This document shows positions 1-64,000 of a DNA stretch of 64,000 bases, one piece after another; position 1 is the stretch's first letter, and every line of letters begins with the position of its first letter. The DNA comes from an uncultured Bdellovibrionales bacterium (GTDB lineage Bacteria > Patescibacteriota > Minisyncoccia > Moranbacterales > UBA1568): assembly GCA_964580285.1 (NCBI GenBank), contig CAZOKB010000001.1, forward strand, positions 9,366 to 73,365, read 5' to 3'. The position numbers and the translations under genes were made by a program. The notes beneath the pieces are model-generated. The model did no database searches and was not told where the DNA came from. It saw only the letters and a list, made by a program, of their open reading frames with translations.

Positions 1-135
1 TCAGGAGCCAAGCCGTCGATACGGATCGGTGCTGATTTGGTTGAGGACCGTGAGTGGCTCTCCGAACTTATTCGCATCACCGAGGCCGCGCTGCCGGAAT
101 CGAAACCGAAGAAAACTCCCGCTAGAGGCTTTTAG
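1..135 (+). CDS. 3' end of an unidentified upstream gene (partial; open frame ...TEAALPESKPKKTPARGF*)
   Basis: Frame 1 is open from position 1 to the TAG at 133-135. No homology is recognised. Confidence 0.3.
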   Translation, partial: SGAKPSIRIGADLVEDREWLSELIRITEAALPESKPKKTPARGF

Positions 136-153
136 AAGGGTTTTTGGGTGGCG

Positions 154-162
154 TGGTATAAT
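154..162 (+). promoter_or_regulatory. Extended -10 promoter element TGgTATAAT upstream of the cupredoxin gene
   Basis: The sequence cgTGgTATAATag lies about 45 nt upstream of the ATG at 207. The -35 region is weak. The same motif class recurs upstream of other genes in the window. Confidence 0.35.
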
Positions 163-206
163 AGTACCGCTGACAACAGGACCCTCTATTTTTTAAGGAC
201 AAGCAT

Positions 207-632
207 ATGGGAAAACTTATCGTAGCAGTAGTAGTGATTGCAGCGCTCGGAGGATATTTTTTTCTTCAGAAAGCCTCGGCTCCAGCCACGGACACGGCAA
301 TGCCCGTAAAGTCGGTTGAGCCGGTTTCACAGGTGCTCAATGGTCCGTTGAAAGAATTCTCGATGACAGCCTACTATGATGCGCAGGGCAAGTGGTTTTC
401 TTTGAAAGAAATCTCCGTTAAGAAGGGGGATCATGTACGGATTAAGGTGACAAATACCGCGGGCATGCATGACTTCATGCTGGATGAGTTTGGAGTGAAA
501 GAGGAACTGCCGCTCAATCAAGAAGTCGTGATTGATTTCACTGCAGATAAAGCGGGGACTTTCCAGTACTATTGTTCGAAGCCAGGGCACCGGGCTGGTG
601 GGCAGTGGGGTACGTTTACGGTATCTGAATAA
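207..632 (+). CDS. Cupredoxin-domain (blue-copper-like) protein with an N-terminal membrane anchor or signal
   Basis: A hydrophobic N-terminus is followed by likely copper ligands of a cupredoxin fold, spaced as His...Cys-x2-His (MHDF ... YYCSKPGHRAGGQ). Confidence 0.65.
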   Translation: MGKLIVAVVVIAALGGYFFLQKASAPATDTAMPVKSVEPVSQVLNGPLKEFSMTAYYDAQGKWFSLKEISVKKGDHVRIKVTNTAGMHDFMLDEFGVKEELPLNQEVVIDFTADKAGTFQYYCSKPGHRAGGQWGTFTVSE

Positions 633-656
633 CTTCTTTCGAAGAGGCTACTAGGG

Positions 657-1397
657 TTGGTTATGTTGCAGGAACAACTGCTTTTTCTTGATACTGAAAC
701 GACTGGGACGGGGCCGCATGATCGGCTGTGTCAGGTAGCATATAGTATTGGTGAACGGGAAGCCGAAGCGCTTTTTAAACCGCCAGTACCGATCAGTATC
801 GAGGCTATGAGCGTGACGCATATCACGAACCGTATGGTTGAGCGTTGTGAAGCGTTCGCTGGGTCGGCGATGCAGCGTGAGCTAACAGCACTTTTGGCGG
901 AGGGCGCGATCCTTGTGGCGCACAATGCGAAGTTTGATATCGAGATGCTCCAGCATGAAGGTCTCGAAGTGCCGGTCTCGATTGATACCTTCAAGCTTTC
1001 GCATTATCTCGATATTACTGGCACGATACCGCGGCACAACCTTCAGTACCTCCGCTACTACCACGACCTCACAGTGGATAATGTCTCGGCGCATGATGCC
1101 TTAGGCGATGTTCGAGTGCTTCGCGCGCTTTTTGATTTCTATTTTTCAACCATGCTGGAGAAGACGGGTGATGAGACAGTGGTACTCCACGAGATGCTCG
1201 AGGTTTCGGCCCGGCCCATCCTTATGAAAAAGTTTCCTTTTGGAAAGTATGCTGGGAAAGAGGTAGAACAAGTGGCGGTCGAAGATCCAGGGTATCTGGT
1301 TTGGATGCTCAATCAGAAAATCATGACGCGTGAGCAGGGTGGCGAGGATGATGAACACTGGATCTACACCCTTGATTATTATCTGCCGAAGCCATAA
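657..1397 (+). CDS. DnaQ-like 3'-5' exonuclease (DEDDh family) with a KfpFGKYaG-type C-terminal domain
   Basis: Exo I motif LFLDTETTG, Exo II motif AHNAKFDIEML and Exo III motif HDALGDVRV are present. The C-terminal FPFGKYAGKEVEQV...YLVWML tail resembles the DUF3820/Exo-X C-terminal domain. Confidence 0.75.
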   Translation: MVMLQEQLLFLDTETTGTGPHDRLCQVAYSIGEREAEALFKPPVPISIEAMSVTHITNRMVERCEAFAGSAMQRELTALLAEGAILVAHNAKFDIEMLQHEGLEVPVSIDTFKLSHYLDITGTIPRHNLQYLRYYHDLTVDNVSAHDALGDVRVLRALFDFYFSTMLEKTGDETVVLHEMLEVSARPILMKKFPFGKYAGKEVEQVAVEDPGYLVWMLNQKIMTREQGGEDDEHWIYTLDYYLPKP

Positions 1398-1426
1398 GCA
1401 GGAAGTCCTGTTTTCCCGATGACCAA

Positions 1427-1457
1427 CAAAAAACCACTCCTTGAGGAGTGGTTTTTT
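1427..1457. terminator. Bidirectional rho-independent terminator between the convergent exonuclease and cspA genes
   Basis: The sequence is AAAAAACCACTCC-TTGA-GGAGTGGTTTTTT. It forms a perfect 7-bp stem flanked by an A-tract and a T-tract. Confidence 0.7.
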
Positions 1458-1473
1458 GGTGTATAGATCGCGA

Positions 1474-1671
1474 TTAGGCGAGGGACACGTTGGTGGCCGC
1501 AGGACCCTTCGGACCTTCGGTAACCTCGAAGGTGACGTTGTCGCCGACCTTGAGCTCATCGAAAGTAACACCGACGAGCTCCTTGGAGTGGAAGAAAAGA
1601 TCCTTCGCCTCGCCTTCGCGAGAGATGAATCCGAATCCACGATCCGTGAGCGTTTTGATAGTACCGGTCAT
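1474..1671 (-). CDS. cspA: Cold-shock protein (CspA family)
   Basis: The 65-aa protein MTGTIKTLTDRGFGFISREGEAKDLFFHSKEL... carries the RNP-1 motif (GFGFI) and the RNP-2 motif. The longer ORF in the supplied track (start 2115) has an unsupported N-terminal extension. Confidence 0.85.
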   Translation of the reverse strand: MTGTIKTLTDRGFGFISREGEAKDLFFHSKELVGVTFDELKVGDNVTFEVTEGPKGPAATNVSLA

Positions 1672-1813
1672 AGTATTGCTTCTTGGCTTGTTCGAGAGAA
1701 ATCCGACTACATTTCTTCTTGCATTAGTTGCAAAGTCCACTATAGCATAAAAGCAGGTATCAGTCAATATGGAAAAATAGGCTGAAAACAAAGGAAAAAA
1801 TGCATGTTCTATA

Positions 1814-3175
1814 ATGAAAGATATGAAGAAACTTTCTTGTTTCAGCTTGAGTCTTGTTGGTATCGGGCTAGTCGCTGTAGCTGGCTGGGTGTGGTTGCGC
1901 GTACCGGCCCGAGTATCCTTGCCAGCCTGTACCCTTGAAGCCAAGCTGTGTCCAGATGGATCAGCGGTCGGGAGAAGCGGACCTGAGTGCGCTTTCGCTC
2001 CTTGTCCGGAGAGCATGCCTTCAAACGAGGGGGCGTTAGTTCCATCGGAAGCATTACCAAGAGTCGTGCCTCTCGATCGAGCCGAAGAACGAGTAACGAA
2101 AAAACCCTTTGGCATGTTTATTGACCCACAAACATCGCCGGTGCAGCCGGAACGTTTTCGGGGGTATCATACGGGAACAGATTTTGAAACTTTTCCCAAA
2201 GAGTCTGTAACGGATGTGTCTATTCGTGCGGTGTGTTCCGGTACGCTAGTTGCGAAGCGGCGGGCTAGCGGCTATGGTGGTGTCATTGTTGAACGCTGCG
2301 AGCTCGGGGGCGAAACCGTGACGGTCGTCTACGGTCATCTCGCGCTTAAGAGTGTGACTGGGCAGGTAGGGGACCAGGTAGAAAGAGGGGCTGAGCTCGG
2401 TATGCTGGGAGCAGCCGGGAGTACCGATACTGATGGCGAACGCAAGCATTTGCACCTCGGTATTCATCGGGGCGAGGCGATAGATATCCGCGGCTATGTG
2501 AGTCAGCGGACTGAGTTATCGCAGTGGATCGATCCGTGCCTCTTTTTCTGCCCGGGAGCGGAGCCGGTATCATCTCTTAGTGATCGTGCTATGCCGTTGG
2601 TACCCTTTGTAGTGCAGGCGCCGGCTGGTGCTTGGCAGGATCCGGTATTCCAGGACGGCTGCGAGGAGGCATCGATACTCATGGCATCCCGATTAGGGAG
2701 TACGATTTCTTTTTCAGTCGAAGAAATGAAACAAGAAATACGCACGATCTCAAAACTCTCGGCGGAGCTCTTCGGGACGGCGGTAGATACGTCGGCTGAG
2801 GATACCTTAGCCCTGTTTCGGAAGTATACTGGTCGGACGGATGGCGAGCTGCTCGATCCGGCGACAGATGACGAGATGCGATCATCGCTCTCAGCGGGCA
2901 AGATTCTCCTGGTGCCGATGGATGGTCAGGCGCTCGGTAATCCGCATTTCACGGCGCCGGGACCAGAAACACATATGCTCGTTGTGACCGGATACGATAA
3001 AGTGACGGGGGAGTATATCACGCATGATCCAGGGACGCGCTTCGGTGAGGGGTACCGGTATCCGGCAAAGCGGTTCATCGGAGCGATGCGTGATTATCCG
3101 ACGGGGGATCATCTACCTATCGGGTCGGTCGCGAAGCGGGCGATCGCGATCATCCGGGGTGCAGATCAGGAGTGA
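1814..3175 (+). CDS. Secreted or membrane-anchored M23 (LytM-type) metallopeptidase fused to a C-terminal papain-like (C39-like) domain
   Basis: An N-terminal signal or TM segment is followed by the M23 motifs HTGTD (HxxxD) and HLHLGIH (HxH). The C-terminal ~180 aa has a Cys (DGCEEASILMA) and a His (YITHDPG) spaced as in C39_2 or BtrH-like peptidases. The C39-like call is inference. Confidence 0.65.
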   Translation: MKDMKKLSCFSLSLVGIGLVAVAGWVWLRVPARVSLPACTLEAKLCPDGSAVGRSGPECAFAPCPESMPSNEGALVPSEALPRVVPLDRAEERVTKKPFGMFIDPQTSPVQPERFRGYHTGTDFETFPKESVTDVSIRAVCSGTLVAKRRASGYGGVIVERCELGGETVTVVYGHLALKSVTGQVGDQVERGAELGMLGAAGSTDTDGERKHLHLGIHRGEAIDIRGYVSQRTELSQWIDPCLFFCPGAEPVSSLSDRAMPLVPFVVQAPAGAWQDPVFQDGCEEASILMASRLGSTISFSVEEMKQEIRTISKLSAELFGTAVDTSAEDTLALFRKYTGRTDGELLDPATDDEMRSSLSAGKILLVPMDGQALGNPHFTAPGPETHMLVVTGYDKVTGEYITHDPGTRFGEGYRYPAKRFIGAMRDYPTGDHLPIGSVAKRAIAIIRGADQE

Positions 3176-3412
3176 TTCGGGTATACTACGGAGGCCTATT
3201 ATTTTTTTGCAGTATGCCAGATATTCGATTGCCCTTCGATACGAGTCGCAACATCTCGGGACCGATCGCACTCCTCGTGGTGATGTTGGTGGCTTCTCTG
3301 GTTGCCTGGTGCTCCTTGTCTCTCGGGCGCCAGGTGATCGAGAACGCGGAACATTCGCCGATGGTGGATATCAGCCAGCGCTCTTCGGATATCAAACACA
3401 TCAAACGCTAGA

Positions 3413-4105
3413 TTGATTATGTTCTTCCATTCCGCCACTCTGATCAGTTGGATCAAAGACTATGTGATGCAAGTGCCGCTCGAGTGGTTTGTCTTCTCAG
3501 GTTCGTTTCTCGAGGAAGTCGTGAGTCCGATACCGTCGATGCTTATCACCGGCATCGCTGGATCGCTCGCGCTCATGCGGCATGAGGACTGGTGGTACCT
3601 CGCGCTTCTGGCTTTTTTGGCGAGCTCGGGAAAGACGATTGGTGCCTGGCTGTATTATTTTTTCGGCGATAAGGGAGAGGATCTCCTGATCGGTCGTGTC
3701 GGCCAGTGGTTCGGCGTTGCGCACGCGGATGTTGAGCGTGTCGGTGTCCGGTTCACGGGTCATCACTGGAAGGATGGCGGACTTCTCTTCCTGATACGCG
3801 CCGTGCCGTTCATGCCGACGACGCCGTTCTCAGTAGCATCCGGTATCTTCAAGATGAATATCCGTGTCTTCTTCGCGGCAACGCTCTTGGGATATTTCGT
3901 GAAGGATCTCGGCTATGTCCTAGCGGGATATTTCGGCATTGCGAAAATCTCTACGCTCTGGCGCGATATCGACCATATCAAATGGATGTTTGATAGTGCG
4001 GTGTGGTTAGCTATCGGTATAGCGCTGTATCTGCTTTATCGTCACCGGCATAAAGGCAAGCATGCTTGGCGTTTTCTTTGCCAGATTTTCGATCGGAAGA
4101 AATAA
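3413..4105 (+). CDS. DedA/VTT-family membrane protein
   Basis: The protein is multi-TM and carries the DedA-type motif RAVPFMPTTPFSVASG. Confidence 0.55.
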   Translation: MIMFFHSATLISWIKDYVMQVPLEWFVFSGSFLEEVVSPIPSMLITGIAGSLALMRHEDWWYLALLAFLASSGKTIGAWLYYFFGDKGEDLLIGRVGQWFGVAHADVERVGVRFTGHHWKDGGLLFLIRAVPFMPTTPFSVASGIFKMNIRVFFAATLLGYFVKDLGYVLAGYFGIAKISTLWRDIDHIKWMFDSAVWLAIGIALYLLYRHRHKGKHAWRFLCQIFDRKK

Positions 4106-4115
4106 AGAGTTTGGC

Positions 4116-4574
4116 TTAATACACAAACGGGATAAGGCGTTTGGTGTGGGCCTGATACGTTGTATAGTGTGGAAATTTTTCGGTGAGGAGTTTTTCTTCG
4201 TACGAGAGTTTGATAGTGAGGAGGATAAAGAGAAGCGCGAAGGCAACAAAATGCCTGATGACCGGATAGTTCAGAAACAACCCGAAGGTGGTAAGGAGGA
4301 GAGCGGTATACATGGGGTGGCGGATAAACGCGTAGGGTCCGCTGATGATAAGGATGGCAGTTTGAGCGGGTTCGGGTGCGATACGAAACTTCCCTGGGCG
4401 CAGAGTTATGAATGCCCAGAAGCCAAGTGTGATGCCGGCGAGGACGAGGGTCCAGGCCACAATATCCTGCGGAGCAAATGGTTGGAGGACAGGATGGAAG
4501 AGTACGAAATAACTGATGATGGCGAATTGCGCGCCGACGAGAGACTTCGAGAAGAGTGATGATTGATGAGTCAT
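4116..4574 (-). CDS. Isoprenylcysteine carboxyl methyltransferase (ICMT)/phospholipid methyltransferase family membrane protein
   Basis: The C-terminal motif GPYAFIRHPMY is typical of the ICMT/PEMT family. The protein is polytopic. Confidence 0.7.
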   Translation of the reverse strand: MTHQSSLFSKSLVGAQFAIISYFVLFHPVLQPFAPQDIVAWTLVLAGITLGFWAFITLRPGKFRIAPEPAQTAILIISGPYAFIRHPMYTALLLTTFGLFLNYPVIRHFVAFALLFILLTIKLSYEEKLLTEKFPHYTTYQAHTKRLIPFVY

Positions 4575-4628
4575 AGGGAAGTGGTTTTTTAAGAAATAGA
4601 GTATCGAAAAGGATGGCTATTCTTCGAG

Positions 4629-4722
4629 GTCTCTCCTGGGCCACGAAAGCAGATTTTCCTCTCGCTATCGCCTCGGAAGTCTCGGGCGTCAAGGAAAACC
4701 TCTTTCGCGGCCCAGGAGAGTG
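4629..4722 (+). repeat. Dispersed ~90-nt hairpin element, copy 1 (core CTCGCTATCGCCTCGGAAGTCTCGGGC flanked by a ~29-bp imperfect inverted repeat)
   Basis: The left arm ctctcctgggccacgaaagcagattttcc pairs with the right arm ggaaaacctctttcgcggcccaggagag. Copies 1, 3 and 5 (4629-4722, 14695-14786, 46193-46282) share the core in this orientation. Copies 2 and 4 (13273-13360, 31095-31160) carry its reverse complement. Confidence 0.8.
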
Positions 4723-4906
4723 CGTATTATCTAGGTTAGTATTCAGGAAAATTTACTTTCGTAGACTGATAGAAACCGATTAACACCCCTAATCTTTTCC
4801 AGTATAGCAAATCGGCATCGGCAAATGTGATGGTGTGCTACGATAGGAGCATTGACGCTTCAGGGGAAGCCCTCTAGACTGTCTCTTTCAGATACATACA
4901 TAATAT

Positions 4907-6931
4907 ATGGATACATCGACATTTCGGTTGCAATCGCCTTGGGGTCCAGCCGGCGATCAGCCCAAAGCGATTGCGGCATTGACCAGGGGGATTGAGTCGG
5001 GAGCCTCTTTTCAGACCTTGCTCGGTGTGACGGGCTCCGGGAAGACGTTTACCATGGCCAACGTGATCGCAAATATCGGCAAGCCGACTCTGGTCATTGC
5101 ACACAACAAGACGCTCGCAGCGCAGCTGGCCCAGGAGTATCAGGAATTTTTCCCGGATCACGCGGTGCACTATTTCGTCTCGTACTATGATTTCTATCAG
5201 CCGGAAGCCTATCTCCCGGTGACCGATACCTATATCGAGAAGGATGCTCAGATCAACGAAGAGATCGACCGGTTGCGGCACGCTTCCACGCAAGCACTTT
5301 TGACGCGGCGCGATACGATTATCGTGGCCTCGGTATCCTGCATCTACGGCCTGGGGAGTCCGGCGGAATACGAGAAGAAGAATCTCCGCCTCTCAGTCGG
5401 GACGCCGATGACGCGGACCGAACTGCTCCATACGCTGGTCGCTATCTTCTTCGAGCGGACGAATGCTGATCTTTCGCCGGGTATGTTCCGTAGTCTCGGC
5501 AATCGCGTGGAAGTGATGCCGATATCCGAAAAGTATGTCTACAGCATCGATATCGTAGCGGGTACCATCGGGCATATTGTGAAGATTGATCCGGTAACGC
5601 AGAAAATCTTCGAAGAGCCAAAAGACATTTTCCTCTTTCCGGCCAAACATTTTATTACAGATGAACAAGAGAAAGCGCGCGCGCTCAAGAATATACGGGA
5701 AGAATTGACGCTCCGCTTGGCTGAGCTCGAAGCCGAAGGAAAATTACTCGAAGTCGAGCGCCTCAAGCGACGGACGAATTATGATCTCGCGATGATCGAA
5801 GAAATCGGGTATTGCAGCGGTATCGAAAACTATTCACGACACCTTTCGGGAAAATTGCCTGGCGAACCGGCTGAAACCTTGTTATCATACTTTCCGCACC
5901 TGCCAGATGGCACACCGGATTTTCTTACGGTGATTGATGAGTCGCATGTGACCTTACCGCAGCTGCGGGGCATGTATGCGGGTGACCAGGCGCGCAAAAA
6001 AACGCTGGTAGAATTCGGTTTCCGGCTTCCCTCAGCGCTTGATAACCGCCCGCTCCGTTATGAGGAATTTCTCGAGCGAGTCGGACCGGTGGTCTTCACG
6101 TCGGCTACTCCGGCGGAGTATGAACGCGAGGTGAGCGAACAGATCATCGAGCAGGTGATCCGGCCAACCGGACTCTTGGATCCGCTTGTCGAGGTACGGG
6201 GTATCCGGGCCGATGAATCGGTTCCGTATCCAGGTCAGATCGGCGACTTCATCCGTGAGACGGAAATAGAAGTGGCTCGGGGGAACCGGGTGATCGCGAC
6301 AACGCTCACGAAAAAGATGGCGGAAGATTTAGCGGTCTACCTGAAGGAAAGAGGTATTCGTTCGGAATATCTGCACAGCGATGTGAAGACTATCGATCGG
6401 ATTAAAATCCTTACATCTTTCCGTAAGGGGGAGTTTGATTGCATCGTAGGAGTAAACCTATTGCGCGAAGGTCTTGATTTGCCCGAAGTCTCGTTTATCG
6501 GTATTTTGGATGCCGACAAAGAAGGGTTTCTGCGTTCTGAGACCTCGCTGATTCAGATTATCGGACGAGCAGCGCGCAATGCCAGCGGTCGGGTGATTCT
6601 CTATGCTGATCGCACCACCGGATCGATCGAGTATGCTCTCGGGGAAACCAATCGGCGGCGTAAGCTCCAGGCAGAGTACAATGCGGAGCATGGTATTACC
6701 CCGGCAACGGTCAAAAAAAATATCCATGATATTACCGAGCACTTGGAAAGCGAACATGATAAAGCGGTTCGGGCGAATCTTTCTTTGGATGAACGAATTT
6801 TTTCGAAAGATCCTGCCAAGCTTATCCGTCTCAAGGAAAAGGAAATGAAACAAGCGGTGAAGATACTTGATTTTGAGACAGCCGCCCTTTTGCGCGACGA
6901 AATTCGCGCTCTTCAGTCTCGACAACGGTAG
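4907..6931 (+). CDS. uvrB: Excinuclease ABC subunit B
   Basis: The Walker A motif GVTGSGKTFT is present. The helicase motifs, the C-terminal UVR domain (TAALLRDEIRALQ) and the length are typical of UvrB. Confidence 0.95.
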   Translation: MDTSTFRLQSPWGPAGDQPKAIAALTRGIESGASFQTLLGVTGSGKTFTMANVIANIGKPTLVIAHNKTLAAQLAQEYQEFFPDHAVHYFVSYYDFYQPEAYLPVTDTYIEKDAQINEEIDRLRHASTQALLTRRDTIIVASVSCIYGLGSPAEYEKKNLRLSVGTPMTRTELLHTLVAIFFERTNADLSPGMFRSLGNRVEVMPISEKYVYSIDIVAGTIGHIVKIDPVTQKIFEEPKDIFLFPAKHFITDEQEKARALKNIREELTLRLAELEAEGKLLEVERLKRRTNYDLAMIEEIGYCSGIENYSRHLSGKLPGEPAETLLSYFPHLPDGTPDFLTVIDESHVTLPQLRGMYAGDQARKKTLVEFGFRLPSALDNRPLRYEEFLERVGPVVFTSATPAEYEREVSEQIIEQVIRPTGLLDPLVEVRGIRADESVPYPGQIGDFIRETEIEVARGNRVIATTLTKKMAEDLAVYLKERGIRSEYLHSDVKTIDRIKILTSFRKGEFDCIVGVNLLREGLDLPEVSFIGILDADKEGFLRSETSLIQIIGRAARNASGRVILYADRTTGSIEYALGETNRRRKLQAEYNAEHGITPATVKKNIHDITEHLESEHDKAVRANLSLDERIFSKDPAKLIRLKEKEMKQAVKILDFETAALLRDEIRALQSRQR

Positions 6932-7016
6932 GATCGTGGTATACTTACAAGGTCTGCTCGAGAGAGGGTCGAAGCTTTTCGGGCTTATTCATTAATACAT
7001 AAATACACACGCATAT

Positions 7017-7373
7017 ATGGATGCGAAAAAAATTATAGGCTTGGGGGTGCTAGTGGCTATTGTGGGGGCGCTGGGTGTCGTCATTATCAAACAGATGTCG
7101 ACAGTTACGCGGCCAGCTACCAGCATGACGACTACCACGGTTCCTCAAAACGAACCAGCTGCCAAAAAGGGTCTTACGGAAGAAGCTCAGCTCTCTGTTC
7201 CGGATACGCAGCAGCCGACAACGGTTGATGCGATCGTCGGCGATATCGATAGTGAAATGGTTTCTGATGATGCCGCCGTAACGGATGAAGCTACCGGAGA
7301 AGCTGCGGTTATGGAAGAAGAATCAGGTTCACTTAATGATGTAAGCGAATTCTATGATGACAAAAATCTCTAA
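7017..7373 (+). CDS. Hypothetical membrane-anchored acidic protein
   Basis: The N-terminus has a TM helix. The C-terminus is Thr-, Asp- and Glu-rich and low in complexity. Confidence 0.45.
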   Translation: MDAKKIIGLGVLVAIVGALGVVIIKQMSTVTRPATSMTTTTVPQNEPAAKKGLTEEAQLSVPDTQQPTTVDAIVGDIDSEMVSDDAAVTDEATGEAAVMEEESGSLNDVSEFYDDKNL

Positions 7374-8196
7374 AAGCATCCCATTGTTTCTCGGAGTAGC
7401 TGCTCTCGCCTTTCCGTTCTTGGCAGCAGCCTCGATGTATGAGGATCGTCAAGCAGAACGAACGCAGCGCATGGAAGATCGTCAGGCGAATCGTCAAGCA
7501 GATCGCCAAACGGCCATGGAAGAGCGTCAAGCGGATCGCCAAGCCGCATTCTGTGAGAATTTTACAAGTCGGATTGAAGATATGCAGAGCCGGCTTGCGG
7601 AGCGTAAAGACAAATTTACTGAACGTAAGACACAGCGCATGGAGCGTTTTGCGGAAAAGCGTGATGCGCGTGATAATACGTTGACCGATACTCGTGAAGC
7701 GCAGGATGCTCGGCGAAATGCTTGGTATGAGAAACTTGAAGCAGCTGCCGATACGGACGCTAAGAAAGCGGCAGTTGTTGCCTTTAAGAAAGCGACCGAA
7801 GCGGCCGTGGAAACTCGTCGTGATGCGGTGGATGCTGCGATCAAGGCGTTCCGCGAGGGGGTAGATGCTGCGGTAGCGAGTAAGAAAGATACTCGGTCCG
7901 GCGCAGCTGATACTTTTGCAGCGGCTGTTACGGCAGCTATCACTCAAGCCAAGTCAGACTGTGCTGCCGGGAAAGATGCTGCTACGGTACGGAGCACCTT
8001 CCAAGCAGCCCTCAAATCAGCCCGTACGAACCTTCAGTCTGAACGCCAGGAGAGTGCCAAGTTGGGTGACACTATCAAAGGGCTCGCTGAGACGAAGAAA
8101 ACGGCACTGCAATCAGCGATGGCCACATTCAAGACCGCTATGGATCAAGCTAAGGCTGATCTGAAGAAGGCCTTTGGGGAAGACGCAGTGCACTAG
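7354..8196 (+). CDS. Secreted alpha-helical repeat protein (EDRQA(E/N)RQ repeats)
   Basis: A signal peptide (LFLGVAALAFPFLAAAS) is followed by tandem 11-residue repeats. The DNA encoding them is also tandemly repeated. The rest is Ala- and Lys-rich helical sequence. Confidence 0.5.
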   Translation: MMTKISKSIPLFLGVAALAFPFLAAASMYEDRQAERTQRMEDRQANRQADRQTAMEERQADRQAAFCENFTSRIEDMQSRLAERKDKFTERKTQRMERFAEKRDARDNTLTDTREAQDARRNAWYEKLEAAADTDAKKAAVVAFKKATEAAVETRRDAVDAAIKAFREGVDAAVASKKDTRSGAADTFAAAVTAAITQAKSDCAAGKDAATVRSTFQAALKSARTNLQSERQESAKLGDTIKGLAETKKTALQSAMATFKTAMDQAKADLKKAFGEDAVH

Positions 8197-8220
8197 AAAC
8201 GCAGGTTTTTGCATCAGGCC

Positions 8221-8257
8221 AAGCTCCGTTTTTCAGCGGAGCTTTTGGTTTTTTTCT
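8221..8257 (+). terminator. Rho-independent terminator
   Basis: The sequence is AAGCTCCG-tttttcag-CGGAGCTT followed by TTGGTTTTTTT. Confidence 0.6.
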
Positions 8258-8279
8258 GTCTGATTGCTACAATATTCCT

Positions 8280-8615
8280 ATGTCTCGGCTTCAATCTTTT
8301 TCCAAAGAAAGTTTTGCGACTGCGGTGGAGCGGGTCGTAAAACGTATCCCGAAAGGGAGTGTACTCTCGTATGGAACCGTAGCAGTACATGCCGGGTTTC
8401 CTGGTGCTGCTCGTGCGGTAGGGAGTCTGATGAAAAAAAATCATGACCCGAGTATTCCGTGTCATCGGGTGATCCGGGGTGATGGTCGCTGCGGAGAATA
8501 TAACGGTGGCGGAGAGACGCAGAAAGCGCAACGCTTACGCCAGGAAGGGGTGGTCCTTGAGAGGAAGATTCTTGGCGGTCAGATAATATGGCGGGTACGA
8601 GGATATCGAAACTGA
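8280..8615 (+). CDS. MGMT-family protein (methylated-DNA-protein-cysteine methyltransferase DNA-binding/active-site domain only)
   Basis: The MGMT active-site motif IPCHRVI is present. The 111-aa protein lacks the N-terminal domain, as in YbaZ-like proteins. The catalytic Cys is retained. Confidence 0.7.
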   Translation: MSRLQSFSKESFATAVERVVKRIPKGSVLSYGTVAVHAGFPGAARAVGSLMKKNHDPSIPCHRVIRGDGRCGEYNGGGETQKAQRLRQEGVVLERKILGGQIIWRVRGYRN

Positions 8616-8616
8616 T

Positions 8617-9309
8617 ATGCATGCACGACTGATTATTACGGCAGATGATTATGGTCTCCGCGAAGCTTCAGAACCGATACTCGACTTAGCACGTGCTTCG
8701 CTTATTGACCGAGTAGCCGTACTTGCGCGTTTCGTTTCGGAAACGGAGGCTCAGCAATTGCTTGCAACCGGTGTGTCGATAGATATCCACCTCGAGTTAA
8801 CTCGTCTTTTGGGTCGAGGAGAGTCTGAAGGAGATGCTTTTCTGGTGCGTATGGGAAATTTTCTCTGGTGTCTGTTGGTAGGAAAACTGTCTCGAAGGAA
8901 AGTGGAGCAGGAATGGCGCGAACAGTTGGATCTTTTTCAACAGAAGTTTGGACGGCTGCCGGACGGCATGAATTCGCATGAGCATATCCATTTTTTTCCG
9001 CCTCTGTTCCGGTATTTTTTGGAGGTAGCTCGAGAATACGGTATAGGCTATGTCCGTTTTGGATCGTACGATACGATTGGTTGCCTGCGCTGGCATGCGG
9101 CAGAAGAAGTCATTTCTTGTTTGCACCGAGTAGACCGGTATTTCTGGAAACATGCACCCCTCACTACTTCGGAATACCTGGTGAGTGGTGACTGGATTGA
9201 TGACCCGGTAGATTTTCTTCGGCAGCTCCCTGCTGGGCGCACGGAAGTGGTGGTGCACCCGGAACGACCGCAGGAAAGAGTTCTGGTGCGAGCTTTGCAA
9301 CAGGGGTGA
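8617..9309 (+). CDS. YdjC/ChbG-family carbohydrate deacetylase-like protein
   Basis: The N-terminal ITADDYGL motif is characteristic of YdjC/ChbG/HpnK. Confidence 0.65.
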   Translation: MHARLIITADDYGLREASEPILDLARASLIDRVAVLARFVSETEAQQLLATGVSIDIHLELTRLLGRGESEGDAFLVRMGNFLWCLLVGKLSRRKVEQEWREQLDLFQQKFGRLPDGMNSHEHIHFFPPLFRYFLEVAREYGIGYVRFGSYDTIGCLRWHAAEEVISCLHRVDRYFWKHAPLTTSEYLVSGDWIDDPVDFLRQLPAGRTEVVVHPERPQERVLVRALQQG

Positions 9310-9448
9310 CAATAACAGAACGATATGCTAGGCTAAGAAGATTTCTTTTTCTGTATCCAGGAAGCCTCTCTTTATTTCCAGTTCTGAACCGAGAGTGAAG
9401 AAGCAAGGTTTTTTTGGAAGAAGTATTCATATTATTGTTCTCACGGCC

Positions 9449-12016
9449 ATGACCACCAAGTCGAAAATCAAGAAAACAGAAGCGAGTACGCCTTCCGAAT
9501 GGATTGAGGTGCGGGGTGCGTGTACGCATAACCTCAAGAATATCGATGTCGATATGCCACGGAACCGGATGGTGGTCTTGACCGGGCTTTCCGGGTCAGG
9601 CAAGTCATCACTTGCGTTCGACACTATTTTTGCCGAGGGGCAGCGGCGTTACGTGGAATCTTTGTCCGCGTATGCGCGCCAATTCTTGAATACGATGCAG
9701 AAGCCGGATGTGGATGAGATCCGTGGTCTTTCGCCAGCTATTTCCATTGATCAGAAATCGGCGAGCCGTAATCCGCGTTCCACCGTGGCGACGGTTACGG
9801 AAATCTATGACTATCTCCGGGTGCTCTTTGCGCGACTCGGTCGGCCGCACTGCCTCACCTGTGATCGCGAGATCAAGAAGCTTTCGTCCGAAGAGATGCT
9901 GGAATTGGTCCGTGAGCGAGTAAAGAAAGCGAAACAATCAGGAAATCTCATTATTACCGCTCCGGTGGTTCGCGGGCGCAAAGGGGAGTACTATCAGCTG
10001 CTCTATAACGCTCTCAATAAGGGATTCTCAGAAATTTTTCTTGATGGGAAACGGCACAGTTTACGAGAACAAGTTCTTCTCTCAAAACACAAGAAGCATG
10101 ATATCGATCTTATTGTCGACGATATTCCTTTGCATGAGTTTGCTCAGTTTCCACAGACTTCAGAGGAACGGTTGTCAGAGGCCGTTGAGCGAGCGCTCGT
10201 AGAAAGCGATGGACTCGTGAAGGTGATGCTGGATGGAGAGGCAGTGATCCTTTCAGCGCGTTTCTCGTGTCCGTATGATGGCTTCTCGTATCCGGAAGTC
10301 GAGCCGCGGCTTTTTTCTTTCAATTCACCCTATGGTGCCTGTCAGGCCTGCAATGGTCTTGGGACAAAGCATTTTTTCGGTGACGAACTGTGCGAAGTGT
10401 GCCATGGTACCCGGTTGCGCGAAGAAGCGCTGCATATTTTGGTAGGTGGCAAAAATATCGTTGAAATTGTAGCGTTAACCACCCGTGAGGCCCAAGCTTT
10501 TTTTGAAGCGCTCGCATTGACCCCGCGTGAACAGCAGATCGCTTCGGTCGTGCGACGGGAGATTGGTGGTCGGCTCCAGTTTTTGCTCAATGTCGGTTTG
10601 GATTATCTCACCCTGGATCGGCGCGCCAATACGCTCTCCGGCGGCGAAGCGCAGCGTATTCGTCTGGCATCCCAGTTGGGGAGCCAGTTAGTCGGAGCGC
10701 TCTATGTGCTCGATGAACCGACGATCGGTCTGCACAGCCGAGACAATGATCGTCTTATTGAGACCTTGAAAAACCTCCGAGCACTCGGGAATACCATCCT
10801 TATCGTTGAGCATGATGAGGATACCATTTATGCGAGTGACTATATTGTGGATATCGGTCCGGGAGCTGGAGTGCACGGCGGAGAAGTGGTGGTGTCGGGG
10901 TTTTTGGAAGACCTTTTGATGGCGAAAAAAAATACTTCGGGGTCATTAACACTCGCCTACTTGCGTGGTGAAGAAAAAATACCCGTTCCGAAAATCCGTC
11001 GGCATAAGGATAAAGGCTCGCTCAAGGTGCGAGGTGCCCGGCTTTTCAATATCAAGGATCTGAATGTTGATGTGCCGCTGGGGCGCTTTATCTCCGTGAC
11101 TGGCGTTTCGGGATCGGGTAAGTCTACCTTTCTTTACGATATTCTGCATAAGAATCTGCAGGCCCGCTTTGATCGCCGCTACAAATCGAACGAAGTCTTT
11201 CATTGCAAGAGTTTTTCGGGCAGTGAATATCTTTCACGTGCAGTCATGATTGATCAGTCACCGATCGGGCGCACGCCGCGTTCTAATCCGGCGACCTATA
11301 CTGGAGCCTGGACGCATGTGCGGGACCTCTTTGCTTCGACGGAAGAGGCGCGGGTACGGGGCTGGAAGAGCGGCCGGTTTTCTTTCAATCGTCCTGGTGG
11401 ACGATGCGAAACGTGTGAGGGGAATGGTTTCATCGCGGTGGAGATGCACTTCTTGCCGACGGTGTATGTACCCTGCGATGTCTGTGATGGCAAACGCTTC
11501 ACGAAAGAGACACTCGAAGTGAAGTACAAGCATAAAACTATCCATGAGGTGCTCGAGATGACAATTGAAGAAGCTCATGCATTCTTCTACGAGATTCCGG
11601 CGATTGCGGATCGGCTCAAAACGCTCAACGAAGTCGGGCTCGGTTACTTGAAGCTTGGTCAATCAGCAACGACACTTTCTGGTGGCGAGGCTCAGCGGGT
11701 GAAAATCGCTTCCGAACTCTATCGACCGCATGTGGAACGAACCATCTATCTGCTTGATGAGCCGACCATTGGTCTGCACTATGCTGACGTGAAAAAGCTG
11801 ATCGAGATCCTGGACCGGTTGGTCGATAAGGGGAATACGGTGATGACGATTGAGCATAATTTGGATTTCATCAAATCTTCCGACTATGTCATTGATATCG
11901 GTCCTGAGGGTGGATCGGGCGGAGGGAAAATCGTGGCCAGCGGCACGCCGGAAGAAGTCGCTAAGGTAATCGAATCGTATACGGGGCATTATTTGAAGAA
12001 AGTCTTACGGGCTTAA
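9449..12016 (+). CDS. uvrA: Excinuclease ABC subunit A (shorter paralog, ~855 aa)
   Basis: Two ABC ATPase modules are present ([22 protein letters not shown] x2, GVSGSGKST) with zinc-finger CxxC pairs. The start is set at MTTKSK. The supplied ORF extends to 9395 with an unlikely leader. Confidence 0.9.
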
Positions 12017-12053
12017 GGGTGTTTAACAAACTTTAACCAAAACACAAAGAGGT

Positions 12054-12644
12054 ATGGAACATGTTTTTATCTTTCTTACTCAAGCCCTGCCTGATCATTG
12101 GATGCTGGCAACATTTATTGGAGCACTTGTGGCCGGAGAAAATGCGATTTTGGTTGCCTTGATCTTTGCTACAAAACAATCGAGCGGTATGATACTAGGA
12201 GTGTTAGTAACGGCCTACGTGGCTACCTTGATAGCAGATATCTGCTGGTACGTGTTGGGGAAGTATGGGTTTGCGTCTATGAACCGTAAACAGGCTTCGC
12301 ATGAAATTCCGGAATCAATGATCAAAAAACTCTTTGATAAGCATATTTTTTCCTCGCTCTTGCTGATTAAGTTTCTTGTTGGGTTGCGTGTTGTGCTCAC
12401 ACTCTATCTGGCTACCAAAAAAGAATTGACCTTCTGGCGTTACCTCTGGTTTGATTCACTCGGTATTATTCTCTTCCTCGGCGTCTTATTAGCTCTTGCT
12501 TGGTTTGTGATCGGTGGGACAGGAAATGCTCTGGATACTTACCAGATGATCGTGAGATTGGTTACGACGCTTGTCTTTATGACCTTTGTGACTCACTTAG
12601 CAACTTTCCTCATTCGTCGGCGAGCCCAGAGTAGCGAGTTATGA
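12054..12644 (+). CDS. Hypothetical polytopic membrane protein (weak DedA/VTT-like)
   Basis: The protein has about 5 TM helices. No diagnostic motif was found. Confidence 0.45.
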   Translation: MEHVFIFLTQALPDHWMLATFIGALVAGENAILVALIFATKQSSGMILGVLVTAYVATLIADICWYVLGKYGFASMNRKQASHEIPESMIKKLFDKHIFSSLLLIKFLVGLRVVLTLYLATKKELTFWRYLWFDSLGIILFLGVLLALAWFVIGGTGNALDTYQMIVRLVTTLVFMTFVTHLATFLIRRRAQSSEL

Positions 12645-13243
12645 GTGTTACTCGTGAATCGGTACTGTACGATGATTTCGGTCATTCGATCCTGATCCGT
12701 CGGCGACGCGGTCTCAAACAGTTGCGTATCGCTGTGGCTCACGATGGTCGCGTGACAGTGACAGCAGCGCAGATCGTGCCTTTCTTTTTGATTCAGCGTT
12801 TTGTTGAACGGAAGCGAGAATGGATTACTCGGACGCAAGAAAGTTTTCGAATAAAAGGATATGCTTCGAGGCTTTCGGATGAAGCACGGCGAGCACGTTT
12901 TCTGAAGTATCGGAGTGAAGCGCTCGTAATAGTGACAGAGCGAGTTCAGCAGTTGAGTCAGGAATTCGAATGTAGCCCGGGAAACATTACGATTCGCGAT
13001 CAGCGGACACGGTGGGGGAGCTGCTCGGCACGAGGAGCACTCTCGTTCAATTATCGGATTGTTTTTTTACCAGAGCATTTGGTGGACTATATCGTTGTAC
13101 ATGAACTGTGTCATCTCCGTGAGCTGAACCACGGGCCTCGTTTCTGGCGGTTGCTCGAGAGCATACTGCCGGATGCTGAGCTCCGTCGCGAAGAATTGCG
13201 ATCACTCTCGCTGCTCGATGCCGGACACGGTGACGGGCTGTAA
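12641..13243 (+). CDS. DUF45/YgjP-like zinc metallohydrolase (M48-type HExxH)
   Basis: The HELCHL motif sits in a YgjP-like context (LVDYIVVHELCHLRELNH). Confidence 0.65.
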   Translation: MSVTRESVLYDDFGHSILIRRRRGLKQLRIAVAHDGRVTVTAAQIVPFFLIQRFVERKREWITRTQESFRIKGYASRLSDEARRARFLKYRSEALVIVTERVQQLSQEFECSPGNITIRDQRTRWGSCSARGALSFNYRIVFLPEHLVDYIVVHELCHLRELNHGPRFWRLLESILPDAELRREELRSLSLLDAGHGDGL

Positions 13244-13272
13244 AAGATGTTTTTTATACACAAGACCTCGAA

Positions 13273-13360
13273 GATCTCCGGGGAGCACAAGGGTTTTTCC
13301 TGATGCCCGAGACTTCCGAGGCGATAGCAAGGGAAAAATTGCTTGTGTTCCACGGAGAAC
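13273..13360 (-). repeat. Dispersed hairpin element, copy 2 (reverse orientation)
   Basis: The core is GCCCGAGACTTCCGAGGCGATAGC. The arms tctccggggagcacaagggtttttcc and gggaaaaattgcttgtgttccacggaga are mutually complementary. Confidence 0.8.
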
Positions 13361-13384
13361 TATAACCCAGGAGGTGTAACAAAG

Positions 13385-13393
13385 TGGTATACT
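13385..13393 (+). promoter_or_regulatory. Extended -10 element TGgTATACT
   Basis: The sequence agTGgTATACTgag lies about 30 nt upstream of the ATG at 13423. Confidence 0.35.
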
Positions 13394-13422
13394 GAGTATG
13401 TATTATCCTTCATACCAAAACT

Positions 13423-14652
13423 ATGTGGTCATGGCTGCAGGGAAAGACGAATGAGGCTCCGAAGAGTGGAGCGGGACATGAAGAGGTCAGTGAGAAACGG
13501 ACGACCAAGGTCGGCTATCTCCTCCTGTTTTTCATGGGGCTCTTCATCGTGATCATCGGGCAGACGATCTTTAGTGATATCGGCCGGATACCGAATCAAC
13601 CAGAAGGCCTCTCTTCATGTTCGCGAGAATTTGCTGCATTACTGGATTCTCGCTGGGTCGATGCGCCGATTACACATACGGATGTCTACGCGACTGGATA
13701 CGATGAGATAAGAGACACCTACCAGGTGGATGATTTGACGAAGCAGCAGTGCCGGTTTAGCCGATACGAAGAAGCATCGGGTGCTGCCGCCACCTTGCGG
13801 GCCGCCTACCCGGACCTCAAGCGGTACTACGCGCTCGAGGATCCGATTAATCGGGTAGAAAGAGATCTGAATACTCTCAAACCAGAAAGGACTCTAAAAC
13901 AGGAAGCATACGATATCAGTTTGCAGGAGCGTCAGGCGGGTATTCCGACGCCGGTGATGGATTCGGAGCAGGCGGGGAGTTCCCTTAAGACGGATACGCA
14001 AGCCGTCATGAGGCTCGAGTCGGAGAGAAAGGCTCTGTTGTCCGAGCGGGCAGCTATCTTGGATGCGATCAGAGGCACCGCAAGCGGTTTTGAGACTGAA
14101 CGGCAGCGGGCGAAAGAGCTCTATCTATCAGCTTACAACTGGTATCGCATCAAGGTCTTCCTTCTCTCATTGCTTTTCGTTCTGCCGTTGTTCCTGTATG
14201 CGCTCAGGCGGTATTTTTCTTGGAAGCGCGAGGATAGCCCATATACTATCATCGTCGGCGCACTGCTTGGCGCTTTCTCAGTACTCTTGTTGCAGGTCGT
14301 TGGCATGTTCCTCTATGAGATCATTCCGCGTCGGATTATCCAATTGCTGATCGAGTTTTTCACGCAGTTTGCATTTCTGCGCTACGTGCTGTATTACGGA
14401 TCGGTGCTGCTGGTGATCGTCTTGTTCGGTGGCATCGTGTACTATATCCAGAAGACGGTCTTCAGCCGGGAGGCGGTCGCGCTCAGGTCTCTCAAGGATC
14501 GCAAGTGTCCGATCTGTTCCTTCTCAATCGACCTCTCCATGAAGCACTGTCCGAAATGTGGGCACCGGCTACAGTCCGAGTGCGCGAGCTGTCACGGAAT
14601 GCGCTTCGAGGACCTGCCGGTGTGTCATCAGTGTGGTGCGCGCCGGGGATAG
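13423..14652 (+). CDS. Hypothetical membrane protein with a C-terminal double zinc ribbon
   Basis: An N-terminal TM helix is followed by a coiled-coil region and then 3 TM helices. The C-terminus reads CPICS...CPKCGH...CASCHG...CHQCG. Confidence 0.55.
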   Translation: MWSWLQGKTNEAPKSGAGHEEVSEKRTTKVGYLLLFFMGLFIVIIGQTIFSDIGRIPNQPEGLSSCSREFAALLDSRWVDAPITHTDVYATGYDEIRDTYQVDDLTKQQCRFSRYEEASGAAATLRAAYPDLKRYYALEDPINRVERDLNTLKPERTLKQEAYDISLQERQAGIPTPVMDSEQAGSSLKTDTQAVMRLESERKALLSERAAILDAIRGTASGFETERQRAKELYLSAYNWYRIKVFLLSLLFVLPLFLYALRRYFSWKREDSPYTIIVGALLGAFSVLLLQVVGMFLYEIIPRRIIQLLIEFFTQFAFLRYVLYYGSVLLVIVLFGGIVYYIQKTVFSREAVALRSLKDRKCPICSFSIDLSMKHCPKCGHRLQSECASCHGMRFEDLPVCHQCGARRG

Positions 14653-14694
14653 TCTGTTGCCAAGGAACGTTCGGAATGAGTGTGTCTAATGTAT

Positions 14695-14786
14695 CGTCTC
14701 TCCGAGCCACGAAAGAAATTTCCCCCTTGCTATCGCCTCGGAAGTCTCGGGCATCGGGGAAAACTTCTTTCGCGTCCCGGGAGACG
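14695..14786 (+). repeat. Dispersed hairpin element, copy 3
   Basis: The core is CTTGCTATCGCCTCGGAAGTCTCGGGC. The arm cgtctctccgagccacgaaagaaatttccc pairs with ggggaaaacttctttcgcgtcccgggagacg. Confidence 0.8.
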
Positions 14787-14910
14787 ATTGACCCAGGAGA
14801 GATCTCGATGAATAAAATAATCTTTTTCATATCCGGGGGGCGTTCTAAGAGGATATCGAAAAAAGAAAAAGGACAACGGTGAGGTTGTCCTGGGTTGGGG
14901 GGGGCGGAGA

Positions 14911-15264
14911 CTAGTCGTAGTCTTCCGGCCGTTCGCCGGCGGCAGCCATTTGGCCGGTGAAAGCGCGTCGGTGGACGGGGAGCTTCTCCAGCGGTGGAGT
15001 CACGGGTTTTGAAGGAGAGACTGATTGCGACTGGATCTTCTTTTTAGCTTTTTCGGCCCAGAGCTTCTGATCGGTGCCGAGCGAGCGCTTGATGCGCTTT
15101 TCGACAGCCCGAAAAAGATAGTTGTAAGTCGCCTTTCGGGTTGGATCTGAATGAAAGACACCTTTTTTATGAACAGCACTGGCAAAGGCAGCCTTGAAAT
15201 CAAGATCGTTTGCGAGACCAAGGATAACCTGGTCGCGGAGGGCACACTCGAATTCTGAAGACAT
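14911..15264 (-). CDS. Hypothetical protein (117 aa, basic)
   Basis: The ORF has a plausible ATG. It is divergent from uvrC. No homology is recognised. Confidence 0.45.
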   Translation of the reverse strand: MSSEFECALRDQVILGLANDLDFKAAFASAVHKKGVFHSDPTRKATYNYLFRAVEKRIKRSLGTDQKLWAEKAKKKIQSQSVSPSKPVTPPLEKLPVHRRAFTGQMAAAGERPEDYD

Positions 15265-15326
15265 AGACTTCTCCTTGCGTAACGTACTGTTACATATTAT
15301 ACTACTTTTTCATGTTTTAGTCAACT

Positions 15327-16577
15327 ATGCCAAAGATACCGTGGACCGAAAAGATGGATATCGCTGTCTGGCGCCAGGATACGGTGCTGTTGCCGGAATG
15401 TCCGGGGGTTTATTTTTTCTTGGGAGAAGCAGAGGAAATTTTGTATATCGGGAAAGCAACCTCGCTGCGGGACCGGGTCCGGAGTTATTTCTCGGGAGAT
15501 ATCATAGAGACGCGCGGCCCGAAGATTGGGCTGATGCTTGAACGGGCGCAGATGATCGCATATCGAGTCACGGACTCGGTACTGGAAGCCCTGCTTTTGG
15601 AATCGAGACTGATCAAAGAGCACCAGCCGATCTACAATACGGATGAAAAAGATGACAAGAGCTTTAATCATGTAGTGATGACGGATGAAGAGTTTCCGCG
15701 TGTACTCCTGGTACGCGGACGGGATTTTGCGCAGGGGAAGTTTCGTGATCCGGTGCGGAAAATCTTCGGACCGTTTCCGGCTGGGACACAGCTACGTGAG
15801 GCGATGAAGATTGTACGGCGGATTTTTCCATTCCGGGATACGTGCGTACCCGGGAGCGGAACATTGTGTTTTCAAGCTCAGCTTGGTTTGTGTCCGGGCG
15901 TATGTGCAGGATCGATGCCGAGAGCCGAGTATCAAAAGCGGATTCGCAATATAGAACTCTTTTTTGAAGGCAAGAAATCGTTGGTAGTGAAAGCGATTGA
16001 ACGAACCATGCGAACGGCGGCTCAGGAACTCCGCTTTGAAGAAGCTGAGCAATGTAAACGGCAGCTTTTCGCTCTCTCTCATATCCAGGATCTAACGCTC
16101 GTCAAAGATGATTTGAGGGCGGTGCAGCCGCACCGGATCGAAGCGTATGATGTGGCGCATCTCGGTGGGGAGGAGACGGTCGGGGTCATGACAGTGGTTG
16201 AGCGTGGTCGACCAAACAAAGATGAATATCGGCAGTTCGTGTTGCGAGATGAACACGGAGGGAATGATCTTACAGCCCTTGAAGAGGTCTTACACCGTCG
16301 GCTGGGTCATGCGGAATGGCGTTGGCCGGAAATTATCGTGGTGGATGGTGCGTTATTGCAGCAGGGTGTGGCTGAGCGCTTATTAACTGAAGCAGGTTTA
16401 TTTCTTCCGGTGATCGGTGTGGTTAAAAATGCTAAGCATCAGCCTGACCACCTTATTGGACCAGAGGGGCTTCTGGAGCGGTTTCGTGCGGATGTATTGC
16501 TCGCTAACGCTGAAGCACACCGTTTTGCTCTGGCTCTCCATCGTAAGCGTAAACGTCAATCTTTTTTAGCAACCTAG
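15327..16577 (+). CDS. uvrC: Excinuclease ABC subunit C, short form lacking the C-terminal (HhH)2 domain
   Basis: The GIY-YIG motif is present (PGVYFFLGEAEEILYIGKATSLRDRV). A UVR domain (FEEAEQCKRQLFAL) and an RNase H-like endonuclease region are also present. The protein ends at 416 aa with no helix-hairpin-helix tail. Confidence 0.85.
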   Translation: MPKIPWTEKMDIAVWRQDTVLLPECPGVYFFLGEAEEILYIGKATSLRDRVRSYFSGDIIETRGPKIGLMLERAQMIAYRVTDSVLEALLLESRLIKEHQPIYNTDEKDDKSFNHVVMTDEEFPRVLLVRGRDFAQGKFRDPVRKIFGPFPAGTQLREAMKIVRRIFPFRDTCVPGSGTLCFQAQLGLCPGVCAGSMPRAEYQKRIRNIELFFEGKKSLVVKAIERTMRTAAQELRFEEAEQCKRQLFALSHIQDLTLVKDDLRAVQPHRIEAYDVAHLGGEETVGVMTVVERGRPNKDEYRQFVLRDEHGGNDLTALEEVLHRRLGHAEWRWPEIIVVDGALLQQGVAERLLTEAGLFLPVIGVVKNAKHQPDHLIGPEGLLERFRADVLLANAEAHRFALALHRKRKRQSFLAT

Positions 16578-16629
16578 AGGGGGGCGAAACGGATCTGGGT
16601 AGACACCGTGTCTTTGACGGAGCGGGGTG

Positions 16630-16658
16630 TTGACATTTTAAAAAGGGCATGGTACAAC
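16630..16658 (+). promoter_or_regulatory. Sigma70-type promoter TTGACA-N17-TACAAC
   Basis: The -35 hexamer at 16630-16635 is a perfect match. A 17-nt spacer follows, then the -10 hexamer TACAAC at 16653-16658. AGGAGAG and an ATG at 16692 lie downstream. Confidence 0.5.
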
Positions 16659-16691
16659 GAAAGACCCCTCTTTTTTGAGAAGGAGAGAAGT

Positions 16692-17036
16692 ATGAAGTGG
16701 ATGAGTCGAGTTGTTTTTATAGGAATCTGTATCTTGGTCACCATGACAGCATTGAGACGAGAAGAACATGGGGTCCTTTGGGGTCTTACCGCTCTGATTG
16801 TCTCTCTCGTTTTGTTCCTTTGGATGCTGGAACGGCAACGGAAATCCGTCTTGTTGGCTGAATTAGTGCAGGTGGACAGGGAAATGCATAGGTCTACGAA
16901 TAGTCTCGTGCATAGTCGGCTTTCTGCTCGACGGCAAGCCATTAAACATGAGCTGACTCAACGTTTTGGGATGACGTCTCAAACAGTTGATCAGCATTTG
17001 ATACGTTCCCATGAGCGGCGAAAAACGCGTCGCTAG
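16692..17036 (+). CDS. Small basic membrane protein (114 aa)
   Basis: The start is set at the ATG with the RBS AGGAGAG, downstream of the predicted promoter. The protein has two TM helices. The supplied ORF start at 16608 overlaps the promoter. Confidence 0.45.
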
Positions 17037-17066
17037 CCGGTACCCTTGGTGCCGGCTTTTTCTTTG
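17037..17066 (+). terminator. Rho-independent terminator (imperfect)
   Basis: The sequence is GCCGGTACCC-TTG-GTGCCGGC followed by TTTTTCTTT. Confidence 0.45.
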
Positions 17067-17140
17067 TGTTTACAGCCTCAAAGAAAAGCAGTACAATGAA
17101 AAAACTGTATCGATTTTTTTGAGAGCTTGCATTAAGGGGT

Positions 17141-19948
17141 ATGCCAGAAAAAAAACCGGTGATCGAAGTGCGGGGGGCGCGGGTGAATAACCTGAAGAAT
17201 GTAAGCGTCGATATTCCACGCAATGCGCTCGTGGTGGTGACGGGTCTTTCCGGATCCGGAAAATCCTCCTTGGCTTTTGATGTTATTTTTGCGGAAGCGA
17301 ATCGGCGCTATGTCGAATCGCTTTCTTCGTATGCCAGAAATTTTCTCGAAGGGTTCGAGAAGCCGGATGTTGATGCTATCAACAATCTTTCACCAGCAAT
17401 TTCTATTGATCAGAAAAGCGTGTCACGCAGTCCGCGTTCGACAGTGGGGACCATGACCGAAGTGTATGATTTTCTTCGGGTACTTTTTGCAAAAGCTGGA
17501 ACACCCCATTGCCCTGTCTGTGGAAAAATGCTTGCGCGCATGACGGTACGCCAGGTGATGGACGAGCTCTTGCTGCTCCCGGATCGTATGGGCATAGCTA
17601 TTTTGGCTCACAGTAATCAGACTGATGGGAAATCAGAACGGGCAGCGTTAGAGATGATTGATCACTGGGGATATGTGCGAGTGCGCCGAGAAGGGGAGAT
17701 TATGCCCATTGCGGATGCCTTGGCTTCCGCCTCTGCTTCTGAAGAGAAATCTCTTGATGTGGTGATCGACCGGATCGTGATCGATCAGGCTCGGCCGGAT
17801 AAGGAGCGTTTATTGGATTCTTTAGCGACAGGATTCCAGCTGGGTCAGGGAACACTCACGGTGACACTGAATGGGAGCGGTGAGGAGCGGGTGTATAACG
17901 ATGAATATCGTTGTGATGCTTGCCATATCCGCTTACCCGAGCCGACACCAAGTTCCTTCTCGTTCAATAATCCGGATGGGGCCTGTCCGAAGTGCACCGG
18001 TCTTGGGAAAACGCTGGAATTCGATCCCGAATTGATCGTGCCAAACCATAATCTTTCCTTGATGGAAGGCGCTATACGCCCGTGGAGTAAGATGAATGGG
18101 GAGCGGCAGCGCGAAAGCGGTCCGATGCAGGAGTTGGCTCAACTAGCAAAGCGTCTGCGCTTCTCTCTTTCGGTGCCGGTAAAGAAGCTTTCAGTGAAAC
18201 AGCTCAAGGCAGTGTTGTTTGGCGAGGAAGGATGGACAGAAGATGCGCGGAAGTTCCGTGGCGTGATCGCTTTTCTCGGAGAGAAGTATCGGGATACGAA
18301 ATCAGATCATTTGCGGCAAGAAATCGAGACATTCATGCAGTCGCATGTGTGTCCGGAATGTCATGGGCAACGCCTGAAAGCAGCAGCTCTTTCGGTACGG
18401 GTATTAGGATACTCAATTTTCGATTTGGCAGACATGAATGTAGAAGGTCTGATACGGAGAGCGAAAGAACTCAAAGCAAGTATTGTGAAAGCCGGTCACG
18501 AAAAGGCGGTGATTGATACTCTATTTCGTGAAATGGAGACGCGGCTTGTGGCAGTGGAGAAAGTCGGTCTTGGATACCTTTCGTTGTCGCGTGGCGCCGA
18601 TACGCTCTCTGGGGGTGAAGCGCAGCGGATCCGGCTTTCAGTGCAGATGAAATCGGGACTTTCGGGGATTATCTATGTTTTGGATGAACCCTCGGTTGGA
18701 CTGCATAGCCGGGATACGGATCGACTTATTGGAGCCTTGCTTGATCTGAAATCAGCGAACAATTCGCTCGTGGTCGTCGAACATGATGTGGCGATTATGC
18801 GTCAGGCGGATTATGTGGTGGATCTCGGTCCGGGTGCTGGTACAGAAGGTGGTGAAGTGATTTTTGCTGGAACGCCAGAAAAACTCTTGAAATCGAAGGT
18901 GCTCACGGGGGAATACCTTTCAGGAAGACGGAGGGTGTCTGAGAAGAAAAAAGCGCGCAAGTGGAATGGGGAAAGCATCACTGTTCTGGGAGCTAAAGAA
19001 CATAATCTCAAAAATATTGATGTGGATATTCCGTTAGGCATGCTCGTATCGATTGCGGGTGTTTCGGGATCAGGCAAGTCATCTTTGGTACACGATATCC
19101 TTTCGCGAGCTTTGGCGCAGCATTTTTATCATGCGAAGACTGAGCCGGGGGCCCACAAGAAAATCACTGGTCTTCAGCATATTGATAAGGTAATCACCGT
19201 GAATCAGGATCCGATCGGCCGGACGCCGCGTTCGAATGCAGCAACCTATACGGGGGTGTTCAGTCTCATTCGAGATGTGTTTGCGGCCACTCCGGAAGCC
19301 ATCAAAGAGCATTTTTCGGCGACGCATTTCAGCTTCAACATGAAGGGCGGTCGCTGTGAGGCCTGTCAGGGTGGCGGATTGCGCAAGATAGAAATGTATC
19401 TTTTACCGGATGTGTATGTGCCTTGCGAAGTATGCAACGGAACGCGCTATAATACCAAAACGCTGTCTATTGAATACCGAGGGACTAATATTTCCAGTGT
19501 TTTGCGCATGACGGTGTCTGAAGCGCGTCGTTTTTTCCTGGACCAACCGCATATAGAAGAAAAACTGCGTGTACTTGAGGAAGTAGGGTTGGGGTATCTT
19601 GTATTAGGCCAGAGTGCCACGAACCTTTCCGGAGGCGAAGCACAGCGTATTAAGCTGGCGACAGAATTGGCACGTAAATCGACAGGGAAAACATTGTATA
19701 TTTTGGATGAACCAACGATCGGGCTGCATTTCGAGGATGTGCGCCGGCTTTTGGAAGTACTGGAAGCTTTGGTGGACCGGGGGAACAGCGTTTTGGTAGT
19801 GGAGCACAATATCGATGTTATTCGGGCATCAGACTGGGTAATTGAACTCGGACCGGATAGCGGCGAGAAGGGGGGCGAACTGATTTTTTCTGGTGAGCCG
19901 ACTAAGCTCAAGGCTTGCAAGAAGAGCGCCACGGCGAAATACCTCTAG
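17141..19948 (+). CDS. uvrA: Excinuclease ABC subunit A paralog (full length, 935 aa, four N-terminal CxxC pairs)
   Basis: The motifs [22 protein letters not shown] x2 and [10 protein letters not shown] are present. The CxxC pairs are CPVC, CDAC, CPKC and CPEC, with CEAC/CEVC later. Confidence 0.9.
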
Positions 19949-20037
19949 CCGAGCGTTGTTCGGAAGGGTACAAAACAAAAACATACAAACCAAATAAAAA
20001 TGAAAGGCTTCCTATTTCTGTATTTTTGTCTTGATAT

Positions 20038-20976
20038 TTGATTTGGATTTTGAACTTTGTTGGTATGTACCGTCTTTCTAAAGATATTCTCGACACCGTG
20101 ACGTACTATGATGTCTTTGATTATCCGCTTTCGGTGTTTGAGATATGGAAGCATCTCCTGACTCTTCAGGAAGAAGAGGTGCGCCCATCCACCTATAGAG
20201 AGGTTTTTGTGGCAGTGCGTGCAGAGGTCTCTCGAGGAACACTGGCTTGGGAGCGAGGATTTTTCTTTCTTTCTGGTCGGCAGGGTTTGGTAACAGAACG
20301 TATACGCAGAGAGAAACTATCCGCAGCGAAGCTTAGGCGCATGCAACGTTTAGCATTGTTGCTCCGCTGCGTTCCGTATGTGCGTTTTGCGGGAGCTACC
20401 GGAAGCTTGTCGCTGAAGTACGGAGACCTTGAAAGTGATTGGGATCTTTTTGTAGTGCTTCGGGCAGGAAAAATCTGGACGGGGCGTGTGATACTGACCG
20501 GTATACTCTTCATGCTTGGCAAGTGGCGGCATGGAAAAAAAATCCGGAACCGGGCCTGTCTCAATTATTTTGTGACGGATGAAAGCCTAGAGATCGGTAC
20601 CCAGGATCTTTTTTCTGCCCACGAATACCGTTTTATGATCCCTTTGTTTGCGTACACGCTGTTTCAGAAGTTCGAGTTGAAAAATCGTTGGATGGCTCGC
20701 TTCAAACCTAATTTTTCGCTGTCAGAGATTCGACCGTTTTGGTGTCAGGAAAGGACCCTGACAGCGCTCCGGGTGCAGCGGTGGCTTGAGCGTATTATCG
20801 ATCTCTTTCCGGTAGAGGCCTTTTTGGGCAGGCGACAGAAGGCAAGGATCGCCCATAATCCGAAGACGCATTGGGAGGGAAGTTATATTGAAGCGAATGA
20901 TCGGATGTTGATCTTCTTACCACGTCCGCGTGGCCCTCGAGTCTATGAGGCGTTCAAACAGAGACTCCGGGTATAG
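20038..20976 (+). CDS. Pol-beta-superfamily nucleotidyltransferase-fold protein (orphan)
   Basis: The minimal NTase motif GATGSLSLKYGDLESDWDLFVV (G[SG]...SDxDhhh) is present. The alternative start MYRL is at 20065. Confidence 0.5.
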   Translation: MIWILNFVGMYRLSKDILDTVTYYDVFDYPLSVFEIWKHLLTLQEEEVRPSTYREVFVAVRAEVSRGTLAWERGFFFLSGRQGLVTERIRREKLSAAKLRRMQRLALLLRCVPYVRFAGATGSLSLKYGDLESDWDLFVVLRAGKIWTGRVILTGILFMLGKWRHGKKIRNRACLNYFVTDESLEIGTQDLFSAHEYRFMIPLFAYTLFQKFELKNRWMARFKPNFSLSEIRPFWCQERTLTALRVQRWLERIIDLFPVEAFLGRRQKARIAHNPKTHWEGSYIEANDRMLIFLPRPRGPRVYEAFKQRLRV

Positions 20977-20986
20977 TGCTTTTTTG

Positions 20987-20995
20987 TGGTATACT
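20987..20995 (+). promoter_or_regulatory. Extended -10 element TGgTATACT upstream of pilC
   Basis: The sequence tttTGTGGTATACTgaa lies about 110 nt upstream of the pilC ATG. Confidence 0.35.
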
Positions 20996-21103
20996 GAAAA
21001 AACTAAGCGTTATTTGGTGGTATCAGTCTTACGTTCGGGAACGAAAGTGAAACTTTGGTTTCGTCGATTGTGTTTGGTCATAAAAAAACAAAAAAAACTT
21101 GGT

Positions 21104-22324
21104 ATGCCCAGGTATTATTACACAGCAAAAAATATCGCGACGGGTGAAACCGCTGGAGCCGAAAACGAAGCGAAAGATGAGCGGGAATTGGTGGCCGAAT
21201 TGCGTGCCGGCGGTCTTATGGTGACTTCGGTGCGAGAAATCAAGGAGAAAGCAAAAGTACAGGTACAGTTTCTAGATCGTTTTGTCTCCGTGCCTCTCAA
21301 AGAGAAGATGGTGTTCACGCGTAATTTGGCGGTCATGGTATCGTCTGGACTGACAGTGTCCAAAGCCATTATGAACCTGTCTGTTCAGACGCAAAATAAG
21401 GCCTTCCAAAAGATTCTCCGTGAAGTGTACGACGAAGTGCAGAGCGGCAAGACCCTTTCTGAAGGACTGGCCAAATATCCGAAAGTCTTCAATGAACTGT
21501 TTACAAGCATGGTCTATGTCGGAGAAATTTCCGGTAATCTTGAAGAGGTGTTGGATATTCTAGCTCTCCAGCTGGAGAAGGAGAATGATCTCTTATCGAA
21601 GGTGAAGGGAGCAATGATTTATCCGGCAGTTATCGTGGTAGCGATGTTGGGTATTGGTATCCTCATGCTGACGTTTATTTTGCCACGCATCACTGGAGTT
21701 TTTAAGGATATGAATGTCACTCTGCCGGCATCTACGCAGTTCATTATGGCTGTCAGTGATTTTCTCCGTAATCATGCTATTGCAAGCGTAATTCTTTTTT
21801 TCGGGGGTATTTTCGCGGTGAGGCTTTTTGCGACGACGGAAGTAGGTAAGAAATTTTTTGACTGGCTTTTTCTGCGTCTGCCTATTGTGGGGAATATCAT
21901 TATCAAAGTGAACTGCGCCCGGTTTGCTCGCATCTATAGTTCGCTGCTGAAGAGCGGTGTGTCGGTTATGGATTCCTTGACGATTGTCAAAAAGACTCTG
22001 GCTAATTCGTATTATAAAGGAGCTCTCGATGAATCGATTAGCGAAATACAAAAAGGTGTTGATTTGAGTGTGGTTATTCTTCGGTATCCGAAGCTGTTTC
22101 CGATTTTGGTGCCGCAAATTATTCAGGTAGGAGAAGAGACTGGAAAAACGGAGTCAGTGCTGCGTAGACTGGCTGAGTTTTATGAAGAAGAAGTTTCACA
22201 GATTACGAAGAATATGTCTTCAATTATCGAACCAGTATTGATGATTCTGATTGGAGGGAGTGTGGGGTTTTTTGCAGTAGCGATGCTGACACCGATGTAC
22301 AGCGTGTTGGAAAATATCAAGTAG
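21104..22324 (+). CDS. pilC: Type IV pilus assembly platform protein PilC (GspF family)
   Basis: Two GspF repeats are present, with the typical three-TM topology and a length near 406 aa. The start is set at MPRYYYTAKN. The supplied ORF start at 20930 adds an unlikely leader overlapping the previous gene. Confidence 0.85.
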   Translation: MPRYYYTAKNIATGETAGAENEAKDERELVAELRAGGLMVTSVREIKEKAKVQVQFLDRFVSVPLKEKMVFTRNLAVMVSSGLTVSKAIMNLSVQTQNKAFQKILREVYDEVQSGKTLSEGLAKYPKVFNELFTSMVYVGEISGNLEEVLDILALQLEKENDLLSKVKGAMIYPAVIVVAMLGIGILMLTFILPRITGVFKDMNVTLPASTQFIMAVSDFLRNHAIASVILFFGGIFAVRLFATTEVGKKFFDWLFLRLPIVGNIIIKVNCARFARIYSSLLKSGVSVMDSLTIVKKTLANSYYKGALDESISEIQKGVDLSVVILRYPKLFPILVPQIIQVGEETGKTESVLRRLAEFYEEEVSQITKNMSSIIEPVLMILIGGSVGFFAVAMLTPMYSVLENIK

Positions 22325-22327
22325 ATT

Positions 22328-23710
22328 ATGCAGGCAGAACAGGCACGATTCGATACAAGAACACTATTTGGATTTACCATGATCGAGGCGGCAATTTTCC
22401 TTTTTATTTTTTCCCTTATTACAGCAACTTTTTATGAAGCCTGGAGCGTGGGGACTAAAAATATCATGAATTCCAAGTATCGTCTTGGGGCCACGGCGAT
22501 CGCAAACCAGCAGATGGAAATTATCCGTAGCCTCATTTTTGATAATATCGGTACAACCTCAGGTATTCCTCATGGGACACTGAGTCAAGATCAATCCATT
22601 ACCGCAAACACCACTACATACAATGTGCATACCGTGGTGCAATTTGTAGATGATCCGACAGATGGAACTGCAGCTTTAGGTACGGATTTTGCCCCGAATG
22701 ACTACAAGAAGGTGACGCTGACGGTGTCGTGGGGTAGTGGGGCTTCTTATGAACAGGTGGAAATGTCCTCTCTTTTTTCGCTGGATGGGGTTGAATCAGT
22801 AGCGGCGGGCACGGGCATCCTCTCTATCAATGTTTTGAATAGTGCGGGTATAGGTGTATCAGGGGCTACGGTGCGGATTACGAATACGAGCGTTGCGCCA
22901 TCCGTGGATATTACGGTTACGACGGATGCTAATGGTAATACGACCTTTCCGGGGGCTCCAGAATCAGTACAGGGGTATCATATTCTGGTGAGTAAAAACG
23001 GATACTATTCTAATATGACCTACGCTCCATACCCAACCTCAACCTTTAATCCGGTGAATACCCATGTTTCGATTGTGGCGGGGAGTTTGACGGCGGCGAC
23101 CGTGGTGATGGATGAGCGTTCGGTTATTGATTTTGAGACGAAAGATCCCTTTGATGCAGATATTCCGAATATTGACTTCTCCATTGGTGGTGGTCTGGTG
23201 ATCGGTACGGATCCTGCTACCGGAGCTTCGATCTATGATTTTTCACAGGCGAGTGCAACGAACGCAAGTGGAGAGGTATCATTCTCTGATCGGAGTACAG
23301 GGGTATATACAGTGACGCTTGATGCGAGTGAAAGTGGGTATGAGTATTTACGCTTGAGTCCGGAAGAAACAACGTTCGGAACCATCAACCTTCCTCCGGC
23401 TACCTCAAAAACAGTCAAGATGGTGCTGGCGAGTAAAACGTATAGCTCAGCTTTGATTACCGCTAAGAATGCTGCTGACAATACGCCTTTGGCAGGAGCT
23501 TCTGTGCGGTTGTTTAACACGACTCTCGGCTATGATACCACCATTACCGCAGATACCTATGGGCAGGCATTTTTCCCGACAACCAACACTCCATTGGTGG
23601 CCGGAACCTATGATATCGAAGTGAGTGCGAGCGGTTTTACCACAGGTGCGGGCACGATAGTGGTTTCTGGGGCAGCATTAGAGAAAAAAACCATTACTCT
23701 TTCTCCATAG
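22328..23710 (+). CDS. Large prepilin-type (class III signal) pilin-like protein
   Basis: The leader MQAEQARFDTRTLFG is followed by the cleavage site G|FTMIEAAIF. The rest is about 440 aa of Thr-, Ser- and Gly-rich Ig-like sequence. Confidence 0.65.
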   Translation: MQAEQARFDTRTLFGFTMIEAAIFLFIFSLITATFYEAWSVGTKNIMNSKYRLGATAIANQQMEIIRSLIFDNIGTTSGIPHGTLSQDQSITANTTTYNVHTVVQFVDDPTDGTAALGTDFAPNDYKKVTLTVSWGSGASYEQVEMSSLFSLDGVESVAAGTGILSINVLNSAGIGVSGATVRITNTSVAPSVDITVTTDANGNTTFPGAPESVQGYHILVSKNGYYSNMTYAPYPTSTFNPVNTHVSIVAGSLTAATVVMDERSVIDFETKDPFDADIPNIDFSIGGGLVIGTDPATGASIYDFSQASATNASGEVSFSDRSTGVYTVTLDASESGYEYLRLSPEETTFGTINLPPATSKTVKMVLASKTYSSALITAKNAADNTPLAGASVRLFNTTLGYDTTITADTYGQAFFPTTNTPLVAGTYDIEVSASGFTTGAGTIVVSGAALEKKTITLSP

Positions 23711-23719
23711 CAAAGGCGT

Positions 23720-24358
23720 ATGACTCAATCATCGAGGAGACGAAAAGGGCTCAGAGGAATGTCATTGGTCGAAATGATTATGGCTATCTTTATCTTGCTC
23801 ATCGGCATGGAAGGAGTCACGATGTTATTTATTAATAGTTGGAAGAATAATAAATTTATCTTTGAAACAGGTAATGCTTCCTATGCTGCTTCACGAGCAG
23901 TGAATCGTATGGTGAGTGAAATCCGTAAGGTTCGCCAAGCAGATAATGGTGACTACCCGGTTGAATCAGGTGATCAGTTCGACCTCAAAGTCTATATGGA
24001 TGTCGATAATGACGGAGTGACTGAGCGAGTGCATTACTATCTAAGTAGTGGTGCTCTCTACCGGGGGATTACTAATCCATCTGCTACGACACCTATTACC
24101 TACCCGGCGGGTGACGATAGTACTGAGGTATTCGCAAACTATATTTCAAATTCTAACAGTGAGCCGGTTTTTTATTATTACAATCGAGATTATCCGAGTG
24201 ACATTGTGAATAATCCTCTGGCGACGCCGGTCGCGGTGGAGAATGTTCGTTTGATTAAAGTCCATCTTTTGGTGAACATCGATCCGGTCAATGCGCCCAA
24301 TAATATCAATGTGGAGTCTTTTGTTGAGCTCCGTAATCTTAATAATTATTCCTACTAA
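23720..24358 (+). CDS. Prepilin-type pseudopilin/minor pilin
   Basis: The leader MTQSSRRRKGLRG is followed by the cleavage site G|MSLVEMIMAIFIL. Confidence 0.65.
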   Translation: MTQSSRRRKGLRGMSLVEMIMAIFILLIGMEGVTMLFINSWKNNKFIFETGNASYAASRAVNRMVSEIRKVRQADNGDYPVESGDQFDLKVYMDVDNDGVTERVHYYLSSGALYRGITNPSATTPITYPAGDDSTEVFANYISNSNSEPVFYYYNRDYPSDIVNNPLATPVAVENVRLIKVHLLVNIDPVNAPNNINVESFVELRNLNNYSY

Positions 24359-24368
24359 AGCCAGATCT

Positions 24369-25826
24369 ATGCAGTCTACCCGGAAAGGATCAGCGATCGC
24401 GTACGCTCTCATGATTATGGCGGCTTCTTCTGTATTGCTGGCTTCGATCATCGGTTTTATCGCCTCGCAGCTCAAGTACAGTTTAAAGCAGCATGATCGC
24501 GAACAGGCGTTGCAGATCGCTGAAGCCGGGGTGCATTTCTACAAATGGTATATTGCGCACCAGCTGGATGGGCGTACGGCCAGTCAGGTACAGGCTTTTT
24601 GGTCGGCAGGTACCGCTCTGGGGCAAGCCTCTCCGTACACACAAAGCTATGATAACGGTCAGTACAGTATTACGGTGACGCCGCCAGCTACCGGATCGAC
24701 GATTATTTATATCACGTCGGTTGGACACACGAATGATAATCCTACACTGAGTCGCACCTTGAGAGTGCGTTTGCGGAAGCCTTCCTGGAGCGAGAACGCG
24801 GTCGTAGCTAACGATTTTATGCGTTTTGGAGTAGGTACGGAAGTGTATGGGAAAATCCATTCCAATTCAGGTATTCATTTTGATGGCTTGGCGCATAATC
24901 TGGTATCCAGCTCGCTTGACCAGTATGATGATCCAGATCATAACGGTGCTAATGAATTTGGGGTGCATACGCACGTGAATGTACCGCCGGCCACGGGTAT
25001 TAATAGTAACTTCCGTCCTGCCGAAGCACCACCCGCTTCGGTCCCGAATCGAACCGATGTTTTTGAGGCTGGTCGGCAGTTCCCAGTGGCTACCGTCGAT
25101 TTCAATGGTATTCTCGGAGATCTTTCATTGATGAAGTCTGAGTCGCAGGCTGGGCATGGAAGGTATTTCAATAACGATGGACAGGGCAGGCATATCATCC
25201 TGAAATCCAATGGAACATATGATATTTGCACGGTTAATTCATTTGTGGCATCCACCAATGAAATTAACCAGTATAAGAAAGTGAGTGGTAGTGGGACCTG
25301 TGCAACCTGTTCTGGTCAGTGCGTTGCTAACTATCAGATTGTTGATAACGGTGTTATTTTTGTAGAAAATAATGTTTGGCTCGAGGGAACAGTGAATTCA
25401 AAGAAACTTTCGGTAGTGGCTGCTAATCTGATTTCGGCTGCGAAAAAAACGATGTATATCAGTCATGATATTCTCTACACGCATTCGGATTGTTCTGAAA
25501 TCGTTGGGGCGATTGGTCAACAGGATGTGGAGATTACTCGGGATAGCAATAACTTTCTTACCCTAGATGCCGCGCTGATGGCTCAGAGTGGCCGGGTTGG
25601 TCGGTCGAATTATACCGGACCGAATGCGATTCGCGATACCATCACTGTGAACGGTGCGATTGTGAGTAATCAGCGCTATGGTTTTGCGTGGGCGGATGCT
25701 TTAGGAAATCACGTTTCTGGATACCGGAACCGGAATCTCTATTACGATAATAATCTCCTGTATTGTCCGCCGCCGTATTTTCCGACGGGCACCAGTTATC
25801 TCATAGATCTTTGGGAAGAGCTCTAG
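24369..25826 (+). CDS. PilX-like pilus-associated protein
   Basis: The N-terminus KGSAIAYALMIMAASSVLL resembles the PilX N-terminal domain. The start is set at MQSTRK. The supplied ORF start is 24291. Confidence 0.5.
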   Translation: MQSTRKGSAIAYALMIMAASSVLLASIIGFIASQLKYSLKQHDREQALQIAEAGVHFYKWYIAHQLDGRTASQVQAFWSAGTALGQASPYTQSYDNGQYSITVTPPATGSTIIYITSVGHTNDNPTLSRTLRVRLRKPSWSENAVVANDFMRFGVGTEVYGKIHSNSGIHFDGLAHNLVSSSLDQYDDPDHNGANEFGVHTHVNVPPATGINSNFRPAEAPPASVPNRTDVFEAGRQFPVATVDFNGILGDLSLMKSESQAGHGRYFNNDGQGRHIILKSNGTYDICTVNSFVASTNEINQYKKVSGSGTCATCSGQCVANYQIVDNGVIFVENNVWLEGTVNSKKLSVVAANLISAAKKTMYISHDILYTHSDCSEIVGAIGQQDVEITRDSNNFLTLDAALMAQSGRVGRSNYTGPNAIRDTITVNGAIVSNQRYGFAWADALGNHVSGYRNRNLYYDNNLLYCPPPYFPTGTSYLIDLWEEL

Positions 25827-25842
25827 TATCACTCTAAGATGT

Positions 25843-25851
25843 GGTATTATA
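25843..25851 (+). promoter_or_regulatory. Extended -10 element TGgTATTAT upstream of pilM
   Basis: The sequence gaTGTGGTATTATaaag lies about 35 nt upstream of the pilM ATG at 25887. Confidence 0.3.
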
Positions 25852-25886
25852 AAGAGAGAAAAACGCAAAGCCAAAAGAGAAATACA

Positions 25887-26981
25887 ATGTCATTCTTACA
25901 GAAGAAAATTTTCGATCTCTTTCCGAGTTCGTTCGGTCTTGATTTGTCGGATCTGTCAATCAAGGTGCTGCGCATGGAAAGCGAGGGGAAGGCACACCGG
26001 GTAAGTGGGTATACCTCAGCGGCACTCCCGGTCGGCAGCGTGATTGATGGGGAGATTCTTAAGCCGGAGATTGTCATCGACGTGATGCGTAGGCTCATGG
26101 AGAACCCGACCATGAAGAAGATGCATACACGCAAGGTGATGTGCTCGTTGCCCGAGACCAAAGCTTTTCTGCGGGTCATTTCTTTGCCTAAAATGGAAGA
26201 GAAAGAGGTTCGCGGGGCTATCCAGTGGGAGATTGAAGCAAATATTCCGCTTACCCTGGACCAGGTTTATTACGATTGGCAGATACTCGACGGGACGCTG
26301 TTAGTAGAAGAGGGGAAAATGAATGTCTTGGTGGTAGCAGTGGCGCGTTCGGTTGTGGATCAGTTTGTGGAAGTACTCGAGGCAGCGGGGTTGGAAGTCG
26401 TGGGGTTGGAAACAGAATCCATCGCCCAGGCCCGAAGCTTACTTTCTGAAACAGAGGAAAAATCAACTACCTTAATCGTAGATATCGGAGACCGACGCAC
26501 CAGCTTTTTGATTTCTGTGGGAAGTACGCCTTGTTTCACCTCGAGCGTTCCTTTGTCTTCTCAGATGATTACTGATGCGATTGCCAAGGATTTGCGTATT
26601 TCCTTTCAGGAAGCGGAAGATATTAAAATTAAGCAGGGACTGGGATCGCTCGCTTTGCGCGGACCAGTGCTGAAGGCAGCCTTACCAGTGTTGGAAAGTA
26701 TTGCGGGAGAAATTGAAAAATCAATCAGTTTCTACCTGGAAAACCTTCATTATTCCCAAACGATTGATACGGTTGTGCTCTGCGGGGGCGGTGCCAATAT
26801 GAAGGGGTTGTTGCCTTACCTTACGCGTCGACTGAACCGAGACGTTGTTTTTGGTAACCCCTGGGTCAATGTTCACTTAGGAAAACGTATCCCACCTATT
26901 GATCGTAATCATTCAGTGCAGTACTCAACCGCTATCGGTTTGGCTCTGCGCGGACTCGACGAATATGAGGATCTTGCTTAA
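25887..26981 (+). CDS. pilM: Type IV pilus assembly ATPase-fold protein PilM
   Basis: The protein has an actin-like/FtsA-like fold and sits directly before pilN. The start is at MSFLQKKIFD. Confidence 0.8.
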   Translation: MSFLQKKIFDLFPSSFGLDLSDLSIKVLRMESEGKAHRVSGYTSAALPVGSVIDGEILKPEIVIDVMRRLMENPTMKKMHTRKVMCSLPETKAFLRVISLPKMEEKEVRGAIQWEIEANIPLTLDQVYYDWQILDGTLLVEEGKMNVLVVAVARSVVDQFVEVLEAAGLEVVGLETESIAQARSLLSETEEKSTTLIVDIGDRRTSFLISVGSTPCFTSSVPLSSQMITDAIAKDLRISFQEAEDIKIKQGLGSLALRGPVLKAALPVLESIAGEIEKSISFYLENLHYSQTIDTVVLCGGGANMKGLLPYLTRRLNRDVVFGNPWVNVHLGKRIPPIDRNHSVQYSTAIGLALRGLDEYEDLA

Positions 26982-27528
26982 TATCTTGCCCGAAGAAAAG
27001 AAAATGGTAACGGAGCGACGGACTCGATTCCGATTTTTCGTGTGGCAAGTGTTCCTCTTGTTCTCTTTGGAGCTTTTTTACCTCGGTATCCTATCCGGTA
27101 TGTATTTAGTGCTTGATTTTGAGCGTGGGCATCAAGAAATGCTTGGACAGGATTTCGATCGGTATCGTGATGAAGAAAAAAAACTCAAGATGTTTGAGGA
27201 AAAATTTCAAACTACGAATGCAATGACGGATGCGGTATTTTCCATTGATCGCAATCGTTTTTATTTTACAAATGTTTTTCTCCTGTTAGATCAATATACC
27301 GACGAGAAGATTACTTTTGAACGGGTGAGTACTAAAGAATATCAGGTGTTTATTACTGGCGTAGCTGATACGCGGGATGACCTCTTGGCTTTTGATGAAA
27401 AACTGAAGGGAGAAAAATGTTTCTCCAAAGTGAATTTGCCGCTTTCAAATCTCCTTACCCAGGAAAATGTCAACTTTCAGATGGATGTCATGCTTGATGA
27501 AAAATGTATGCACACTACACCTCTATGA
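26965..27528 (+). CDS. pilN: Type IV pilus assembly protein PilN
   Basis: The N-terminus MRILLNILPEE is followed by one TM helix and a coiled coil. It overlaps the pilM stop by 17 nt. Confidence 0.6.
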   Translation: MRILLNILPEEKKMVTERRTRFRFFVWQVFLLFSLELFYLGILSGMYLVLDFERGHQEMLGQDFDRYRDEEKKLKMFEEKFQTTNAMTDAVFSIDRNRFYFTNVFLLLDQYTDEKITFERVSTKEYQVFITGVADTRDDLLAFDEKLKGEKCFSKVNLPLSNLLTQENVNFQMDVMLDEKCMHTTPL

Positions 27529-28286
27529 ACGAATACCTTAAAAAAAATCTAGGATTGGTTATGCTGGTGGCTATCCTCATAGCGATGGGTCTGGTGTACT
27601 GGTTCGGTATCCGTATGATGGGCGATGTGATTGCTCATGAACAGAATGATATCCAGAAGGCGATTGCTGTGCGGGAGAATCGTGAACGACAACTTGGCAA
27701 GCTTCAGGAATACCAGGACCAATACGATACGATCTTACGGGATGAGGATACCCTGAAGGTATTCACTGAAAAGGAGCATATGATTGATTTCATTAAACAA
27801 TTGGAAGGGTTGGCTCAGGAGAGCGGAGTGCATATTGTGATCGAGGCTCGTGAGGGTGCTCCGGTAAAACCAGCGGCAAAGGTGGCGGCCGATACGGATA
27901 AGTCAGATGTTCCTGATACGGCTGCTAAAACGAATGCAAAGAAAGATAAAAGTATTATCGGTAATTTGCCTACCCAGGAATACACGCGATTGGCCTTACG
28001 GGTGTCCGGAGATACAAAGAAAGTGATTCAATATATCCATAAGGTGGAGACACTCCCGGTAGCGCTTGACGTGATTGCTCTGGATGCGACACGAAAAGAG
28101 AGAGAGATAACACGAGTGAATGCTCCGGCTGCGGCAGCGCCGGTCGTTACTCCTGAAGCAATGACACGTGAAGGTTCGGGACTCTTTGTAGCGGTACCAG
28201 AAACAACCCCGACTCCTGAATCAATTACTCCAGCAGCTTTTAATCTGGAGGTAGTGGCAGATATGATTGTATACCATAGTCAGTAA
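27525..28286 (+). CDS. PilO-like pilus assembly protein
   Basis: One TM helix is followed by a coiled coil. The call rests on position after pilN. Confidence 0.45.
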   Translation: MNEYLKKNLGLVMLVAILIAMGLVYWFGIRMMGDVIAHEQNDIQKAIAVRENRERQLGKLQEYQDQYDTILRDEDTLKVFTEKEHMIDFIKQLEGLAQESGVHIVIEAREGAPVKPAAKVAADTDKSDVPDTAAKTNAKKDKSIIGNLPTQEYTRLALRVSGDTKKVIQYIHKVETLPVALDVIALDATRKEREITRVNAPAAAAPVVTPEAMTREGSGLFVAVPETTPTPESITPAAFNLEVVADMIVYHSQ

Positions 28287-28292
28287 TACCCT

Positions 28293-28640
28293 ATGAAATT
28301 CTCCTCACTCAAGAAACTTTCTTTCAAGTCCGGTCTCTCTGTTCGGAAAAGCATGTTGTTTTGGTATCGTTCCTACCGGTGGCTCTTGATAGTACTTTTT
28401 TTGGGTATCCTTGCTCTTGGAGGATGGAATTGGTATGAGAGCCTCTATCGGTATGCCTGGACCGATGCTCAAAAAAAACAATTCTTGGAATCCTATGCAG
28501 CTGAAACGGATTTTCGGGCGGCTCGCTTTGAGAAGGTTATCCATGAGTTGAATACTCGGAAGGAGCGGAACGCGGAAGTACCGGTGGTACAACACGATCT
28601 TTTCCGATTGGATAAGATCTTGGATAAGAATCTGCATTGA
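28293..28640 (+). CDS. Small single-TM protein at the end of the pilus operon (PilP-like position)
   Basis: The ORF has one TM helix. The call is by context only. Confidence 0.35.
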   Translation: MKFSSLKKLSFKSGLSVRKSMLFWYRSYRWLLIVLFLGILALGGWNWYESLYRYAWTDAQKKQFLESYAAETDFRAARFEKVIHELNTRKERNAEVPVVQHDLFRLDKILDKNLH

Positions 28641-28670
28641 CGAAAACCTGCGGTGTGCTAGGGTATACGG

Positions 28671-29723
28671 ATGCTTATGGTACAGAAGACAAGGCAGGTT
28701 GCCCTGAAAGAACATAGTACGACGCTGCCAGTATGGCGACTGACTCAGATGGAGCAGGCGCTTTTTTTGCCGTCCACCCGTTCTTTTCGGGATATAACGG
28801 CCTTGCCAGCTCAGTGGCGCGAGACATTGGATGCGAGTGATACGTTTGTTGCGTATCAATCCGTTCACGTGTTTGGGAGTAAAAAACGGGATACGTTTAA
28901 AGCGCTACTGGAACTCAAAGATGGCAAGCGGATCGAAACGGTGCTCATGAAAAACAGTCGTGACCAGTATTCCGTCTGTGTGTCGACCCAGGTAGGGTGT
29001 GCGATGGCCTGCACCTTTTGTGCGACCGGCACGATGGGGTTTACCCGGAATCTTACGAGCGATGAAATTGTGGATCAGTACCGCTTTTGGATGTACTACC
29101 TAGCGGATCATCCGGAGATTACGGAGAGAATCAGCAATGTGGTCTATATGGGTATGGGGGAGCCTCTGGCGAATTATGACCAGGTGAAACAGTCGCTCCA
29201 AATGTTGCTAAAATACACGGATTTGGGGCCGACTCGTATTACGGTGTCGACGGTCGGACTCGTGCCAATGCTTGAATTTCTTCTCAAGGATCCAGAGTGG
29301 CCGCCGGTGCGCTTAGCGGTTTCGCTCCACAGTGCCGATCCGCAAACACGCCAAGAAATCATGCCGACTTCATACCCAGAATTTCTGGAGAAACTGGGCA
29401 ATTGGACGAAAAAATATTTCGCAAAGTTTGATTCCAAGCGGCGGCACCTGACCTTTGAGTATATTATGCTGTCGGGAGTGAATGATACTGCAGCGCATGC
29501 CGAGCATCTCATTCGCTTTGCGCGCCAAGTTGGTAAAGTGCGGATTAACCTGATCCCGTATAACTATACGAGTGAGCGCTACACAAAGAGTACGGAAGGG
29601 GGTATTGCGCGCTTCCAAACACTGTTGGAGAAAGTCGGTATCGATGTGACTCGTCGGCGGACGCGAGGGGAGGATATCGCTGCCGCCTGTGGCCAGCTGG
29701 TGGTCGAGGAGAAGAAAGACTAA
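28671..29723 (+). CDS. rlmN: Radical-SAM 23S rRNA/tRNA adenine C2 methyltransferase RlmN
   Basis: The RlmN/Cfr signature QVGCAMACTFCATG is present. The C-terminal conserved Cys is in GEDIAAACGQL. Confidence 0.85.
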   Translation: MLMVQKTRQVALKEHSTTLPVWRLTQMEQALFLPSTRSFRDITALPAQWRETLDASDTFVAYQSVHVFGSKKRDTFKALLELKDGKRIETVLMKNSRDQYSVCVSTQVGCAMACTFCATGTMGFTRNLTSDEIVDQYRFWMYYLADHPEITERISNVVYMGMGEPLANYDQVKQSLQMLLKYTDLGPTRITVSTVGLVPMLEFLLKDPEWPPVRLAVSLHSADPQTRQEIMPTSYPEFLEKLGNWTKKYFAKFDSKRRHLTFEYIMLSGVNDTAAHAEHLIRFARQVGKVRINLIPYNYTSERYTKSTEGGIARFQTLLEKVGIDVTRRRTRGEDIAAACGQLVVEEKKD

Positions 29724-29814
29724 AGAACAGGACTTGATCGTTGATTTTTACCTTGTTTACGACTATACTTCTACAGTTGCATCTCATACCGACTTCTTGT
29801 TTTCTTGATGAGTT

Positions 29815-30984
29815 ATGGCTCAAAAATACTTCATTCATACCTTTGGGTGTCAGCAGAATGAGGCTGATTCGGAACGGATCGCTAGTTTTTATGAATCACG
29901 CGGTCTTCTTCCAGCTAGAAATATTCACGTGGCAGACGTGATTGTGCTCAACACCTGTGTCGTGCGGGAACGGGCTGAGGAAAAAGTGTTCGGGTTGATC
30001 CGTAATATTCGGAGCGGACTCAAAGGGAATAGGGACGCGAGGATCGTTGTGACCGGTTGCTTGATCGGCGCGGCGTCCCGGGTGCCAGGAGGCAAGATGA
30101 TGAAGAAGCTTCGTATGCGGCTGCCGGATGTAGAATTTCTGCCGTTGGAAGAAGTTGGATTTGAACACGCACCGAAACGCACACGGAGACAGTCAGCATC
30201 TATTCCTATCTCCAATGGATGCAATAACTACTGCGCGTACTGTATCGTCCCCTTTTCGCGGGGTAAGGAGCGATCACGTTCTTTCGAAGAAATTCTCAAT
30301 GAAGCGCAGGAAGCTGTACAGCAGGGAGCGGAAGAAATTTTCTTGCTGGGTCAGAATGTTAATTCTTACGGAGCGGATTTTTTGATGGAAAAATTGAAAA
30401 CAGGGGAAAAGTATTTGTTACCCGGTGGAACACTCGTTGAACCAGTCATGGTGAAGCACTTGAATCGTCATCGTATTCCTACGCTATTTCCGTACCTGCT
30501 CGAAGCGGTAGCGAATATTCCCGGAGTCAAAAAAATCATGTTCATGTCTTCGAACCCATGGGACTTTTCTGACCAACTGATTGAAGTGATTGCCCGGCAT
30601 ACCAATATCGACCGGCTTATTCATTTGCCAGTACAGGCCGGGAGTGATGCGGTGCTCAAGCGCATGAATCGCTGGTATACGCGAGATGAATATTTGGCAC
30701 TCATCGCTCGGATCAGAGAAAAAATACCTGAGGTGAAATTCACAACGGATATCATTGTGGGTTTTCCCGGTGAAACAGAAGCAGATTTTGAGGCAACGAA
30801 AGCCGTGGCGCAGGCAGTAAAATTTGAGAAGGCTTATATTGCTTGGTATTCACCGCGCCCGGGGACACAGGGGATGAAAGAGCTTTCGGACGATGTACCT
30901 TTTCTTGAAAAAAAGCGTCGGCATCGGGAACTCGATGCATTGGTTCTTACATTGGCGGGGAATGAGTGGGCTATTAAGCATTGA
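29815..30984 (+). CDS. MiaB/RimO-family radical-SAM methylthiotransferase, short form without an obvious TRAM domain
   Basis: The MTTase N-domain motif TFGCQQNEADSE is present. The radical-SAM motif CNNYCAYC is also present. At 389 aa the protein ends before the usual TRAM domain. Confidence 0.8.
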   Translation: MAQKYFIHTFGCQQNEADSERIASFYESRGLLPARNIHVADVIVLNTCVVRERAEEKVFGLIRNIRSGLKGNRDARIVVTGCLIGAASRVPGGKMMKKLRMRLPDVEFLPLEEVGFEHAPKRTRRQSASIPISNGCNNYCAYCIVPFSRGKERSRSFEEILNEAQEAVQQGAEEIFLLGQNVNSYGADFLMEKLKTGEKYLLPGGTLVEPVMVKHLNRHRIPTLFPYLLEAVANIPGVKKIMFMSSNPWDFSDQLIEVIARHTNIDRLIHLPVQAGSDAVLKRMNRWYTRDEYLALIARIREKIPEVKFTTDIIVGFPGETEADFEATKAVAQAVKFEKAYIAWYSPRPGTQGMKELSDDVPFLEKKRRHRELDALVLTLAGNEWAIKH

Positions 30985-31094
30985 GTGGGAATATCGAGTA
31001 GAGAATATTGAATGTTGAATAGGGAAGAGAATATAGGTTTTTCTGGCTACGAAAGAGATTTTTTCTGTTACCAAAGATGAAGGGTCTATCTGGC

Positions 31095-31160
31095 GGAGAC
31101 AGATACTTCTCCCGATGCCCGAGACTTGCCGATAGCAAGGGAAAACCTTTATTTCACCCC
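31095..31160 (-). repeat. Dispersed hairpin element, copy 4 (degenerate or partial)
   Basis: The core is GCCCGAGACTTGCCGATAGCAAGG. Stem complementarity is poorer than in the other copies. Confidence 0.6.
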
Positions 31161-31238
31161 AGCAGGCAAAAGCACAGGATGAGGGATGAATTTCCGTGTT
31201 AGTATGGAGGTGCTATGACGATGAAATCTATGAAAACA

Positions 31239-32015
31239 ATGACACCGCTTTCTCTGGTTTCTTGGAACGTGAATGGTATCCGGGCCGCTGAACGGAAAGG
31301 GTTTCTTGAGTGGCTCAACCACCATAAATATTCTATTGTCTGTCTCCAGGAGACAAAGATCTCGCATCCGGATCAGTTATCGGATTCATTGGCACAGCCG
31401 CCGGGCTATTTCGCCTATTTCCATTGTGCAACCGAGAAAAAGGGGTACAGCGGCACCGCTGTCTATACTCGCGAAGAGCCATTTGAAGTAAAGACTTTTT
31501 TTGGAGACAATCTCCTTTCAAAAGAGGGGCGCATGATGGAACTGCACTTCAAGGATTTTGTGCTGCTCAATATCTATTTTCCGAATGGTGGGTCGGGTGA
31601 AGAGCGGCTGCGGTACAAGATGCGTTTCTATACGGAATTTCTCGAATATATTTCCGAGCTAGTCCGGCAAGGAAAAAATATCGTGTTCTGCGGCGATGTG
31701 AATACGGCGCATCAGGAAATTGACCTCGCTCGTCCCAAAGAGAATGAGAAGATTTCTGGATTTCTACCCATAGAGAGAGCCTGGATGGATGAGCTCGTTG
31801 GAGCAGGATTTATCGACACATTCCGGAGGGCGGAACCCGAGACGGTGAAGTATTCCTGGTGGGATATGAAGACACGGGCCCGCGAGCGCAACGTGGGTTG
31901 GCGGATTGATTATTTCTTCGTGAATCAGGGTTTTGTTCTACGGGTGATGGAAACGGAATACCTGAATGATATTGTGGGGTCGGATCATTGTCCGGTACTG
32001 CTTAAGATCGCTTAG
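31239..32015 (+). CDS. xth: Exodeoxyribonuclease III (AP endonuclease)
   Basis: The motifs LVSWNVNGIRA, CLQETK and GSDHCPV are present. The start is set at MTPLSL. The supplied ORF start is 31215. Confidence 0.85.
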   Translation: MTPLSLVSWNVNGIRAAERKGFLEWLNHHKYSIVCLQETKISHPDQLSDSLAQPPGYFAYFHCATEKKGYSGTAVYTREEPFEVKTFFGDNLLSKEGRMMELHFKDFVLLNIYFPNGGSGEERLRYKMRFYTEFLEYISELVRQGKNIVFCGDVNTAHQEIDLARPKENEKISGFLPIERAWMDELVGAGFIDTFRRAEPETVKYSWWDMKTRARERNVGWRIDYFFVNQGFVLRVMETEYLNDIVGSDHCPVLLKIA

Positions 32016-32029
32016 GAGAAATATTTTTT

Positions 32030-33265
32030 TTGAATATGCAACAGGCACCTTCTTCAGGAATACCGTCATCGGTTCCGTTGCCGGAACGGATGCGGCCGCA
32101 GTCGGCAGACACGTATCTTGGCCAGGAAAAGATTTTTGGCGAGGGCTCATTTTTACGTGAAGCGGTACGGAACGGTGTTATTCCTTCCCTCTTGTTCTGG
32201 GGACCGCCAGGAAGCGGTAAGACAACGCTGGCTCGGATTTTGTCACACGAGTTGGCAGCGGAATTTATTCAATTATCGGCGGTTGAAAGCGGTAAGAAAG
32301 ATCTGACTGCCGTACTGGAGCGCGCCAGAATGAATCAAGCGGAGGGGAGACGTACGCTGTTGTTCTTAGATGAAATCCATCGGTGGAACAAAGCACAGCA
32401 AGACGCCTTACTTCCTTTTGTGGAATCAGGAATCATTACCCTGATCGGAGCGACGACCGAGAATCCAAGCTTTTCGGTGAACGCCGCGCTTCTTTCACGG
32501 ACCCGGGTGTTAGTGCTGTCAGTCCTTTCCCCAGAGGTGATAGAGATGTTGCTTGATCGGGCAATCAGTGAAGATGATTTTCTGATCGCAGCTGGTGTCG
32601 AGGTTGAGACTGGTGTAACCAGATTTTTGGCAGAGGCGTCTGGCGGCGATGCCCGGCAAGCACTTTCGGCACTTGAGGCTTGTGCGTTACGGACACCACG
32701 CATTACACTCGCGCTGGCAGAGGAGGTAATGCAGCGTTCGCACTTGCTCTACGATAAGCAAGGGGAATGGCACTACGATGTCATTTCCGCGCTGCACAAA
32801 TCCATGCGGGGTGGTGATGCGGATGGAGCGCTCTATTGGTTGGGACGGATGTTGGAAGCTGGTGAGGATCCGCTCTATGTGGCGAGACGCATGATTCGCT
32901 TCGCTTCTGAGGATATCGGGGTGGCGAACTCCTTTGCATTGCCTCAGGCAGTGGCGGCGTACGAAGCCTGTCAGCGGATCGGGATGCCGGAATGTGAGTT
33001 GAATTTAGCTCAGGCCGCCGTGTATTTGGCTAAATCAAAGAAGTCCAACGCGCTTTATGTAGCTTATGGCCAAGTGAAAGAAGATATCCGTCGGTTCCCT
33101 AATGAACCGGTGCCGTTCCATCTCCGTAACGCTCCGACAAAGCTCATGAAAGGGCTTGGGTATGGGAAAAATTATAAATACACGCCAAACTACGTAACCG
33201 AGGAAGCGGCTCATCAGGAGTATCTTCCAGAACGGCTCAAGAATCGGAAATATCTAGAGTTTTAG
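32030..33265 (+). CDS. rarA: Replication-associated recombination protein A (AAA+ ATPase)
   Basis: The Walker A motif [11 protein letters not shown], the Walker B motif LFLDEIH, sensor motifs and the MgsA C-terminal domain are present. Confidence 0.85.
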
Positions 33266-33272
33266 CGAGGAT

Positions 33273-33301
33273 TGACAAGAATCCAGAAATACAGTATGCT
33301 G
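33273..33301 (+). promoter_or_regulatory. Candidate sigma70 promoter TTGACA-N17-TATGCT
   Basis: A perfect -35 hexamer is followed by a 17-nt spacer and a -10 hexamer TATGCT. It sits at the start of an 800-bp gap with no long ORF. Confidence 0.35.
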
Positions 33302-33551
33302 CTTAAGTGATGCTGTTAGCATCCGGGTAAACGACCTCAACGTAAAGTATCTGTTAGGCCGTTTTTTGTTTTCAGTGTTGTTTAACAAAGCACGAGGAGA
33401 GAGTCTTGATTATCTGCGAACGATCCGCTGGCGTCCAAGGGAGAATGAGCCCCATGCAAGAGCGGATTTTGGTTGTACTGGCCCAGACGGCAAGGTACTT
33501 TGGTATCCCGCGGGCCTGCATTCCCTTGTCCTAAGGAAGAAGGAGACGCTA

Positions 33552-33724
33552 TGGTAACTCAAGGAGACATAGAGCACTTCAGTGATTTGTATCGGGAAGG
33601 GGAGAATAATAACTCGCCGCCGGTGCAGCTATGTAACCCGTTCTATTGGAACTATTGCTTCTGGCAAATCATCGGTGCTGCTTGTCAGACAGTACTGGCG
33701 GAACCGGAGGGAACCAGTGCCTGA
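33552..33724 (+). CDS. Candidate small protein (57 aa)
   Basis: A strong RBS (AAGGAG) lies 7 nt upstream of the ATG. No homology is recognised. Confidence 0.25.
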
Positions 33725-33923
33725 ACAGTTCATACAGCGAGGTTTGGAAGCAACACAGTCGGGAGCGCATAACCTGTCTGTCGCACGAGCTTCTCTTTTG
33801 GCGGCCCGGATTCAGTTCGGTCGCTTACCAGAACCACAGAGGACCCAAGAAGTCTTAGAACGGATCGCTCAATTACACCATCGGGTTGAGGCTCTGTATC
33901 GAGGGATGCCTCTAACGGAGTAG
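33716..33923 (+). CDS. Candidate small helical protein (69 aa, GTG start, coupled to the previous ORF)
   Basis: A GGAGGG sequence lies 8 nt upstream of the GTG. The start overlaps the upstream stop (aGTGccTGA). A strong terminator follows. Confidence 0.25.
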
Positions 33924-33940
33924 TCGAAGTGGTGCACAAT

Positions 33941-33981
33941 CCCGGGGCAAGGAAGTTTTTCTTGCCCCGGGTTTTTCTTTT
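33941..33981 (+). terminator. Strong rho-independent terminator
   Basis: The sequence is CCCGGGGCAAG-gaagttttt-CTTGCCCCGGG followed by TTTTTCTTTT. It forms an 11-bp perfect stem. Confidence 0.75.
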
Positions 33982-34074
33982 CGAGTACAGAGATGGATTT
34001 TGCAGAGGAGCTGAGATGTGATTGAATAAAAGACTGAGGATGCTCAGATTCTTACTTTTTAATAGAGTAGTCCT

Positions 34075-34560
34075 ATGTTGCCAAAACTCAACAAAGCAGC
34101 TCCAGGCTTTTCTCTCCCTGATCAAGACGGCGTGCAGCATTCGCTCTCTGAATACCGGGGACATGTGGTAGTCCTCTATTTCTATCCGAAGGATGACACA
34201 CTGGGCTGTACGCAAGAAGCGTGTGGTTTTCGTGACGCGTATGCTCGCTTTAAGCGGGCCGGTATAGTGGTACTCGGAGTCTCAGTAGATTCAGTAAAAA
34301 AACACGCCAAATTTAGAACGAAGTATGCGTTGCCATTTACGTTGCTGGCTGATGAAGAAAAGGCAGTGGTTGAATGTTATGGTGTATGGGCGCAAAAGAA
34401 ATTCATGGGACGAGAATACATGGGCATACTTCGGACGACTTTTTTGATCGATCCGCAAGGGAAAATTTCCAAGATCTACGAGAACGTGAAACCGGAAGCT
34501 CATGCTGATGCGGTGCTTACGGATGCGAAGGCTCTGCTCAAGCTGCAAAAAAATACGTAA
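34075..34560 (+). CDS. bcp: Thiol peroxidase Bcp (peroxiredoxin, AhpC/TSA family)
   Basis: The motif FYPKDDTLGCT has the peroxidatic Cys. The size is about 160 aa. Confidence 0.85.
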   Translation: MLPKLNKAAPGFSLPDQDGVQHSLSEYRGHVVVLYFYPKDDTLGCTQEACGFRDAYARFKRAGIVVLGVSVDSVKKHAKFRTKYALPFTLLADEEKAVVECYGVWAQKKFMGREYMGILRTTFLIDPQGKISKIYENVKPEAHADAVLTDAKALLKLQKNT

Positions 34561-34574
34561 CGTAGAGTTCTTGA

Positions 34575-34770
34575 CGCAAAAGAACGATTTCCTGAATCCC
34601 CCCTAAAAGTCTATCGGGAAATTTTTTCGGACCATGTCGCTTCCGATCGGGAACCGTTTCCGGTATAAGCGCCGCAAAAAAATTTCCTGACTCCCGAGTT
34701 TACATAGGGGCACAGGGAATTTTGTCGGCGTGATACCGGAAAACAGTCGATCGGAAGTGCGGTACGAAAG
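34575..34770 (+). repeat. Imperfect tandem repeat of ~95 bp (2 units plus a partial third) with TTTCCTGA(A/C)TCCC and GGGAA-TTTT-TCGG and TCGATCGG(G)AA blocks
   Basis: Unit 1 starts at 34575, unit 2 at 34673 and a partial unit 3 at 34766. A terminator-like GGCTTTTCAAGGCCGTTTTTTT follows at about 34795-34825. Confidence 0.55.
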
Positions 34771-34865
34771 GGTTTCCTGATAGGCTTTTGATATAAGAAT
34801 AAAAATGGCTTTTCAAGGCCGTTTTTTTATGGTTGCTCGGTGGATAACTTGGGTAGGGAGGGGTG

Positions 34866-34931
34866 TTGACCGGTTTCCCATAAGTGGAGTAAAATGGTGA
34901 TACATACCTATAAAGTGGTGAAAAGTGGTGA
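34866..34931 (+). promoter_or_regulatory. mraZ promoter (TTGACC-N18-TAAAAT) with overlapping direct GTGG(A/T)G repeats (candidate MraZ operator)
   Basis: The repeats are aaGTGGAGtaaaATGGTGatacatacctataaaGTGGTGaaaaGTGGTGaaaa, immediately upstream of the mraZ ATG at 34950. MraZ is known to bind direct repeats in its own promoter. Confidence 0.5.
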
Positions 34932-34949
34932 AAACAAAGTAAAGGGATT

Positions 34950-35384
34950 ATGTTCATTGGTGAGTACTCACATTCGATTGATCCAAAAAAGCGCCTGGCG
35001 CTACCTTCGAAGTTTCGTGGGGAGCTTGGTAATCGAGTGGTGGTAACACGAGGGCTTGATCATTGTCTCTTCGTGTATCCGATGAAGGTCTGGGAAGAGA
35101 TTGCTGCGAAATTGGGAAATTTACCGGTAGGAGAATCAGGAACACGTAGCTTTATCCGCTTGATGCTTTCGGGAGCAGTGGATACAGAGTTGGATAGCCA
35201 AGGGAGAGTGCTTCTCCCGGAGTATCTGAAGAGTGATGCAGGGTTAAAAAAAGATGTAGCAGTAGTAGGTGTCTATAATCGGCTTGAGATTTGGGATGAA
35301 GGGGCATGGAAGAAATACAAGCTGAATGCGGAAAAAAATACTGGCAAGATTGCGGAAGAACTCGGTAAGCTCGGCGTGTACTAA
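34950..35384 (+). CDS. mraZ: Transcriptional regulator MraZ
   Basis: Two MraZ/SpoVT-AbrB repeats with DxxxR motifs are present. It is the first gene of the dcw cluster. Confidence 0.9.
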   Translation: MFIGEYSHSIDPKKRLALPSKFRGELGNRVVVTRGLDHCLFVYPMKVWEEIAAKLGNLPVGESGTRSFIRLMLSGAVDTELDSQGRVLLPEYLKSDAGLKKDVAVVGVYNRLEIWDEGAWKKYKLNAEKNTGKIAEELGKLGVY

Positions 35385-35480
35385 AAAAGTTCTCTCAGAA
35401 TTACGTACAGCAAGAAAAGAAAAGTTCAGCATTCAAAATAAAAATTGACCGAACAGAACGATTTCTATTTTGAGGGTTGA

Positions 35481-36452
35481 ATGAGTATGAATGAGACGCA
35501 GCATATTGCAGTACTGGCGGAAGAGGTTCTTCTCGGATTGCACCTTAAGAATGGGGATAGGGTGATTGACGCAACGCTCGGCGGAGGCGGACACACGCTT
35601 CTTATGAAGCAGGCCTTGGGAGAGAGTGGCCGTATTCTCTCGCTTGATATGGATGTCGAAGCGATTGCTCGTTTCGAAGCTCGGGTGAGAGGAGATGCGT
35701 ACCTCGGGCGGGAAATGGAAGAGGGTCGGCTCTGCGTAGCGCACGCGAACTTTTCTGATATTGCGCGTGTCGCAGAGGAACGGGGCTTCGGGGAAGTAGA
35801 GGTTTTGTTTGCGGATCTCGGGTATTCCTCTGATCAAATGGATGATGAGTCGCGAGGGCTTTCCTTTATGAAGGATGGTCCGCTCGATATGCGACTGGAT
35901 CGCCAATCAGAGAAGACAGCGGAATTGGTGGTGAATACGTGGTCTGAGGGAGCACTAGCGAAGTTGTTTGCTGAGGCGGGTGACGAGGAATACGCACGCA
36001 GTATTGCTCGCTCGATCGTGAAGCAGCGAGTGGAGCGGGCTTTTTCTGGAACGCTTGAGCTGGCGCAAACAATCGAACGTTCGATACCAGCCCGTATCAG
36101 GGCGGAGCGAAAAACACATCCGGCTACGAAAGTCTTTCAGGCCTTGCGGATCGCGGTGAACGATGAATTAGCAAGTCTGTCGGCGTTACTCCAACAGTCG
36201 CTGGAACTGGTAGTTACCGGAGGGCGAATAGGCATCATCAGTTTTCACTCCGGGGAGGATCGCATGGTCAAAAGGTTTTTTCAGAAAGAAGCGAAGGGGT
36301 GCGAGTGTCCGCCGAATTTCCCGGTTTGTGTGTGCGGTAGGTTGCCGCGGGTGCGCATTCTGACTGCTGAACCCATAGTGCCGAAGGAAGAAGAAATACG
36401 GATCAATCCTCGAGCTCGGAGTGCCAAACTCCGTATTGCCGAGAAGCTCTGA
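35481..36452 (+). CDS. rsmH: 16S rRNA (cytosine1402-N4)-methyltransferase RsmH (MraW)
   Basis: The SAM-binding motif IDATLGGGGHT is present. The gene follows mraZ. Confidence 0.9.
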   Translation: MSMNETQHIAVLAEEVLLGLHLKNGDRVIDATLGGGGHTLLMKQALGESGRILSLDMDVEAIARFEARVRGDAYLGREMEEGRLCVAHANFSDIARVAEERGFGEVEVLFADLGYSSDQMDDESRGLSFMKDGPLDMRLDRQSEKTAELVVNTWSEGALAKLFAEAGDEEYARSIARSIVKQRVERAFSGTLELAQTIERSIPARIRAERKTHPATKVFQALRIAVNDELASLSALLQQSLELVVTGGRIGIISFHSGEDRMVKRFFQKEAKGCECPPNFPVCVCGRLPRVRILTAEPIVPKEEEIRINPRARSAKLRIAEKL

Positions 36453-36492
36453 AAAAGAGCAGGAGTCAAAAAAAACAAAAAAACAAAAGAAT

Positions 36493-36843
36493 ATGCAGAC
36501 GATTATCAGACATAAAAGAAGGGATATTCCCATGGGATCAGCTGCACGCTTGTCTCAACAGGGGTCGACACGAATCGGAGGGTCTTTTGGTGTCTTGCTA
36601 TTTTTGATCGTTTTGTCAGGAGGGTATGTTTTCTCGGTGAACAGCAACGCGGTGCAGGGGTACCATATGCGTCATCTAGAAAAAACTATTACTGATATGA
36701 GAGAGGAAAATGCTCGCTTGCGGATTCTTGAGGCAGATACCAAATCGTTTCAGCGGATAGAAGAAGCGAGCGGTTCTTTGGTGCTTGAGCGCGCAGATAC
36801 GCCGCAGTATTTTGAAGAACGAGATGTGGTGGCTCTACGTTGA
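36493..36843 (+). CDS. FtsL-like cell division protein
   Basis: It is a small bitopic protein with one TM helix and a coiled coil (leucine-zipper-like). It lies between rsmH and ftsI. The start is at MQTIIRH. Confidence 0.5.
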   Translation: MQTIIRHKRRDIPMGSAARLSQQGSTRIGGSFGVLLFLIVLSGGYVFSVNSNAVQGYHMRHLEKTITDMREENARLRILEADTKSFQRIEEASGSLVLERADTPQYFEERDVVALR

Positions 36844-38639
36844 TAATGACAGGTGAGGGGATATTTTTTATGAAACAATGGAGGATCCCTCAGGGTATGA
36901 AAAAAGAAGAAAGGCGCGGGAATCATGGTGTTTCCCGCGTTGATTTTGTTTTTATTACTTTTGTTGTATTGGGGGTCTGTTTGTTGGTGCGCTTATATAA
37001 GACGCAGGTTGTTGAACACGGGATGTGGGCGCAGCAAGCGGAAGAGCAGCGTTTAGCCACGGTAAATCTCCAGGCGGAGCGAGGAGAAATATTTTTGCGA
37101 GATACCGACGGACCGTATCCTTTGGCGGTGAATCGAGAATATATGCTGGCATATGTTGTGCCTAAAGACGTGACGGAGCCGGATACGGTAGCGCTTAAAC
37201 TCGGGGAAGCGTTGTCGGTGGATACGAAGGATATACTGGCTCGTTTGGCTGACCGGAGCGACCCCTTTGAAGTTATCAAACGAAAATTGAGTGACGATGA
37301 AGTGACTCGGGTACAAGAACTTCAGCTGAAAGGAGTGGCGCTCATGCCTGAAAAATACCGCTACTACCCAGCAGGTAACCTGGCTTCTCATATTGTAGGT
37401 TTTTCGAGTCTGGGAGAACGAGGTGGAGCTGGTGGATATGGCATTGAAGCGGCGTTTGATGATGAGCTGCGAGGTTTTTCGGCGGAGGTGAAACAGGAAC
37501 GAGATGCTGGAGGTCGCTGGATTGCTTTGTCGAATCGACCTGAGGATGCACCGAATCAAGGTGATGCTTTGGTGCTGACTATTGATCGTGTGATTCAGCA
37601 TGAGACAGAAAAAATTCTGAAGGAGGCATTGGAAAAACACAGCGCTGATTCTGCTACAGCCCTTGTGATGGATCCAGAGACAGGAAAAATCCTTTCAATG
37701 GCCACGATGCCGGATTTTAATCCTAATGAATACGCTAAGACAGAAGACTACAGTGTTTTTCTGAATCCGGCGGTGAGTTTGCCTTATGAGCCAGGATCAG
37801 TAATGAAGCCGATCACCATGGCTATTGGTATCGATGAAAAGAAAGTGGCTCCCGGAACAGAATATACCGATACGGGAGCGGTGACCGAATCTGGCTATAC
37901 CGTACGTAATTCCGAAAATAAGGTGTACGGACGGAGTACAATGACCAAAGTATTGGAGGAGTCCATTAATACTGGCATGATTTTTGTTGAACGGCAGGTG
38001 GGGCATGCAGTGTTTGCTGAACGACTGAGGCGTTTTGGTTTTGGAGAAAAAACAGGAGTGCGTCTTCCGGCAGAGGCTGCGGGAAATCTGCATAACTTGG
38101 ATGATCTGCGAATCGGGATACAGTTTTATACAGCTGCTTTTGGCCAAGGGATTACTGCTACGCCGCTGCAGATTGTCGCTGCCTATGCGGCATTGGCTAA
38201 TGGAGGAATGTTGATGCGGCCAGAAATTGTGGATGTCATCAAGCATGCAGATGGACAGCAGGAAACTATAAAACCAGAGGAGATCCGACGAGTGATCAGT
38301 AAAGAGACGAGCGTAGAGATAGGAAAAATGCTTCGGAGCGTGGTTGTGAACGGTCACGGAAAGAGGGCGGATGTACCAGGCTACGAAGTTGTCGGGAAAA
38401 CCGGTACAGCTCAGGTAGCGAAAACCGACGGTAAGGGGTATGAAGAAAACAAGACGATCGGATCTTTTGTAGGCTATGCACCCCGAGAGCATCCGCGCTT
38501 TGTTGTGCTGGTTGAGATGGTGAATCCAAAAGATGTACAGTGGGCGGAATCAAGCGCAGCCCCAACTTTTGGCCAATTGATGCGATTTTTGCTCGAATAT
38601 GCGAGAATAGAACCGACAGAGATGTCTAAGAAACCGTAA
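36840..38639 (+). CDS. ftsI: Peptidoglycan D,D-transpeptidase (class B PBP, FtsI-like)
   Basis: The transpeptidase motifs SVMK (SxxK), SIN (SxN) and KTGTA are present. A PBP dimerisation domain is also present. Confidence 0.85.
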   Translation: MIMTGEGIFFMKQWRIPQGMKKEERRGNHGVSRVDFVFITFVVLGVCLLVRLYKTQVVEHGMWAQQAEEQRLATVNLQAERGEIFLRDTDGPYPLAVNREYMLAYVVPKDVTEPDTVALKLGEALSVDTKDILARLADRSDPFEVIKRKLSDDEVTRVQELQLKGVALMPEKYRYYPAGNLASHIVGFSSLGERGGAGGYGIEAAFDDELRGFSAEVKQERDAGGRWIALSNRPEDAPNQGDALVLTIDRVIQHETEKILKEALEKHSADSATALVMDPETGKILSMATMPDFNPNEYAKTEDYSVFLNPAVSLPYEPGSVMKPITMAIGIDEKKVAPGTEYTDTGAVTESGYTVRNSENKVYGRSTMTKVLEESINTGMIFVERQVGHAVFAERLRRFGFGEKTGVRLPAEAAGNLHNLDDLRIGIQFYTAAFGQGITATPLQIVAAYAALANGGMLMRPEIVDVIKHADGQQETIKPEEIRRVISKETSVEIGKMLRSVVVNGHGKRADVPGYEVVGKTGTAQVAKTDGKGYEENKTIGSFVGYAPREHPRFVVLVEMVNPKDVQWAESSAAPTFGQLMRFLLEYARIEPTEMSKKP

Positions 38640-38648
38640 AAGCGTGTC

Positions 38649-39953
38649 ATGCGTAAGAGAATACTCGAAAACATACTCAGAATGATGGCACGGGTACTGC
38701 TGCGTAAATACCGTCCATTAGTGGTGGGTATTACCGGATCAGTGGGCAAAAGTTCGACGAAAGAGGCCGTCGGCTTGGTTTTGGCTCGCAGGTATAGCGT
38801 TCAGGTAGCGGAGGGGAATTATAATAATGAGATCGGTATACCACTTTCTGTTATGGGCGCAAAAAGCGGAGGGCGTTCGGTGTGGCGCTGGGCGTTAGTG
38901 TTTGTCCGCTGGTTTGGGTATGTGGTGCTGCCGCTCCGGTATCCGGAAGTACTGGTACTCGAAATGGGAATCGATCACCCGGGAGATATGGAATACCTGC
39001 TCTCGTTTGTGCCGGTGGATATTGGGATTTTTACTCAGGTATCCGGGAGTCACGCGGCACATTTTGGTTCTTTAGCGAATATTGCTCGAGAGAAAGGGAA
39101 ACTTATTACTGGTCTGCCAGCATCTGGGTTTGCAATTTTAAATGCTGATGATGAACGAGTGATGCGTTTTCAAGAAAAAACCAAAGCGAAAACGATAACC
39201 TTTGGTTTTGGTGATAAAGCGGATGTACGAGCCGAGCATGTTGTATTGGAACCAGAGGCAAGATTGGTGAAGGGAATTACATTCAAGATGAATTATCGAG
39301 GAAAATCTTTACCGGTACGTTTACCAAAAATCGTCGCCGCGCACCATGTATCAGCCGCGCTGGCTGCTGCTGCTGTGGGGATTGCTCTGAAAATAAATCC
39401 CGTCGAAATAGTTGACGCATTGGCTTCTTTCGAACCTTTGCCGGGGCGGATGCGTTTATTGCCAGGAGTACGTGGAAGCATTCTTTTAGACGATACCTAT
39501 AATGCTTCACCTACCTCAACAACAGCAGCCTTGACGGTCTTACAGGCCCTCCGTGCCGAAAGAAAAATAGTAGTGCTGGGGGATATGCTCGAGCTGGGTA
39601 ATGAAGCGGATATGCGACATCGAGAACTTTTTCCTTGGGTCGAGCGTTCAGGAGCTGAACGTATTGTTTTGGTAGGGCAACACATGCGTGCTTTGTGCCG
39701 GACTTTGATTGAAGCGGGATGGTCGGAAGAACAGGTGTTTTGGTTTGAACAGAGCGATATGGCGGCAGCCTTTGTGGTGACGCTGGTACAGGATGGAGAT
39801 CTTGTCTTGATTAAGGGATCGCGTGGGATACGAATGGAATGGGTATCCGAGAAACTTTTGTTTGATCCGAATGAAGCTAAAAATTTTCTCTGTTGCCAGT
39901 CCTCTGAATGGCGTAATCATCCTTTTGTTCCTCCGGCGGAGTGGATGGGTTGA
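38649..39953 (+). CDS. murF: UDP-N-acetylmuramoyl-tripeptide--D-alanyl-D-alanine ligase
   Basis: The Mur ligase P-loop GITGSVGKSSTKE is present. The MurF-typical YNNEIGIP motif is present. The length is about 430 aa. Confidence 0.75.
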   Translation: MRKRILENILRMMARVLLRKYRPLVVGITGSVGKSSTKEAVGLVLARRYSVQVAEGNYNNEIGIPLSVMGAKSGGRSVWRWALVFVRWFGYVVLPLRYPEVLVLEMGIDHPGDMEYLLSFVPVDIGIFTQVSGSHAAHFGSLANIAREKGKLITGLPASGFAILNADDERVMRFQEKTKAKTITFGFGDKADVRAEHVVLEPEARLVKGITFKMNYRGKSLPVRLPKIVAAHHVSAALAAAAVGIALKINPVEIVDALASFEPLPGRMRLLPGVRGSILLDDTYNASPTSTTAALTVLQALRAERKIVVLGDMLELGNEADMRHRELFPWVERSGAERIVLVGQHMRALCRTLIEAGWSEEQVFWFEQSDMAAAFVVTLVQDGDLVLIKGSRGIRMEWVSEKLLFDPNEAKNFLCCQSSEWRNHPFVPPAEWMG

Positions 39954-40006
39954 AACAGGAGTGTTGGTGAGAGGTCGGGCTATATAATTTTTTTCGGAAT
40001 GCTAGT

Positions 40007-40927
40007 ATGGATATTTTCTCGATGGTGCTCATCGTTATTGGTCTCGTGCTGTTTGAGTCGATATCGAGTATCGATAATGCCATCATCAATGCGGATGTCC
40101 TTTCAACGATGGGGGCGAAGGCTCGCCGATTTTTTGTGACGTGGGGGGTATTCATCGCGGTCTTTCTGGTCCGAGGGCTCTTGCCGTGGGTCATCGTCTG
40201 GGCGACGGTTCCGAGTCTTGGGTTCATCGGGGCGTTTACAGCTATGTTCTCGAATGATCCGGGTGTGCATGGAGCGATTGAAGTGGCTGCACCTATCCTG
40301 CTCATGGGCGGCGGTGTTTTCCTTCTATTCTTGTTCCTGCATTGGATATTTCTGGAAGACAAATGTATCGGGTTCCACTGTGAGCGCTTCGCAGAACGGC
40401 ATGGAGTGTGGTTTTATGCGATCGTCTCGATGACGCTCTCTATGATCGTTTGGTATGCGTTGCAGCAGAATCCAATGGTGGCCTTCGGGGCTGTGGTGGG
40501 ATCAACAATGTTCTTCATCACGCATGGTTTTAGGCTGCAGGCTGAGAAGGCGGAAGAGGAACTCAAGTCATCCTCTCTATCTGATTGGAGCAAAATTCTT
40601 TTTCTCGAGGTCATCGATCTCTCGTTCTCGATTGATGGAGTGCTTGGTGCTTTCGCCTTCACGATGTCGGTCCCGCTCATCCTGATCGGCAATGGTATCG
40701 GGGCAATCATCGTCCGGCAGCTGACACTCATGAATGTCGAGCGGGTGAAGCGGTATGTCTATCTTAAGAACGGAGCCATGTATTCCATCCTCATACTGGG
40801 AAGTATCATGGTGTTGGAGGGATTCCGGGTGCATGTGCCCGAGTGGCTGGCGCCGGTGGCGACGATCCTGATCATCGGATATTTCTTCGCTCGTTCTAAG
40901 CGGGAAATCCGTCTCGCGGCAAATTGA
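40007..40927 (+). CDS. TerC/DUF475-like integral membrane protein
   Basis: The SIDNAIINA motif occurs in a TM helix. About 8 TM helices are predicted. Confidence 0.5.
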   Translation: MDIFSMVLIVIGLVLFESISSIDNAIINADVLSTMGAKARRFFVTWGVFIAVFLVRGLLPWVIVWATVPSLGFIGAFTAMFSNDPGVHGAIEVAAPILLMGGGVFLLFLFLHWIFLEDKCIGFHCERFAERHGVWFYAIVSMTLSMIVWYALQQNPMVAFGAVVGSTMFFITHGFRLQAEKAEEELKSSSLSDWSKILFLEVIDLSFSIDGVLGAFAFTMSVPLILIGNGIGAIIVRQLTLMNVERVKRYVYLKNGAMYSILILGSIMVLEGFRVHVPEWLAPVATILIIGYFFARSKREIRLAAN

Positions 40928-41004
40928 CAAACCAGGGGCTCGGGGTACAATACGGAGAGGAGGCGATAGCTTTCCGCTAACGGTTAATCGGTGATAGTAA
41001 GCCT

Positions 41005-41361
41005 ATGACGGACAATATGATGGACAGGGAATTCGTCGAGTATGTGGTGAAGATGCTCGTGGATAATCCGGAAGATGTGAAGGTGGAGCGGAAGATCGAT
41101 GAGATGGGTGTGCTGATTACGCTTGATGTGAATCCGAAAGATATGGGTATGGTGATCGGCCGCGAGGGTATGACGGCCAAGGCATTGCGTACCTTGCTCC
41201 GAGTTATCGGGGCACGTAATAATGCTCGTGTCAATCTGAAGATCAATGAGCCGGAAGGATCGGATCGGGGGCATCGCGAACCGCGTGAAGAGAAGCCGGT
41301 GTCAGTGGAGGAGCCGACCAAGCGTTCGCTCGATGATGTGATGAATGAAATTCAGGGATAA
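41005..41361 (+). CDS. KH-domain RNA-binding protein (YlqC/UPF0109 family)
   Basis: The KH motif VIGREGMTAKALRTLLRVIG is present. Confidence 0.75.
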   Translation: MTDNMMDREFVEYVVKMLVDNPEDVKVERKIDEMGVLITLDVNPKDMGMVIGREGMTAKALRTLLRVIGARNNARVNLKINEPEGSDRGHREPREEKPVSVEEPTKRSLDDVMNEIQG

Positions 41362-41407
41362 AGCTAAAAAATAAACCGTTCCAGACGATGGGGCGGTTTT
41401 TTGTTTG

Positions 41408-41416
41408 TGTTACAAT
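41408..41416 (+). promoter_or_regulatory. Extended -10 element TGtTACAAT upstream of rmlC
   Basis: The sequence ttTGTGTTACAATgg lies about 35 nt upstream of the ATG at 41450. Confidence 0.35.
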
Positions 41417-41449
41417 GGCAGAGAAACGTCGCGCACGCCTTTTTACCTT

Positions 41450-41989
41450 ATGGAAGTACAAACTTTTGCAATTGAAGGATTGAAATTGTTTATACCACGC
41501 GTGTTCAGTGATGCTCGCGGATATTTCTTTGAATCATTTCAGCGAGAACGCTACCGAGAACATGGAGTTCCTGTCGATGATCTTCTGCAAGAGAATGTTT
41601 CAAGATCTTCTCGGAATGTCTTGCGAGGGTTGCATTTCCAACGGCCGCCGATGGCACAGGGGAAATTTGTGCAGGTGTTGTACGGGCGGGTGATAGATGT
41701 AGCGGTAGATCTGCGGCCTGATTCTCAGACGTATGGAAAGCACGTGATGGTAGAACTTTCAGAAGAGAATCATGCTCAGTTTTGGGTTCCAGCCGGATTC
41801 GCTCATGGATTCTTGGCGCTTGAGGATGAAACCGTATTTACTTATAAGGTAACCGCCCTGTACTCTCCGGAACATGATGGTGGGGTACTCTGGAACGATC
41901 CAGACCTGGGTATACAGTGGCCAGTGAAAAACCCGGTAGTTTCAGAAAAAGATGCGAGACTACCTTTGTTCAAAGATTTGCCTCGTTAA
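41450..41989 (+). CDS. rmlC: dTDP-4-dehydrorhamnose 3,5-epimerase
   Basis: The RmlC cupin motifs are present (SDARGYFFESF, LRGLHFQ, FWVPAGFAHGF). Confidence 0.85.
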   Translation: MEVQTFAIEGLKLFIPRVFSDARGYFFESFQRERYREHGVPVDDLLQENVSRSSRNVLRGLHFQRPPMAQGKFVQVLYGRVIDVAVDLRPDSQTYGKHVMVELSEENHAQFWVPAGFAHGFLALEDETVFTYKVTALYSPEHDGGVLWNDPDLGIQWPVKNPVVSEKDARLPLFKDLPR

Positions 41990-42012
41990 ATACATCAATA
42001 TTTTTTCCGATT

Positions 42013-43017
42013 ATGAAGCTACTTATCACGGGGGGAGCGGGATTTATCGGTTCGAATTTTATTCACTTTATTCTCGAAAACAACCCGGAGATTTCGGTGA
42101 TTAACCTGGATGCGCTTACGTATGCGGGCAATCTGGAAAACGTGAAGCGCTGGGATGGCGATGCACGCTACCGGTTTGTGAAGGGAGATATCTGTGATGC
42201 GACTCTGGTGGATACTCTCGTACCAGGAGTGGATACGATCGTGCACTTTGCGGCTGAGTCACATGTCGATCGTTCGATCCTTGGACCAGAAGCCTTTGTC
42301 CGAACGAATGTCTTTGGGACGTTTACTCTTTTGGAAGCAGCGAGAAAACATGGGAATAAGCGCTTTCACCACGTCTCGACTGATGAAGTCTTTGGGGCGT
42401 TGAAACCGGAAGATGAGCCGTTCAGTGAAACAACCCCGTACGATCCACGCAGTCCCTATAGCGCGTCCAAGGCGAGTTCGGACCATCTCGTACGAGCCTA
42501 TTTCCATACCTACGGCTTGCCGATCACGATTTCCAATTGCTCGAATAATTACGGGCCGTATCACTTTCCGGAGAAGCTGATCCCGCTCGCGATTACTAAT
42601 CTTGTGGAAGGGAAACCTGTGCCGGTGTATGGCGATGGCCAGCAGGTACGTGATTGGCTCTATGTCGAAGATCATGCTCGTGCCATTGCGCTCATTCTCG
42701 AGAAAGGAAAAATCGGTGAAACCTACTGTGTGGGCGGCAATGGTGAACGCGAAAATCTTTGGATTGTGAAACAGTTGCTTGCGTTGCTCGGGCAGGATGA
42801 AAGTGTGATCGAATACGTTAAAGATCGAGCGGGGCATGATCGTCGTTACGCGATCAATTTTGACAAGATCAAGCATGAGCTCGGCTGGGAACCGTCAGTA
42901 GATCTGGAAACCGGACTTGTAAAAACAGTGAAATGGTTCAAAGAAAATGAGAGTTGGTGGAAAAACGTAAAGAGCGGGGAATATCAGAAATATTACGAGA
43001 CTCAGTATGGAAAGTAA
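42013..43017 (+). CDS. rmlB: dTDP-glucose 4,6-dehydratase
   Basis: The Rossmann motif ITGGAGFIGSNF and the SDR catalytic motif YSASK are present. The start is at MKLLITGG and overlaps the rmlC end. Confidence 0.9.
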   Translation: MKLLITGGAGFIGSNFIHFILENNPEISVINLDALTYAGNLENVKRWDGDARYRFVKGDICDATLVDTLVPGVDTIVHFAAESHVDRSILGPEAFVRTNVFGTFTLLEAARKHGNKRFHHVSTDEVFGALKPEDEPFSETTPYDPRSPYSASKASSDHLVRAYFHTYGLPITISNCSNNYGPYHFPEKLIPLAITNLVEGKPVPVYGDGQQVRDWLYVEDHARAIALILEKGKIGETYCVGGNGERENLWIVKQLLALLGQDESVIEYVKDRAGHDRRYAINFDKIKHELGWEPSVDLETGLVKTVKWFKENESWWKNVKSGEYQKYYETQYGK

Positions 43018-43882
43018 GCGAAGAGTGTTGATACTCGGGGCGAAGGGGATGCTGGGGCAAGAGCTCGTGCGGGTGTACCAGGAGGACGAGGCGTACGAAG
43101 TGGCGGCGTGGGATATCGAGGATATTGATGTCACGGATTTTTCTGGAGCGGAAAAGAAGATCCGGGAGTGTGATCCGGCACTCATCGTGAATGCGGTGGC
43201 GTACAATGCCGTGGATCAGTGTGAAGAAAACGAAGAGGAATACCAGAAAGCGCTTCTCTTGAATGCCGAGGTGCCAAAGTTCTTGGCTGAGTTGGCCAAG
43301 AAGATCGAGGCGGCATTCATCCACTACTCAACCGACTACGTGTTTGATGGGGAGAGTGAACAGGGATATGCGGAAGATGCTTTACCGCGGCCACTCTCGA
43401 AATACGGGATGAGTAAATGGGAAGGAGAAAAAAATGTGATTGCGGTGGGTGGCTATGTTTATGTTATCCGGCTTTCCAAGCTCTTCGGTAAGCCGGCATC
43501 ATCCGCAATCGGTAAGAAGAGTTTTTTTGAAAAGATGCTCGAGATTGCCAGAGAGAAAAAAGAAGTGACGGTAGTAGATGATGAAAAAAGTTGTTTTACC
43601 TACGCGCCGGATTTGGCGCTCGCGAGCAAGGTGCTGGAGCAGCACGTGGCGCCCTACGGCATCTACCATCTCGTCAACGAAGGAACGGTGACCTGGTATG
43701 AAGCGGCACAAGAGCTCTTCCGATTGGCCGGCGTATCAGTAGCCGTGAAGCCGGTCGCTCCCGAAGCTTTTCCTCGTCCAGCCCAGCGGCCGCGCTGCTC
43801 CGAGCTCTTGAATATGAAATTCATCCCGCTCCGCCCGTATACGGAAGCGCTCGAAGAATTTCTGAAGCAGCGGGAGGCGTGA
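43007..43882 (+). CDS. rmlD: dTDP-4-dehydrorhamnose reductase
   Basis: The motif ILGAKGMLG is present. The Y-x3-K motif appears as YGMSK. Confidence 0.85.
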   Translation: MESKRRVLILGAKGMLGQELVRVYQEDEAYEVAAWDIEDIDVTDFSGAEKKIRECDPALIVNAVAYNAVDQCEENEEEYQKALLLNAEVPKFLAELAKKIEAAFIHYSTDYVFDGESEQGYAEDALPRPLSKYGMSKWEGEKNVIAVGGYVYVIRLSKLFGKPASSAIGKKSFFEKMLEIAREKKEVTVVDDEKSCFTYAPDLALASKVLEQHVAPYGIYHLVNEGTVTWYEAAQELFRLAGVSVAVKPVAPEAFPRPAQRPRCSELLNMKFIPLRPYTEALEEFLKQREA

Positions 43883-43974
43883 TGATTTTTATGGAAATAA
43901 AACAGCCCTGGGATACCTGTGCGTGTTGCACATGGTATCCGCAGGGCGGTAGACAGCGGTAGCAGTTGGGCTGA

Positions 43975-44520
43975 TCAGTGGATCAGATGCTGCGGATTGT
44001 TGAGGCCGTAGAGGATGATTCGGCCGAGATGCGCCGGCATGTTGCCGGTCGGTGTGTCGCGCTGGACTTCTATTTTGCAGTTATCGAACCTAGAGTAGGG
44101 ATAACCACCACCTATGGTACGTACGAGAGACAAAACGTTAATCTGGTATCCATGAAGGGATTGGCTAGCGTTTTGTTCGACCAGGAATGCGAACTTGATT
44201 TCCGGTCGCAGAGTGCCTGGCATATCGACGACACAGAGTACGAGGTCGTTCGGTTGAACAGTCTTGAGTGTTTCCAAATTCTGTGCCTGATAGGAGACCG
44301 GCGCTGATGTCGCGTTGGGCTGCGATGCCCAATTGATAGCAGCGATGATGATCATTGCTGCTATGGCTACGCCGATGACGGCGAGTGGTATGAGGTATGG
44401 CAACAGTGAGTCAGGCTTCTTGATAAACATGAGCATCTCCTTCAGGTAATTGTGGAATGACTCAGTGATTTTTCCAGACAACCTTGATTGCTGGGAAGAT
44501 GAAACCGCACGTAAACGCAA
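43975..44520 (-). CDS. Hypothetical membrane-anchored protein
   Basis: One TM helix is followed by an extracytoplasmic domain. The start is probably one of the internal Met codons, MLMFIKK at 44436. Confidence 0.4.
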   Translation of the reverse strand: MRLRAVSSSQQSRLSGKITESFHNYLKEMLMFIKKPDSLLPYLIPLAVIGVAIAAMIIIAAINWASQPNATSAPVSYQAQNLETLKTVQPNDLVLCVVDMPGTLRPEIKFAFLVEQNASQSLHGYQINVLSLVRTIGGGYPYSRFDNCKIEVQRDTPTGNMPAHLGRIILYGLNNPQHLIH

Positions 44521-44737
44521 CTGGTCCGCCGAGAATGAGAAACGACAGGGTGGGAACCGGGATACCTTGGCCCATGGCGATGAGCCACAGGAGACATGCT
44601 AGGAAAAACCAGTGCACAGCCGGCATGCCAGTAACTTTCAGTTGACTTTTTTCCATCGGCCGCTGAGTCAACCAGCCGAAGATGCCGATGATGAATAGGA
44701 TGGCGACGACGAAGACGGTTGCAAGCAGTGAAGACAT
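44462..44737 (-). CDS. Small hydrophobic membrane protein (91 aa)
   Basis: Three TM helices are predicted. No homology is recognised. Confidence 0.3.
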   Translation of the reverse strand: MSSLLATVFVVAILFIIGIFGWLTQRPMEKSQLKVTGMPAVHWFFLACLLWLIAMGQGIPVPTLSFLILGGPVAFTCGFIFPAIKVVWKNH

Positions 44738-44924
44738 GAGAATCTCCTCTCAGATCCGGATTGGTCCTCCGGAGTGGGTTGTTAAGCTACAAAATCTAGA
44801 TTTCTCTAGAAATTACATTTTAGCATAAATACTTGAAAAAGTCAATGGTGTAGGAAAGACGGTTTTTTGCTACCATTGAGGTGTTTTTTGGTGCGGAATT
44901 TAATCATTTCTGATGTTCTGAATT

Positions 44925-46178
44925 ATGAAGCATGATCTTCTGAAGAAGGCGGATAAGCAGGTGTATGCAGCGGTGATAGGTGAAGAAAAACGGCAGGAGG
45001 AGGGGCTTGAGATGATCGCTTCGGAGAACTATGTTTCGAAAGCGGTGCTCGAAGCGCTCGGAACGGTGTTTACGAACAAGTATTCCGAAGGCTATCCGGG
45101 ACGGCGCTACTATGGTGGACAAGAATATACAGATGTTGTTGAGACCTTGGCGATTGAGCGAGTGAAGAAACTCTTTGGAGCCGAACATGCTAATGCCCAG
45201 CCACACTCTGGTGCCCAAGCTAACTTAGCGGTGTACGCAGCGCTCTTGGAACCGGGAGATACGGTGCTTGGTATGGATCTTTCCCATGGTGGGCACTTGA
45301 CCCACGGGCATCCGGTGACACTGCCGGCCAAGGTGTATAATTTTGTCCGCTACAAAACAGAACCGGATGGCACGATCGATTATAAGAAACTCGAGGCGTT
45401 AGCTAAAGAGGTGAAGCCAAAGCTGATGCTGGCGGGTTTCTCTTCCTATACTCGGCAAATTGATTATGAAAAATTCGTGAAGATTGCCAAGAAGGTGAAG
45501 GCGCTCACCATGATGGACATGGCGCATATTGCCGGTCTCGTAGCCGGAAAAGCATTGCCAAACCCAGTCGAATACTTTGATGTTGTCACAGCGACAACGC
45601 ATAAGACTTTACGTGGACCACGGGGAGGGCTCATTCTCTGTCGCGAAAAATACGCAAGCGCAATCAATAAGGCGGTGTTTCCGGGAACACAGGGTGGGCC
45701 GCATATGCACGTGGTGGCTGCTAAGGCAGTAGCCTTTGGGGAAGCTCTGAAGCCAGACTTTAAGAAGTATGCCAAGCAGATTCTCAAGAATGCGAAAGTG
45801 CTCGAGAAGGAATTAACTAAGGCGGGAGCGCAGATCTTGTTTGGTGGAACAGAAAACCATATGCTGGTGATCGACACGGTGGCGAGTTACGGTCTTTCTG
45901 GGAAAGAAGCAGAACACCGGCTGGATGCGATCGGTATCACCGTGAACAAGAATGTGATTCCGGATGATCCGCGCGGACCACTCGATCCATCGGGACTACG
46001 GATTGGTGTGCCGGCGATCACGACGCGCGGAATGAAAGAAGCTGAGACTCGATTGATTGCTCGTGCAATAGCGCGTATGTTGCAGGTATCGGCGGATGAC
46101 AAGGAATATAAGCGGCTCTGCACGGCGCTCCGCAAGGAAATCATGCAACTGTGCAAGCAGTTCCCATTGTATAAGTGA
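44925..46178 (+). CDS. glyA: Serine hydroxymethyltransferase
   Basis: The PLP-Lys region TTHKTLRGPRGG and the typical length confirm the call. Confidence 0.95.
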   Translation: MKHDLLKKADKQVYAAVIGEEKRQEEGLEMIASENYVSKAVLEALGTVFTNKYSEGYPGRRYYGGQEYTDVVETLAIERVKKLFGAEHANAQPHSGAQANLAVYAALLEPGDTVLGMDLSHGGHLTHGHPVTLPAKVYNFVRYKTEPDGTIDYKKLEALAKEVKPKLMLAGFSSYTRQIDYEKFVKIAKKVKALTMMDMAHIAGLVAGKALPNPVEYFDVVTATTHKTLRGPRGGLILCREKYASAINKAVFPGTQGGPHMHVVAAKAVAFGEALKPDFKKYAKQILKNAKVLEKELTKAGAQILFGGTENHMLVIDTVASYGLSGKEAEHRLDAIGITVNKNVIPDDPRGPLDPSGLRIGVPAITTRGMKEAETRLIARAIARMLQVSADDKEYKRLCTALRKEIMQLCKQFPLYK

Positions 46179-46192
46179 ACATTTTTCTCGGG

Positions 46193-46282
46193 GGTTTTTG
46201 GGTTACGAAGGCAGATTTTCCCCTCGCTATCGCCTCGGAAGTCTCGGGCAGCAGGGAAAACCTCTTTCGCAACCCAAAAGCA
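46193..46282 (+). repeat. Dispersed hairpin element, copy 5
   Basis: The core is CTCGCTATCGCCTCGGAAGTCTCGGGC. The arm tttttgggttacgaaggcagattttccc pairs with gggaaaacctctttcgcaacccaaaag. Relative to copy 1 there is a compensatory CC:GG to TT:AA change. Confidence 0.8.
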
Positions 46283-46376
46283 ATCCTTTATCAAGCATGA
46301 TAATTTATGAGGGGAGAAAAAAATGCTGATGAATCTCTAGGAAGCTAGGCAGCTAAAAACTAAGCAGCTATCAAAT

Positions 46377-47165
46377 ATGAAAGGCATTATTCTCGCGGGC
46401 GGTACTGGGACCCGGCTCCTGCCGCTCACGTCGATTATCTCGAAGCAGCTCCTGCCGGTGTACGATCGTCAGATGATCTTCTATCCGATCAACACGCTCA
46501 TCACGGCGGGTATCACGGATATTCTCATCGTCGTCTCGCCGGCCAACTCGGGTGACTATCTCAATCTGCTCGGTTCTATGTTTCAGAAACAGGGTGTCCG
46601 GATCTCGTTCGTGGTGCAGAAGCGACCAGGAGGGCTACCTGAGGCATTTATTCTGGGCGAGGATTTTCTGGATGGCGGTCCGGCCACACTCGTACTCGGT
46701 GACAATATCTTTGAAGACGATTTTTCCGAGGCGATACGGACATTCGAATCAGGGGGGCGGATTTTTGCGAAGGAGGTGTCTGATCCGGAGCGCTTTGGTG
46801 TGGTGGAGTTCGACGCTGACGGGAAAGTGCTTTCTATTGAGGAAAAGCCATCAGTACCCAAGAGCCGCTTCGCTATTCCGGGAGTGTATATTTTTGATGG
46901 TAATGTTTCAAAGGTGGCTCAAACGCTTACTCCTTCAGGGCGCGGAGAATTGGAAATCGTGGATATCCATACACACTATCTCAATCAAGGGACATTGGAT
47001 GTTCGATCAATATCTGGGGCTTGGTTTGATACTGGGACGCATGATGCTTTGCTTGAGGCAAGCGTGTATGTGAAAGAGAAAAAGATGGGAGAAGCCTTTC
47101 ATCCTCTAGTGAATGCAGCGATCAAAGAATTTAATGCGGAATGGAAGAAGCTCGTTTCTCTCTAA
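46377..47165 (+). CDS. rmlA: Glucose-1-phosphate thymidylyltransferase (short form)
   Basis: The motif GIILAGGTGTRLLPLT is present and nucleotidyltransferase motifs are present. The length is 262 aa. Confidence 0.8.
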   Translation: MKGIILAGGTGTRLLPLTSIISKQLLPVYDRQMIFYPINTLITAGITDILIVVSPANSGDYLNLLGSMFQKQGVRISFVVQKRPGGLPEAFILGEDFLDGGPATLVLGDNIFEDDFSEAIRTFESGGRIFAKEVSDPERFGVVEFDADGKVLSIEEKPSVPKSRFAIPGVYIFDGNVSKVAQTLTPSGRGELEIVDIHTHYLNQGTLDVRSISGAWFDTGTHDALLEASVYVKEKKMGEAFHPLVNAAIKEFNAEWKKLVSL

Positions 47166-47241
47166 AGGTGAACTCAAAAAAAGAAAGGGCCCGGAACAAT
47201 ATGCTTGTTTCGGGCCTTTGTTTTGCGCGCATGCGGATTAC

Positions 47242-47712
47242 TCAGGTAAGCCGTTGCTTGAGCCAGAATCCGATGGTTCCAAGTATGGTGCTGGTAATGA
47301 GCCAGAACAGTACCGAGAGGGGTGTGTGTGGCTCAAGAGTGGAAGTGGTTCCACGGAGAGTGAGGTCAATACCTTCCTTAGTTATGCGGGCAGTGTAAGC
47401 TTGATGGTGCCAGGTTTCCTTGACCGGCATGAATGAAGGTAGGTCGAGTTGGAGATGACTACGCTGGTTGATGTGGGGTCTGCAGGTAATGACATTTCCC
47501 AACTTACGAATCGCTTCTTCAATACAGTCCCGTGGTATATCCGTTGGCAGCCGACCGGACCAGATACGTTGGTCGCCGTCATAGAAAGTAGTGGTTTCGT
47601 TGTGGGTTTCGAAACGTAGGGCTGGAGTGGCGGCTGTGGCGGAAGAGATGGAGAAGCTGTTGCTAATAATCAAACAACAGCAGACAAGAAGAGTAGATAA
47701 GACGTGCGTCAT
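47242..47712 (-). CDS. Hypothetical secreted protein with a C-terminal TM anchor
   Basis: A signal-like N-terminus from MTHVLSTLLVCC is followed by a C-terminal hydrophobic helix. Confidence 0.35.
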   Translation of the reverse strand: MTHVLSTLLVCCCLIISNSFSISSATAATPALRFETHNETTTFYDGDQRIWSGRLPTDIPRDCIEEAIRKLGNVITCRPHINQRSHLQLDLPSFMPVKETWHHQAYTARITKEGIDLTLRGTTSTLEPHTPLSVLFWLITSTILGTIGFWLKQRLT

Positions 47713-47876
47713 GAGACCTCCTGTGCAGTACGGGATGCGCGATAATGTTTCAAAAGAGCGTATCCGGAATTTCCGGATATTGTTTTTTATCACGAAAGTA
47801 TGAAAAAGTCAATATATACGATAGGTACTTGTTTCGGGTACAATAAAAAAAATGAAGTTGTGTAAGAGAAAATCTT

Positions 47877-48764
47877 ATGTCTGGAGAAAAGCAGTGGAAG
47901 GTGAAGAAAGCTATCATACCGGTAGCGGGGTTCGGGACGCGTTTCCTTCCGGCGACGAAGGCACAACCGAAGGAAATGTTGCCGGTAGTCGATAAACCAG
48001 TAGTGCAGTACCTAGTCGAAGAAGCAGTGACTTCTGGAGTGGAAGAAATCATCTTTGTGACTGGGCGTGGCAAGCGGGCCATTGAGGATCATTTTGATGT
48101 TTCGTATGAATTGGAAGATACGCTGGTGGAAAAGAATAAGCATGATCTCTTGGCGGTAGTGCAGGGTATATCAACCCTGGCTAAATTCTCGTATGTGAGA
48201 CAGCCGGTTCCATTGGGAGATGGGCATGCGATTCAACAGGCAGCACACCTTGTGGATGATGATGAGGCCGTGTTGATCATTTTCGGTGACTGCATTTATG
48301 ATTCGCAGGTGCCAGCAGCGAAGCAGCTGATCGATGCTTATGAACAGTTCCATGCTCCGATCATTGGTCTTTCGGAAGTCGAACGGTCCGAAGTTTCAAA
48401 GTTTGGTGTGATTGACGGAGAAGTTGTGGATCATGGTAATATTCGCGTCAAAGGCATGGTAGAAAAACCAAAGCCAGAGGAGGCACCATCAACTGCTGTG
48501 GCGGTTGGAAAATATATCATTACTCGGGAAGTATTCGATGTCTTGGCTGGTATGGAATCGGGTAAGTCGGGAGAGATCCGTTTGGCAGATGCTTTTGATA
48601 TCATGCTCCAAGAGGGGAGGCCGCTCTATGGTCGCATGCTTGAAGGGGAATGGCTCGATACCGGTGATAAGTTTAACTTTCTCAAGACGACCATTCATTA
48701 TGGGCTCAAGCATCCTGAAGTAGGAGAAAAGCTCCGTAAGTATCTCAAAGAACTATCGATCTAA
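47877..48764 (+). CDS. galU: UTP--glucose-1-phosphate uridylyltransferase
   Basis: The motif KAIIPVAGFGTRFLPATKAQPKEMLPVVDKP and the VEKP motif are present. Confidence 0.85.
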   Translation: MSGEKQWKVKKAIIPVAGFGTRFLPATKAQPKEMLPVVDKPVVQYLVEEAVTSGVEEIIFVTGRGKRAIEDHFDVSYELEDTLVEKNKHDLLAVVQGISTLAKFSYVRQPVPLGDGHAIQQAAHLVDDDEAVLIIFGDCIYDSQVPAAKQLIDAYEQFHAPIIGLSEVERSEVSKFGVIDGEVVDHGNIRVKGMVEKPKPEEAPSTAVAVGKYIITREVFDVLAGMESGKSGEIRLADAFDIMLQEGRPLYGRMLEGEWLDTGDKFNFLKTTIHYGLKHPEVGEKLRKYLKELSI

Positions 48765-48870
48765 ATGATCAGGATACAACAAAAATAAATAGCAAAAGGG
48801 AGGGATGCAGATCAGTCCTTCCTTTTGTTAAAAGAGAGTTTATCGGACTATTCGTGTTGATGCTGCTGCT

Positions 48871-49563
48871 ATGTACTGGATCTACCTCACTTTCTTTATC
48901 CTGGCCGTTCTAACACCGCTCTTGGTAACGCATGGATATTTTGTTCTTCCGGAGGAGGAAACGGAAGGATTCGTGATCATGTTGCTTGGTATGATTACGT
49001 TTTTTATTTATCTAGCTAAAGAAAGAGCGCTTTTCCGTCTGGTACGTGAGCGGTTGTCATTGCAAAAGACGACCAATATTATTAGGAGAGATCTCTCTGA
49101 TTCTTATACCTATATCGGTTCAATGAACCGCAAGCAGGAAATTGTGAAAGAGCTTTTGTTCGAACTGGCGGAGGCCACAGCACATCACAGTGATCATTGT
49201 GATCTGTGGTATCGGAAGATTCTTCAGACCGCTACAGTGCTCTCGAAGTCAGAGGATGTTTCTCTGCGTTTCATCGACACCAGCAAGAGGGTGCTTCTTG
49301 ACCACTATGAAGACGGCCCTCAGGGGAACAGGCTGTTCATTAGCTTTGTGCCTTCAGTGCTGATTGATGAGGAGAAAATATTTTTCGAGTATCAAGGATG
49401 CTACATTGTGCGCTCTCCGAAGGTATCGGATGGCGTAGCAGCTTTTCTTATCGTGACCAAGCAAGTAAATCATTTTGAAGATGAAGAGATCTTCAAAATG
49501 TTGGCCTCAGAAGCACTGCTCCTGTATGTGCTTTCCCGGCAAGATTTTCTCTCTCCTTCATGA
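48871..49563 (+). CDS. Hypothetical membrane protein
   Basis: Two N-terminal TM helices are followed by a soluble domain. Confidence 0.4.
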   Translation: MYWIYLTFFILAVLTPLLVTHGYFVLPEEETEGFVIMLLGMITFFIYLAKERALFRLVRERLSLQKTTNIIRRDLSDSYTYIGSMNRKQEIVKELLFELAEATAHHSDHCDLWYRKILQTATVLSKSEDVSLRFIDTSKRVLLDHYEDGPQGNRLFISFVPSVLIDEEKIFFEYQGCYIVRSPKVSDGVAAFLIVTKQVNHFEDEEIFKMLASEALLLYVLSRQDFLSPS

Positions 49564-50717
49564 GTATGCGCATCGGCATTGACGCTCGTTTTTACGGATC
49601 GCTTGGCAAAGGGCTCGGGCGCTATACCGAAAAACTCATCGAATCACTTGAAGAAGTCGATACGACGAATGAGTATGTGATTTTTTTGCGTCGAGAAAAT
49701 TTTGATGAGTATGTACCGCGGTCACCTCAGTTCCACAAAGTACTGGCGGATTATCATTGGTACGGTTTGGCGGAACAAATACTTTTCCCATGGCTGCTTC
49801 TGCGACAGCATCTCGATCTGGTTCATTTCCCGCACTTCAATGTCCCGGTGCTTTACCCGAAGCGTTTTGTGGTGACCATTCATGATCTTATCCTGCTGCG
49901 CTATCCGACGTTGCGGAATACGACTCGGTTGGCCATGTGGTATTGGGTGAAATTTGCCTTCTATCGATTGGTGATCTGGACAGCCTGTTTTCGTGCGCGT
50001 ACCGTGATCACGGTGTCGCGCTTCACGGAATCTGATTTGCTCCAAGAATTCCCTTTCTTACTTGGGAAGACCTGGGTAACTCTCGAGGGGGCGGATCGAA
50101 ACTGTGCGGTGGCCCTGCCTCAAGAACAAGGAGAAGTGCTGAAAAAATGCGGACTCTCTCTTTTGGAAACGAACGGGTCTTCTCTGCATCAACGTGATAT
50201 ACTACAACCGTATTTTTTGTACGTTGGCAATGCGTATCCGCACAAAAATTTAGAGATGATCGGTGCTATAGCGGCTCGTTTTCCCGAATACCGATTCGTC
50301 TTGGTGGGGCGTTCGGATTATTTTTATCAGCAGCTGAAGAGGACCTTTACCTCCCCGAATCTTTGTTTTGCAGGTTTTCTTTCGGACACAGAGCTCTCAG
50401 TGCTCTACCGGCATGCGATAGCCTATGTGTTTCCTTCGTTCTATGAAGGATTTGGATTGCCTCCGCTTGAAGCGATGAATTACGGTTTACCAGTGATTTC
50501 ATCGGAGCGCGGATCGCTTCCAGAGGTACTCGGAAAGGCGGCGCTGTATTTCGATCCAGAACAAGAAGCCTCTTTTGAAAGACAGATTCGGTCTGTCGCT
50601 ACGGATAAAGAACTCTCCCAACGCATGCGGCACAGAGGGTATCGTCATGTGAGGTTGTTTAGTTGGAAACGTATGGCGAAAAGTACGCAGAATGTATATC
50701 GGGAAGCGCTTTCGTGA
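49560..50717 (+). CDS. GT4-family glycosyltransferase
   Basis: The GT-B C-terminal motif is present (FPSFYEGFGLPPLEAMNYGLPVISS). Confidence 0.8.
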   Translation: MSMRIGIDARFYGSLGKGLGRYTEKLIESLEEVDTTNEYVIFLRRENFDEYVPRSPQFHKVLADYHWYGLAEQILFPWLLLRQHLDLVHFPHFNVPVLYPKRFVVTIHDLILLRYPTLRNTTRLAMWYWVKFAFYRLVIWTACFRARTVITVSRFTESDLLQEFPFLLGKTWVTLEGADRNCAVALPQEQGEVLKKCGLSLLETNGSSLHQRDILQPYFLYVGNAYPHKNLEMIGAIAARFPEYRFVLVGRSDYFYQQLKRTFTSPNLCFAGFLSDTELSVLYRHAIAYVFPSFYEGFGLPPLEAMNYGLPVISSERGSLPEVLGKAALYFDPEQEASFERQIRSVATDKELSQRMRHRGYRHVRLFSWKRMAKSTQNVYREALS

Positions 50718-50761
50718 CTCAAGCACAGAGCGAACTCTTGCAAGACACAAAACTTCTTATC

Positions 50762-52900
50762 ATGGACAGCCTTCGAAAACAGACAAAAAAAAATCTTTCT
50801 GCTCTCGCAAATTTTCAATCAGAAAATGAGCCTTTGCGGATAAGCAAAAGCGTATCTTTTGTGCCATCAGCACCAGCTGGCCAGGCCCGTGATTTGAAAC
50901 GCGTGGTTCGCACGGAACGAAACGGATATTCGCAAGAGAGTTTTTTTTGGCGGAAGAGGATAAAGTTAGTTTTTTTTCTGTGCTTGATGATCGGGGCGCC
51001 TCTGTATGGAATGCTCGCCTGGCAGCGGGCTCAGGTATTGATCCGGTCTGGCAATACTGGTTATGCGGAAATTCTCCTTGCTACGGAGGCCTTGAAGGGG
51101 AAGCAGTTCCAGATTGCCAATGGTGATTTTCATCAATCGAGCAATGCATTCAGGGATGCGCATACGGCGCTCAGTTTGTTCCCAGGGTGGCTCGTGGAGA
51201 GCGTGCGTTTTATCCCGGGTCTTTCTCGGGCTGCATCGGGCCGATCTGCTCTTCTGGCAGGGGAGCATATTGCTCGGGCAGGGATCATTATGACGGATGT
51301 GGCGATAGATATGACGGAGGAATCGGTTGCTGGTTCGCCGCCAACCTCACTTCTCGAAAAATTACAAAAAGTGCAGGGTCCGCTCGCCGATGCCGGAAAA
51401 GAACTCGGGGAAGCGCAACGGCTTTTCGAGCGGGTGAATGTGGCGGATATCCCCGAAGAGCGGCGAGCACAATTTGTAGAAGCTAAAACACTGTTGCCAG
51501 TAGCAGTAGGAGCGCTGTCGGCGTTTCAGGATCGAGAAAAGATTCTTGTAGAGCTTTTGGGAGGCAATGGCCCACGAAAATACCTTTTTCTGTTTCAGAA
51601 TAACCATGAATTACGCGCTACAGGCGGATTTATTGGGAGCTATGCGTTGCTCAATCTGCATGACGGAGTGATGGATCAGTTTTTTGTGGATGGTATTTTT
51701 AATCCGGATGGTCAGTTGAAAGAAAATATTGTTCCACCGCAGCCGATCCAAAAGATCAGTGCGGCCTGGAGTCTACATGACAGTAACTGGTATCCGGATT
51801 TCCCTACTTCAGCAGAAAAGGCTATTTCTTTTTATGAGAAAACTGGAGGGCCAACGGTAGATGGCGTGGTAACCGTAACGCCTACCGTTATGGAAAGGTT
51901 GCTTGAGGTACTTGGTCCGATCGATTTGCCGGCGTATGGCGTGACGATCGACGCAGAGAATTTTATCCCGATCGTTCAGGAACAAGTTGAGGAGAAGTAT
52001 GACAAGACTGAAAATAATCCCAAGAAAATACTGTCAGATTTGGCGGTAGCTATGTTGGCTCGCATGAGCGCGCTCGATGATCGGAAAACACTTTTCGGTT
52101 TAGCGGAGGCGTTGGTGCGAGGCTTGAATGAAAAGCATATCTTGCTGTATGCACGACATGCGGAAACAGAGGGGCTCATCGACCAAACCGGATGGTCCGG
52201 AAAACTCTTACCAACAGAAAAAGATTTTCTGTCGGTGGTGCATAGTAATATCAATGGATACAAGACGGATGGAGTGATCGACGAACGCATTGCACATCGT
52301 TCGCTTATTGCGGCGGATGGGTCAGTGATCGATACCGTATCGGTCACACGACAGCACAATGGAGGGAATACCCCGTATGTTTGGTGGAATAAAGTGAATG
52401 CTGATTACCTGCGAGTCTACGTACCCTTAGGTGCAGAACTCCTTTCGGTGAAAGGGACCACCTGGGAATTTCCAAAAGAACCTTTGGATTATACTGCCTT
52501 GGGTTTTCAGCGTGATGCGGGAGTTGAGAATGAGGAATCGAATGCGCGTATTCATGAAGGAAGTGGAACGCGGATCAGTGAAGAGAATGGCAAGACCGTT
52601 TTTGGCGCTTGGGTGTATGTGAGTCCAGGAGAGAGTGTGACGGTGGAATTTTCTTATCGTTTGCCGTTTCATATTGACCCTGATCGGTTGCGATCAGGTC
52701 AAGCGGAGCGGTTCTCGGTCTTGTATCAAAAGCAGTCAGGTTCTTTGGGAAGCAAGCTCCATTCGGAGATTCTCTTTCCGGAACACTGGAAGAGCGTTTG
52801 GCAGACCGGCGGGGATCTGATACCGTATGGACGTCGCTTGGTATTTGATGGAGATTTGGCAATAGATCATTTTATAGGGACGGCGCTCATGCGCGAATAG
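50762..52900 (+). CDS. Large membrane-anchored extracytoplasmic protein (possibly DUF4012-like)
   Basis: An N-terminal TM helix is followed by an ~680-aa domain. Such proteins are commonly found next to glycosyltransferases. The family assignment is unverified. The start is at MDSLRK. Confidence 0.5.
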   Translation: MDSLRKQTKKNLSALANFQSENEPLRISKSVSFVPSAPAGQARDLKRVVRTERNGYSQESFFWRKRIKLVFFLCLMIGAPLYGMLAWQRAQVLIRSGNTGYAEILLATEALKGKQFQIANGDFHQSSNAFRDAHTALSLFPGWLVESVRFIPGLSRAASGRSALLAGEHIARAGIIMTDVAIDMTEESVAGSPPTSLLEKLQKVQGPLADAGKELGEAQRLFERVNVADIPEERRAQFVEAKTLLPVAVGALSAFQDREKILVELLGGNGPRKYLFLFQNNHELRATGGFIGSYALLNLHDGVMDQFFVDGIFNPDGQLKENIVPPQPIQKISAAWSLHDSNWYPDFPTSAEKAISFYEKTGGPTVDGVVTVTPTVMERLLEVLGPIDLPAYGVTIDAENFIPIVQEQVEEKYDKTENNPKKILSDLAVAMLARMSALDDRKTLFGLAEALVRGLNEKHILLYARHAETEGLIDQTGWSGKLLPTEKDFLSVVHSNINGYKTDGVIDERIAHRSLIAADGSVIDTVSVTRQHNGGNTPYVWWNKVNADYLRVYVPLGAELLSVKGTTWEFPKEPLDYTALGFQRDAGVENEESNARIHEGSGTRISEENGKTVFGAWVYVSPGESVTVEFSYRLPFHIDPDRLRSGQAERFSVLYQKQSGSLGSKLHSEILFPEHWKSVWQTGGDLIPYGRRLVFDGDLAIDHFIGTALMRE

Positions 52901-52940
52901 TCTGAGAAAAAAAGAATCAACAGTGTAATCGAATAGAGGT

Positions 52941-54602
52941 ATGGTAGAGCGCATGATAGAGCGTTGGCGGAAACTTGGATTGAAAACGACACATACGGTC
53001 GGTGCGGCTGCATTGATTATTTCGCTCTCTGGTATTGCGAGTCGCTTTCTCGGGTTTCTTCGGGATCGGCTTTTGGCATCGCAGTTTGGCGCGGGGGATA
53101 CGCTGGATGCCTATTATGCAGCTTTCCGTTTGCCGGATCTTTTTTATAGCCTGATTGTCTTGGGGGCTCTTTCGGCAGCTTTCCTACCGGTATTTACAGA
53201 ATTACGAACAAAGGAACAGGAACAGAAGGCGTGGGACTTGGCTTCGGATGTACTAGGTCTTTTAGTGGTAGCCTTGGGAGTATTGGGTATCTGCGGGGCG
53301 GTGTTTGCTGGCGAGGTGGTGACATTGGTGGCCCCTGGATTTTCTGGGGAAAAACGTGATCTTGCTATTGTGCTTACACGGATCATGCTGCTTTCCCCGA
53401 TTTTTCTCTCGGTGAGCGCTGTCCTTTCGGGAGTGCTCATGTCTTTCCGGCGTTTTATCGCCTATTCGCTGGCCCCACTGTTTTATAATGTGGGAATTAT
53501 TTTTGGGATACTTGTTTTGGTACCACTGTGGGGTGTGAGCGGCTTGGGCTGGGGAGTGGTGGTGGGGGCAGGACTGCATATGGCTACGCAGTGGCCAGCA
53601 CTCATAGGTACAGGGATACGTTTCCGTTTCCGACCTCGTACGGCCTTTGCCAATCCGGCTGTGCGCCGGGTAGTGCGCCTCATGATCCCTCGCTCTTTGA
53701 GTATGGGAGTGAATCAGATCGGACTTCTGGTTATGACGATATTTGCTTCTTTACTTGCTTCGGGAAGTCTTGCGGCGTTCACGTTTGCGAACAATATTCA
53801 GAGCGTGGCGCTCGGACTCTTCGGTGTCGCGTTTTCGGTGGCGGCTTTCCCGGCTCTTTCAGCGTATGCAGCTGAGCAAAAAGGAGAAGATTTCTTTTCA
53901 GTGCTCTCTGATGCAACGCGCCGTATTCTTTTTTTTGTACTGCCTCTCTCGGCGCTCATCATCGTGTTTCGGGCACAGTTTGTACGCGTGATTCTTGGGA
54001 GCGGTCATTTTAACTGGGAAGATACTATCGTGACGTTTAATGTCCTGGCTTGGCTTTCGGTGAGTCTGTTTGCGCAAAGCCTTATTCCGTTGTTTGCGCG
54101 GGCTTTCTTTGCGCTTCAGAATACGAAAACACCGCTCTATATTGCTATCGGAGCAGAAGCACTGCACGTAGTGTTATTGTTCGCACTGAAGCAGTCTGCC
54201 TATTTTTCCATAGAGGCTTTAGCGGCAGCTTTTTCGGTCGCGACCATCGTGAATCTTTTATTGTTGTATGTGGCGCTTCGGCGACGAACGTTGTACTGGC
54301 ATGATGCCCGAATACTCGCCCCAGCGACAAAAATCGCATTAGCGGCTATTTTGGCAGGGTTATTTGCTCAGGCATCAAAGTATGTATTCGCATTAACGAC
54401 CAATGAACTCGATACCTTTGTTGAGGTGTTTTTGCAGCTCTTCTTCGGTCTCCTGATAGGCGGATCGGCCTACTTGGTTTTCTGTATCTGGTTGCAGGTA
54501 GAAGAACTTCAAGTCCTCAAGCGTTTTATTTGGTGTCGTATTCTCCGTCAACCAGAAACGCTGGCATCCGTGGAAGATCACCCAGAGAAAGGAGAGTGGT
54601 AA
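52941..54602 (+). CDS. murJ: Lipid II flippase MurJ (MviN)
   Basis: The N-terminal region SRFLGFLRDRLLASQFGAGDTLDAYYAAFRLPDL and 14 TM helices are present. Confidence 0.85.
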   Translation: MVERMIERWRKLGLKTTHTVGAAALIISLSGIASRFLGFLRDRLLASQFGAGDTLDAYYAAFRLPDLFYSLIVLGALSAAFLPVFTELRTKEQEQKAWDLASDVLGLLVVALGVLGICGAVFAGEVVTLVAPGFSGEKRDLAIVLTRIMLLSPIFLSVSAVLSGVLMSFRRFIAYSLAPLFYNVGIIFGILVLVPLWGVSGLGWGVVVGAGLHMATQWPALIGTGIRFRFRPRTAFANPAVRRVVRLMIPRSLSMGVNQIGLLVMTIFASLLASGSLAAFTFANNIQSVALGLFGVAFSVAAFPALSAYAAEQKGEDFFSVLSDATRRILFFVLPLSALIIVFRAQFVRVILGSGHFNWEDTIVTFNVLAWLSVSLFAQSLIPLFARAFFALQNTKTPLYIAIGAEALHVVLLFALKQSAYFSIEALAAAFSVATIVNLLLLYVALRRRTLYWHDARILAPATKIALAAILAGLFAQASKYVFALTTNELDTFVEVFLQLFFGLLIGGSAYLVFCIWLQVEELQVLKRFIWCRILRQPETLASVEDHPEKGEW

Positions 54603-54716
54603 CAAGGGGTTTGAGTTGCCGGGCTTTTTGTTTTGATCCTTTCTGCCTTGCCTCAAAGTGATTTTTCGCGTAGTGTGGAGAAGAAATTTAAGCCGGGAAA
54701 CCGGCTTTTCGTGACT

Positions 54717-56528
54717 ATGCAACAGGAATACATTCGAAATTTTTGTATCATTGCGCATATCGACCATGGGAAAAGCACCCTGGCCGATCGCTTAATCGAG
54801 CTTACGCATACGGTTGAAGACCGGAAAATGAAGGAACAGCTCTTAGATCAAATGGATCTGGAGCGGGAACGGGGGATTACGATCAAGCTCCAGCCGGTGC
54901 AGATGCGGTACCGATATCAAGACACGGATTATGTTTTAAATTTGATCGATACTCCAGGGCACGTGGATTTTCATTACGAAGTGTCTCGATCGCTTGCCGC
55001 GGTAGAGGGTGCTATTTTGTTGGTCGATGCAACGAAGGGAGTACAGGCACAGACGTTGGCTAATCTCTACTTGGCCATTGAGCAAGGACTGGAGATTATT
55101 CCGGTGGTGAATAAGATTGATCTTCCTAATGCTCAAGTAGAGAAAACAAAAAAAGAAATCATGCACGTACTTGGTTGCGTAGAAGAAGATATTCTTGAAG
55201 CTAGCGGGAAAACAGGTATAGGGGTTCAGGCAGTACTGGAGCGGGTCATTGAACGTGTCCCGGCTCCCCGAGGGAACAAAGATGGGCAATTGCGAGCACT
55301 CATTTTTGATTCCGTGTATAACACCTACAAGGGCGTGGTGGCCTATGTGAAAGTGGTGGACGGGAGCGTGCGGCGTGATGATGTGCTGCATATGCTTGGG
55401 ACCAGCAATGAGAGTGTGACGGTTGAAGTTGGTATGTTCAAACCGAATCTGGTGCCTACGGAAGTACTCGAGGCGGGGACTATTGGGTATATTGCCACCG
55501 GACTCAAAGAAGTAGCGCACTGCCGAGTGGGGGACACGATTACGTGGAAACCAAAAGAACGTCAGCCGCTCCAGGTGGATATGCTCCCAGGGTACCGGGA
55601 AATTAGACCAGCGGTGTACGCGAGTCTCTATCCGATTGATGGTGATGAGTATGGGTTGATGCGGGATGCACTCGAGAAATTGAAGCTGAATGACGCAGCT
55701 TTTGTTTTTGAGCCAGAGTCAAATGAAGCGCTGGGTCGAGGGTTCCGCTGTGGATTCCTTGGACTCCTCCATCTGGAGATCATCCAGGAGCGACTGCGGC
55801 GGGAGTTCAATATGGAGCCTACCATCACAACACCGTCAGTCGTCTATGAGATTAAACTCTTTGGTCACGAAGAGCATGTTCCTATGTACTCGCCTGCGAA
55901 CATGCCTGATCCAGCTGGTATAGAAATGATTTATGAACCGTATGTAGCTCTTTCCATTGTGACGCCGAGTGAATTTTTAGGGAATGTGATGAATCTCGCC
56001 CAGAAAATTCGGTCAGTGTATAAAAATACCGAGTATCTGGATGAAGAACGAGTGCTCCTTTCTTTCGAGGCTCCACTCATGGATGTGATTGTAAGTTTTC
56101 ATGACGAACTCAAGAGTGCGACCCAGGGGTATGCTTCCATGAATTATGATCCTATCGGTTCTCGGGAAAGCGATGTAGAACGGTTGGATATCCTGGTGGC
56201 AGGAGACAAGATTGATGCATTTTCTCGTATGGTACCCAAGCGCTCTGCGTATGATGAAGGCAAGCGGGTCGTTGAGAAATTAAAGGAAGTGATTCCGCGG
56301 CAGAACTTCGCGGTCGCTATTCAGGCAGCGATTGGGAGTAAGGTGATTGCTCGTGAAACTATTTCGGCGTACCGCAAGGATGTGACGGGGTATATGTACG
56401 GTGGGGACTTTTCTCGCAAGAAAAAACTCTTAGAGAAACAGAAGCGGGGAAAAAAGAAGGCCAAAGAACTTGGCCAGGGGAAAGTGCCGATCCCAGGGGA
56501 AGCGTTCTTGGCTATATTGAAGAACTAG
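54717..56528 (+). CDS. lepA: Elongation factor 4
   Basis: The G-domain motifs AHIDHGKST, DTPGH and NKID are present. The LepA C-terminal domain is present. The start is at MQQEYIRNF. Confidence 0.95.
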   Translation: MQQEYIRNFCIIAHIDHGKSTLADRLIELTHTVEDRKMKEQLLDQMDLERERGITIKLQPVQMRYRYQDTDYVLNLIDTPGHVDFHYEVSRSLAAVEGAILLVDATKGVQAQTLANLYLAIEQGLEIIPVVNKIDLPNAQVEKTKKEIMHVLGCVEEDILEASGKTGIGVQAVLERVIERVPAPRGNKDGQLRALIFDSVYNTYKGVVAYVKVVDGSVRRDDVLHMLGTSNESVTVEVGMFKPNLVPTEVLEAGTIGYIATGLKEVAHCRVGDTITWKPKERQPLQVDMLPGYREIRPAVYASLYPIDGDEYGLMRDALEKLKLNDAAFVFEPESNEALGRGFRCGFLGLLHLEIIQERLRREFNMEPTITTPSVVYEIKLFGHEEHVPMYSPANMPDPAGIEMIYEPYVALSIVTPSEFLGNVMNLAQKIRSVYKNTEYLDEERVLLSFEAPLMDVIVSFHDELKSATQGYASMNYDPIGSRESDVERLDILVAGDKIDAFSRMVPKRSAYDEGKRVVEKLKEVIPRQNFAVAIQAAIGSKVIARETISAYRKDVTGYMYGGDFSRKKKLLEKQKRGKKKAKELGQGKVPIPGEAFLAILKN

Positions 56529-56651
56529 GAGAGTGAGAGCTATGGTGTTTCTCGGGGCGGAATGTGTGTTATGCCGGAGAAGTAGAGTCCTCCCTACTAT
56601 GTTAGGTGTACGCGTTTGAAGTATATCTGTGTAGACCACCTAATAGTTTTC

Positions 56652-56734
56652 GTCATTGCGATGGAGTCTGCAACCACAGCAATCTAGAAGGATAGTTTAT
56701 ACATATCGGATTGCCGCGCTTCGCTCGCAATGAC
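56652..56734. repeat. 10-bp perfect inverted repeat pair GTCATTGCGA...TCGCAATGAC separated by 63 nt, upstream of an ABC exporter
   Basis: The arms lie at 56652-56661 and 56725-56734. Inner GATTGC/GCAATC palindromes are also present. Confidence 0.5.
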
Positions 56735-56760
56735 AGAACTTCTCAACATTTGAGTCTTAT

Positions 56761-58563
56761 ATGTTTGCAAAGAATCCATTAGTCAATCTCATACGAACGA
56801 TGTGGAGGTATTCAGAGGGCAACCGAAAAAGAGTGGTTGTTTTTGTATTGCTGTTTGTTGTGGCGCAAATTGTGTATCTGGCAGAGCCGGCTATCATCGC
56901 GAGAATTTTCACGGCAGTGCAGTCGGGGACAAGCGGAGCGGAGCTTTTTCATATCATCACTACGAGCTTTAGTCTTATTCTCGTTGTCATTGCTATCTTT
57001 TGGATGCTCCATGGTACTGCAAGAATCATGGAGCAGGAGAATGCTTTCATGGCGCGGAAACGATATCGAGAAGAAATGCTCCGAAAAACTCTGGATCTTC
57101 CGGTCTCCTGGCATGCAGCGCATCATTCTGGAGATACCATAGATAAGATCAATAAAGGTGCTACGAGTGTATTTGATTTTTCGAGTGAGATATACTTGAT
57201 GGTTCAAATGGTAGTTCGGTTAACCGGATCGCTGGCTATTCTTGCTTATTTTGATTGGTTGACGGCTCTTGTAGCTGGATCGGTGAGTGTGTTGGCTTTT
57301 CTGTTGCTTACGAAGTTTGATGTACAACTAAAGAAAACATACGACGGAGTTTTTAAGTGGGAGAATCGCTTGGCAGCCACAGTCCATGATTATGTGAGCA
57401 ATGTCTTTACCGTGATTACTTTGCGTTTAAAGCTGGTCGTCTTAAAGAGAATTGAAGAGCAATCCTGGAAAGGACTCCCGCTCTTTATAAAAAATGCGAA
57501 GCTGAATGAAGTGAAGTGGGCAACGACTGACTTTCTAGTTATGGGCATGGTGGCCGGCGTGCTGGTTTTGTATTCCTATCGTTCTTACGTTACGTCGGGT
57601 TCGATAGCGATTGGTATCTTGTATGCTCTCTATCAATATCTTCAGAATGTCGGTAATACGTTTTATAATTTTGCGTGGCAATATGGGCAACTCCTGAAGA
57701 AGGATGCTGCTGTGCGTAATGCAAATATTCTTGAGCAGGAGTATGCAAAAATGAATATTCCTCTACCTGTCTACTTGCCGGCGGATTGGAAGACTCTCCA
57801 GATCAAGGATCTGATGTTTGCATACCCTTCAGGGAAAAACGATCAGAAGGAAGGCAAGAAAAGCCATGTGGATGGAATTTCACTCACGTTGGATCGCGGA
57901 AAAAAGATTGCGTTGATTGGTGAAAGCGGGTCAGGAAAGAGCACGGTGCTTGCCTTGCTGCGCGGACTCTATTTGTCTGATACTGTGACAGTGTTTTGTG
58001 ATGGCCGTAAGTTGCACAAAGGGTTGGCACACTTATATGAGCACGCCACGCTTATTCCGCAGGATCCGGAAATATTCAATGCGACTGCCAAGGAAAATAT
58101 AGTGATGGGTACATCTGGGTTGGAAGAGCGTGTGAAGAAAGCACTACATATTTCCCGGTTTTCTTCCGTGGTTTCTCGGTTACCCCATGGATTGACCACG
58201 AATGTTATGGAAAAAGGCGTGTCGCTTTCGGGAGGAGAAAAGCAGCGATTGGCTTTGGCGCGAGGAATCTTGGCGGCTCGTGACAGCGATATTCTTCTGT
58301 TGGATGAACCAACCTCAAGCGTTGATAGCGTGAACGAGAGAGAGATTTATGAAGGTATTTTTCAGGAATTTGAAGGGAAAACAATTATTTCTACGATTCA
58401 CCGGCTACACCTGCTCCGTTCTTTCGATTATATTTATTTTTTCCAAGAGGGAAACATTAGAGCGGAAGGAAATTTCCATACGTTACTTGAAGAACCTCTT
58501 TTCCGAGTATTATGGGAAAATTATATTCGCGAGACCGAAAAACAGAAGAAAACGTCAGAATGA
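56761..58563 (+). CDS. ABC transporter, fused permease/ATP-binding exporter (MsbA-like)
   Basis: Six N-terminal TM helices are followed by an NBD. The NBD carries a Walker A motif (GESGSGKST), the signature LSGGEKQR and a Walker B motif (LLLDEPTS). Confidence 0.85.
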   Translation: MFAKNPLVNLIRTMWRYSEGNRKRVVVFVLLFVVAQIVYLAEPAIIARIFTAVQSGTSGAELFHIITTSFSLILVVIAIFWMLHGTARIMEQENAFMARKRYREEMLRKTLDLPVSWHAAHHSGDTIDKINKGATSVFDFSSEIYLMVQMVVRLTGSLAILAYFDWLTALVAGSVSVLAFLLLTKFDVQLKKTYDGVFKWENRLAATVHDYVSNVFTVITLRLKLVVLKRIEEQSWKGLPLFIKNAKLNEVKWATTDFLVMGMVAGVLVLYSYRSYVTSGSIAIGILYALYQYLQNVGNTFYNFAWQYGQLLKKDAAVRNANILEQEYAKMNIPLPVYLPADWKTLQIKDLMFAYPSGKNDQKEGKKSHVDGISLTLDRGKKIALIGESGSGKSTVLALLRGLYLSDTVTVFCDGRKLHKGLAHLYEHATLIPQDPEIFNATAKENIVMGTSGLEERVKKALHISRFSSVVSRLPHGLTTNVMEKGVSLSGGEKQRLALARGILAARDSDILLLDEPTSSVDSVNEREIYEGIFQEFEGKTIISTIHRLHLLRSFDYIYFFQEGNIRAEGNFHTLLEEPLFRVLWENYIRETEKQKKTSE

Positions 58564-58680
58564 GGGTGCTTTTAAGATACTTTCGAATGCATTGAATCAC
58601 ATGGGTAGTCTAAAGCTCGTTTTGAGCTTCTTCTTTGAAAAATGCAAGAAGGGCAGTATACTAAAGAGGTAATTATTGTC

Positions 58681-59004
58681 ATGGAAGCTATGGCCATGGA
58701 ATTAACCGAACTGAATTTTGAAGCAGAAGTGTTAAAGAGTGATAAGCCGGTATTGGTGGATTTTTGGGCGCCGTGGTGCGGACCGTGCCAAATGATGGGA
58801 CCAGTGATTGATGAGATCGCTGTCGAGACGTCCGTAGCTAAGGTGGGTAAGCTCAATGTGGATGAGCATCCAGCCATCGCTCAAAAGTACGGCATTATGT
58901 CTATTCCAGCGTTGAAGATTTTTAAGGGAGGGCAGGTGGCTAAGGAATTTGTCGGTGTACAACCAAAAGAGAAGTTGAAAACCGAATTAGAGGGTTTGGT
59001 CTAA
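58681..59004 (+). CDS. trxA: Thioredoxin
   Basis: The motif WAPWCGPC is present. Confidence 0.85.
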
Positions 59005-59040
59005 AAAAAAGGGGCGGAGGAAAGCCATCATAAAATCAAT

Positions 59041-59481
59041 ATGAAAATTCATAGGGAGCGTATCGATCTTGAGAGCAAGACGCAGATTCAGTTTATGGAC
59101 ATCACACATCAGGTCCAGGAAATTGTGGATCGCTCGGGAGTGCGTGAGGGACAGGTGCTTATCTATGTCCCGCATACCACGATGGGAGTGGCTATTAACC
59201 ATAATGAATCCATGCTCCTGCAGGATTTTATGCGGGTGCTGTATAAGATTGTGCCAGTGGATGATCAGTATTCTCATGATTTATTTGAGCTGAAGCGAGA
59301 CAATACTTCAGATGGTCGGAGCAATGGTCATTCTCACTGCAAAGCCATCCTGCTTGGGAATAGCGAGGTTATTCCGATTGAAAAAGGACAAGTGTTATTA
59401 ACGGAACGACAAAATATTTTCGCCGTGGAGTTTGATGGTTCACGGAAGCGTGACGTCTATGTCCAGGTGATCGGCATGTAA
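59041..59481 (+). CDS. YjbQ/UPF0047-family protein (secondary thiamine-phosphate synthase-like)
   Basis: The motif HTTMGVAINHNE and the YjbQ-family length are consistent. Confidence 0.75.
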   Translation: MKIHRERIDLESKTQIQFMDITHQVQEIVDRSGVREGQVLIYVPHTTMGVAINHNESMLLQDFMRVLYKIVPVDDQYSHDLFELKRDNTSDGRSNGHSHCKAILLGNSEVIPIEKGQVLLTERQNIFAVEFDGSRKRDVYVQVIGM

Positions 59482-59519
59482 CACGGTTTCGTTATGACCC
59501 AATCGTATAATCGGATAGT

Positions 59520-60143
59520 ATGACTCCTCTGGTTGAGACACTAAAACAAAATGGTTACTTGCGTTCTGATATTTTGGTAGATGCCTTTGAGGCGGTATCG
59601 CGAGCAGATTTTTTGCCTCCAGAATTTGAAGATGAGGCTGATGCGGATATTCCTCTGCCGATCGGACATGGCCAAATGGGTCCGCAGCCGAGTACAGTAG
59701 CGGTCATGTTAGAGCTGTTGGAGCCGAAACCGGGGCAACGCATCCTGGCTATTGGGAGTGGGTCTGGCTGGGTAGCGGGGCTCTTGGCGTATGTGGTAGG
59801 AGATGAGGGAAGGGTAGTGGCTTTTGAGGGGTTAAGCGAGCTGCACGAGAGCTGTCAACAAAATCTTGAGAAATTTGATTTCATTAAAAGTGGTCGGGTA
59901 GAGTGTGTGCTGGGAGAGGGTAGGGAGGGCTACCCGGAAGGAGCCCCTTTTGATCGCATTCTTGTGACGGCGTCGGCAGAAGAAATCCCACCATCCTTCC
60001 AGAGTCAATTAGGGCTTTCCGGGAAAATGGTATTACCGATTCGGAATCATCTTTGTTATTTCGAAAAACGCAGCGAAGAAGAATTGTACAAAGAAGAATT
60101 TCCGGGTTTTGTCTTTATCCCGTTGATTCTCAAATCTTTCTAG
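59520..60143 (+). CDS. pcm: Protein-L-isoaspartate O-methyltransferase
   Basis: The SAM motif ILAIGSGSGW and PCMT pre- and post-motifs are present. Confidence 0.8.
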   Translation: MTPLVETLKQNGYLRSDILVDAFEAVSRADFLPPEFEDEADADIPLPIGHGQMGPQPSTVAVMLELLEPKPGQRILAIGSGSGWVAGLLAYVVGDEGRVVAFEGLSELHESCQQNLEKFDFIKSGRVECVLGEGREGYPEGAPFDRILVTASAEEIPPSFQSQLGLSGKMVLPIRNHLCYFEKRSEEELYKEEFPGFVFIPLILKSF

Positions 60144-60146
60144 TTT

Positions 60147-61151
60147 ATGAGAAAAATCCTACTAGCTCTTTTTTTTGTGTTGACGGTAGCGGCGGTAGGG
60201 GTGCTTGCCATGCTTGAAAATTGGTCGCATCAGTTTGGTCGGCAAACAGCCGAGCAGATTTTTCAGCTCAGGCGAGGAGAAAATGCGTTTGTAGTGGCAA
60301 CGCATCTGGAAGAACAGGATATAGTGCGAAACCGTTTTGGTTTTCTGTATGCTCTCGCGCGGCAGAAAAAATTGAACAGTCTGGTGGCTGGAGACTATCG
60401 TCTTTCGGGAAATCTTTCTGCTCAGGACATCGCGGTACGTCTTTCGATGGGACAGGTGATTTCTCCGGATATCCAAGTGACCTTTCCTGAGGGATTTACA
60501 GTAGCGCAGATCGCATCACGGCTGACGGACTCTGGATTACCTGGCGAAGCGGTTTTGAAGATCGCTTTGTCCCCTGATGAGGCCCTCAAGAAAGAGTTCC
60601 CGTTCCTTGCTGCGTTGCCACCACAAGCCACTCTCGAAGGGTTTCTTTTTCCGGATACCTATCGCTTTGATCGGCGGGCTGATGCAATGAGTATCGTGAA
60701 TACCTTTTTGGCAACCTTTGAAAAAAAGGCCTGGCCACTGCTTCGACAGCAAACAGGTATGCAGGTATACCGTACTGTGATTCTGGCCAGTATTGTTGAA
60801 ACCGAAGTGCAGAGTGATCGGGATCGGGCATTGGTAGCGGATTTATTTTTGCGTCGCCTCGCCCTCGATCATCCTTTGCAGAGTGATGCTACGGTGAAGT
60901 ATGTGCTTGGGAGCAGCAAAATACAGCATTCCTTTGAAGAAACCCGCACTGATTCGCCTTACAATACATATACGCACAAGGGGTTGCCCCCCGGACCGAT
61001 TGCGAATCCGGGCCTCTCTTCCCTGCGAGCTGTGTTGACTCCTGAAAAAAATTCCTCTTTTTATTTCTTGAGCGATCCCAAAACAGGGGAAACCATCTTT
61101 GCGACTACTTTTGAAGAGCATGTTCGCAATAAGGCAGCTCACGGGCTCTAG
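60147..61151 (+). CDS. mltG: Endolytic murein transglycosylase MltG (YceG family)
   Basis: An N-terminal TM helix is present. The YceG motifs LQSDATVKYVLG and YNTYTHKGLPPGPI are present. Confidence 0.85.
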   Translation: MRKILLALFFVLTVAAVGVLAMLENWSHQFGRQTAEQIFQLRRGENAFVVATHLEEQDIVRNRFGFLYALARQKKLNSLVAGDYRLSGNLSAQDIAVRLSMGQVISPDIQVTFPEGFTVAQIASRLTDSGLPGEAVLKIALSPDEALKKEFPFLAALPPQATLEGFLFPDTYRFDRRADAMSIVNTFLATFEKKAWPLLRQQTGMQVYRTVILASIVETEVQSDRDRALVADLFLRRLALDHPLQSDATVKYVLGSSKIQHSFEETRTDSPYNTYTHKGLPPGPIANPGLSSLRAVLTPEKNSSFYFLSDPKTGETIFATTFEEHVRNKAAHGL

Positions 61152-61154
61152 TGC

Positions 61155-62234
61155 TTGTTTTTAATGATCATTTTTTGTATGCACCCATTGACTGCACGTC
61201 AGAAACTCGTGGTTGCGCATGTGATACTCTCTGTAGTGGTATCCGTCGTGTTTTGGCTCTTTTTACATACCGCTATTGATCACCCGGGCGGGAGGGAAAT
61301 AGGGGTAGCGGTGCTAGCAGCCTCAGGGCTATTTGCTTGGATGCTGGTGGGGTTTTTGCTTTGGAAAGAACCCTTGGCTTTGTGGATTGGTTTACTGAGT
61401 ATAGTGATGCCGCTTTTTTTCTGGGGAAGGGATGGGCGTCTCGTTGTGGGTGTGGCCTTGGTGCTCTTTCTGTTATGGATAAGCGCGCGGAGCATACAAC
61501 ATGAACTGCAAGAGCGCTTGATCTTTTCTTCTGCCCGAGCCTTTGTTGTAGCTAAGCAGTCGAGTGTTTTGGGATTTTCTCTGCTTCTTTCTTTGGGGTA
61601 TTTCGTTTCAATCCAAATGCTTTCGTGGGATGACTTGACCCCGCGCTTTCGTTTAGGGGCAGGGACTATTGAACAGATACTGACATGGGTGAGTCGGCTT
61701 GACCCTGCCCTCGCTTCTTTAGGGAAAAACCACCAGACAGTTGATGAGTATCTGCGTTCTTTTGGAGCGGCGTCTTCTCTCGAAACAGGGAATGAAACCC
61801 AGCAGTTCGAAGCATTGAATGATCAAATTGGTCGGTTGCAAGCACAGGGTATCACCGTTGCCTTCTCAGGGGATGCCTTAGCATCAGTACGGAACGCCGC
61901 TGAAAGCAATGCGCTTACTTCAGGACGGAGACAGTTAGGGGAGCTCGCCGGAAGAACAGTAGAGGGGAATGAATCGGTTTCCGCATTGTTCTCTGAGGTG
62001 GTGCAAAAAAAACTCTTTACCATTGTTGAGGGGAGCCGATTGCGGGAACGCATTCCTGATCGGGTACTTCCGGCCTTCATCGCATTGCTTTTTTTCTTAA
62101 CCATTTGGCCAGTAGGACTGATGCTCTTTTCTGTGTGGAGTCGTATGGCGACGGTAGTGATAGCTCTGTTTCGGAAGGTACGTTGGATAGAAATCGGGAA
62201 ACACCCCGTAGTGCAGGAGCGTTTGGAGGAATAA
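61155..62234 (+). CDS. Hypothetical polytopic membrane protein
   Basis: Four N-terminal TM helices and one C-terminal TM helix flank a central soluble region. Confidence 0.4.
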   Translation: MFLMIIFCMHPLTARQKLVVAHVILSVVVSVVFWLFLHTAIDHPGGREIGVAVLAASGLFAWMLVGFLLWKEPLALWIGLLSIVMPLFFWGRDGRLVVGVALVLFLLWISARSIQHELQERLIFSSARAFVVAKQSSVLGFSLLLSLGYFVSIQMLSWDDLTPRFRLGAGTIEQILTWVSRLDPALASLGKNHQTVDEYLRSFGAASSLETGNETQQFEALNDQIGRLQAQGITVAFSGDALASVRNAAESNALTSGRRQLGELAGRTVEGNESVSALFSEVVQKKLFTIVEGSRLRERIPDRVLPAFIALLFFLTIWPVGLMLFSVWSRMATVVIALFRKVRWIEIGKHPVVQERLEE

Positions 62235-62246
62235 TGCTGTTCATGT

Positions 62247-62273
62247 TTAGCACTCAGTATAAGAGATTGCTAA
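62247..62273 (+). promoter_or_regulatory. CIRCE-like inverted repeat (HrcA operator-like) upstream of dnaJ
   Basis: TTAGCACTC-N9-GATTGCTAA is compared with the consensus TTAGCACTC-N9-GAGTGCTAA. The left arm is perfect and the right arm has 2 mismatches. Confidence 0.5.
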
Positions 62274-62325
62274 TTTTTTGTTTTTCCGGTATCCTGAGAG
62301 CTACAGTGAATTGAAAATGAGATGT

Positions 62326-63414
62326 ATGGCAAAAAATTACTATGACCTTTTAGGGGTATCCAAAGGAGCTTCTCAGGACGAAATTAAAAAAGCGTTCCGG
62401 AAGCTGGCACACCAGCATCACCCAGATAAGTCAGGGGGGGATGAGGAAAAATTCAAAGAAATTAATGAAGCCTATAGCGTGCTTTCTGATCCAGAAAAGC
62501 GTGCCCAGTATGATCAGTTTGGGCGGACAGCGAACGGTTCGGGGGGATTCTCCGCCCAGGGCGGACCAGCCTCGGGCTGGGACTTTAGTCAGTTCGGGGG
62601 TGCCAACGGAAACTTCCACTTTGACTTCGGGAACGGAGGAGGATTTGAAGATATCTTTTCGGATATTTTTGGTGGGGCAAGACAAGGGGCACGAGCACGA
62701 GCGGGAGCAGATATCCAGGTCGATGTTGAAATTTTTTTTGAGGACATGGTGAAGGGTGTGCACAAGGAAGTGTCGCTCAGGAAGCTCGCAGCCTGCGAGC
62801 ATTGCCGGAGCACTGGAGGAGAGCCTGGATCGAAAGAGGAATCTTGCAAGGCCTGCGGTGGCCACGGGCAGGTCAAGAAACATGTGCGGAGCATATTTGG
62901 AGTGATGGAGCAGGCGGTGACATGTGATGTGTGTCATGGTAAGGGCAAGACCTACTCGCAGGCCTGCCATACGTGTCATGGTGCTGGACGGGTACAAAAA
63001 GAAGAAAAAGTGGGGATTGATATCCCAGCAGGTATTCAAGATGGACAAGGGCTTTCTCTACAGGGGCGAGGAGCCGCGGGTGAGCAGGGCGCGCCGGCGG
63101 GAGACCTCTTTGTGATGGTGCATGTGAAACCGCATGCCGAATGGATGCGGCGCGGTGATGATATTCACTCAACGAGAGATATTAGCTATGCGCAGGCAGC
63201 GCTGGGTGATAAGATCACGGTTACGACGGTCGATGGGCCAGTCACTATGAAGATTCCTGCCGGGACACAGCCAGGTGAAGTTTTCCGTATTCGCGGGAAA
63301 GGCGTGCCCCACCTTGGTCGCTATGGGCAAGGAGATCATCTCGTGACTATCAAGCTCGTTGTTCCCAAAAAGCTCTCTCGTGAAGAAAAAGAGCTGATTG
63401 AGAAGTTGAAATAG
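62326..63414 (+). CDS. dnaJ: Chaperone DnaJ
   Basis: The J-domain motif HPDK is present. A Gly- and Phe-rich region is present. Four CxxCxGxG zinc-finger repeats and the C-terminal domains are present. The start is at MAKNYYD. Confidence 0.9.
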   Translation: MAKNYYDLLGVSKGASQDEIKKAFRKLAHQHHPDKSGGDEEKFKEINEAYSVLSDPEKRAQYDQFGRTANGSGGFSAQGGPASGWDFSQFGGANGNFHFDFGNGGGFEDIFSDIFGGARQGARARAGADIQVDVEIFFEDMVKGVHKEVSLRKLAACEHCRSTGGEPGSKEESCKACGGHGQVKKHVRSIFGVMEQAVTCDVCHGKGKTYSQACHTCHGAGRVQKEEKVGIDIPAGIQDGQGLSLQGRGAAGEQGAPAGDLFVMVHVKPHAEWMRRGDDIHSTRDISYAQAALGDKITVTTVDGPVTMKIPAGTQPGEVFRIRGKGVPHLGRYGQGDHLVTIKLVVPKKLSREEKELIEKLK

Positions 63415-63507
63415 ATACCCTATCTCTCTTCAAAGGAAGGTTGAGCTTTTGAGTCTTGTTATATCAAACAGGTTCGAACTTCTTCCATCGCTCGGAGCAC
63501 ATGAAAA

Positions 63508-63534
63508 CAGGGCTTACTCAAGCCTTGTTTTTTG
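63508..63534 (+). terminator. Rho-independent terminator after dnaJ
   Basis: The sequence is CAGGGCTT-actc-AAGCCTTG followed by TTTTTTG. Confidence 0.65.
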
Positions 63535-63844
63535 TTGCCCTAAATGGGATTCGAACTTAAGTATGGACAAAGTTTGTTTTTCTGTTACATTAGAGTGTCT
63601 ACAAATCGTGGACTCACTGGAGAGCAAAATGCACATTGAAACACTGCAAAAAGCCACCAAGTTAGTTGAAGCTGATGGTTGCGCTGGTCTTCACTCCACA
63701 GCTCGCTTGGTGGGTATGCCAACAGCGCTGGCGCTGCTTATCACTCATCTGCGGCGTGGGTACGGATCAATGAACGGTTGGCCTGCTGACCCTGAGATCG
63801 ATGCCAAGGTTGTTCGGGACTTGCTTGCAGAAGAACCCTTTGTC

Positions 63845-64000
63845 ATGAGCTTCCTCTCTAAGCCGTGTGCGCTTTTCTACACGGGTGAGTGGTACTGCCT
63901 CGATAACTTCTCGGCTTTTACTGTCGAGTGGCGTGGCAAGCTCTGGCCGACAGCAGAACACGCCTATCAGGCGGCCAAGTTCGATGACGAAGAAATCGTT
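63845..64000 (+). CDS. NADAR-domain (YbiA-like) protein, 3'-truncated by the window edge
   Basis: The sequence FYTGEWYCLDNFSAFTVEWRGKLWPTAEHAYQAAKF matches the NADAR N-terminal motifs. The open frame begins at the ATG at 63629. The start is ambiguous between 63629, 63767 and 63845. Confidence 0.45.
   Translation, partial: MSFLSKPCALFYTGEWYCLDNFSAFTVEWRGKLWPTAEHAYQAAKFDDEEIV

Follow-up and report, generated by a model that had tools for sequence, protein, structure and literature searches.

The 64 kb stretch of DNA analysed here (the window), from a Moraniibacteriota (CPR) bacterium with a tiny genome, carries several copies of a long hairpin element whose family, as found in our genome and metagenome searches, is restricted to a clade of Moraniibacteriota (CPR). 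The unit is ~95-105 bp long and consists of a 29-32-bp imperfect stem, whose sequence is variable but whose arms stay complementary, capped by an almost invariant 30-nt head. A preliminary description had presented it as a five-copy element, which is true of the window, but the family as a whole comprises dozens of copies per genome, with several sister types and with nested and tandem clusters. This repeat family is undescribed. It matches no Rfam family, and REPs, REPINs and MITEs are set apart from it by their described features. Our tentative reading, which we rate as falling a little short of probable, is that of an orphan REP/BIME-like palindromic element whose conserved tip is a protein recognition site and which is used single-stranded from one strand.

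The core of the element, CTYGCTATCGCCTCGGAAGTCTCGGGC, is present four times in the window with at most one mismatch, at 4661-4687 (+), 13305-13331 (-), 14726-14752 (+) and 46223-46249 (+), and has no match in shuffled window sequence. Five copies with a ~27-nt core had been listed previously; these four are intact, but the fifth is decayed and its core has suffered a 4-nt deletion. The core had also been written on the strand opposite to the one that bears the G·U signature of the long stem (see below), and we refer to this complementary, better-folding strand as the F strand. The intact hairpins span 88-96 nt, with stems of 29-32 bp, folding energies of -33 to -60 kcal/mol and z-scores of -3.2 to -7.7. 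Copy 1 (4631-4720, F strand minus, 30-nt tip at 4661-4690) matches the core exactly, folds at -60.3 kcal/mol on the minus strand and -52.7 kcal/mol on the plus strand and scores 110.5 bits against the covariance model described below. Copy 2 (13272-13361, F strand plus; -42.4 kcal/mol plus, -33.0 kcal/mol minus; 91.1 bits) begins 29 nt past the stop codon of the YgjP-like gene (13243), copy 3 (14693-14788, F strand minus; -56.6 kcal/mol minus, -43.1 kcal/mol plus; 87.4 bits) lies immediately past the gene for the zinc-ribbon membrane protein, and copy 5 (46194-46281, start and end approximate, minus strand; 99.1 bits), both strands of which fold about equally (-43.5 and -44.7 kcal/mol), begins 16 nt past the glyA stop codon (46178). 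Copy 4, matched by the model at 31077-31174 (+; 23.7 bits, E = 0.002), is a decayed type A remnant, as follows from the 4-nt deletion in its tip (deleted core, 31117-31136) and the loss of its fold (z = -0.47); its arms are non-complementary and many pairs are broken. A complementary inverted repeat, which had been ascribed to every copy, is therefore found in copies 1, 2, 3 and 5, but not in copy 4. The compensatory pairs quoted earlier read exactly as given, ggCCacgaaag with ctttcgcGGcc in copy 1 and ggTTacgaag with ctttcgcAAcc in copy 5.

Fragments related to the element lie next to some of these copies. A solo arm (ACGAAAGTAAATTTTCC, read from the sequence) occupies positions 4745-4767 of the minus strand, ~27 nt upstream of copy 1 on the F strand, and together with a degenerate partner at ~4602-4613 it brackets a segment of ~170 nt that the relative L018 has in inverted orientation. 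Solo arms upstream of the F strand were seen in 9 of 58 elements, copy 1 included. Directly adjoining copy 3 there is a relic 3' end of another element at 14792-14808 (CCCAGGAGAGATCTCGA; compare GGCCCAGGAGAGACCTCGA in copy 1). In addition, the 12-mer TCTTCGAGGTCT occurs exactly twice in the window (4621-4632 and 13263-13274), each time directly next to a type A hairpin and, seen in the orientation of the head, on a different side in each case. Its count alone is not significant, as 12 of 100 shuffles gave at least two matches at no more than one mismatch; the placement is the notable part.

The window copies are all intergenic, as had been reported, and like the copies in the relatives they lie among housekeeping genes, those flanking them being uvrB, genes for a YgjP-like peptidase and a zinc-ribbon membrane protein, uvrC, genes for a MiaB-like radical-SAM enzyme and exonuclease III, glyA and a gene for a nucleotidyl transferase. 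Essentially all genes of the window are on the plus strand and its GC skew is positive in every 2-kb bin (+0.10 to +0.24), a strong bias for 64 kb; the copies alternate in orientation despite this one-strand arrangement of the genes. The same region encodes two UvrA-like paralogues (9395-12016 and 17141-19948), which lie 5 kb apart in the vicinity of uvrB and uvrC and share 46% identity over 545 residues.

Searches for known families gave no match. The whole window had no Rfam match at gathering thresholds, and permissive thresholds produced, for types A, B and C, only sub-threshold matches to microRNA precursors, i.e. generic hairpins, in agreement with the initial remark that it was not recognized as a known riboswitch or RNA family.

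For a structural analysis, 45 distinct type A copies from the window and its relatives were aligned on the F strand and a covariance model was built from 43 of them. The F-strand consensus has a variable outer stem of 10-14 bp, followed by an inner stem in which GCGAAAGAGGUUUUYC pairs with GRAAAAUCUGCUUUCGY and which includes a single bulged G and two G·U pairs that are nearly fixed, and by the 30-nt head, GAUGCCCGAGACUUCCGAGGCGAUAGCAAG, with a small stem-loop of 6 bp and, unpaired, the 3' segment AUAGCRAG. On this strand the type A head reads GAUGC-CCGAGACUUCCGAGGCGAU-AGCAAG. The sister heads B, C and D share the same long stem, the GAUGC...AGCRAG frame and the U-run/A-run at the top of the stem, and differ in their tips. 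As covariance-model matches, type B (tip GAUGCACUACGCUUCCGAGCGUACAGCAAG) was recovered at 11 loci (L001 6576-6675, L004 5793-5894, L011 4440-4539, L022 1188-1283, L024 1112-1211, L006 5194-5293, L035 1574-1673, L027 859-960, L003 2704-2806, L030 66-165 and L008 2874-2975), type C (tip GAUGCCCGCGGUGCUUUAAACCGCUAGCGAG) at four loci (L020 876-980, L016 6860-6963, L013 5446-5551 and L031 5912-6015) and type D at L017 3462-3554; the same search found none of these three types in the window. Type B is flanked by A-runs and T-runs, in the manner of a bidirectional terminator. Type A hairpins are often found 10-100 nt from type B or type C hairpins, and by our own tally the two were in opposite orientation in 11 of 13 adjacent pairs.

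Extending the core search beyond the window, as had been proposed in the preliminary description, brought the material from related genomes and metagenomes to 60 distinct copies with a structural alignment. The scan of representative genomes gave 19 exact-core matches over 17 stretches of the metagenome-assembled genome (MAG) JAGOBM01 ('Candidatus Moraniibacteriota'), a species distinct from that of the window (~82% identity in shared genes), two of whose stretches, L016 and L018, are syntenic with the window. The metagenome scan added 21 more stretches, from relatives that are 75-82% identical in the flanking genes. Exact-protein look-ups placed the window species in many public samples, including JGI 3300045396 and 3300045379 and several SRA runs. 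Short-read (Logan) contigs from many samples (L045-L059, covering window positions 13304-14755 and 43425-46251) frequently end within the core of copies 2, 3 and 5, as expected for a repeat, which thus fragments the assemblies of this organism. Viral contigs searched with the core gave no match. One and the same 29-mer with an exact match to the 22-nt core was found in two Alphaproteobacteria MAGs (L009 425-453 and L012 5866-5894), within a 600-aa ORF and out of any hairpin context, and was judged coincidental.

The alignment of the 60 distinct copies, as fitted to the covariance model, bears out the claim that the varying stems covary: 94.2% of the stem cells form standard pairs, as opposed to 72% on shuffling and 41-54% on sliding the partner, 25 of the 29 long-stem pairs show double changes on both sides, and double-change cells number 473 against 132 expected, with the loop conserved. 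These counts put the complementarity of the stem beyond doubt. Compensatory changes had been taken as a sign of selection on the hairpin itself; the covariation is indeed strong, but in a DNA palindrome it does not alone separate RNA-level from DNA-level constraint and thus does not by itself show selection on an RNA.

The two strands of the element are not equivalent. The F strand is the more stable one in 40 of 45 copies, and when columns with majority G·U are left out of the same model-fitted alignment, G·U pairs on it outnumber A·C pairs ~3:1 (67:19 for the outer and 25:7 for the inner stem). Since the copies are found in both genomic orientations, a mutation bias linked to replication or transcription cannot produce this pattern, which must be tied to the element itself. 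Its source could be selection on the single-stranded F strand or an element-intrinsic difference in strand exposure. The picture of one functional strand is not clean, as rare head variants (L002 5626, L021 1110 and L008 2757) keep the small tip hairpin on the strand opposite to F and thereby favour the strand opposite to that of the long stem. A further proposal is that the hairpins are double-stranded or cruciform DNA sites for a chromosome-organizing protein, with no present mobility, for which the binding of gyrase and IHF by E. coli BIMEs offers a model. Such sites would be in keeping with positions that are stable across species, with the conserved head and the intergenic location and with a roughly even spacing of about one copy per 15-30 kb; a duplex or cruciform, however, treats both strands alike and does not predict a 3:1 excess of G·U over A·C, and the nested, half and decayed copies would be left unexplained, and we regard this proposal as very improbable.

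The position of the element relative to transcription bears on whether it acts as RNA. With crude longest-ORF gene calls, the copies mostly begin a few to ~70 nt past the stop codon of the upstream gene, and in tandem gene contexts the F strand, again by these crude calls, is sense to the flanking genes 12 times and antisense 13 times. The F strand has the folding advantage in 10 of 10 cases where it is sense and in 10 of 13 where it is antisense to the neighbouring genes; with this advantage seen in both classes, the strand bias is not imposed by host mRNAs, and a UTR or mRNA motif, one of the options raised initially, is unlikely. Type A hairpins have no U-run at either base, the hallmark of an intrinsic terminator. 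Canonical intrinsic terminators, with a GC-rich stem followed by a U-run, are found at window positions 33941-33980, 47185-47225 and 48790-48830 and also adjoin the A/B pair at the 'gene X' locus of L004/L022; as separate terminators exist even beside the elements, the latter are not simply the terminators of this genome, and a terminator role for type A was rejected on these two grounds. The broader possibility of a cis-acting RNA in host mRNAs, i.e. a 3'-end stabilizer, an RNase III intercistronic processing site or a terminator lacking a U-tract, with a protein binding the RNA tip, draws on the location of copies 2, 3 and 5 shortly past stop codons, on the retention of orthologous intergenic sites with a conserved tip, on the ability of the stem to form in either orientation and on the A-runs and T-runs around type B. 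We nonetheless consider it unlikely: the copies show no preferred direction with respect to transcription, both the G·U bias and the asymmetric 30-nt tip go with the element rather than with the transcribed strand, a U-tract is missing from type A, and canonical terminators are separate, one of them directly beside an A/B pair.

An independently transcribed family of multi-copy small structured RNAs, in which the F strand would be the RNA, G·U pairs would be tolerated and the tip would be the functional or protein-binding module, fits the strand-specific G·U bias and the better folding of one strand, the conservation of the tip sequence across species and the modular sister tips in a common frame. 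AT-rich -10-like hexamers (GATAAT, TATAAT) do precede the F strand in some copies, but no motif upstream of it is common to the copies, and the idea of an own promoter was rejected for that reason. This scenario is further burdened by the in-place flips described below, in which the flanks stay fixed and an external promoter would land on the wrong side, by the lack of a terminator past type A and of any Rfam relative, and by a copy number, 20 to 50 or more in a ~1 Mb genome, that would be unprecedented outside mobile elements; we deem it very unlikely.

Across five sets of orthologous loci, identity is 87-100% in the head and 43-90% in the arms, which nevertheless remain complementary. In part, the arms differ by single compensated substitutions, e.g. 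GCACACAAG/CUUGUGUGC versus GCUCACAAG/CUUGCGAGC at the copy-2 site; other differences represent a switch of arm subfamily between species at one locus. The orthologues of copy 2 are located at L020 725-828, L031 7345-7448, L036 108-211 and L016 6737-6839, the last one being inverted. The copy-3 site carries head A in the window, an inverted type A in L020 (2353-2456) and a type C in L031 (5912-6015). The changes of arm subfamily and the replacement of C by A at the copy-3 site indicate turnover or conversion at fixed sites.

Orientation also differs between species, for copy 1 in comparison with L018, for copy 2 with L016 and for copy 3 with L020. At the gene X locus, the A and B hairpins are each inverted in L004 relative to L022, L035 and L027, and as the order of the hairpins and the flanks are collinear, each hairpin must have been inverted on the spot. 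The case of copy 1 involves the ~170-nt segment mentioned above, which has an inverted solo arm at either end; by BLAST, L018 5848-5982 matches window 4759-4626 in inverted orientation. Flips of this kind need no transposition and can be explained by recombination or template switching between inverted arms; an attempt to locate the breakpoints within the stems failed because the arms are too symmetric. Rapid phase-variable inversion was rejected, as contigs of this species, identical to the window at 99.9-100% and drawn from many samples, are invariant and all share its orientation, including copy 5, which was covered by 100%-identical contigs.

Relatives also differ in which elements they carry. 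L016 and L020 have a type C unit next to copy 2 that the window and L031 lack; in this comparison, the one usable filled/empty pair, there was neither a clean empty site nor a clear target-site duplication, and relic sequence makes up part of the extra 220 nt. Near-identical copies at different loci, a sign of recent movement, were not seen. The idea of an ordinary MITE, i.e. a deletion derivative of an insertion sequence (IS) moved by its transposase through binding of terminal inverted repeats, owes its appeal to a dispersed intergenic unit of ~100 bp made almost wholly of inverted repeats, to the many outer ends of the form (G)TCTC...GAGA(C) and to the variable presence of copies among relatives, such as the type C unit just mentioned. 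It is hard to reconcile with the outer stem columns being the least conserved and the centre the most conserved, which is the reverse of a MITE, with no clear target-site duplication being seen at the sole usable comparison and with the lack of a parent IS or multi-copy ORF in the sequence examined, and we give it little credence; the earlier remark that conserved terminal inverted repeats are missing, unlike in a typical MITE, proved accurate.

No candidate enzyme for mobility was found. A Pfam search of the window for transposases, recombinases and integrases gave none, in accord with the preliminary description, and no transposase, RAYT or recombinase was seen in the ~0.3 Mb examined (the window, the 17 MAG stretches and the metagenome loci), nor was there any IS-like, multi-copy or paralogous ORF across the loci in this sequence. 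A tblastn search with an IS200 TnpA query, a weak probe, had a best E value of 0.5, and a scan for the HUH motif was empty. RAYT, IS200 and other transposases were set aside as partners within this sequence on the basis of these results, the lack of paralogous ORFs and the housekeeping nature of the ORFs between and beside the element pairs.

Some loci have a more complex architecture. In L024 (935-1110) and its orthologue L006 (5310-5470), a complete type A hairpin is nested between two inverted 3' half-elements (…GCGAAAGTAGATTTTTTCC-TGCTAT … TGGCAAG-GAAAAAATCTGCTTTTGC…), with the 3' arm duplicated in tandem. This nesting could result from insertion into an older element or from fold-back copying. 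The window also contains a long hairpin of another kind, 'type E' (34640-34757; -60.9 kcal/mol, z = -7.0), with a different stem (AAGCGCCGCAAAAAAAUUUCC...) and a different tip, which has a homologue in the related MAG at a different locus (L018 5165-5270), just downstream of a VTT-domain gene. The 11-mer TCGATCGGAAG is found only twice in the window (0.03 expected), at 4089-4099, in the last codons of the VTT-domain gene, and at 34747-34757, where it constitutes the outermost stem of the type E hairpin. The type E element, which in L018 adjoins that VTT-domain gene, may have carried flanking sequence with it on moving.

A REP-like element was among the original suggestions and is also our best reading. 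In the reading as a REP/BIME-like palindrome, the head would be a sequence-specific recognition site for a trans-acting protein and the element would be used in single-stranded form from one particular strand, in the simplest case as a DNA hairpin that is copied, moved or converted by a RAYT/HUH-like or other enzyme encoded elsewhere in the genome. Changes of orientation would arise through recombination or template switching between inverted arms, sometimes those of an outer, older element, and effects on host transcripts, such as those of a strong hairpin just past stop codons, would be secondary. Given the long persistence at orthologous sites and the conserved head, host-level selection, i.e. 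a cellular function, fits at least as well as a selfish element.

We also considered the hairpin as a strand-specific signal, with interchangeable 30-nt heads A-D read by dedicated proteins and a stem that need only pair, rather than as decaying selfish DNA; this is possible, if on the whole doubtful. One version that fits is a CPR-specific structured RNA or single-stranded DNA with a cellular role, selected by the host at fixed intergenic sites. Another that fits is a new class of mobile elements recognized by their loop and not by their ends, possibly copied by fold-back; such copying would explain both the half-element palindromes and the identity between the outer stem of the type E copy and the 3' end of the gene next to its relative. 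A cellular RNA role as an mRNA 3' hairpin, a processing site or a small RNA is possible and is made less likely by the random orientation and by the lack of a promoter or terminator signature.

The very small genomes of CPR bacteria are regarded as poor in repetitive and mobile DNA. A family of long hairpins that by a rough estimate takes up ~0.5-1% of the genome and is conserved across species is unexpected in such organisms and points to a partner protein. In practical terms, the repeats break short-read assemblies exactly at the core and are possible lineage markers.

Several known systems share individual traits with the family. Plastid genomes undergo small hairpin-associated 'flip-flop' inversions of the loop between inverted repeats, and the loop (sometimes more) is likewise inverted in place here between close relatives with collinear flanks; flip-flop inversion, however, is a mutational by-product of any palindrome and explains neither a multi-copy family nor a conserved head. 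The hairpin origins of HUH/Rep proteins and the attC sites of integrons are recognized as folded single-stranded DNA from one strand, with structure conserved more than stem sequence. The element resembles Rep origins in having a conserved element in the loop, but Rep origins are single-copy per replicon. Unlike it, attC sites conserve the base of the stem (R/L boxes; R''/L'', L'/R'), vary in the centre and occur in cassette arrays next to an integrase; attC was rejected because the conservation pattern is reversed, orientation is mixed among co-oriented genes and no integrase is present in the window. TIGR arrays of CPR bacteria and phages consist of units repeated in tandem, in which variable spacers of 9-12 nt separate box C/D-like motifs, and lie beside a tas (Nop-domain) gene (PMC12045711). 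A TIGR-Tas guide array was rejected, since the elements occur one or two at a time at scattered sites, have conserved loops and are neighboured by housekeeping genes.

Among bacterial MITEs with long inverted repeats, Correia/NEMIS, RUP and ERIC are similar in being intergenic foldback sequences of 100-150 bp that can form strong RNA hairpins and are patchily present among relatives. MITEs, however, have conserved terminal repeats, target-site duplications and a recognizable parent IS, none of which was found in the sequence examined.

In REPINs, Bertels and Rainey reportedly saw compensatory changes that preserve hairpin pairing and imply a single-stranded stage, and the same pairing is preserved in the present family. 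REPINs are described as REP doublets that form hairpins with two inverted arms and a short centre (PMC3337134, PMC3116915); our element is likewise a ~100-nt hairpin of this layout, non-autonomous and vertically persistent. It differs in that REPIN arms carry the conserved recognition sequence and leave the spacer free, whereas the present family conserves the spacer across species and lets the arms vary. REPs are imperfect palindromes of 20-40 nt, one end of which carries a conserved GTAG or CGTC tag, and the family shares with the REPs and BIMEs of enterobacteria and pseudomonads intergenic imperfect palindromes in many copies per genome, strand-specific stem imperfections and long persistence (PMC2817692, PMC3733652). 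As in BIMEs, several classes stand side by side in alternating orientation. REPs and BIMEs are associated with RAYTs, Y1/HUH transposases encoded in the same genome by a gene that the repeats typically flank; the ~0.3 Mb examined here showed no such gene. The stem sequence of REPs is conserved, whereas our hairpin is ~90 nt long and combines a variable stem with a conserved 30-nt loop module (PMC2817692, PMC3733652). GTAG is not fixed, the nearest candidate (alignment columns 108-111) having G in 37, T in 30, A in 24 and G in 26 of 60 copies, and these columns lie within the stem and not at an end, the ends of the element being variable. Thus, the family resembles REPs, BIMEs and REPINs in behaviour, but its size is wrong, the GTAG/CGTC tag is lacking and the conserved and variable parts are swapped. 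With a conserved loop on a freely varying stem and a wobble bias on one strand, it is the mirror image of the REP/REPIN and MITE designs and presents a clean natural case for how single-stranded hairpins get recognized.

Follow-up and report, generated by a model that had tools for sequence, protein, structure and literature searches.

A conserved nucleotide-excision-repair neighbourhood in a Moranbacteria-type bacterium carries a UvrA without insertion domain and a divergent full-length UvrA paralog

Two structurally different UvrA paralogs lie close to uvrB and uvrC in the stretch of 64,000 nucleotides analyzed here (the window), which is part of a Moranbacteria-type CPR/Patescibacteria chromosome. 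[quoted passage not shown] A preliminary description had placed four NER genes within 15 kb. We recovered all four open reading frames on the + strand at the same coordinates, namely uvrB (4907-6931), uvrA1 (9449-12016), uvrC (15327-16577) and uvrA2 (17141-19948), and the Pfam and NCBIfam assignments were in agreement. Up to 22 kb per related genome were then compared, giving 80 species-level loci from Moran-, Lloyd-, Taylor-, Nomura- and Zambryskii-bacteria and Paceibacteria/Parcubacteria. All 80 loci carried a UvrA without insertion domain, mostly between uvrB and a short uvrC, and this form is the lineage's syntenic UvrA. Among loci with enough flank, uvrB was found upstream on the same strand in 48 of 58 and uvrC downstream in 35 of 43. 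Since this flanking recurs in related loci, the grouping of the four genes is not due to chance. Moreover, uvrA1 and uvrA2 co-occur on independent contigs (L003, L006 and L017), indicating that their pairing is not an assembly artefact.

We analyzed the domain content of UvrA1, which has 855 aa from the ATG at 9449 or 873 aa from an alternative upstream GTG at 9395. Using Pfam, the UvrB-binding domain was detected (PF17760, E 9e-20; UvrA_inter match at residues 155-260) and the DNA-binding insertion domain was absent (PF17755). Zinc module 1 (9851-10279, + strand; CLTC at 9851-9862 and CPYD at 10268-10279) brackets the retained UvrB-binding domain, and zinc module 2 (10340-10402, + strand) contains intact CQAC and CEVC pairs, between which a 13-residue linker (nt 10352-10390) replaces the insertion domain of about 112 residues. 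The gap corresponds to E. coli UvrA residues 290-401 in 121/121 family members, and the protein aligned to chain 2r6f_A (G. stearothermophilus UvrA) at chain residues 23-304 and 417-957. This species was formerly named B. stearothermophilus (Bst). The same zinc-2 junction and spacing were found in 78 of the 80 related loci. The CxxC pairs had been counted correctly in the preliminary description (CPVC, CDAC, CPKC and CPEC in UvrA2; CLTC, CQAC and CEVC in the N-terminal half of UvrA1), and the first LSGGE of UvrA1 is indeed preceded by a shorter stretch. However, the missing pair does not mark the domain loss deduced from it: it is the CPYD of zinc module 1, a Cys-to-Asp change at the fourth ligand shared by 120/120 homologues, and both pairs that bracket the insertion are present. 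One inserted domain is thus gone from the short paralog, as had been proposed, but it is the insertion domain, and the UvrB-binding domain is kept. Because the alignment does not show both domains in both paralogs, the claim that they differ structurally stands.

The rest of UvrA1 is well conserved. The family keeps K37, K646, R216, G502, R712, R722, R724 and R730, and no cysteine of zinc modules 2 and 3 has been lost. The window protein also has E222, and its core shares 63% identity with E. coli UvrA. As in UvrA2, there are two ABC ATPase modules with Walker A lysines K37 and K646, two LSGGE motifs and Walker B. An AlphaFold2 model of UvrA1 (pLDDT 72, and about 80-89 over the zinc module 1/UvrB-binding region) gave 3uwx_A as the top fold match (E 3e-80). 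In a neighbor-joining tree, the short UvrA clade was monophyletic with 100% bootstrap. [quoted passage not shown]

The 935-aa UvrA2 has the full class I layout, as first described (PF17760, E 1e-15; PF17755, E 2.8e-21, residues 295-396). It is colinear with 2r6f, and its zinc module 2 (CPKC and CPEC; 17984-18361, + strand) encloses a 118-residue insertion domain. Its core has 54% identity with E. coli UvrA. Neither family varies at R216, and UvrA2 shows family-wide changes at other positions (G502K, R722E/K, R724E/A/D, R730H/Y, G78N and V506S). The UvrA2 family formed a clade with 100% bootstrap on a long stem, placed in the tree with 21% support. Within the 22 kb or less compared per genome, UvrA2 was seen in Moranbacteria-type records only, and no uvrA2 lay near the other NER genes in about 60 loci outside Moranbacteria; an insertion-domain-bearing UvrA could sit elsewhere in the genome of other Paceibacteria. 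Between L017 and the window, identity was 76% for UvrA1 and 61% for UvrA2. From these sequence comparisons, UvrA2 is the faster-evolving, lineage-restricted copy. The roles implied by the preliminary description are therefore inverted, as UvrA1 is the conserved, syntenic paralog with the key residues and UvrA2 the divergent one.

A type IV pilus cluster closely follows uvrA2 in 7 of the 8 contexts. A consensus scan of the + strand (17035-17097) found a terminator-like hairpin with a 10-pair stem followed by a T-run (17035-17057), then a promoter-like site, TTTACA-17-TACAAT (17069-17097; consensus match only), both upstream of uvrA2, and no terminator-like site on the + strand between uvrA2 and the next gene. 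The downstream partners (20038-22324, + strand) are a protein of about 305 aa (20038/20065-20976), Moranbacteria-specific with 383 homologues and no Pfam match, and pilC (20930-22324; T2SSF, E 4e-58), which together open the pilus cluster; this gene order was kept in L003, L006, L084/85, L086, L087 and L088. uvrA2 therefore probably begins its own predicted transcription unit with the pilus cluster.

We also examined the presumed partners of the UvrA proteins. UvrB (4907-6931, + strand; 674 aa) has the complete domain set, with ResIII, UvrB_inter (the UvrA-interaction domain 2), Helicase_C, UvrB and the C-terminal UVR, and scores above the NF003673 cut-off (933 bits for 743). The short UvrC (15327-16577, + strand; 416 aa) shares with known UvrC proteins the GIY-YIG domain, the Cys-rich motif, UVR and the RNase H-like endonuclease (E 2e-29), and its catalytic residues D399, D438, D466 and H538 do not vary in an alignment that includes E. 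coli UvrC. In contrast to known UvrC proteins, it lacks (HhH)2 and a middle segment of about 135 residues between UVR and RNase H, corresponding approximately to E. coli residues 250-385; its PDB matches cover only the two nuclease domains, and its TIGR00194 score is just below the cut-off (278 bits for 285.45). The short UvrC proteins downstream of uvrA in related loci had 397-483 aa and the same form, without (HhH)2. Assignment as Cho was rejected, as the RNase H domain is present and the NF007833 score is 68 bits for a cut-off of 367. A D. radiodurans UvrC engineered to lack (HhH)2 remains capable of both incisions, the 5' cut being weaker (PMC10085695).

Overall, we consider it likely, with a probability of roughly 0.8, that the region is a conserved NER neighbourhood of a Moranbacteria-type CPR bacterium in which uvrA1 encodes the lineage's ordinary, class-I-type, UvrB-loading damage sensor and uvrA2 an additional paralog, neither being class II. 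[quoted passage not shown] Most likely, UvrA1 would work as a homodimer with UvrB and the short UvrC (two nucleases, no (HhH)2), with signature domain II and the zinc-3 hairpin as its sole DNA contacts. The uvrB/uvrC synteny is the one observation suggesting that UvrA1 loads UvrB and that UvrC then incises. UvrA2 has kept the full architecture while its DNA-contact and dimer-proximal surfaces were remodelled, and would most likely supply insertion-domain-dependent lesion recognition, alone or paired with UvrA1.

The expected cost of the deletion can be considered from an engineered protein. E. coli UvrA Δ290-400, which matches the natural UvrA1 gap (290-401) almost to the residue, retains incision and transcription-coupled repair but shows poor damage discrimination on long DNA (PMC3025350); the same paper cites an insertion-domain deletion of the G. 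stearothermophilus protein. In contrast to the engineered deletion, the natural form is lineage-wide, under purifying selection and paired with a short UvrC. UvrA1 would thus be expected to discriminate less well against undamaged DNA, a cost that a very small genome may be able to bear or for which transcription-coupled loading may compensate. By cryo-EM, insertion domains were described as central to DNA clamping and hand-off to UvrB, and called essential (PMC11985968). If this role holds generally, a homodimer without insertion domains might be a weak sensor.

A different partition of the work is conceivable, although we regard it as distinctly less probable: UvrA1 and UvrA2 of Moranbacteria might form an asymmetric heterodimer, with the insertion domain contributed by one subunit and the signature-II arginine patch by the other, the pair being the unfused equivalent of the tandem UvrAs of other phyla. 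Tandem UvrAs (the chlamydial-type NF001885 and the fusions found here, of which those tested score below the NF001885 cut-off) are single polypeptides of 1600-2300 aa, whereas the window genes are unfused; many combine one module with and one without the insertion domain, with named examples from Fibrobacterales and Planctomycetota. The commonest two-module layout, found in 39 of 105 representatives, is an insertion-domain module followed by a module without it. In these 39 fusions, the insertion-domain-bearing module mostly lacks R730 (Arg in 6/39) and keeps R216 (34/39), and the other module keeps R730 (23/39) and R724 (26/39), with Arg at position 216 in only 12/39. By analogy, such pairing of modules hints at asymmetric dimers. 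The losses in the window pair follow this pattern in that UvrA2 lacks R722, R724 and R730, which UvrA1 possesses. The dimer-interface residues are also mostly conserved in both families. However, neither window family has a specific relationship to the fusion modules, making the resemblance an analogy rather than homology, and the form of UvrA1 does not change in lineages in which UvrA2 was not seen. In addition, the UvrA2 changes G78N and V506S lie on both sides of one interface contact and could equally mark a self-matched homodimer.

Somewhat less probable again is a division in which UvrA2 is the main global-genome sensor wherever both paralogs are present and UvrA1 an auxiliary loader, for example in transcription-coupled repair. 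The bias of E. coli UvrA Δ290-400 towards transcription-coupled repair (PMC3025350), the essential role in DNA coordination ascribed to insertion domains (PMC11985968) and the fact that uvrC immediately precedes uvrA2 in 5 of the 7 pilus-linked contexts are in agreement with this proposal. Nevertheless, of the four signature-II arginines altered in a DNA-binding-defective quadruple mutant of E. coli (PMC3025350), three are gone from UvrA2, and its G502K change falls at the site of the E. coli discrimination mutant G502D (PMC3025350). Its faster evolution than that of UvrA1 and its absence near uvrA1 in the non-Moranbacteria loci also argue against a main role.

The preliminary description had regarded the short paralog as class-II-like, which would make UvrA1 a drug- or intercalator-resistance protein and UvrA2 the canonical sensor. 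The length of UvrA1 is similar to that of class II proteins (D. radiodurans UvrA2, 2VF7; Ecm16, 7SH1; DrrC), which also represent a second UvrA-family copy in a genome, one domain has been lost, and UvrA2 has every class I domain. Class II UvrAs are, however, defined by having neither a UvrB-binding domain nor zinc module 1 (PMC9328131, PMC10192343), both of which UvrA1 retains. They possess the insertion domain and rely on it; Ecm16 requires it for DNA binding (PMC10192343), and UvrA1 lacks it. UvrA2 has both the UvrB-binding and the insertion domain. The alignment to known UvrAs, proposed at the outset as a check, located the missing segment in the insertion domain and not in the segment that class II proteins lack. 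Against PDB chains, UvrA1 scored 941-1033 bits with class I (2r6f, 1033) and 604 (D. radiodurans UvrA2) and 465 with class II. Foldseek with the UvrA1 model ranked class I chains first, with identities of 48-54% compared to 36-37% for class II. In addition, UvrA1 stands in uvrB-uvrA-uvrC synteny across the lineage, and Pfam revealed no biosynthetic or efflux genes nearby. UvrA1 is the reverse of the class II pattern, neither paralog is class II, and the class II reading of UvrA1, ruled out by domain mapping, is very improbable.

By comparison with class I UvrAs (E. coli; 2R6F/3UWX; C. thermocellum 9GXK), both paralogs share the ABC modules, zinc modules 2 and 3 and a UvrB-binding domain inside zinc module 1. 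Both pass the equivalog cut-off, with scores above those of NF001503 (1241.5 bits for UvrA1 and 1201.5 for UvrA2; cut-off 1147) and TIGR00630 (1180 and 1153; cut-off 729.8). UvrA1 differs from class I by the 13-residue linker and the zinc-1 substitution at the fourth ligand, and UvrA2, colinear over its full length, by G502K and the loss of R722, R724 and R730. If class IIb (Marszalkowska et al., 2013) denotes UvrAs without insertion domain, the architecture of UvrA1 has already been named. Apart from the unusual length, nothing speaks for a short uvrA pseudogene or a second uvrA brought in by assembly or binning error, which the conservation data exclude with near certainty: the frame is intact with 77-91% identity across more than 120 protein clusters, the junction recurs in 78/80 loci, both genes share one contig in several independent assemblies, and base composition is uniform over the whole window.

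Finally, we looked at the genes between uvrB and uvrA1, all on the + strand. Two hypothetical ORFs (7017-7373 and 7354-8196) had no Pfam or PDB match; homologues of the second, of 280 aa, lie between uvrB and uvrA in L001-L014 and L074, so that this position is kept in Moranbacteria-type loci, and it is followed by a terminator-like hairpin (8221-8244). A short MGMT-family protein of 111 aa (8280-8615; PF01035, E 1e-24; TIGR00589, 64.6 bits for a cut-off of 46.4) is limited to the DNA-binding/active-site domain and has the PCHR cysteine (IPCHRVI), and its gene is conserved upstream of uvrA1 in Moranbacteria-type loci. Directly upstream of uvrA1, a YdjC-like protein is encoded (8617-9309; PF04794, E 5.5e-26), a position kept in L001-L014.

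As claimed in the preliminary description of this DNA, four large plus-strand ORFs lie within 4907-19948. The first, uvrB (4907-6931), encodes a complete UvrB by both Pfam and NCBIfam, and the UvrC-like protein (15327-16577, plus strand) carries GIY-YIG, UVR and RNase H-type nuclease domains. The genes uvrA1 (9449-12016) and uvrA2 (17141-19948) both exceed the curated UvrA equivalog cut-offs, and both proteins are UvrA-family members. The 855-aa UvrA1 was thought to be short of one inserted domain. The loss is real, but the domain lost is the insertion domain and the UvrB-binding domain is kept. Using Pfam, UvrA1 matched the UvrB-binding domain (PF17760, E 9e-20) and not the insertion domain (PF17755). 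When aligned to the structure of G. stearothermophilus UvrA (deposited as B. stearothermophilus), UvrA1 fell into two blocks, chain residues 23-304 and 417-957, and the break between them corresponds exactly to the insertion domain. The 935-aa UvrA2 matched both domains and was colinear with this structure from end to end, which bears out the full class I layout proposed for it. In an alignment of E. coli UvrA with 120 homologues per paralog, a gap at E. coli residues 290-401 was observed in 121/121 short-family members.

All the CxxC motifs listed earlier for the two UvrAs were found. The count of three pairs in UvrA1 stands as well, but not its cause: both CxxC pairs of zinc module 2 are kept, with 13 residues between them, and the absent pair is the second half of zinc module 1, CPYD (10268-10279), in which the fourth ligand is Asp and not Cys. 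This Cys-to-Asp change is fixed in 120/120 short-UvrA homologues, and the first half of zinc module 1 in E. coli UvrA is itself CxxH. CPYD is a ligand variant and no consequence of the domain loss. In the AlphaFold model of UvrA1 (pLDDT 72), the UvrB-binding domain is confident and the junction loop is of low confidence; the top structural match was 3uwx_A, the UvrA chain of a UvrA-UvrB complex (E 3e-80), with class II structures scoring lower.

The suggestion that UvrA1 is class-II-like has to be abandoned. Its arrangement is the reverse of that of a class II UvrA, with the UvrB-binding domain kept and the insertion domain lost, and class I chains score far higher (941-1033 bits) than the class II proteins D. 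radiodurans UvrA2 (604 bits) and Ecm16 (465 bits). UvrA1 departs from class I in one defining feature and from class II in two. In Ecm16, removal of the insertion domain abolishes both DNA binding and drug resistance (PMC10192343).

A scan using one genome per species recovered 80 loci with close relatives of UvrA1 (66-82% identity), whose titles name Moran-, Lloyd-, Taylor-, Nomura- and Zambryskii-bacteria, Paceibacteria, Parcubacteria and Minisyncoccia. No insertion domain was found in the uvrA1-type genes of these 80 loci, and the junction spacing is identical in 78 of them, which argues for one ancestral deletion. Where enough flank was available, 48/58 loci have uvrB upstream in the same orientation (median gap about 1 kb) and 35/43 have a short uvrC downstream (median gap 367 nt; UvrC of 397-483 aa). 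The insertion-domain-less form is therefore the standard UvrA of the lineage, and the gene cluster as such is ordinary there. Some automatically named records among the 80 loci carry the label 'Saccharibacteria' or 'Bdellovibrionales', and many third-party-assembled records with this Moranbacteria/Parcubacteria-type locus, among the related loci L001, L007, L008, L010, L012, L013 and L018-L072, bear the title 'uncultured Bdellovibrionales' or 'uncultured Candidatus Saccharibacteria'. Such titles seem unreliable, judging by the gene order of the loci and by their 67-82% identity to named Parcubacteria records.

The functional residues were checked against a published list (PMC3025350; E. coli numbering throughout). 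The short family retains all of those checked, namely the Walker lysines, R216, G502, R712, R722, R724, R730 and the zinc-3 cysteines; position 222, which is Glu in both E. coli and UvrA1, varies within the family (Q/E/D). A full-length UvrA from another CPR group, Candidatus Blackburnbacteria (P0376 of our representative search), bears the same CxxD zinc-1 variant, and therefore the zinc-1 change is older than the loss of the insertion domain. This fits a CPR-type UvrA ancestor of the short form in which the domain was still present.

UvrA2 is the more altered of the two paralogs. Over 641 core columns, identity to E. coli UvrA is 63% for UvrA1 and 54% for UvrA2, and the two paralogs are 53% identical to each other. 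The two families are fixed differently at 94 positions, the E. coli residue being that of the short family at 44 of them and that of the UvrA2 family at 27. G502 is replaced by Lys in 117/120 UvrA2-family members; G502D is a known damage-discrimination mutant of E. coli UvrA (PMC3025350). Non-basic or acidic residues occupy R722, R724 and R730, which together with R712 form the set jointly mutated in a DNA-binding-defective quadruple mutant of E. coli UvrA (PMC3025350). The UvrA2 family also carries G78N and V506S, at a contact pair of the C. thermocellum dimer interface, and Q63N within the DNA 'wedge' (residues after PMC12796330). In a neighbour-joining tree (100 bootstraps) with few single-module outgroups and thin on ordinary class I sequences, the UvrA2 family and the short family were each monophyletic at 100%; UvrA2 sat on a long stem, with a placement support of 21%, and was sister to the short clade in just 2%. 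UvrA2 was seen in Moranbacteria-type records only. Between the window and L017, the related locus with the most divergent UvrA2 member, UvrA1 is 76% identical and UvrA2 61%; UvrA2 diverges faster between genomes.

Two options for UvrA2 are live. The first is that it would be the partner of UvrA1 in an asymmetric dimer, as suggested by analogy with the numerous two-module UvrAs of 1600-2300 aa, which the summed scores of our exhaustive representative search with UvrA1 favour. Layouts were scored by the residue count between aligned zinc ligands, since an HMM count under-called divergent insertion domains. Among 105 two-module representatives (P0241-P0390, for example P0242, P0258 and P0260), the commonest layout (39) had the insertion domain in the first module and not in the second, next to two complete modules (33) and tandem class II proteins (19); the reverse order, with the domain-less module first, was seen in 4. 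In the commonest layout, the first module mostly keeps R216 and has mostly lost R730, and the second mostly keeps the signature-II arginines and has mostly lost R216, so that these fusions, named examples of which come from Fibrobacterales and Planctomycetota, resemble pseudo-dimers having a single good UvrB site. This layout parallels the UvrA1/UvrA2 pair, and UvrA2, by the loss of R722, R724 and R730, is altered in the same direction. The fusion modules have no specific kinship to the window families and the resemblance is one of analogy. The second option is that UvrA2 acts as an independent sensor that depends on its insertion domain.

The lineage UvrC is also reduced. Proteins of about 400-480 aa are encoded at 15327-16577 in the window and downstream of uvrA in the related loci L019-L080. 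Compared to E. coli UvrC, the segment that joins the UVR motif to the RNase H-like domain is shorter by about 135 residues, and the C-terminal (HhH)2 domain is wholly absent. The four-cysteine motif is kept, as are the GIY-YIG residues and D399, D438, D466 and H538, and both nucleases have conserved catalytic residues. The score falls slightly below the NCBIfam UvrC cut-off. A D. radiodurans UvrC construct without (HhH)2 makes both incisions, the 5' cut being weaker (PMC10085695), and this precedent makes a functional natural UvrC without (HhH)2 plausible.

We also analyzed the surroundings of uvrA2. Ahead of the gene lie a strong terminator-like hairpin (17035-17057) and, at 17069-17097, a promoter-like site, both by pattern match, and the pattern scan found no terminator-like site after it in the window, which suggests that the four repair genes are probably not a single operon. 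Downstream come a Moranbacteria-specific hypothetical protein of about 305 aa, pilC (up to 22324 in the window), a CarboxypepD_reg protein, pilin-like genes, pilM and pilN; pilX also belongs to this type IV pilus cluster. The same genes begin about 3-120 nt 3' of uvrA2 in the window and in the related loci L003, L006, L084/85, L086, L087 and L088, and uvrA2 may be transcribed together with them. The upstream neighbour varies (five times uvrC, once a Na/H exchanger and once a sugar epimerase). The downstream set stays beside uvrA2 also in contexts where another gene has taken the place of uvrC upstream, except at L017, where the pilus-type set is absent. A further locus, L018, was considered as a sign of an ancestral uvrC-pilus adjacency and ruled out, its pilB-pilC pair being a different one with just 29% identity.

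Anatomy, conservation and synteny of the NER genes are established by these comparisons. As for function, UvrA1 would dimerise, contact DNA via signature domain II and the zinc-3 hairpin, use its intact UvrB-binding domain to load UvrB and then hand over to the short UvrC. An engineered E. coli UvrA, delta290-400, acts that way. On a 50-bp substrate this protein behaves as the wild type; it is slow on plasmid DNA, discriminates damaged from undamaged DNA less well and is relatively better in Mfd-dependent repair (PMC3025350). A very small genome, with little competitor DNA, could perhaps have permitted the loss of the domain. A search for mfd in the window and related loci (up to 22 kb per genome) returned as its sole match the UvrB-homology region of uvrB, and a literature search on mfd in CPR bacteria gave no usable account.

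The most far-reaching reading has three parts, which taken together we consider unlikely, at roughly 15%. A class-level CPR lineage may perform NER with an insertion-domain-less UvrA and a (HhH)2-less UvrC. By analogy with the fusions, Moranbacteria may have added a paralog with the insertion domain and without the signature-II arginines, which would form an asymmetric heterodimer with the short UvrA; such a UvrA1:UvrA2 heterodimer may form one fully intact UvrB-binding site. Finally, UvrA2 may be co-transcribed with the type IV pilus/DNA-uptake cluster and so act on incoming DNA. The first part, if true, would be natural proof that both DNA-clamping add-ons are dispensable; under the second, Moranbacteria would have reached by heterodimerisation the solution that the tandem UvrAs of Planctomycetota and Fibrobacterota gained by gene fusion.

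The role of the insertion domain is disputed. It was seemingly dispensable in an early in-vitro study, as reported by Manelyte et al. (PMC3025350), important for damage discrimination in E. coli (PMC3025350), and central to the clamping, melting and hand-off of DNA in a 2025 cryo-EM study (PMC11985968). We found no published description of a natural UvrA without this domain, literature matches for such wording being engineered deletions only, and a search combining UvrA with Patescibacteria gave nothing relevant. A large bacterial lineage whose syntenic uvrA lacks the domain at exactly the boundaries of the engineered deletion offers a natural test of that role. Purified UvrA1-type proteins can be set directly against the sister paralog, in which the domain is retained, and the natural loss of a domain called essential in recent work, beside a remodelled paralog retaining it, makes a testable system. 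Databases annotate the short form, the long form and the two-module fusions all as 'excinuclease ABC subunit UvrA', and under this single label the differences in domain content among the repair proteins of ultra-small bacteria currently go unseen.

The remainder of the window holds housekeeping genes (type IV pilus, cell-wall synthesis, LepA, DnaJ, SHMT). Every listed ORF with a family match is on the plus strand and GC skew is positive in each 2-kb window (1-64000), which fits a long leading-strand stretch of co-oriented genes. Names carried by the closest homologues of the two UvrAs include Candidatus Moranbacteria, Moraniibacteriota and Patescibacteria, and on these names, the strand bias and the skew, we conclude that the window is a chromosomal stretch of a CPR bacterium. 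An Rfam scan of 1-64000 gave no tRNA, rRNA or other family at threshold. An ExoIII/Xth-type endonuclease (31215-32015) and RarA/MgsA (32030-33265) bring the repair cluster to seven DNA-repair genes in about 28 kb. Between uvrB and uvrA1, a position kept in Moranbacteria-type loci, lies a gene for a 111-aa MGMT-family protein (8280-8615) consisting of the C-terminal DNA-binding/active-site domain alone; its PCHR cysteine is intact, which rules out an alkyltransferase-like (ATL) protein channelling lesions to UvrA. Hypothetical proteins are encoded within the repair neighbourhood at 7017-8196 and 13423-14652. A 280-aa ORF between uvrB and uvrA1 has no detectable family and is conserved there in Moranbacteria-type loci, and the sole recognisable part of a 409-aa hypothetical protein in this neighbourhood is a C-terminal double zinc ribbon. 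A 117-aa ORF on the minus strand (14911-15264) has no family match, and the scanned region has its best promoter-like match just upstream of this ORF (TTGACT-17-TATAAT, 11/12, minus strand 15324-15296).
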